Shown here: positions 1 through 24,172 of the stretch, piece by piece
How the letters are laid out: each line of letters opens with the position of its first letter
Position numbering within the stretch: position 1 is the first letter of the stretch
Source of the DNA: Dehalococcoidales bacterium
GTDB lineage: Bacteria; Chloroflexota; Dehalococcoidia; Dehalococcoidales; ARS1013
NCBI GenBank assembly: GCA_030672225.1
Contig: DAOVGW010000021.1
Location: 1-24,172, forward strand
DNA length: 24,172 nucleotides
Reading direction: 5' to 3'
Notes under the pieces: generated by a model
What the model was told of the DNA's origin: nothing
The model's database searches: none
Seen by the model: only the letters and a program-made list of their open reading frames with translations
Position numbers and translations under genes: made by a program

Positions 1-17
1 AATACTAGCAAGCTTCT

Positions 18-1475
18 TCACCCCTTGATTACGCCAATAGGTCTTGTTCGGGCAACAATCTTGGAGATGCCGGCATTATGAGTAACACCGACCACAGAGG
101 TTACATCCTTGTAGGCCTCGGACGCCTCCTCGGCAAGCCCGGAGAGGCTGCCTGTCCGCACCGTTATACCACGTGACTCAAGTGCCGCCATCACATCTTT
201 CCCCCTAAGATGCCGTTTGGCAGCAGCCCGGCTTTGAATCCTGCCGGCACCGTGGCAGGTGGAACCAAAGGTCTCTCGCATCGCCTGCTCGGTCCCAATA
301 AGCACATAGGAAACCCGCCCCATGTCCCCAGGGATGAGAATTGGCTGTCCTATTCGGGAGTATTTCTGCGGCACATCGGGGTGACCGGCAGGGAAGGCCC
401 TGGTAGCACCCTTGCGATGGACACATAGCGTCTGCTTCTGGCCATCAATAGTATGTTCCTCTATCTTGGCAATGTTGTGAGCCACATCATAGATAAGCTC
501 CAGCCCGGCGTCCTCTTCGCCTATACCCAGTACCCGGCAGAAGGCCTCTCTCACCCAGTGAGTAATGCACTGGCGGTTGGCCCAGGCATAGTTGGCGGCA
601 CACCTCATAGCCGAAAGATAGGCTTGCCCTTCGTCAGAGCTTATCGGACTACAGGCAAGCTGGCGGTCAGGTAGCTCAATTCTGTACTTCGCCATTGCCC
701 TGACCATTTCCTTAATATAGTCACCGGCTACCTGATGCCCTAAGCCGCGGGAGCCACAATGAACAAGCAGCATAACCTGCCCAAGCTGGTCAATACCCAT
801 AGCTTTAGCAATATCTGTTTCATATATGTGGTCCACCACAGCCACCTCAAGAAAGTGATTCCCAGAGCCCAAAGTCCCCAGCTGTGGTATGCCACGCTCT
901 TTGGCTCTACTACTGACACGGGCTGGGCTAGCATCAGCCATCTCGCCCCCTTCCTCAGTAGTTTCCAGGTCCTCCAGCCGACCATATCCCTTGTCTACAG
1001 CCCAGCGTGAGCCATTGACCAGCACCTCGTTAATCTCCCCGGGACGCAGCCTTATCTTACCTCTTGAGCCCAAGCCTGAGGGGACATTCTCATAAAGGGC
1101 ATCTATGAGCTCCTTTATCTTAGGGCTGACCTCTTCTTGGGTCAGGTTGGTCCGCAACAGGCGAACCCCGCAGTTGATGTCAAAGCCAACACCACCCGGC
1201 GAGACCACGCCGTCTTTTGTGCTCATGGCGGCTACGCCACCTATGGGAAACCCATAGCCCCAGTGGATATCAGGCATAGCCAGAGAATAGCCGACTATAC
1301 CAGGCAGAAAGGCGACATTGGCTACCTGCTCCAGCACCTGTTCTCCCAGGATGTGCTTCAGCATATCCCGGTCGGCATAGATTAGCCCAGGCACGCGCAT
1401 GCCTGCCTTGTAGCTCTTTGGTATTCGCCAGCGGTAGTCATCTACCTTCTCCAGATGTCCAAGCCACCCAGCCAT
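18..1475 (-). CDS. rtcB: RNA-splicing/repair ligase RtcB (archaeal/eukaryotic-type, 3'-P/2',3'-cyclic-P to 5'-OH ligase)
   Basis: 485 aa with RtcB motifs MPDIHWGYG, DINCGVR, GTLGSGNHFLE, HCGSRG, YDVAHN, HRKGATR, PGDMG, CHGAGR and EEASEAYKD; RBS GGAGGTGAGGTT-ATG overlaps the archease stop. Confidence 0.97.
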   Translation of the reverse strand: MAGWLGHLEKVDDYRWRIPKSYKAGMRVPGLIYADRDMLKHILGEQVLEQVANVAFLPGIVGYSLAMPDIHWGYGFPIGGVAAMSTKDGVVSPGGVGFDINCGVRLLRTNLTQEEVSPKIKELIDALYENVPSGLGSRGKIRLRPGEINEVLVNGSRWAVDKGYGRLEDLETTEEGGEMADASPARVSSRAKERGIPQLGTLGSGNHFLEVAVVDHIYETDIAKAMGIDQLGQVMLLVHCGSRGLGHQVAGDYIKEMVRAMAKYRIELPDRQLACSPISSDEGQAYLSAMRCAANYAWANRQCITHWVREAFCRVLGIGEEDAGLELIYDVAHNIAKIEEHTIDGQKQTLCVHRKGATRAFPAGHPDVPQKYSRIGQPILIPGDMGRVSYVLIGTEQAMRETFGSTCHGAGRIQSRAAAKRHLRGKDVMAALESRGITVRTGSLSGLAEEASEAYKDVTSVVGVTHNAGISKIVARTRPIGVIKG

Positions 1476-1486
1476 AACCTCACCTC

Positions 1487-1897
1487 CTAAACATCAAAAA
1501 TAACCCGTACCTCGCTCTTCTCTTGGTCCACTTTGAGCATATGATAGGTAGCTGACTTGACCCCTATCTTCAACTGATGGCGGGACGGGTCATACTTTTC
1601 ACCATAACATATTGCCTTCAATCGCTTTTCACCAAAGTCACTTATATCAAACCTTTTAAACAGAAGCATTTCAACATCAAAGAAATATATCAGGCTGTTA
1701 AGCCACTGGAAAAGTAAAGCCTCTAGGTCATCCTCACTTATCTCCAGTCGGCGGGACTCAATTTCTTTTACCGTCCTAAGCTCGGTGATAATAGAGAACA
1801 TGCCATAAGCAGCGTTAGAAAACGCCTCGGCTAAAGTCTTGCCATAAGCAATCAACCCCATATCGGCAGTATGCTCTATAAACTGAAATCTCTTCAT
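1487..1897 (-). CDS. Archease (RtcB activator)
   Basis: N-terminal F-x-F-I-E-HTADMGL-x-AYG, C-terminal VKSATYH motif; directly upstream of rtcB. Start set at ATG 1897 (MKRFQF); the ORF track starts at TTG 1906. Confidence 0.93.
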   Translation of the reverse strand: MKRFQFIEHTADMGLIAYGKTLAEAFSNAAYGMFSIITELRTVKEIESRRLEISEDDLEALLFQWLNSLIYFFDVEMLLFKRFDISDFGEKRLKAICYGEKYDPSRHQLKIGVKSATYHMLKVDQEKSEVRVIFDV

Positions 1898-1990
1898 CTT
1901 TACCAAAAGAGCCCATCACCAGTATAACCCTAACAGAAGATGCTGGCAGTGGTAGCTAAAAGACCTGATTTCAGATACTCTTCCTCTTTG

Positions 1991-2065
1991 TGGAGCGGGT
2001 GATGGGATTCGAACCCACGACGTCTTGCTTGGGAAGCAAGCACTCTACCACTGAGTTACACCCGC
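1991..2065 (-). tRNA. tRNA-Gly(CCC), 75 nt, CCA encoded
   Basis: Reverse complement folds as GCGGGTG/CACCCGC acceptor stem, ACTC/GAGT D stem, CTTGC-TTCCCAA-GCAAG anticodon arm, GTGGG-TTCGAAT-CCCAT T arm, discriminator T then CCA. Confidence 0.98.
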
Positions 2066-2078
2066 CAAAATCATAGCT

Positions 2079-2107
2079 ATTTTAGCCCAAAGAACAATAG
2101 CTGTAAA
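2079..2107 (-). promoter_or_regulatory. Sigma70-type promoter for tRNA-Gly (possibly also archease-rtcB)
   Basis: Minus strand TTTACA-N17-TAAAAT ending 13 nt upstream of the tRNA 5' end. Confidence 0.65.
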
Positions 2108-2131
2108 GAGGAGAACTTAACCCGAATCAGG

Positions 2132-3037
2132 CTACTGCGGTCTCACCAGAAAGACCGGGGTAGAGACACCTAACATAACCTTCTCGGTGACACTGCCGTA
2201 GGCCCAGCGGCTGATTCCAGAGCGGGCATAGATTACCATAACGGTGAGGCTAAAATGATTTTTATCGGCATAGTCAACAATCCCATCAGCGGGCTTGCCC
2301 AGTAGCACTTCTGAGCGCACCTTAAGGCCAGCATCCTTAAGCCGTTTCTCTACTTCTGCCAGATATGACCCAGCTACTAGTTTGCACTTAACCGTTTCTT
2401 GTTCTACATGCTCCTCCCAACTCAGAGGCATAGCAGGAGGATAGTCTGATGAGATGACCGGGGGGCCGCAAACCCTAAGCAGAACCACATCCACTAGCTC
2501 AGTGCCCCACTGCTTCGCCAGCGTTTCAACATGGGGAAGCACCAGTTCAGCTAGCTTTGAACCATCCAGTGGCACCAGTATTTTTCTTATTGGTAATTTG
2601 TCATGAATAATCTTCTCGGAAACCCCTGCCCGAACCAGCCAGACAGGGACCTTCGATGCCCGCAGCACTCTATAAGCCACGCTCCCCATTGCCCAGCGGT
2701 TAATTCCAGAGCGGCCATGGGTTGCCATAAGGATAAAATCAATGCCGTTCTTATCAGCAAAACGAAGGATTTCTTCAGCCGGGTTGCCCATAGCCAGTTC
2801 ACCCCGTGCCTCTACTGTCCCCTCACTCAGTTGAACCCTTTCTGGCTGTTGCATAATAATCTCAGCTGCCCGCTCAATATAGGCGCGACGCATGGGTATC
2901 AACCCCTGTTCCTGCGGGCTATACACATTTAGTAGAATCACCTCTACCCCTAGCCTGCCAGCAAGCTCTTTGGCATAACTAAAGACTAGCTCAGCCAGCT
3001 CTGAGCCGTCCAGGGGGACCAGCATCTTCTTGTACAT
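2132..3037 (-). CDS. Universal stress protein with two tandem USP domains
   Basis: Two repeats: YKKMLVPLDGSELAE...MATHGRSGINRWAMGSVA and IRKILVPLDGSKLAE...YARSGISRWAYGSVT. Start at ATG 3037 with RBS GGAGG. Confidence 0.93.
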   Translation of the reverse strand: MYKKMLVPLDGSELAELVFSYAKELAGRLGVEVILLNVYSPQEQGLIPMRRAYIERAAEIIMQQPERVQLSEGTVEARGELAMGNPAEEILRFADKNGIDFILMATHGRSGINRWAMGSVAYRVLRASKVPVWLVRAGVSEKIIHDKLPIRKILVPLDGSKLAELVLPHVETLAKQWGTELVDVVLLRVCGPPVISSDYPPAMPLSWEEHVEQETVKCKLVAGSYLAEVEKRLKDAGLKVRSEVLLGKPADGIVDYADKNHFSLTVMVIYARSGISRWAYGSVTEKVMLGVSTPVFLVRPQ

Positions 3038-3062
3038 TCTCAGACCTCCAACTATCAATCTA

Positions 3063-3091
3063 ATAATATACTACATTTAAGGGAAACTCAA
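3063..3091 (-). promoter_or_regulatory. Candidate sigma70 promoter for the USP gene
   Basis: Minus strand TTGAGT-N17-TATTAT. Confidence 0.45.
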
Positions 3092-3109
3092 CCCGCTCAC
3101 TAGCGGACA

Positions 3110-3139
3110 TTGCACCGCACTAAAAGTATAAGGTATAAT
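3110..3139 (+). promoter_or_regulatory. Candidate sigma70 promoter for moaB-moeA
   Basis: TTGCAC (3110-3115)-N18-TATAAT (3134-3139). Confidence 0.6.
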
Positions 3140-3188
3140 AAGCTCCATTAAGCAGACTGCGCCATATCCGAATGACAAACTAGGTAAA

Positions 3189-3692
3189 ATGGGATACCAA
3201 GAACACAAACAAGAGGCGCCTAAAAGCGTAAACTGCGCCGTCCTCATCATCTCCAATACCAGAACCGAGCAAAATGATGAATCTGGTAAGCTCATTATAC
3301 GGGCGCTTAAGAGAAACGGTCATCGGGTAGTGTCTTACTGCATTTTGAAAAACGATGCCGACTCAATCCGCAAGAAACTGGATGAGCTTCTTCAAGAAGA
3401 AAGTCTGCAAGTCATTATTACCAGCGGGGGCACCGGAATAAGCCACCTGGATGTTACTGTGGAGACAATAACCCCATCTCTGGAGAAGAAACTGGATGGT
3501 TTTGGAGAACTCTTTCGCTTTTTGACCCACCAGGAGCTAGGCAGCGGCAGTATCATGAGCCGGGCAATAGGCGGTGTCGCCAAAGGGAAAGTTATCCTCT
3601 GCCTTCCGGGCTCGGTTGGAGCAGTAAGCTTGGCGATGGAGCAAATTATCTTGCCTGAAATCGGGCATCTAGTCAGGGAAGCGACAAGATGA
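3189..3692 (+). CDS. moaB: MoaB/MogA-family molybdopterin adenylyltransferase-like protein
   Basis: MGYQEHKQEAPK N-terminus, ITSGGTGISHLDVT, LDGFGELFR, SRAIGG, LPGSVGAV; ATGA overlap with moeA. Confidence 0.9.
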   Translation: MGYQEHKQEAPKSVNCAVLIISNTRTEQNDESGKLIIRALKRNGHRVVSYCILKNDADSIRKKLDELLQEESLQVIITSGGTGISHLDVTVETITPSLEKKLDGFGELFRFLTHQELGSGSIMSRAIGGVAKGKVILCLPGSVGAVSLAMEQIILPEIGHLVREATR

Positions 3693-4894
3693 GACCATTT
3701 GGAGCACTGACTTCTTTTTCCGAAGCCACAAGAATAATCGACGCCAGCATAGAACCAATCCCGAGAACCGAGACAATCCGCATTGATGACGGCTTGGGCA
3801 GGGTGCTGGCAGAAGACTTAATCGCCACCCGAAGCACACCCCCATTCAACAGAGCGGCTATGGACGGCTACGCCGTCAAGGCAAAAGATACCTTTGGCGC
3901 TTCCCGCGAGAGCCCCAAGCTGCTTAATGTGGTTGATGTTCTATACGCCGGGTCAGTGCCTCAAAAAAAGGTGGCCGCCGGAGAGTGTATCCAGATTGCT
4001 ACCGGGGCTGTACTGCCAGCCGGTGCCGACTCCGTGGTTATGATTGAAGATGTCGCCAGGGAAAATAGTCGAATAAAGCTATTCAAGCCGCTCTACCCGG
4101 GAGCCAATATCGCTCTAAAGGGGGAAGACATAAAAAAAGGGGAGCTGATTCTCAAGCAGGGCACCCTTTTGGCACCGGCCAAGATAGGCGTAATTACCTC
4201 TCAGGGGATGCGCCGGGTCAGAGTATATGAAAAACCGAAAGTGATGGTAATCCCCACCGGCGAAGAGATAGGCGAACTGGGTAAAAAATTAAGACCGGGG
4301 CAGGTCTATGATATTAATTCTTACACACTGAGTGCCGTGGCAAAAGAAAGCGGTTGCCTGCCTGTTAAATCCAATATTGTAAGCGATAACATCCCCGAAA
4401 TCAAAGCCACCATCAGCGAGGCACTGAAGAGCGACTTTGTGATTATCTCTGGCGGCTCCTCTGTGGGCGAGAGAGACCTTCTGTTTGGCATTCTTAAGGA
4501 ATGGGGACAGGTTCTCTTTCACGGCGTTCAGATAAAGCCGGGCAAGCCAACCATGTTTGCCATGGTAAGAGGAAAACCGGTCATGGGAATGCCTGGCTAC
4601 CCCACTTCCTGCATGATGAACGCCTACATATTCCTCAAGCCGGCGCTGAGAAAGCTGGCTCACCTGCCACCGAAAAAAGAGCTAACCATTGACGCCAGAC
4701 TCGGCGAAAGAGTTCTCGGCAGTGTCGGGCGTAGACAGTTCCTGCCGGTCATGGTCGAGGCAGATATTGCCATCCCTATATTCAAAGAATCGGGAACAAT
4801 AACGGCCACCGCCAGAGCTGACGGCTATATCGTGGTAGCAGAAAATACCGATACACTGGAGAGGGGCGAACCAGTCACGGTAACGCTCTTCTAA
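3689..4894 (+). CDS. moeA: Molybdopterin molybdo/tungsto-transferase MoeA
   Basis: GRVLAEDL, PPFNRAAMDGYAV, IATGA, GEDI, TGEE, DINSY, SGGSSVGERD, IKPGKP, GMPGYPTS; 401 aa, no fused binding-protein domain. Confidence 0.96.
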   Translation: MRPFGALTSFSEATRIIDASIEPIPRTETIRIDDGLGRVLAEDLIATRSTPPFNRAAMDGYAVKAKDTFGASRESPKLLNVVDVLYAGSVPQKKVAAGECIQIATGAVLPAGADSVVMIEDVARENSRIKLFKPLYPGANIALKGEDIKKGELILKQGTLLAPAKIGVITSQGMRRVRVYEKPKVMVIPTGEEIGELGKKLRPGQVYDINSYTLSAVAKESGCLPVKSNIVSDNIPEIKATISEALKSDFVIISGGSSVGERDLLFGILKEWGQVLFHGVQIKPGKPTMFAMVRGKPVMGMPGYPTSCMMNAYIFLKPALRKLAHLPPKKELTIDARLGERVLGSVGRRQFLPVMVEADIAIPIFKESGTITATARADGYIVVAENTDTLERGEPVTVTLF

Positions 4895-5337
4895 GCTAAC
4901 TTAAGCTCATCCCCCGCCCTGACCACACCCCCCTTAATCACCCTGGTAAAAATCCCTTCAGCGGGCATTACGCAGGTGCCAACCTGCTTGAATATGGCAC
5001 AGCGGTCGTGGCATTCCTTGCCAATCTGGGTCATTTCCAGGATAATATCCTGCCCCACACTAAAGCGTGTGCCAATGGGCAGGGTGAAAAGCTCCATGCC
5101 TTCAATGGTCAGATTCTCAGCGAAATCCCCGGGGCCTACATCAGCACCGAGGGCTCGTATTTTATCAATGCTGGTCTGCGACAGCATGCTTACCTGGCGG
5201 TGCCAGCCCGAGTCGGCATGGGCATCGCCGACAAGTCCGTATTCTTCCTTGAGAATCCCTTCTTTGATAGCCTTTTTCCTCTGTCCCTTTTTCTCACTTG
5301 AGCAAACCGCTATTATTTTAGCCATCTGATTTCGCAT
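4891..5337 (-). CDS. Small MOSC-domain protein
   Basis: [31 protein letters not shown]...C...[18 protein letters not shown]. Alternative start ATG 5325 (MAKII). Confidence 0.88.
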
Positions 5338-5812
5338 CCTCTCCTCTTATATAAATTCCGCTCTTACCACCCCTTTTACTTTCAAGATATATTTGCTCGA
5401 TAGTCATACCGCGGTCAACAGCCTTGCACATATCATAAATGGTCAGGGCACTGACTGAGGCGGCAACCAGAGCCTCCATCTCCACCCCGGTCTTACCGCT
5501 GCACTTTACTGCAGTTTTTATCTTTATGTAACTATCACCCATAAACTCAAAATCAACGGTAACATTACTAATCAGTATCGGATGGCACAGGGGGATTAGG
5601 CTAGGTGTCTGCTTGGCTGCCATAATACCAGCCACCCTGGCTACCGCCAGAACATCACCCTTCTTAAGCCCCTGCTGTTTGATTTTATCTAGAGTTTCCG
5701 GCTTCATCCTGACACCAGCCACCGCCACCGCCTCACGTACCGTGTCACCTTTCTCGGTAACATCCACCATCCGTGCCTTTCCCTTTGCGTCTACATGGGT
5801 TAACTCTGTCAT
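5318..5812 (-). CDS. moaC: Cyclic pyranopterin monophosphate synthase MoaC
   Basis: [62 protein letters not shown]. Start at ATG 5812 with RBS GAGGAGAGG. Confidence 0.96.
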
Positions 5813-5847
5813 CTCTACCCCCTCTCCTCTCATTCTAACCAAACGCC

Positions 5848-6831
5848 TCAGCCTCCTATCTGCCACATCTGCCGCTTACTAGGGACAAACTCTTCGCTCA
5901 AGCAATGCTGCTCTTTCTTCAAGACAGCCGCCTGGTGCATCAACTTCTTTAGCTCCTCAATACTGGCACCCATGCGCAGCGGCCCTTTTAGGTCAACCTC
6001 ACTGTCCTCCAGCAAGCAAGGCCGCAACCGACCATCCGCAGTGAGCCGAAAGCGATTGCACTCAGAGCAAAAGCAATCAGTTACTGGCCCAATAAATCCT
6101 ATAGTCCCCTTGGCTCCCGATAACTGGTAGTACTTAGCCGGACCATTGCCCGACGCTGGCCAGCAAGGCTCCAGCACACCAAGGGGCCTCTGGATAATGG
6201 CCATCATGTCCTTGATAGCCACCAGCTGAGCTTTTTCAGCCCCCGCTGTTACCAGAGGCATGTGTTCAATAAATCTTATATGCCAGCCTTGGCTAACGCT
6301 CATTTGGGCAAAATCAACGAGTTCATCGTCATTAAAACCCTTTAGAACTACCGTGTTTATCTTTACCGGGTTCAGCCCGACCCGCCTGGCTGTCTCAATG
6401 CCACTAAGCACATCCTTCAGCTTATCACCGCCGGTAATCTGCTTGAACTTATCCGCCTTAAATGTATCCAGGCTGATATTAACCCGCTTAAGGCCGGCCG
6501 CCTTAAGTTCAGCGGCATACCTACTAAGCAGAATCGCATTAGTCGTAAGAGCGATATCATCAATGCCTTCTATCTGGTAAAGCAACTTCACCAGTGTGCT
6601 CAGGTTAGGCCTCACCAGTGGCTCACCGCCGGTGAGGCGGACACGCCTCATGCCCAACCCGACCGCTGCCTGGACTACCCTCCGGATTTCCTCATAGGAG
6701 AGAATTTCATCATGTGGTAGATGGGGCACCGACTCTGCTGTGCAATAGGCACAACGCAGATTACAGCGATCAGTAACCGAGATTCGTATGTAATCAATTC
6801 GCCGACGAAAAGAGTCAAAAAGGTCTGTCAT
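5848..6831 (-). CDS. moaA: GTP 3',8-cyclase MoaA (radical SAM)
   Basis: [25 protein letters not shown]-terminal [19 protein letters not shown] cluster motif, terminal QIGG. Confidence 0.97.
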
Positions 6832-6864
6832 TTTTCTCTCCCTATTCTACCATAGCCACTATGG

Positions 6865-7836
6865 CTAAGTTACTGATTTTTCCACAACATAATCCCTGAG
6901 TTCAGTAGGCACTTTAGTCAAGTCATTGGTAACCGCCGGCACTATGAGCCTGTGCCCATTCTCCTCCATGATGAGCTGCCCCTCCGGTCCAAGCAAAAAC
7001 TGCAAAAACTCTACGGCTAGGTCAACTCGGGGAGCGTTTTTAGGGATTGTAACGGCATAGAAAATAGGCTGACCTATCTGTGTCTGGATGGAGCCAAGCT
7101 CCCTGCCAACTACCTCAACCTCGGCTTGAGCATAAAAATCGGTGTACTTGACATCTGATAAGTCAATCTGAGATGGCAGCTCAACAAATTTTAAGCCATG
7201 TTGCTCGGCAATAGAACGATAGAAAAAGGCATAGTCCAAGTCACCACTCTGAAGCGGAGCAATCAACTCGGTCTCCTTTGACCTCATATACTTACCCCCG
7301 TCAGGGCAGTCAGCCAGCAGGCTGTCATACAGACCGGGGACATCATAGTACTGCTCAGCCAGTTGCCATACCAGCAGTGTCCGGTATCCACAAGGGTCAG
7401 CATCAGGGTTGGCACGACCATATGCTACCCCTTCCCGGCTCAGTATCTGATACCAGTTATCCCCGTTTATCTCATCACTAAACTTTGACTCATCAGTATA
7501 GGCTATAACCATTTGATTGCTGACAAAGATGATGTACCAGTCAGCAAAATCGGGGAACATTAGCTGCTCAATAGCCATATAGTCTGCCGAGCCGATAATG
7601 TCAGCTTGCTTGCCCAGTTCGGTCACTTTACGTATTGTAGTACGGCTGCCGGCTGACTCCGTCTCAATCTTGATATCCGGGTGAATGTCCTCAAAGGCAT
7701 CTGCTACCGCCGCAAAGGGAACACCAAGACTACCGGCATGAAATATAGTAACCGTATCCTTAGTGCCAGTTTGGCAACTGGCCGCCATCAGCATGACCAG
7801 CAGTAAGCCAAATATAACGCCAACTAGTTTCTTCAA
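6865..7836 (-). CDS. wtpA: Tungstate/molybdate ABC transporter substrate-binding lipoprotein (WtpA-type)
   Basis: Signal peptide with lipobox MAASC; FHAGSL, SAGSRTTIRKV, SADY, DPCGYR and RSKETEL carrying the Asp/Glu ligands typical of WtpA/archaeal ModA; TTG start. Confidence 0.88.
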   Translation of the reverse strand: MKKLVGVIFGLLLVMLMAASCQTGTKDTVTIFHAGSLGVPFAAVADAFEDIHPDIKIETESAGSRTTIRKVTELGKQADIIGSADYMAIEQLMFPDFADWYIIFVSNQMVIAYTDESKFSDEINGDNWYQILSREGVAYGRANPDADPCGYRTLLVWQLAEQYYDVPGLYDSLLADCPDGGKYMRSKETELIAPLQSGDLDYAFFYRSIAEQHGLKFVELPSQIDLSDVKYTDFYAQAEVEVVGRELGSIQTQIGQPIFYAVTIPKNAPRVDLAVEFLQFLLGPEGQLIMEENGHRLIVPAVTNDLTKVPTELRDYVVEKSVT

Positions 7837-7848
7837 AAACGCCCCCTT

Positions 7849-8895
7849 TTAAAATATATGAACTGCGGATGCCTTAAACGTTATGTAAACCGTCATTCCT
7901 TCTCTCAAACTCATCTCCTCATATGAGCGGCGAGTGATAAGACAGATAAAATCCGGCGGCACACTTACCGTCAGATAGATAACTGAACCCTTATCAGCTA
8001 TATGAGTGATGGTGCCGGAAAGAGAATTGAGGGCACTGGAGGCCAGAGGCTCCTTAGAAATCAGAATGTCCTCGGGGCGAATAGTGGCATGTAGCTGACC
8101 GCGCAGGTCAGTGACTACTACCAGCTTCGTCCCGCCGACACTAAAAGTAGCCTGCCCGCTTCGGCCATCCTGGACATCGCCTTCAAAGATATTACGAGCC
8201 AGGGCAAAACGGGCGACAAACTCTGAATTTGGGCTGCGAAATATCTGCTGGGGGGTTCCCGTCTGGATTATGTGACTGTTACCTAAAACCGCAATCCGGT
8301 CGCCCAAGGCAACCGCCTCCTCAAAATCGTGGGTAACGTGTATGGTGGTTACCTTCAGTTGGTCATGCAGTTGTCTCAGCTCTCGCTGAGTCGCCTCCCT
8401 TGTCTCCGGGTCAAGGGCGCTAAGTGGTTCATCGAGGAGAAGAAGCTCCGGCTCTATGGCCAAGGCGCGAGCCAGAGCCACTTTCTGGCTTTCACCACCA
8501 CTTAAGGTAACAGGCTTCCTATTCATAAGATGAGAAATGCCAAGAAGCTCAGCCAGCCGACTGGCAGTGGCTTCTATTTCCTGCTTTGACTCATCCCTAT
8601 GCTTTAATCCGAAGCATATATTCATAGCCACTGTTAAATGGGGAAAGAGCATATGGTCCTGGTAAGCAAAACCAATGTTTCTTCTCTCCGGACCGAGTAA
8701 GGTTACATCCCGGTTATTGACCTTTATCTGGCCACTTTTTATCGGACAAAGTCCAGCAATAGCCTCTAGTAACACTGTTTTACCGGCACCGGTTGGCCCC
8801 AGGAGTATGAAATACTCACCGTCCTTGACTTCTAAGTTAATATCCTCAAGAAAGAAGCCGCCCAGAGAAAGACTTAAGTTTTTTATCTCTATCAT
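7849..8895 (-). CDS. wtpC: Tungstate/molybdate ABC transporter ATPase with C-terminal TOBE domain (WtpC-type)
   Basis: Walker A GPTGAGKT, signature LSGGE, Walker B LLLLDEP, VTHD, C-terminal SALN..SGTI Mop/TOBE motif. Start at ATG 8895 (ATGA overlap with the permease stop). Confidence 0.88.
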   Translation of the reverse strand: MIEIKNLSLSLGGFFLEDINLEVKDGEYFILLGPTGAGKTVLLEAIAGLCPIKSGQIKVNNRDVTLLGPERRNIGFAYQDHMLFPHLTVAMNICFGLKHRDESKQEIEATASRLAELLGISHLMNRKPVTLSGGESQKVALARALAIEPELLLLDEPLSALDPETREATQRELRQLHDQLKVTTIHVTHDFEEAVALGDRIAVLGNSHIIQTGTPQQIFRSPNSEFVARFALARNIFEGDVQDGRSGQATFSVGGTKLVVVTDLRGQLHATIRPEDILISKEPLASSALNSLSGTITHIADKGSVIYLTVSVPPDFICLITRRSYEEMSLREGMTVYITFKASAVHIF

Positions 8896-9695
8896 TTTGC
8901 CTCCCAGCGACGGGCAATAGCTCTCAAGGTGACAAATATGACCAGGCATACCAAGACAAGCAAAACTGCTACCGGTAGAGCATAATCCAGACCGAATGTC
9001 TCAAACCTTTCGTAAACCAGAATCGGAGCTATCATGGGATTATAGGTCAGAATAAGGACGGCGCCGAATTCACTTATACCCCTGGCCCACATCATCACCG
9101 TACCGGATAGAATGCTCCCCCGAGCCAGTGGCAGGGTTACCCGGCGAAAGGACTGCCACGGAGAGGCGCCAAGGGAACGAGCCACCTTTTCCAGTCTGAC
9201 ATCCACCTTCTTAAAGCCCTCTTTGGCTGAATTTATCAAAAAAGGAACACTTACAAAAAGCATGGCGATAACAATACCGGCAACCTCACCAACGAAATCA
9301 ATGCCTACAGCGTGAAATACCTTGCCAAAAAAGAAGTGTTGGCCAAAGACGAAGAGAAGGGCTATACCCACGGCGCTGTGGGGCACCACTATCGGCAAAT
9401 CAATGAGCCCTTCAACGAGCCGCTTACCGGGAAATTCATGGCGCGCCAGAAGATAAGCCAGAGGAATGCCCAGCAAGAAGCCAATAACAGTAGCCAGAAG
9501 GGCGGTATAAAGGGTAAGCAAGATGGAGGCGACTACTTCCCCTTCTCTAAGCGTATCAAGTAAACTAGCCGGGCTGGATGAGAACATCATCTTAAACAAT
9601 GGTACAAAGATGAACAACACAATCAATGAGCCCAATAAAATAAACACAAGCTTCATGGGACTCATACCAAGATGCATACCAGCTAAAGACCTCAT
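8892..9695 (-). CDS. wtpB: Tungstate/molybdate ABC transporter permease (WtpB/ModB-type)
   Basis: LAYLLAR.EFPGK..VE.LIDLPIVVPHSAVG, LEKVARSLGASPWQSF.RVTLPL, WARGISEFGA. Start placed at ATG 9695 (RBS GAGGTG); ATG 9656 is also possible. The ORF-track extension to 9755 runs through the terminator. Confidence 0.9.
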   Translation of the reverse strand: MRSLAGMHLGMSPMKLVFILLGSLIVLFIFVPLFKMMFSSSPASLLDTLREGEVVASILLTLYTALLATVIGFLLGIPLAYLLARHEFPGKRLVEGLIDLPIVVPHSAVGIALLFVFGQHFFFGKVFHAVGIDFVGEVAGIVIAMLFVSVPFLINSAKEGFKKVDVRLEKVARSLGASPWQSFRRVTLPLARGSILSGTVMMWARGISEFGAVLILTYNPMIAPILVYERFETFGLDYALPVAVLLVLVCLVIFVTLRAIARRWEAK

Positions 9696-9726
9696 AGGAC
9701 ACCTCGCCATGTGATAAATGCCAGAT

Positions 9727-9755
9727 AAAATAAAAGTGCCTCCAAAAGGAGGCAC
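9727..9755 (-). terminator. Intrinsic terminator of the riboswitch expression platform
   Basis: Minus strand GTGCCTCC-TTTT-GGAGGCAC perfect 8-bp stem followed by TTTTATTTT. Confidence 0.9.
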
Positions 9756-9791
9756 ACTACTGTATAGAAGGTATAAATCACCTTCTATACA

Positions 9792-9890
9792 CCCTCCTTT
9801 CCAAACACGGGCGGCGCAGAGATTTCCCTCTACACCTTAACCGGTTACCGGCCATAGGCAAAAGCCCTTAGGCACCAGCAACTCGGAGGG
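9792..9890 (-). ncRNA. Moco/Wco (molybdenum/tungsten cofactor) riboswitch aptamer, apparently the P3-less variant
   Basis: Minus strand CCCTCC-GA-GTTGCTGG-TG-CC-TAAG-GGC-TTTT-GCC-TAT-GG-CCGGTAAC-CGGTTAA-GGTGTAGAGG-GAAA-TCTCTGCGCC-GCC-CGTGTTT-GGA-AA-GGAGGG matches the CUCCGAG...CCUAAG...UAUGG...GAAA...CCCGU...UGGAAAGGAG consensus. It lies upstream of wtp/moa genes. Confidence 0.88.
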
Positions 9891-9935
9891 CTATATCAAA
9901 AAGTTAAGGTATAATAGCCTATCTGGCTAAAGCCA

Positions 9936-9964
9936 ATGTTACCATGCCAGCCCAGCCGTGTCAA
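9936..9964 (-). promoter_or_regulatory. Sigma70 promoter for the riboswitch-wtp-moa operon
   Basis: Minus strand TTGACA-N17-TAACAT with a TGn extension; predicted start ~9929, about 40 nt before the aptamer. Confidence 0.75.
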
Positions 9965-9991
9965 TAGGACTAAAAAATGAAGCCGGGGCTG

Positions 9992-10020
9992 TTGGTAACT
10001 TCCATTTAATATGCTATAAT
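9992..10020 (+). promoter_or_regulatory. Sigma70 promoter for the DegV gene
   Basis: TTGGTA-N17-TATAAT with a TGn extension (TGCTATAAT); RBS AAGGAG before ATG 10052. Confidence 0.65.
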
Positions 10021-10051
10021 CATAAAACTTTAGCCCTGCAAGGAGTCAGCC

Positions 10052-10915
10052 ATGCCTAAAGTCGCCATCGTTACTGACAGTATCGCCTGCCTGACCAAGG
10101 AGCAGGTTAAAGAGTATGGAATCGGGGTTGTTCCCATAAAAATCATCTTTGAAGACAAGATTTACCACGATGGGGCGGACCTGACCGCATCTGAAGCCTA
10201 TCAGTTTCTAGAGAGAGCTCCGGAGAAATTTTCAACCTCGCCATCCTCCCCTGTTGATTACGCCAACGCTTTCCGCAAAGTTGATGGAGGGGCAGGGGGC
10301 ATACTTTGTATCACCCTCTCCTCCAAGATCAGCACAGCGTTCAACATGGCAACCGTGGCCAAAGAGCAGCTCAAGGATGAGCTGCCCCAAACGGCTATTG
10401 AGATAATGGATGCCCAGACTGTCACCGCAACCCAAGCCCTTATCGCCTTAGCCGCCGCCCGGGTAGCAGCTCAGGGTAAGGGGCTTGAGGAGGTTACCAA
10501 AACAGCACGACTAGTTAGAGAGCAGGTCTATGCGGCTATCGCCCTTGAGACTATCCGCCATGTCTACCGCACAGGACGAATACCCAAGATTGCCGCCCAG
10601 GTAGGCTCCAAGCTAGGGGTCAAGCCGATACTAACTATCCATGATGGTCTGGTGCATTTTGCCGGTATCACCAGAACTAAAGAGAACGGTGTCAAACGGA
10701 TTATTGAAATCATGAGACAAAGGGTGGGCACCGAACCTGTCCATGTGGCGGTAATGCACGCTGACACACTTTGGGAGGGTGAGAAACTAAAGGAGCTTGT
10801 CTCATCCGAGTTTAACTGTGTGGAATTATTTCTTACCGAATTCAGCCCTGTAATGGGCTATGCCACCGGCCGCGGCATACTGGGACTTGCTTTCTATTCA
10901 CTGCCTCATGAGTAA
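10052..10915 (+). CDS. DegV-family (FakB-like) fatty-acid-binding protein
   Basis: KVAIVTDS, GVVPI.I.F....YHDG.DL, STSPSSP, LSSKIS, GRI, LGVKPIL...DG; 287 aa. Confidence 0.92.
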   Translation: MPKVAIVTDSIACLTKEQVKEYGIGVVPIKIIFEDKIYHDGADLTASEAYQFLERAPEKFSTSPSSPVDYANAFRKVDGGAGGILCITLSSKISTAFNMATVAKEQLKDELPQTAIEIMDAQTVTATQALIALAAARVAAQGKGLEEVTKTARLVREQVYAAIALETIRHVYRTGRIPKIAAQVGSKLGVKPILTIHDGLVHFAGITRTKENGVKRIIEIMRQRVGTEPVHVAVMHADTLWEGEKLKELVSSEFNCVELFLTEFSPVMGYATGRGILGLAFYSLPHE

Positions 10916-10918
10916 TGT

Positions 10919-12091
10919 CTAGAGCAGTGTCGGCACATCCTTGCCTGCCTCTTCCGTCCGCTCAACCTTGCTCGCTTTCACCTTCTGTCTCTTGCTGATT
11001 TCCTTAACCAAGCTAGCCGACTTACTATAGTAGCTTCTCACTTTTTCAACATCACTGAGCTCTGACAGGACTAAGGTTATATCAAGCACACCCTTCCCCC
11101 TGGGGTAGTCCCCATTTCTGATAACAGCCTTTGGCACTATATTCTTGAGATGCTCGCCAAGTTCCTTAATGAGGCCAACATTCATCGCCCTGGCCGCCGC
11201 CGAAACTAGATACAGAGCCCGACAGGCGTCTTCGGGCTTACACCCGATCGATAGCTCGCTTATAGCCTCATCCATCGCCTGGAGACCCAGATGAGTCTGG
11301 GCACTCTTCTTCACGAAGTTATCCGTCCATCGAAAAAGTAGTGTCCTAAGTGGTAATGGTGATTTACCATAGCCAATGGCTGTCCAACCAGCCAGGGTGT
11401 TCATTATATCTCCGGCATCAAGCATTCTGGCACCGATGTGCTTCGCCTTTTTCTCCTCGCCAGCGCAGAGCAGATTATAGAAAGGTTCAACTATCAAGGA
11501 ATTGATTTTAGCTAGGTTGTTTTTCAGTGAGAAGTCCTTCCTGACATATCTTTGATTGTCAAAAAGGATGACCGCATCAGCCACTGAATAGATAGACTTG
11601 AGAAATACAGCTGTGTTATAGAGCGCCCTTTCCTCCGCCTCCTCTTCATGCTCAAAGGGAAGGGCAGCCAGGGCATAAACCGGTTTATCAAAGCGCTGCT
11701 TCAGCACCTTGGCCATGACCGGTGTTGCCCCCGAGCCGGTGCCACCAGCAGTCCCGGTCACCAGCAAGAAGGCATCCGCTTCAAAGAACCGTTTAGTGAT
11801 TCTCATGGCATCAATAACCTTATCAGCGTCTTCCTTGGCTATCTCGGCACCAGCCTCGCTTATCTTAGCCGCACCATGACCGTGAGTCCTGCCGGCACCG
11901 ATGAGTATTCTATGCTGGTATTCAGCCTTTATAGTGTATAGCTCGGCTAGGTCAGCCGAATCCGTATTGACAGCAAAGGCGTCAATAACTATCTCAATAC
12001 CACGGTGGCGGCGTGCTCTTTTATTCAGTCGGGCAAATTCATCAGCAATCCTACCACCACACTGCCCGAAACCAACGACTACTAGTTTCAT
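10919..12091 (-). CDS. CetZ-like tubulin/FtsZ-superfamily GTPase
   Basis: MKLVVVGFGQCGGRIAD, AVNT..ADL, RILIG..RTHGHGA, AGGTGSGA.PV, FDN, T7-like LDAGDIMNTL, short C-terminal tail ending VPTLL; strong RBS AAGGAGGTG. Confidence 0.85.
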   Translation of the reverse strand: MKLVVVGFGQCGGRIADEFARLNKRARRHRGIEIVIDAFAVNTDSADLAELYTIKAEYQHRILIGAGRTHGHGAAKISEAGAEIAKEDADKVIDAMRITKRFFEADAFLLVTGTAGGTGSGATPVMAKVLKQRFDKPVYALAALPFEHEEEAEERALYNTAVFLKSIYSVADAVILFDNQRYVRKDFSLKNNLAKINSLIVEPFYNLLCAGEEKKAKHIGARMLDAGDIMNTLAGWTAIGYGKSPLPLRTLLFRWTDNFVKKSAQTHLGLQAMDEAISELSIGCKPEDACRALYLVSAAARAMNVGLIKELGEHLKNIVPKAVIRNGDYPRGKGVLDITLVLSELSDVEKVRSYYSKSASLVKEISKRQKVKASKVERTEEAGKDVPTLL

Positions 12092-12119
12092 ATCTCACCT
12101 CCTTAGGTCCCGGATTTGA

Positions 12120-12148
12120 AGTCTAGTCCTAAATTACCTCTTTGTCAA
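12120..12148 (-). promoter_or_regulatory. Sigma70 promoter for the cetZ-like gene
   Basis: Minus strand TTGACA-N17-TAGACT. Confidence 0.7.
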
Positions 12149-12186
12149 TGCAGCCGCTAGCTGTAAAAGCTTTGCCTTAGAAGATG

Positions 12187-12216
12187 TTGACAGAGAGGTT
12201 ATAAAGGTGGTATCCT
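12187..12216 (+). promoter_or_regulatory. Sigma70 promoter for the nuo operon
   Basis: TTGACA-N18-TATCCT with a TGn extension. Confidence 0.7.
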
Positions 12217-12265
12217 AGTTTGCTTTTTATTTTTGAACTGGACCCTTTGGCATAGGAGTAAGCAG

Positions 12266-12637
12266 TTGCTAACAAACTATGGCTATATCGCCTTATTGCT
12301 GGTCGTTGCTGTCTTCTTTGCCTCCTCATTAGTTCTTGTTCCTGTTCTTCTCAGGCGGTTCAAGATTGTGCCCAAAAAGCCCAACCCGGTTAAGGCCTCC
12401 ACCTTTGAATGTGGTATGGAGACCATAGGTAGGTCATGGGTTCAATTTAACTTCCGCTATTACTTTTATGCCCTCATTCTCATTGCCCTTGATGTTATGG
12501 TTGTCTTTCTCTATCCCTGGGCAGTTGACCTCCGTCAGCTGGGGGTCTTTGGTTTTACCGCAGCACTTATCTTTATTGCCATTATTGTTGTCGGCTATAT
12601 CTATGCCTGGCGGAAGGGGGTCCTGGAATGGCAGTAA
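12266..12637 (+). CDS. nuoA: Complex I-like subunit NuoA
   Basis: [43 protein letters not shown]. Start set at TTG 12266 after RBS AGGAG (ORF track starts at 12233). Confidence 0.95.
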
Positions 12638-13224
12638 GCAAAAGATACAGTTACTCTGATACCGAACTTGATAGATATGAGGGTGGGGTAATAGAGGCAC
12701 TAAAAGCAAGGAGCGGGGAGGCTATCCCTGACCCTGATGAGTGGCTGGATGAAGACTTAAGCCAAAATATATTACTCACCACCGTAGATGCCGTCTTGAA
12801 CTGGGCACGGCGGTCTGCACTCTGGCCGGTGGTCTGTTTTCCAGCCTGCTGTGCCTTTGAATTTATTGCCATCGCCGCCTCTCGTTGGGATTTTGCCCGC
12901 TTTGGTATGGAAGTCGTGCGTGCCTCACCGCGCCAGGCTGACCTGATGATTACCGCCGGCACACTTACCTGGAAGATGGCGCCCCAGGTAAAGCGAATCT
13001 ATGACCAGATGGCAGAGCCGAAGTGGGTAATAGCTATGGGGGCATGCGGCATCAGCGGCGGACTCTTTAAAGGTTCTTACTCGGTTGTGCCCGGCTATAA
13101 CCGCATAGTCCCAGTTGACGTCTATGTACCCGGCTGTCCACCGCGCCCGGAAACCCTGCTTCATGGGATAATGATGCTGCATAAAAAGATAGCCAAAAGA
13201 AGCTTGATGCAGGAAGGCAAGTAA
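12628..13224 (+). CDS. nuoB: Complex I-like subunit NuoB (N2 cluster)
   Basis: WAR..ALWP, tandem-Cys [40 protein letters not shown]. Confidence 0.97.
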
Positions 13225-13227
13225 CCG

Positions 13228-13677
13228 ATGACAGTAGCCCTTTCTGGAAAAGAGATGGCTGGTAAATTAGAGGCGCAATTTCCGGCAAGTATTATCGAGT
13301 CCAGTCGCGCTAGTCTAATCGTCAAGAGTGAGTTTTTATTACGGATAGCCTGGTATTTTAAGGCCACGCCGGGATTTGACTTTGATTATCTTTCCAGTAT
13401 TACCGCCGTTGATTACGGCAACTACTTTGAGCTAGTCTACCACCTGGTGTCACTAGAGCATAACCACAGTCTGGTGCTAAAAACTCGGTGCTATGAGCGA
13501 GATGAGCCGGTAGTCCCATCATTAGTTAGCTTGTGGCAGGGTGCCGATTTTCAAGAGCGGGAGATTTACGACCTTATGGGAATTAGATTTGACGGTCACC
13601 CAAATATGAAGCGCATCTTTCTCTGGGACGGTTTCCAAGGGCATCCACTGCGTAAGGATTACTCTGATGGCACTTAA
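13228..13677 (+). CDS. nuoC: Complex I-like subunit NuoC
   Basis: FDYLSSITAVDY, VPSL..LWQGADFQERE.YDLMGI.FDGHPN.KRI, GHPLRKDY. Confidence 0.96.
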   Translation: MTVALSGKEMAGKLEAQFPASIIESSRASLIVKSEFLLRIAWYFKATPGFDFDYLSSITAVDYGNYFELVYHLVSLEHNHSLVLKTRCYERDEPVVPSLVSLWQGADFQEREIYDLMGIRFDGHPNMKRIFLWDGFQGHPLRKDYSDGT

Positions 13678-14770
13678 AACCGAGCACTTTGTTCTCAATC
13701 TAGGTCCGCTTCATCCCAGCACCCACGGAGTGTTTCGGCTGAGAGCCACCCTTGATGGTGAGGTCATTGTTGATATTGAGCCAGTCCTTGGCTACCTCCA
13801 CCGTGGCATTGAAAAACTGGCTGAGGGGTGTACCTACAAGCAGAATATCCCCTTTACCGATAGGCTAGACTACCTTGCCTCCATGAGCAATAATTTGCCT
13901 TATGTTATGGCAGTAGAGAAGCTAGCTGAAATAACCGTGCCCGAGCGAGCGGAGTACCTGCGGGTCATTATGGTGGAACTGCAGCGCATCGTCAGCCACC
14001 TAATAGCCGTGGGTACCTTTGTCCAGGATTTAGGCGCCATGGGGACTCCTTTACTGTACATGTTTCGGGAAAGGGAGAAGATTCTCGACCTGTTTGAGAT
14101 GGTCTGTGGCCAGCGGCTTACCTATAACTACATGCGTTTTGGCGGTGTTAGCCACGACATTCCTGATGAGTTCTTACCTGCCCTAGCTAAGTTCGTTGAC
14201 AGAATGCCCGGCTTTATTGATGAGTATGACCAGCTTCTGGCTGAGAATGAGATACTTTTGGCTCGGACTAAGGGAGTTGGCATTCTACCCAAGGATCTAG
14301 CCATAAATATCTCGGCCAGCGGTCCGGTGCTCCGTGCCAGCGGGGTTAAGTGGGATATTCGCAAGGCAGACCCCTACTCTGTATATGACCGCTTTGAGTT
14401 TGACATTCCGACCGGCAGTATCAGCGATGCCTATGACCGCTACCGCGTAAGAATTGAGGAAATGAGGCAGTGTGTGCGCATCCTAAGACAGGCCATGGAG
14501 CAATTGCCCAAGGGCAAAGTGCTAACTGAGGTGCCACTCAAGTTGCGGCCGCCAGCTGGTGAAGTCTACGCCCATATTGAAGCTCCCAAGGGCGAGCTCG
14601 GCTTTTATCTGGTGTCAGATAATTCAGATAAACCCTATCGCTTCCATATTAGGGCACCGGCCTTAATTAACCTGACGGCTCTTCGGCAGATGCTCATTGG
14701 CTGGAAACTGGCTGATGCTATAATCGTCTTTGGTAGCATTGATATCTGCCTAGGCGAGGTGGATAGATAG
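13667..14770 (+). CDS. nuoD: Complex I-like subunit NuoD
   Basis: NLGPLHPSTHGVFRL, GYLHRGIEKL, DRLDY, EAPKGELG, DICLGEVDR; no NiFe CxxC motifs. Confidence 0.97.
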   Translation: MALKTEHFVLNLGPLHPSTHGVFRLRATLDGEVIVDIEPVLGYLHRGIEKLAEGCTYKQNIPFTDRLDYLASMSNNLPYVMAVEKLAEITVPERAEYLRVIMVELQRIVSHLIAVGTFVQDLGAMGTPLLYMFREREKILDLFEMVCGQRLTYNYMRFGGVSHDIPDEFLPALAKFVDRMPGFIDEYDQLLAENEILLARTKGVGILPKDLAINISASGPVLRASGVKWDIRKADPYSVYDRFEFDIPTGSISDAYDRYRVRIEEMRQCVRILRQAMEQLPKGKVLTEVPLKLRPPAGEVYAHIEAPKGELGFYLVSDNSDKPYRFHIRAPALINLTALRQMLIGWKLADAIIVFGSIDICLGEVDR

Positions 14771-15894
14771 TGGCTATACTCAGTGCCAGCCCTAATTCAT
14801 TTAGCCAACTAGCGGTGCTTTCCTCCGACTGGCCGGGAGGCTTCTGGCTTCACTGGGTGTTCTTTACTGTCATTATACTGGCTTTTGTCTTAAATACCGC
14901 CCTTATATTTATCTGGCTTGAGCGACGAGCTCTCGGTCGTCTCCAGGTTCGCCTTGGCCCCAACCGCGTTGGACCCTTCGGTCTTCTCCAGCCAATAGCC
15001 GATGTCCTCAAGCTACTAACCAAAGAAGACATGATCCCAGCTAAAGGGGATAAACTGGTTTTTTGGCTGGCACCGCTGGTTGCCTTTGTTCCGGTGCTGA
15101 TGATTTTTGCCGTGATTCCATTTCAGAGTGGGGCGCTGCTGGCTGACCTCAATATTGGCATCCTCTATGTGGTGGCCATCAGCTCAGTGGCAGCAGTGGG
15201 GGTATTTATGGCCGGCTGGGCTTCCAATAATAAGTACTCCCTTATCGGGGCAATGCGAGATGTAGCCATGCTAATCAGCTATGAAATTCCAATAGTGCTC
15301 TCTATTGTTGGTGTCGTCTTAATTACCGGTTCTCTGTCACTGACTGAAATTGTCGGGGCACAACAGAATATCCCCTTTATTTTACTTCAGCCACTGGGGT
15401 TCCTCATCTTCTTCCTCGGCTCTCTGGCTGAGAGTAATCGTACTCCATTTGACCTGGTGGAAGCTGATTCAGAGCTTGTAGCCGGTTATCATATTGAATA
15501 CTCCGGGATGAAGTTCGCCACACTTTTCCTCGCCGAATATGCCGAGGTCATAGCTATGTCAGCGCTAATGACCACTCTTTTCCTAGGCGGCTGGCAGGGG
15601 CCTCTACTGCCGCCTATCATCTGGTTTTTGACTAAGGTATTTGCCGTTTTCTTGCTCATCGTGTGGATACGGAGCACGATACCACGCCTGAGGATAGACC
15701 AGGTAATGGCCTTTGCCTGGAAGTTCCTGCTACCTCTGGCACTAATAAATTTGCTTATCACCAGCCTGCAGATCGTATTCTGGCCCGAGGCTTCTCCCTG
15801 GCTAATAGTGTTTTTGAATTTGGTAGCAATGGCGGTTTTAGTACTTTCATGGTCAAGGTTTTTCAGGCTAGGAGGGGAAAGAATTGAGGTTTGA
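14770..15894 (+). CDS. nuoH: Complex I-like subunit NuoH
   Basis: ERR.LGRLQ.RLGPNRVGP.GLLQPIAD.LKL..KE, SNNKYSLIG..R, SYE, NRTPFDL.EA.SELV.GY..EYSG; GTG start overlapping the nuoD stop. Confidence 0.96.
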   Translation: MAILSASPNSFSQLAVLSSDWPGGFWLHWVFFTVIILAFVLNTALIFIWLERRALGRLQVRLGPNRVGPFGLLQPIADVLKLLTKEDMIPAKGDKLVFWLAPLVAFVPVLMIFAVIPFQSGALLADLNIGILYVVAISSVAAVGVFMAGWASNNKYSLIGAMRDVAMLISYEIPIVLSIVGVVLITGSLSLTEIVGAQQNIPFILLQPLGFLIFFLGSLAESNRTPFDLVEADSELVAGYHIEYSGMKFATLFLAEYAEVIAMSALMTTLFLGGWQGPLLPPIIWFLTKVFAVFLLIVWIRSTIPRLRIDQVMAFAWKFLLPLALINLLITSLQIVFWPEASPWLIVFLNLVAMAVLVLSWSRFFRLGGERIEV

Positions 15895-17779
15895 GCGCTA
15901 CGGTAATGGCATAGCCAAGGGAATGGCTTTAACCCTAAAGCACCTGTTTAGAAAGCCGATTACCACGCAATACCCAGACGAGAAACTGACTGTTTCTCGC
16001 CGAATTCGGGGTAATGTGCTTGCCTGGTCCCAGGAAAAGTGTATCGGTTGTTATACCTGTGCCCAGAGCTGCCCTCATGGCTGTATTGATATCGTGACTT
16101 CTGAGAAGGGAACTAAGGGATTGGTTCCGGCACCGTGTAGCCATACCTGCCCGGCTCATGTGGATGTACCCCGTTATATTCGCTATATTACTGAGGGCAA
16201 GCCAGATGAGGCGGTAGCCGTAATCCGGGAGAGAATTCCCTTCCCTGCGGTCTGCGGTTACATTTGCGCCCATCCCTGCGAAGCTGCCTGTAGCCGGGGG
16301 CAGATAGATGAGCCAATCGCTATCCGCATGCTCAAGCGGTTTGCCGTTGATAATGATAGCGGCCTATGGAGGAAAAGGTCAAAGATTGCTTCACCCAGCG
16401 GTAAGCAGGTGGCAGTTATTGGCTCAGGACCAGCAGGACTCACCGCCGCCTATTACCTGACTAAGCTTAGCGGTCATTCGGTAACCGTCTTTGAGGCCTT
16501 ACCTAAGCCAGGAGGTATGATGCGAGTTGGTATTCCGAGCTATCGGCTGCCCAGGGATATACTTAAAGCCGAGATTAAAGAGATAGAAAATGTTGGCGTT
16601 AAGATAAAGACAAATACCAAGGTGGATTCACCCCAAAGCCTCCTTGGGCAGGGATTTAACGCTGTTTTCGTAGCCATTGGAGCCCACCAGACTACTGGAC
16701 TAGGCGTTGCTGGTGAAGATGACCCCAAGGTATTGGGTGGTACCGACTTCTTAAGAGAGGTCAATCTAGGCAAAGAGATAAAACTCGGAAACAGGGTAGC
16801 CGTTATCGGTGGCGGTAATACTGCTATGGACTCGGCAAGAACCGCCATTCGTCTTGGGGCTAAAGAGGTAACCATCGTCTACCGGCGGACTCGGGCAGAA
16901 ATGCCGGCTAGCTCGGAAGAAATTGAGGAGGCTATTGAGGAGGGAGTAAAGTTCCTCTTTCTGGCAGCCCCGTCACAAATAACTAGTCCGGACGGGGAAC
17001 TGGAGCTAGAGTGTCTTCGCATGAAGTTAGGTGCCGAAGATTTAAGCGGTCGGCGGCGGCCTGAGCCAATTACGGGCAGTGAGTTTACCATGAGCTTGGA
17101 TAACATTATAGCCGCTATTGGTCAGCGTCCAGTGGTACCAGCTTCGTTTAATCTAGCTACTGAACGAGGCGACAAAATCCAGGTTGACCCCGATACGCTG
17201 GTCACCGACAATAAGGCGATATTTGCCGGCGGTGATGCTGTGCTCGGGCCGGCCACAGTTATTGAGGCCATTGCTGCCGGCAGACAGGCAGCCATTTCCA
17301 TAGACAAATACCTGGGCGGCAGTGGCATTATTGATGAAACACTAACGACGCCTGAGGAAATAATAGACCGCCCTGGCGGACCTAAGGAAGGATGGCGCCC
17401 CAAGATAGACGCCATCTCACATGAAAAACGGCTTTCCAGCTTTTCAGGGACAGAACTTGGCTGGAGCAAGCAGTCGGCGAGCGAAGAGACGCAGCGGTGC
17501 CTTCGTTGTGATATTACCTATGAAGTAGAGAAGTACCAACTCCGTGGTGGGCAATGCATCTATTGTGGCTTATGCGTTGAGGCCTGTCCCTTTGATGCCC
17601 TGTTTATGGGTTATAGCTATGAGCGGGCTTCGTATCGGCTCCATGAACAACTCTTAAGCAAAGAAGAGCTTCTGCTTTCGGATAAGAGGCAACCCAGCGG
17701 TTACGCCCACCCTGAAGTTGAAGAGACCTTACCTAAACAGACTTTACTGATTGACCGAAGGGAGTACTTGACAAGGTAG
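15884..17779 (+). CDS. nuoI: NuoI 2x[4Fe-4S] subunit carrying an inserted GltD/NfnB/SudA-family FAD/NAD(P)H oxidoreductase domain
   Basis: Residues 1-77 are NuoI-like (GM..TLKHLFRKPIT.QYPDE, C53-x2-C56-x2-C59-x3-C63-P). Residues ~78-545 are GltD-like (PC85xxxC89P, C124/128/132/136, GSGPAG, GGGNTAMD, YRR, FAGGD, RC539LRC542). Residues ~546-631 are the second NuoI half (C558-x2-C561-x2-C564-x3-C568-P, DALFM). The gene occupies the nuoI slot between nuoH and nuoJ. Confidence 0.93.
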   Translation: MRFERYGNGIAKGMALTLKHLFRKPITTQYPDEKLTVSRRIRGNVLAWSQEKCIGCYTCAQSCPHGCIDIVTSEKGTKGLVPAPCSHTCPAHVDVPRYIRYITEGKPDEAVAVIRERIPFPAVCGYICAHPCEAACSRGQIDEPIAIRMLKRFAVDNDSGLWRKRSKIASPSGKQVAVIGSGPAGLTAAYYLTKLSGHSVTVFEALPKPGGMMRVGIPSYRLPRDILKAEIKEIENVGVKIKTNTKVDSPQSLLGQGFNAVFVAIGAHQTTGLGVAGEDDPKVLGGTDFLREVNLGKEIKLGNRVAVIGGGNTAMDSARTAIRLGAKEVTIVYRRTRAEMPASSEEIEEAIEEGVKFLFLAAPSQITSPDGELELECLRMKLGAEDLSGRRRPEPITGSEFTMSLDNIIAAIGQRPVVPASFNLATERGDKIQVDPDTLVTDNKAIFAGGDAVLGPATVIEAIAAGRQAAISIDKYLGGSGIIDETLTTPEEIIDRPGGPKEGWRPKIDAISHEKRLSSFSGTELGWSKQSASEETQRCLRCDITYEVEKYQLRGGQCIYCGLCVEACPFDALFMGYSYERASYRLHEQLLSKEELLLSDKRQPSGYAHPEVEETLPKQTLLIDRREYLTR

Positions 17780-17783
17780 AAGA

Positions 17784-18272
17784 ATGGGATTAGAAATTGC
17801 CTTTTGGGTGCTAGCTGTAGTGGCTATAGCGGCTGCCCTAGCTGTAGTTACGCTGCGCAATGTTTTCCGGGCGGCGCTGTCACTGATTTTATGCTTCCTG
17901 GCGGTGGCTGGTATCTTTGTCACCCTCAGTGCCGACTTCCTGGCAGCGGTTCAGATTCTCATTTATGTTGGCGCCATTGCGGTACTAATTATCCTAGCTA
18001 TCATGCTGACCAGAGAGGTCGAGCGGGGCAGCCTTTCTAATAAGCTAGTGGTTCCAGTGCTTATCAGTGCTATATTGTTTTTCGGGGTAGCCACCTTTGC
18101 CATGCTCAATACATCGTGGCCTGTAGTCAGCTTGCCCCCTGCGGAGCCTACGACGGCTCTCTTGGCCAGTAAACTTTTCGGCGAAGATGGCTTTATCTTA
18201 ACGGTAGAGATTGCTGCCATTCTACTACTGGCTACCATTATAGGAGCCATCACTATAGTGAGAGAGAAATAA
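17784..18272 (+). CDS. nuoJ: Complex I-like subunit NuoJ
   Basis: NVFRAAL.LILCFL.VAGIF..L.ADFLAAVQILIYVGAI.VLI, VEIAAILLL..IIGAI. Confidence 0.95.
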   Translation: MGLEIAFWVLAVVAIAAALAVVTLRNVFRAALSLILCFLAVAGIFVTLSADFLAAVQILIYVGAIAVLIILAIMLTREVERGSLSNKLVVPVLISAILFFGVATFAMLNTSWPVVSLPPAEPTTALLASKLFGEDGFILTVEIAAILLLATIIGAITIVREK

Positions 18273-18348
18273 AAGTCTTTAAGGCTGTGGAGATGCCACC
18301 GTGTTACTTGCCACCAACTTAGAAGCTATACCTTAGAGAGGGAACTAT

Positions 18349-18660
18349 ATGTCTTTAGGTTTGGAGCATTATCTAGTTCTATCAGCCGCATTATTCTCTA
18401 TCGGCTTATACGGAGCGCTGACCAAAAGAAGCGCCGTAGTCATTCTGATGTCTATTGAGCTTATGCTCAATGCAACCAACATCGCTCTGGTCGCCTTTTC
18501 ACGATATATTGTGCCGGTGCTACTAACCGGGCAGGTTTTTACCATTTTCTCTATCGTAGTAGCAGCCGCTGAGGCTACCGTGGGCTTGGCTATTATAATG
18601 GCTATCTATCGCAGCCGTGAGACTATAGATACCACCAAAATAGACCTGATGAAATGGTAA
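18349..18660 (+). CDS. nuoK: Complex I-like subunit NuoK
   Basis: YLVLSAALFSIG, MSIELMLNA.N..LVAFS, VAAAEA.VGLAI. Confidence 0.96.
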   Translation: MSLGLEHYLVLSAALFSIGLYGALTKRSAVVILMSIELMLNATNIALVAFSRYIVPVLLTGQVFTIFSIVVAAAEATVGLAIIMAIYRSRETIDTTKIDLMKW

Positions 18661-18675
18661 TAGACTAAAAGGCTT

Positions 18676-20607
18676 ATGGAAACTGTAATACCAAATGAAC
18701 TGGTCTGGCTTATCTTCTTACTGCCGCTATTATCGTTTGCGGTAATTTCTTTGATTTTAAGACCATTCTTCTCAAATAAGCCCAGGCTCAGCGGTTATAT
18801 CTCCATTAGCGCCATCTTCGGCTCCTTTATCCTATCAATCTGGGCACTAACAAGTATTCTTTCGGCACCAAGTCACGAGCTAGCAATACCCGACTTTAAC
18901 TGGCTTGTTATTGATAGTGCCATTACCATTCATCTTGGGCTAATTATGGACTCACTGACAGCGGTGATGCTTATCGTCGTCACCCTTGTCAGCCTCATGA
19001 TACAGATGTACTCACAGGGCTATATGCAAGGCGACCCTAGTTACCACCGCTACTATGCCTATATGTCACTATTTACCGCCTCAATGCTGGGGCTGGTTAT
19101 GGTTGATAATCTACTCATAATGTTTGTCTTCTGGGAGCTGGTGGGCTTATGCTCCTATCTCCTTATTGGCTTCTGGTTCCATCGTCCGGCGGCAGCCAAT
19201 GCAGCCAAAAAGGCTTTTATTGTCACCCGCATCGGTGACTTTGGCTTCCTGGCGGCAATACTGCTTCTTCTTTCCAAGACGGGCACCCTTGATATTGCCC
19301 AGCTCCATAGCTTAGCCATAGCCGGAACTCTAGCCGGCACAGTCCTCACCTTGGCCGCCATAGGCATCTTTCTCGGAGCTGTAGGCAAATCAGCCCAATT
19401 TCCACTCCATGTCTGGCTGCCAGATGCCATGGAAGGTCCGACCCCGGTCAGTGCCCTGATTCATGCGGCGACTATGGTCGCCGCCGGCGTCTTTCTGGTT
19501 GCCCGAATGTTTCCCCTCTTTGAGCACTCTGAAGTCGCCTTGCTTACTGTAGCCATCATCGGGGGCTTAACCGCCATTTTTGCCGCCACTATGGGTCTGG
19601 TAATGACTGATATCAAGCGAGTCCTGGCCTATTCTACCATCAGCCAGCTTGGCTATATGATGCTGGGGCTGGGGGTTGGTGGCATAGCCATTGGTATCTT
19701 CCACCTGTTTAACCATGCCTTCTTTAAGGCGCTACTATTTCTTGGAGCCGGTAGTGTCAGTCACGCCACCGGGACATTTGATATGCGCCAGATGGGCGGA
19801 CTGCGCAAGGTGATGCCGTGGACCTATGCTACCTTTCTTATTGCCTCGCTTTCTATTGCCGGCATCTGGCCACTTGCCGGGTTCTGGAGCAAGGATGAAA
19901 TACTGCTTAGCTCAATTAATAACCAACCCATCTTGTTTTACCTAGCCATGGTCACTGTCTTTATGACCGCATTCTACATGTTCCGCGTAGTCTTTCTCAC
20001 CTTTGGTGGTCAGTATCGAGGTGACAACTCAGGCAGCCACAGCGCGAGACCCCACGAATCACCATCGGTAATGATTATGCCCATGGTGGTTCTGGCTGTT
20101 CTGGCGGTTGGCTCCGGCTGGCTTAATGTCACCGGTGGTTTTAGCCAGTTTCTGGGTGGCGGTGAAACACGTGGCTTCTTTGAAGGCCTTTTCCATGGCT
20201 TTACACATACACTACCTGGGTTACCAATTCCATTAGCCTGGATTTCACTGATATTGGCGGGACTAGGTATTCTTCTGGCCTATGCTATCTACAGCGCCAG
20301 ATGGCTGTCAGCCGAGCGAATTACCAGGCTATTTGCGCCGCTGCACATGCTATTTTCTAGGAAGTACTGGTTTGATGAGCTTTATGAGCATATCATTGCC
20401 AGGATAGTATTACTAAAAGGCCTTTTTGCCGGCCTGAAGTTCTTTGATAGCCGGGGTATTGACGGAGCGGTAAACGGGATAGCTCGCACAACAGTGGCTA
20501 CCGGCAGAGTTATCAGGAAAGCACAGACCGGGCAGCTTCAACTCTACGGTATGTTCATCATCCTGGGCGTTGTCGCCATCATACTTGCCATGTATTTATC
20601 GGGTTAA
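18676..20607 (+). CDS. nuoL: Complex I-like antiporter subunit NuoL
   Basis: YS.GYM.GD, FWELVGLCSYLLIGFW, RIGD.GF, GKSAQFPLHVWLPDAMEGPTPVSALIHAATMV, AYSTISQLGYM, HL.NHAFFKALLFL, FWSKD; 643 aa with the long C-terminal arm. Confidence 0.97.
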   Translation: METVIPNELVWLIFLLPLLSFAVISLILRPFFSNKPRLSGYISISAIFGSFILSIWALTSILSAPSHELAIPDFNWLVIDSAITIHLGLIMDSLTAVMLIVVTLVSLMIQMYSQGYMQGDPSYHRYYAYMSLFTASMLGLVMVDNLLIMFVFWELVGLCSYLLIGFWFHRPAAANAAKKAFIVTRIGDFGFLAAILLLLSKTGTLDIAQLHSLAIAGTLAGTVLTLAAIGIFLGAVGKSAQFPLHVWLPDAMEGPTPVSALIHAATMVAAGVFLVARMFPLFEHSEVALLTVAIIGGLTAIFAATMGLVMTDIKRVLAYSTISQLGYMMLGLGVGGIAIGIFHLFNHAFFKALLFLGAGSVSHATGTFDMRQMGGLRKVMPWTYATFLIASLSIAGIWPLAGFWSKDEILLSSINNQPILFYLAMVTVFMTAFYMFRVVFLTFGGQYRGDNSGSHSARPHESPSVMIMPMVVLAVLAVGSGWLNVTGGFSQFLGGGETRGFFEGLFHGFTHTLPGLPIPLAWISLILAGLGILLAYAIYSARWLSAERITRLFAPLHMLFSRKYWFDELYEHIIARIVLLKGLFAGLKFFDSRGIDGAVNGIARTTVATGRVIRKAQTGQLQLYGMFIILGVVAIILAMYLSG

Positions 20608-20615
20608 AGGAAGGC

Positions 20616-22118
20616 TTGCAGTTGGACTTTAATTATCTAACAATCATAATCTTCCTGCCACTGGCCGGGGCAGCTATTATTGCCCTGGTGCCTGGGCTTT
20701 CCTCAAGGCTCATTAGGTATGTTGCCGCCATTTTTACACTTGTCCCCCTGGCCATCTCCTTAGGACTGTTCGCCGCTTTCGACAGGTCAGCAGGGGCTGA
20801 AGTATTTCAATTTCAAGAAAAGGTCTCCTGGATTCCAGCGATTAATGCCAACTACCATTTAGGCGTTGATGGCCTGAGCCTGCCCCTAGTAGTGCTAATG
20901 GCCCTGCTTGGTTTTCTAGCGGTTCTCATTTCCTGGAAGATAAACTTAAGAGTGCGGGAGTACTTTGCCTGGCTGCTGCTGCTTGAGACAAGCATCCTCG
21001 GCGTATTCGTTTCCCTTGACCTACTACTATTCTTCATCTTCTGGGAGATAGAGATCATCCCCATGTACTTCCTAATCTCCATCTGGGGAGCCGGCCGAAA
21101 AGAATACTCAGCCATGAAGTATGTTCTCTATACTCTGTTTGGTGGTGCCCTGATACTGGCTGGCATCCTAGGTCTCTACTTCACCACCGACCCCCATAGT
21201 CTAAGTATGGTGGATATAGCCCAGACCGACCTTGCTCCACTGGTTACCAGCATCCCACTGGCGGCTATCTTCTTCCTGCTACTAGCTGGCTTTGCCGTAA
21301 AATTGCCTATCATTCCCTTGCATACCTGGCTGCCTGATGCTCATACCGATGCCCCAACGGCAGTCAGCGTGATACTGGCCGGGACACTGATTAAGATGGG
21401 TGGCTACGCTATAATTCGCATTTGCGTCACCATCTTCCCTCAGGCCACCCAGGATTATGCCCCGTTGCTCCTTACCCTGGCGGCAGTCAACGTGGTCTAT
21501 GGAGCAGCAGTAACACTAAAACAGACCGACATTAAGAGGCTGATTGCCTATAGCAGCATCAGCCATATGGGCTTTGTCCTGCTTGGCATTTTTGCCCTGA
21601 GCAAGGTAAGCCTGGTTGGTGCCGGTTTGCAGATGTTCAGCCACGGCATCATTACCGGACTCCTGTTTGCCGTCGCCGGCATAGTCATGCACAATACCAA
21701 GGAGCGCAATATCGCCAAGCTGGGTGGCCTGGCTCGACAGATGCCAGCTATAGCTGTCATATTTACCATCGCTGGACTGGGTGCTATGGGCGTGCCCTCC
21801 ACCAGCGGCTTTACCGCCGAGGTTACCATCTTTTTGGGTGCTTTCTCCAGTAACGTTGTTAGTGGGGTTCCTATCTTTACCATCATCTGCCTGCTGGGTA
21901 TTCTACTGGCGGCAGCCTACATACTGTGGCTCTTGCAGCGGGTATTCTTTGGTCCGGCGCTTGCGAAATTCAACCATGTTATAGACGCCGACCGTCTGGA
22001 GAAGATATATTGCGCTATCTTTATTGCTCTTATCTTTTTGGTTGGTCTTTACCCGATGATTTTGACCGATGTCATTAAAACCGGTATCGCTCCCATAGCC
22101 GCCCTATTTGGCGGATAA
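20616..22118 (+). CDS. nuoM: Complex I-like antiporter subunit NuoM
   Basis: YHLGVDGLS, FFIFWE, KLP.IPLHTWLPDAHTDAPT, IKMGGY, IAYSSISHMG, QMFSHG, FTAE; TTG start. Confidence 0.97.
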   Translation: MQLDFNYLTIIIFLPLAGAAIIALVPGLSSRLIRYVAAIFTLVPLAISLGLFAAFDRSAGAEVFQFQEKVSWIPAINANYHLGVDGLSLPLVVLMALLGFLAVLISWKINLRVREYFAWLLLLETSILGVFVSLDLLLFFIFWEIEIIPMYFLISIWGAGRKEYSAMKYVLYTLFGGALILAGILGLYFTTDPHSLSMVDIAQTDLAPLVTSIPLAAIFFLLLAGFAVKLPIIPLHTWLPDAHTDAPTAVSVILAGTLIKMGGYAIIRICVTIFPQATQDYAPLLLTLAAVNVVYGAAVTLKQTDIKRLIAYSSISHMGFVLLGIFALSKVSLVGAGLQMFSHGIITGLLFAVAGIVMHNTKERNIAKLGGLARQMPAIAVIFTIAGLGAMGVPSTSGFTAEVTIFLGAFSSNVVSGVPIFTIICLLGILLAAAYILWLLQRVFFGPALAKFNHVIDADRLEKIYCAIFIALIFLVGLYPMILTDVIKTGIAPIAALFGG

Positions 22119-22170
22119 GGGGCTTGATAGTTTTAACTTAGTAGTAACATGGGAGGCAAAGGAGTAAATT

Positions 22171-23652
22171 TTGAATCTTGAGCTACTTCTGCCAGAGCTA
22201 AGCCTTCTTATTACCGCTATAGCGGTAATCATGCTTGACCTTTTTACCGAGCGCAAGGGACTGCTGGCAGTGGTCAGCATAGTTGGTTTAGCTATCGCTG
22301 CTGGCTTTGCCATAACTATGTGGGGCACGGATCCTCAGGCTATCTTCAACAATATGCTAGCGGTGGATAACTATGCCCTTTTCTTCAAGCTGTTGTTTTT
22401 AGGTATTGCCGTCCTCGTTATCCTGGTCTCGGTAGACTATGTCTCCAAGTTTGTCCACTTCCGCGGTGAATACCACGCCCTGGTACTTCTAGCCACACTA
22501 GGCATGATGCTGATGGCGGCGGCCACTGACCTAATCTCCATCTTCGTGGCTCTAGAGCTGGCTGCAATCTCCTTCTATGTTCTGGTCGGCTTTCTTAAAG
22601 ACAAAAAATCAACCGAAGCCTCTTTGAAATTCGTTTTGCTGGGGGGGATTGCCTCGGCAGTGCTGCTCTTTGGCATGGCGCTCACCTTCGGCTTTACCGG
22701 CACCACCCAACTCCCCGAAATCGCCCTGGCAGTCCATGAGATGAGTGCACAGGGGCTTCTATCTAACCCGGGCCTTATACTGGGCATAGTACTGATGATA
22801 GCCGGCTTCGGCTTTAAGATTGCCGCCGTACCCTTTCACATGTGGGCGCCCGATGTTTATGAGGGGGCACCAACGCCAATAACCCTCTATTTATCGGTGG
22901 GCAGTAAAGTCGCTGGCTTTGCCGTCATCCTGCGGGTTTTCTACTCTGCTTTCGCACTGCCAGAGACGCTGAGCCTGGATTGGGGGATGATATTTGCCAT
23001 ACTTGGCGCCATAGGTATGACACTGGGCAATGTAGTCGCCATCCAACAGGCTAACATTAAGCGTATGCTGGCTTACTCCAGCATCGCCCACGCCGGTTAT
23101 ATAATGATAGGACTGGCCGCCATCGGGCTATCCATCGGGCTATCACCAACTACGGATACTCTAGCCCCTCTAGCCCAGAGCAGTATTCTCTTCTATGTAG
23201 TTGCCTTTGCCCTGGCTGACCTAGCCGCTTTTATCTCGGTTATCGTTATTTCGGGTAAGCTCGGTAGTGACCAAATTTCGGACTATGCCGGCATGGGAAA
23301 GCAGGCTCCACTAGTGGCTTTAGCCCTGACCCTGGGGCTTATCTCCCTTATCGGGCTGCCACCAACCGCCGGCTTTATAGCCAAGTTCTACATCTTCAGC
23401 GATGCAGTTAACAACGGCCTATTATGGCTGGTGATTATCGCTGTCCTAAATAGCGCCATATCAGCCTACTACTATCTCAGGGTGGTAAAAGTAATGTGGC
23501 TTAATGAGCCAGCTCGTGAGGGGAAGGTGCCTTCCTCTCTAGCTCTTCGGCTGGCTCTGGCTATTTCCTGCCTCGGCATCCTGCTTTTGGGCATTGTCCC
23601 CACCATTGTAATGAAGCTTGCCGAAATGGCAACCAGTATGTTCGGCTTTTAG
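22171..23652 (+). CDS. nuoN: Complex I-like antiporter subunit NuoN
   Basis: FVALEL, EASLKF, FKIAAVPFHMWAPDVYEGAPTP, KVAGFA, NIKRMLAYSSIAHAGY, GLPPTAGFIAKF, YYYLRV; TTG start after RBS AAGGAG. Confidence 0.97.
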   Translation: MNLELLLPELSLLITAIAVIMLDLFTERKGLLAVVSIVGLAIAAGFAITMWGTDPQAIFNNMLAVDNYALFFKLLFLGIAVLVILVSVDYVSKFVHFRGEYHALVLLATLGMMLMAAATDLISIFVALELAAISFYVLVGFLKDKKSTEASLKFVLLGGIASAVLLFGMALTFGFTGTTQLPEIALAVHEMSAQGLLSNPGLILGIVLMIAGFGFKIAAVPFHMWAPDVYEGAPTPITLYLSVGSKVAGFAVILRVFYSAFALPETLSLDWGMIFAILGAIGMTLGNVVAIQQANIKRMLAYSSIAHAGYIMIGLAAIGLSIGLSPTTDTLAPLAQSSILFYVVAFALADLAAFISVIVISGKLGSDQISDYAGMGKQAPLVALALTLGLISLIGLPPTAGFIAKFYIFSDAVNNGLLWLVIIAVLNSAISAYYYLRVVKVMWLNEPAREGKVPSSLALRLALAISCLGILLLGIVPTIVMKLAEMATSMFGF

Positions 23653-23670
23653 CTGGATTATTTATTAACC

Positions 23671-23754
23671 CTTCGGGCTTGAGCCCTCTAGGGCGAAGCC
23701 TCACCCCTCGAAGAGTCTTCGACCTTAAAGCACCCAGAAAAATCGAAGATTTTC
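23671..23754. repeat. Cluster of short palindromes/hairpins directly after nuoN
   Basis: CTTCG...CGAAG (23671-23698) enclosing GGGC-TTGA-GCCC-TCTA-GGGC; TCGAAGA-G-TCTTCGA (23708-23722); AAAATC-GAA-GATTTT (23739-23753). Confidence 0.6.
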
Positions 23755-23791
23755 CCGGGGACCCGCTTTATCCCCCTCTCCTTACGTTCCT

Positions 23792-23902
23792 TGTCTTTGC
23801 GAGGAGCCGAAGCTCTGAGTGTAGCGAAGAGTCTGCGACGAAGCAAACTAGAGGATGAAGACGAGATCGCTTCGCCCTTCAGTAGAAGGGCTCGCAATGA
23901 CA
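23792..23902. repeat. TGTC-tagged palindromic element (REP/RPE-like), flanked by a second inverted repeat
   Basis: Termini TGTCTTTGCGAG and CTCGCAATGACA form an 11/12 inverted repeat; inner CGAAGC/GCTTCG; GCCCTTC-AGTA-GAAGGGC hairpin; outer TCCCCCTCTC (23771-23780)/GAGAGGGGGA (23918-23927). Confidence 0.75.
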
Positions 23903-24005
23903 CAGCGGACAGTATGTGAGAGGGGGAAATATCGGTTAACTAACAGCGTATAATAGGATGAGTAGTTACTTAACAAATAATTAGCTACTCAGATTCGGAG
24001 ATGAT

Positions 24006-24172
24006 GTGTCAGAAATGAGCAATACTCAGGAAAAGAAGATTGAAAATGTAAGCATCGCCAGGTGTGCCCTGTTTGGAGCCATTGGGTTTGGGATTGGTGG
24101 GCTTATCGGCGGCGTGGTTCCGGCGATGCTTTGGCTTCCCATGGGAGCGATTGGAGGAGCATCGCTGGGGCT
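24006..24172 (+). CDS. 5' part of a probable Gly-rich membrane protein (truncated by the window end)
   Basis: Open frame (M)SEMSNTQEKKIENVSIARCALFGAIGFGIGGLIGGVVPAMLWLPMGAIGGASLG; GGAG 5 nt before GTG 24006 (in-frame ATG at 24015); TATAAT at 23949-23954. Confidence 0.6.
   Translation, partial: MSEMSNTQEKKIENVSIARCALFGAIGFGIGGLIGGVVPAMLWLPMGAIGGASLG

Follow-up and report, generated by a model that had tools for sequence, protein, structure and literature searches.

The nuoI gene in a complex I operon of a Dehalococcoidales bacterium of marine sediment encodes a true NuoI, in which a complete NADPH/FAD/Fe-S module is nested in the hairpin between the two cysteine motifs. With this module, a pump without the usual NADH-input subunits probably has an entry point for electrons of its own. 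We consider it reasonably probable that the operon encodes a complex I specific for NADPH, with the input module located within NuoI, at the tip of the hairpin, instead of in NuoEFG. A first-pass annotation of this DNA had noted the unusual architecture and knew of no characterised example, and we likewise found no published account of a fusion between NuoI and an NADPH module.

The fusion gene was located at positions 15884-17779 of the forward strand, where a frame with a TTG start is open throughout and encodes 631 aa; homologues of equal length begin at the matching position. Its N-terminal NuoI half (residues 1-73; 15884-16102, +) was matched by NuoI models and Nqo9 over residues 9-78, is collinear with canonical NuoI, and contains the conserved TTQYPDEK segment and the first CxxCxxCxxxC motif (C53-C63). 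The inserted NADPH/FAD/2x[4Fe-4S] cassette follows (residues ~74-542; 16103-17509, +), which matches NfnA and StnC and is missing from the canonical NuoI of orthologous operons. It comprises an Fe-S subdomain (Fer4_20, residues 83-157; 16130-16354, +; Pfam PF14691, E 3.2e-19), the FAD and NADPH Rossmann domains (Pyr_redox_2, residues 175-466; 16406-17281, +; PF07992, E 5.5e-32) and an RCLRC tail with C539 and C542 (17498-17509, +), defined by alignment to 9bov_A and 9n5u_A and formed by invariant columns. The C-terminal NuoI half (residues 543-631; 17510-17779, +), matched by NuoI models and TYKY chains over 541-602 and also collinear with canonical NuoI, holds the return strand, the second CxxCxxCxxxC motif (C558-C568) and the NuoI C-terminal extension.

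In the Pfam scan, Fer4_20 and Pyr_redox_2 scored above cut-off, with Fer4 at each end. The NCBIfam NuoI models (TIGR01971, NF00453x) matched in two stretches, 11-75 and 543-601, and a match split in this way stayed under the whole-protein cut-offs. The PDB chains of Nqo9/TYKY aligned with both NuoI halves. The NuoI, Fer4_20 and Pyr_redox_2 assignments expected from the first-pass annotation were thus all recovered, as were the motifs it had named at their positions: the two separated ferredoxin motifs (C53/56/59/63 and C558/561/564/568), GSGPAG (180-185), GGGNTA (309-314), YRR (333-335) and FAGGD (~447-451). All eight NuoI cysteines, K151, GSGPAG, GGGNTA and YRR were invariant in 80 homologues (60-92% identity). 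The eight further cysteines counted earlier in the insert were reduced to seven, since only C85, C89, C128, C132, C136, C539 and C542 were invariant; C124 is not conserved and corresponds to Ile at the equivalent position of NfnA. C85, C89, C539 and C542 would be the ligands of a cassette cluster at the junction of the insert with NuoI. C128, C132 and C136 probably ligate the FAD-proximal cluster together with K151, the candidate fourth ligand as in NfnA/StnC; equating K151 with Tsi K165 presumes an 8-residue numbering offset. What suggests that the cassette uses NADPH rather than NADH is its homology and the YRR motif.

The claim that a normal NuoI is left after removal of the insert held well. 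When residues 81-542 were omitted and 1-80 joined to 543-631, the product aligned end-to-end with the canonical 181-aa NuoI of an orthologous operon at 57% identity over 164 columns. Against canonical NuoI of related operons, which have 159-183 aa, the fusion minus its insert was collinear with 44-66% identity. The insert (~469 aa) therefore stands in place of a hairpin turn of 3-6 residues between the Cys motifs. An insertion between the motifs had been proposed at 16115-17518; the insertion itself is real, but its boundaries were shifted to about 16103-17509.

We analysed the whole stretch of 24,172 nt (the window) for the genes around the fusion. All are on the forward strand in the order nuoABCDH-I-JKLMN, with nuoH directly after nuoD: nuoA (12233-12637; NCBIfam NuoA models, E 5.8e-29), nuoB (12628-13224; NCBIfam NuoB), nuoC (13228-13677; TIGR01961), nuoD (13667-14770; NF008974 and TIGR01962) and nuoH (14770-15894; NF004741) precede it, and nuoJ (17784-18272; NCBIfam NuoJ models), nuoK (18349-18660; NF004322), nuoL (18676-20607; NF005141), nuoM (20616-22118; TIGR01972) and nuoN (22171-23652; TIGR01770) follow. 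All except nuoA and nuoJ, for which family matches are given, scored above cut-off. NuoB, the cluster N2 subunit, has the tandem CC, GACG and GCPP motifs of the N2 ligands. HPSTHG and DRLDY mark the quinone site of NuoD, and its translation contained no NiFe Cys pairs. By gene content and motifs, the Q-module is canonical and the complex is an 11-subunit quinone-type complex I. No nuoEFG was found in the operon or the window. The only NuoF-like gene in the source MAG (G000; 70% complete, 64 contigs) is a NuoF::GltD fusion on another contig, C26, where it and a NuoE-like gene adjoin a formate-dehydrogenase-like (FdhA-like) gene.

The fragmented state of this MAG raised the concern that nuoI and a GltD-like gene had been joined in a chimeric contig, an assembly or binning artefact. 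A Logan contig from the probable source run, however, covers 15700-17612 with one difference, and each junction of the insert is crossed by contigs from two further studies, so the junctions questioned by the first-pass annotation are real. The architecture was common to more than 100 protein clusters in NCBI, ENA, JGI and Logan, and was also found in closed or near-closed genomes. Together with the uninterrupted frame, these observations rule out a chimera, to which we give a negligible probability. A 178-nt contig was also found in a run labelled metatranscriptomic; it does not demonstrate transcription.

Of 201 genomes sampled from the order, at least 30 had the split architecture sought in nuoH-nuoJ contexts, in the same operon slot. 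The operon order was the same in 26 of 26 operons examined, and the fusion occupied the nuoH-nuoJ slot in all 14 fused operons examined. In the operon tree, fused and plain NuoI were interleaved. In two species of one genus, the operons were 86-92% identical and differed only by the insert, with NuoI flanks 83-85% identical. This result indicated that the cassette is cleanly gained or lost among close relatives, as an optional plug-in. The earlier description of the insert as a replacement for NuoEFG was therefore upheld for an operon without nuoEFG, but not as an obligatory replacement. The canonical NuoI of the sister species also implies that the core complex functions without the insert. 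An alternative donor such as ferredoxin would then exist, and may still be the main donor.

The proteins closest to the insert were NuoF::GltD fusions from its own class, and a Dehalococcoidia MAG carries the same cassette within an Ech/Mbh-like operon. We judge the chances about even that a movable cassette of ~470 aa switches the donor, so that a headless 11-subunit pump becomes an ion-pumping NADPH:menaquinone oxidoreductase that is specific for NADPH and has a single wire, and that this is a general mechanism for rewiring the membrane energy converters of anaerobes. This reading takes in the same cassette in NuoF, NuoG-like, FdhA-like and Ech-type subunits of the class.

In the AF2 model of the fusion (pLDDT 87.9, pTM 0.84), long strands at 68-78 and 544-554 connect the NuoI core with the insert. 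This ribbon, of about 11 residues per strand, could keep the two apart. The insert superposed on StnC (8oh5_C, residues 98-568) with Z 47.6, rmsd 1.8 A and 46% identity, and Foldseek and superposition also matched it to NfnA. In complex prediction, the fused NuoI with NuoB scored 0.64, whereas the best of three controls scored 0.00; the value may owe something to the predictor having already seen solved complex I structures. Of 80 solved complexes, 55 attained the mark used, as did 3 of 110 mismatched pairs. The predicted interface involves solely residues of the NuoI core (26-44, 65, 554-560, 579-589), against the N2-ligand region of NuoB.

This predicted canonical interface speaks against a soluble or moonlighting oxidoreductase that does not assemble into complex I. 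Stand-alone split-ferredoxin/GltD proteins of ~600 aa do occur outside the nuo context in Dehalococcoides-like genomes and many other phyla, but on the module tree they are far from the insert. The fusion also keeps the N- and C-terminal segments specific to NuoI, flanks at the level of orthologous NuoI and of sister species, and the nuoH-nuoJ slot. No second NuoI was found in the source MAG, and in the complete relative G008 (100%) the fused NuoI was the top of three NuoI-family matches. We regard a soluble role as very improbable.

For the NADPH-specific complex I, we infer cofactor binding, electron transfer to N6a/N6b, an acceptor and a direction of flow, as follows. NADPH would pass a hydride to the FAD of the cassette, from which single electrons would move through the two cassette clusters to the two NuoI clusters. 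With the ends of the cassette adjoining, one cassette cluster would lie at the junction and the other beside the FAD. From NuoI, electrons would reach N2 in NuoB and then, at the NuoD/NuoH site, an acceptor of the menaquinone type, and this flow would drive ion pumping by NuoL/M/N.

On the quinone side, both G000 and G008 have MenG (above cut-off) directly 3' of a MenA-like gene, which scored below its family cut-off, and relatives possess NrfD-type quinol subunits. These genes suggest that a menaquinone pool exists. Searches of G000, G008 and a third genome, G123 (97% complete), found neither MenB nor MqnA/D, which leaves de novo menaquinone synthesis unaccounted for. The missing early menaquinone genes would fit an arrangement in which the quinone is bypassed and the cassette is the exit, with electrons passing from ferredoxin, a donor to NuoI already suggested for other 11-subunit enzymes, through NuoI to NADP+ in a membrane-anchored, possibly ion-translocating ferredoxin:NADP+ oxidoreductase. 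The sister operons with plain NuoI, which imply a separate default donor, and the cassette in the Ech/Mbh-like operon are also in its favour. Complex I is, however, known to couple at quinone reduction, and the canonical N2 site and the His/Tyr pair of the Q-site would be pointless in the absence of quinone chemistry. The operon is also of the full Nuo type (NuoA, H, J, K, L, M, N), and the MenG/MenA-like pair and the NrfD-type subunits favour a quinone pool. A similar route has been put forward for the mbx-like operons of Thermotoga and proteobacteria (PMC4758237), but we consider it improbable for this complex.

A second alternative keeps every component of the NADPH-specific complex and reverses it: menaquinol, supplied for example by hydrogenases or formate dehydrogenases, would be oxidised, and the ion gradient would drive reverse electron transport via N2, the NuoI clusters and the cassette, which would act as an integral NADP+ reductase for biosynthesis. 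Complex I and NfnL/GltD-type modules are reversible in principle, and the sequence does not fix the direction. The hosts are energy-limited sediment anaerobes, whose relatives have NrfD-type and other quinone-linked enzymes, and the relatives of the cassette, Nfn and Stn, physiologically make NADPH (PMC12018979). On the other hand, the uphill transfer from menaquinol to NADP+ would consume roughly what pumping in the forward direction yields, and NADPH can also be obtained via ferredoxin-dependent routes. We therefore hold the reverse direction to be unlikely.

Which donor supplies the 11-subunit complex I, an enzyme widespread among anaerobes, was already being asked in 2011 or before (PMC3144371). 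The matter had not been settled by 2024 (PMC11238625), and it has been raised specifically for Dehalococcoidia (PMC4959651). With a predicted donor site written into the complex, the question becomes testable for one lineage. If the NADPH-specific complex I is correct, it would be a concrete answer in that lineage to what feeds the 11-subunit enzyme. It would also be the first complex I to use NADPH via a non-NuoF flavin site. In the Chloroflexota of marine sediment, which are abundant, it would couple the membrane potential directly to the NADPH pool of anabolism. The near-identical operon pairs with and without the insert are ready-made natural controls. They indicate that a large redox module can nest in a tiny ferredoxin subunit with the host undisturbed, which is useful for understanding and engineering modular electron-transfer chains. 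The tree interleaving, the insert-only operon pair, the NuoF::GltD kinship and the MenA-like/MenG and NrfD-type hints of a quinone pool are new.

Compared with NuoI/Nqo9/TYKY (NDUFS8; N6a, N6b), the fusion retains both Cys motifs, the N-terminal segment, the C-terminal extension and the nuoH-nuoJ slot. In canonical 14-subunit complex I, NuoG of the NuoE, NuoF, NuoG input module delivers electrons to NuoI, whereas the fused-NuoI operon lacks this module.

The best match of the insert in both sequence and fold was the NfnL-like NADPH domain of StnC (Sporomusa ovata StnABC, 8oh5) and NfnA (NfnABC/Nfn-Bfu, 9bov, 9n5u/9n5v), with E 2e-124 to NfnA 9bov_A and, overall, Z 46-48, 46-47% identity and rmsd 1.8-2.6 A. 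The cassette boundaries are equal, the ends adjoin, an RCLxC pair follows the flavin domains, and a conserved Lys that ligates the FAD-proximal cluster in StnC/NfnA probably does so in the insert. In the solved enzymes the cassette is likewise nested in a host subunit, where it oxidises NADPH and supplies the host-cluster chain; the path in NfnA runs NADPH-FAD-A7-A6-host cluster A3, with every step within electron-transfer range (PMC12018979). The host there is a NuoG/Fdh-like soluble subunit, whereas here it is the NuoI of a membrane proton pump. Neither the BfuB (NuoF-like) and BfuC (NuoE-like) partners nor a NuoG/Fdh-like host domain was found within the window, and with no BfuB/BfuC core adjacent to the fusion a bifurcation site is not evident.

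The first-pass annotation had assigned the insert to the GltD family. It is indeed a complete NADPH/FAD/Fe-S module, but the StnC/NfnA cassette is closer than GltD proper. NfnB/NfnL of NfnSL, GltD (the glutamate synthase small subunit), SudA and the N-terminal half of dihydropyrimidine dehydrogenase share Fer4_20, two Rossmann domains, FAD, NADPH and two [4Fe-4S] clusters with it, and matched at Z 33-38. In these proteins the first Cys pair is N-terminal, in a non-permuted order (before PCxxxCP in GltD and NfnL), whereas the pair C539/C542 of the insert comes after the flavin domains. They are free-standing subunits, and the FAD of NfnL bifurcates electrons along two exit paths, while the insert is nested in NuoI and shows one path only.

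The nearest published idea that we found concerns the mbx-like operons, known here by published description, in which a GltD-related flavoprotein substitutes for NuoI (Degli Esposti 2015, PMC4758237). A GltD-type NAD(P)H flavoprotein thus occupies a NuoI-like position in both cases. Those complexes are of the Mrp/Mbx type, whereas the fused-NuoI operon is of the full Nuo type with quinone-type NuoD and NuoB, keeps NuoI, and has neither an Mrp-antiporter-type gene set nor the vestigial NiFe Cys of NuoD. The 11-subunit headless complex I of Dehalococcoides, Desulfitobacterium, Bacillus and others and cyanobacterial NDH-1 likewise consist of nuoABCDHIJKLMN without nuoEFG, and the donor of the 11-subunit enzyme is unknown or ferredoxin (PMC3144371, PMC11238625, PMC4959651). 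Unlike other 11-subunit complexes, the one with the fused NuoI encodes its predicted donor site itself.

The fused nuoI gene occupied a single uninterrupted frame of 631 codons on the forward strand (15884-17779), with a TTG start that overlapped the 3ʹ end of nuoH. The motifs reported in the first-pass annotation were located in its product: two ferredoxin motifs at C53-C63 and C558-C568, the FAD motif GSGPAG at 180-185 and the pyridine-nucleotide motif GGGNTA at 309-314. YRR (333-335) and the GGD of FAGGD were invariant when 80 homologues were compared. Eight further cluster-type cysteines had also been proposed in the insert. Seven of them were invariant (85, 89, 128, 132, 136, 539 and 542), but C124 was not conserved, and Ile is found at the aligned position of NfnA, a solved transhydrogenase subunit carrying the same cassette. 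Pfam placed Fer4_20 at 83-157, Pyr_redox_2 at 175-466 and one Fer4 motif at each end. The match to the NCBIfam NuoI models was split between residues 11-75 and 543-601, and the solved Nqo9/TYKY chains matched the same two stretches (9-78 and 541-602).

When residues 81-542 were excised in silico, 169 residues were left, and this remainder aligned end to end with the orthologous 181-aa NuoI of a comparison genome, G471 (164 columns, 57% identity), in agreement with the earlier claim that removal of the insert leaves a normal NuoI. Identity to other canonical NuoI of the order was 44-66%. In a multiple alignment, the insert took the place of a hairpin turn of 3-6 residues after '...VTS', and it was therefore delimited to about residues 74-542 (nt ~16103-17509). 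Apart from its size, the host part conforms to the NuoI family in the sequence features and gene position that were checked.

In a protein search, the fusion matched more than 100 clusters from NCBI, ENA, JGI and Logan assemblies; these proteins had 614-648 aa, and the matches covered 97-100% of the length at 60-92% identity. Those with names belonged to Dehalococcoidales, Dehalococcoidia or Chloroflexota, and were annotated as 'FAD-dependent oxidoreductase' or 'formate dehydrogenase beta subunit'. The same nuoABCDH-X-JKLMN slot was occupied in the relatives G008 (100% complete, 67% identity) and G123 (65%). The junctions, for which read support had been called for, were covered by Logan contigs of the probable source run, spanning 15700-17612 with one difference, and each junction was crossed, with at least 31 bases on both sides, by contigs of two unrelated marine-metagenome studies. 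The samples with matching contigs were marine sediments and cold seeps. These results confirmed that fused nuoI is a real gene and not a chimera. A 178-nt contig from a metatranscriptome-labelled run (X20) covered the start of the gene (15885-16062) with 2 differences; it is a hint of expression only, as DNA carry-over is possible. The metagenome-assembled genome itself amounts to 561 kb in 64 contigs and was scored 70% complete, while its relatives have 0.9-1.9 Mb, which points either to a very small genome or to a generous estimate of completeness.

The best sequence match of the insert among solved structures was NfnA of Caldicellulosiruptor NfnABC (9bov_A, E 2e-124), and other best matches were NfnA of Thermococcus sibiricus (9n5u_A) and StnC of Sporomusa ovata (8oh5_C); NfnL/NfnB, GltD and dihydropyrimidine dehydrogenase ranked behind them. 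An AlphaFold2 model of the fusion, built with 80 homologues, gave a confident fold, with a pLDDT of 87.9 and a pTM of 0.84. Its residues 79-545 superposed on StnC 98-568 with a Z of 47.6, an rmsd of 1.8 Å and 46% identity, and Foldseek agreed. In the model, the cassette was joined to the NuoI core by a two-stranded ribbon (68-78 and 544-554). The cassette of StnC and NfnA is likewise nested, with identical boundaries, in a host Fe-S protein. The Cys pair of the RCLxC motif lies behind the flavin domains in the fusion, NfnA and StnC, whereas it is N-terminal in GltD and NfnL; since this order is common to NfnA and StnC, the circular permutation is a trait of the cassette subtype and not peculiar to NuoI. 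The insert belongs to the StnC/NfnA subtype of the NfnL/GltD-type modules. The FAD-proximal cluster of NfnA, A7, is held by three Cys and one Lys (PMC12018979). K151 of the insert was invariant and was the sole conserved Lys in the segment matching the A7 ligand Lys, and we take it as the putative fourth ligand of the FAD-proximal cluster, with the numbering offset to NfnA inferred. One predicted cluster of the cassette is built from both ends of the insert, which locates it at the junction between NuoI and the cassette.

Upstream of the fusion lie nuoA, B, C, D and H, and downstream nuoJ, K, L, M and N. Because nuoH directly follows nuoD, this is a nuo operon without nuoEFG. NuoB carries the motifs of cluster N2 (tandem Cys, GACG, GCPP), and NuoD carries HPSTHG and DRLDY, the motifs that hold the quinone-site His and Tyr; NiFe Cys pairs were absent from the NuoD translation. 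Complex prediction of fused NuoI with NuoB scored 0.64, whereas the best of 3 controls scored 0.00; of 80 solved complexes, 55 reached this mark, as did 3 of 110 mismatched pairs. The predicted contact on the fusion involved residues of the NuoI core only (26-44, 65, 554-560 and 579-589) and zero insert residues, and on NuoB it lay in the N2-ligand region. This prediction supports binding of NuoB by the fused NuoI, although, as structures of complex I are already known, it shows that the interface resembles the canonical one and is no independent proof. A second NuoI was not found in the genome, and in G008, a complete relative, the fused NuoI was the best of 3 NuoI-family matches. All cluster ligands are retained in the NuoI core, as is its predicted contact with NuoB, and the cassette is complete. 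Non-assembly of the protein, or an artefact, takes only the small share of probability left by the three readings of function weighed below.

In the relatives of solved structure, FAD is reduced by NADPH, after which A7, then A6, the second cassette cluster, and then a cluster of the host relay the electrons, all within transfer range (PMC12018979). In the fused protein, electrons from NADPH would pass through FAD to the cluster at C128/C132/C136/K151 and then to that at C85/C89/C539/C542. From this junction cluster they would run through the two NuoI clusters and N2 to menaquinone, coupled to ion pumping. We hold this forward NADPH:quinone reading to be fairly probable. Main weaknesses of this reading are that sister species lack the insert and that early menaquinone genes are missing: MenB and MqnA/D were not found in the genome of the window, in G008 (100% complete), in G123 (97%) or in two Dehalococcoides/Dehalogenimonas-like genomes. 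The same wire running mainly in reverse seems unlikely to us, and a ferredoxin-to-NADP+ bypass unlikelier still. A MenG/UbiE gene scoring above the curated cut-off directly followed a gene for a MenA-like prenyltransferase, which scored below its family cut-off, both in the genome of the window (G000:C57:2906-4521) and in G008 (C2:99864-101426). This pair suggests the last two menaquinone steps only, possibly with salvage of the head group. NrfD/PsrC-type membrane subunits were present in G008, G437 and G471; cytochrome bd was searched for and not found. The simplest reading would be a menaquinone-type pool with a salvaged head group, re-oxidised by molybdoenzyme-type reductases. For the fusion as a whole, the architecture is supported, and the forward NADPH:quinone function is plausible.

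Another contig of the genome carries genes for a NuoE-like protein (166 aa), a NuoF::GltD fusion (1014 aa) and an FdhA/NuoG-like molybdoenzyme (about C26:3164-8800; loci L002 and L005). The 1014-aa protein, the sole NuoF-like gene product of the genome, has an FMN/NADH module and its own copy of the cassette, 65% identical to the NuoI insert. The product of the gene row is probably soluble, of formate-dehydrogenase type and equipped with two sites for pyridine nucleotides. As it looks like such a complex rather than a detached N-module, it is an unlikely partner of the 11-subunit Nuo complex.

Among 401 sampled genomes of the phylum, only those in the order of the window gave full-length matches to the fusion. 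For this order, 201 genomes were examined, and at least 30 of them, spanning at least 12 GTDB families, had a split NuoI match inside frames of 594-661 aa, and six further truncated frames looked like fused NuoI. Many others, including those of the Dehalococcoides/Dehalogenimonas-like family, had a NuoI of 160-215 aa. A motif search of genome contigs (GGGNTAMD) gave, among the matches listed, other GltD-type proteins only and zero fused NuoI. When 26 nuo operons were compared, gene order was identical and NuoI had either 625-645 or 159-183 aa. In a tree of concatenated NuoB, C, D, H, J and K, fused and plain states were interleaved; well-supported branches forced at least 3 changes, parsimony gave 6, and the deepest branches under midpoint rooting were fused. 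The clearest example was a sister pair within a genus: NuoI was fused in G468 (640 aa; C46, L109) and plain in G441 (178 aa; C2, L117), while the Nuo subunits were 86-92% identical and the NuoI flanks, both before and after the insertion point, 83-85%. The pattern fits a single gain followed by repeated clean loss, and it also fits recombination, if related strains exchanged the region repeatedly. As sister species manage without the insert, another electron donor must exist.

In a tree of the module, the NuoI inserts adjoined same-class NuoF::GltD cassettes, the copy in the same genome lying at 0.28 substitutions per site, and they were far from stand-alone proteins of ~600 aa and from ordinary GltD/NfnB. 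A single clade of all NuoI inserts was neither demonstrated nor rejected (AU p 0.38). In other hosts in the class, the cassette was fused to NuoG-N-terminal domains (729-763 aa) or nested in an FdhA-like protein. We read the cassette as one promiscuous plug-in across hosts. At L024 (PUON01000028.1, Dehalococcoidia bacterium B1Sed10_135, about 700-6500), it lies between NuoB-like and NuoD-like genes and beside a NuoL-like gene; here, an NADPH module is built into a membrane complex of the Ech/Mbh type.

The stand-alone proteins (~590-600 aa) have one ferredoxin motif on either side of a GltD-type module, match residues ~20-580 of the fusion at 40-44% identity and are encoded outside nuo operons. 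Such proteins were present in Dehalococcoides/Dehalogenimonas-like genomes and in several other phyla (L018:7849-9651 in G033 and L019:7574-9352 in G057; also L026, L033, L035, L049 and L067), and the neighbours of the G057 protein are ApbE and an FMN-binding Fe-S protein. Origin of the fusion from these proteins was rejected, as they are distant on the module tree and their ends resemble the fusion flanks far less than canonical NuoI does.

Other genes were also identified in the window. A tubulin-superfamily protein of 390 aa with a CetZ C-terminal domain (10919-12091, reverse strand; Pfam Tubulin and CetZ_C) is unusual in a bacterium, and such a gene was also present upstream of the nuo operon of G008 (L017). 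A Moco/tungsten-cofactor riboswitch (9778-9900, reverse strand; Rfam RF01055, 75 bits) precedes an ABC transporter on the same strand (6865-9755), consisting of a permease, an ATPase with a TOBE domain and a binding protein, probably for molybdate or tungstate uptake. Adjoining the transporter are moaA, moaC, a MOSC-domain gene, moeA and moaB/mogA-type genes (3189-6831). The reverse strand of 18-2065 holds genes for the RNA ligase RtcB (485 aa) and for archease (139 aa) and, just upstream of them, a tRNA gene (1994-2065).

Nuo complexes of 11 subunits without NuoEFG have been described (PMC5736913, PMC4959651, 10.1101/197269, PMC12724263, PMC3144371, PMC11238625), and their electron donor in Dehalococcoidia and other anaerobes was stated to be unknown (PMC4959651, PMC5736913, PMC3144371, PMC11238625). 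None of the latter four mentions a fused NuoI. Full-text searches of a library lacking most subscription journals turned up no account of NuoI fused to GltD or Nfn, and a search with NF009410 added nothing on Thermotoga. The fused NuoI makes the long-standing donor question of 'headless' complex I directly testable, and natural pairs with and without the insert add to its interest. The assembly differs from 14-subunit complex I, which has NuoEFG, and from the Bfu transhydrogenase, which has BfuB/C partners that are absent here. Unlike an Mbx-like complex, it has the Nuo-type gene set and a quinone-type NuoD.
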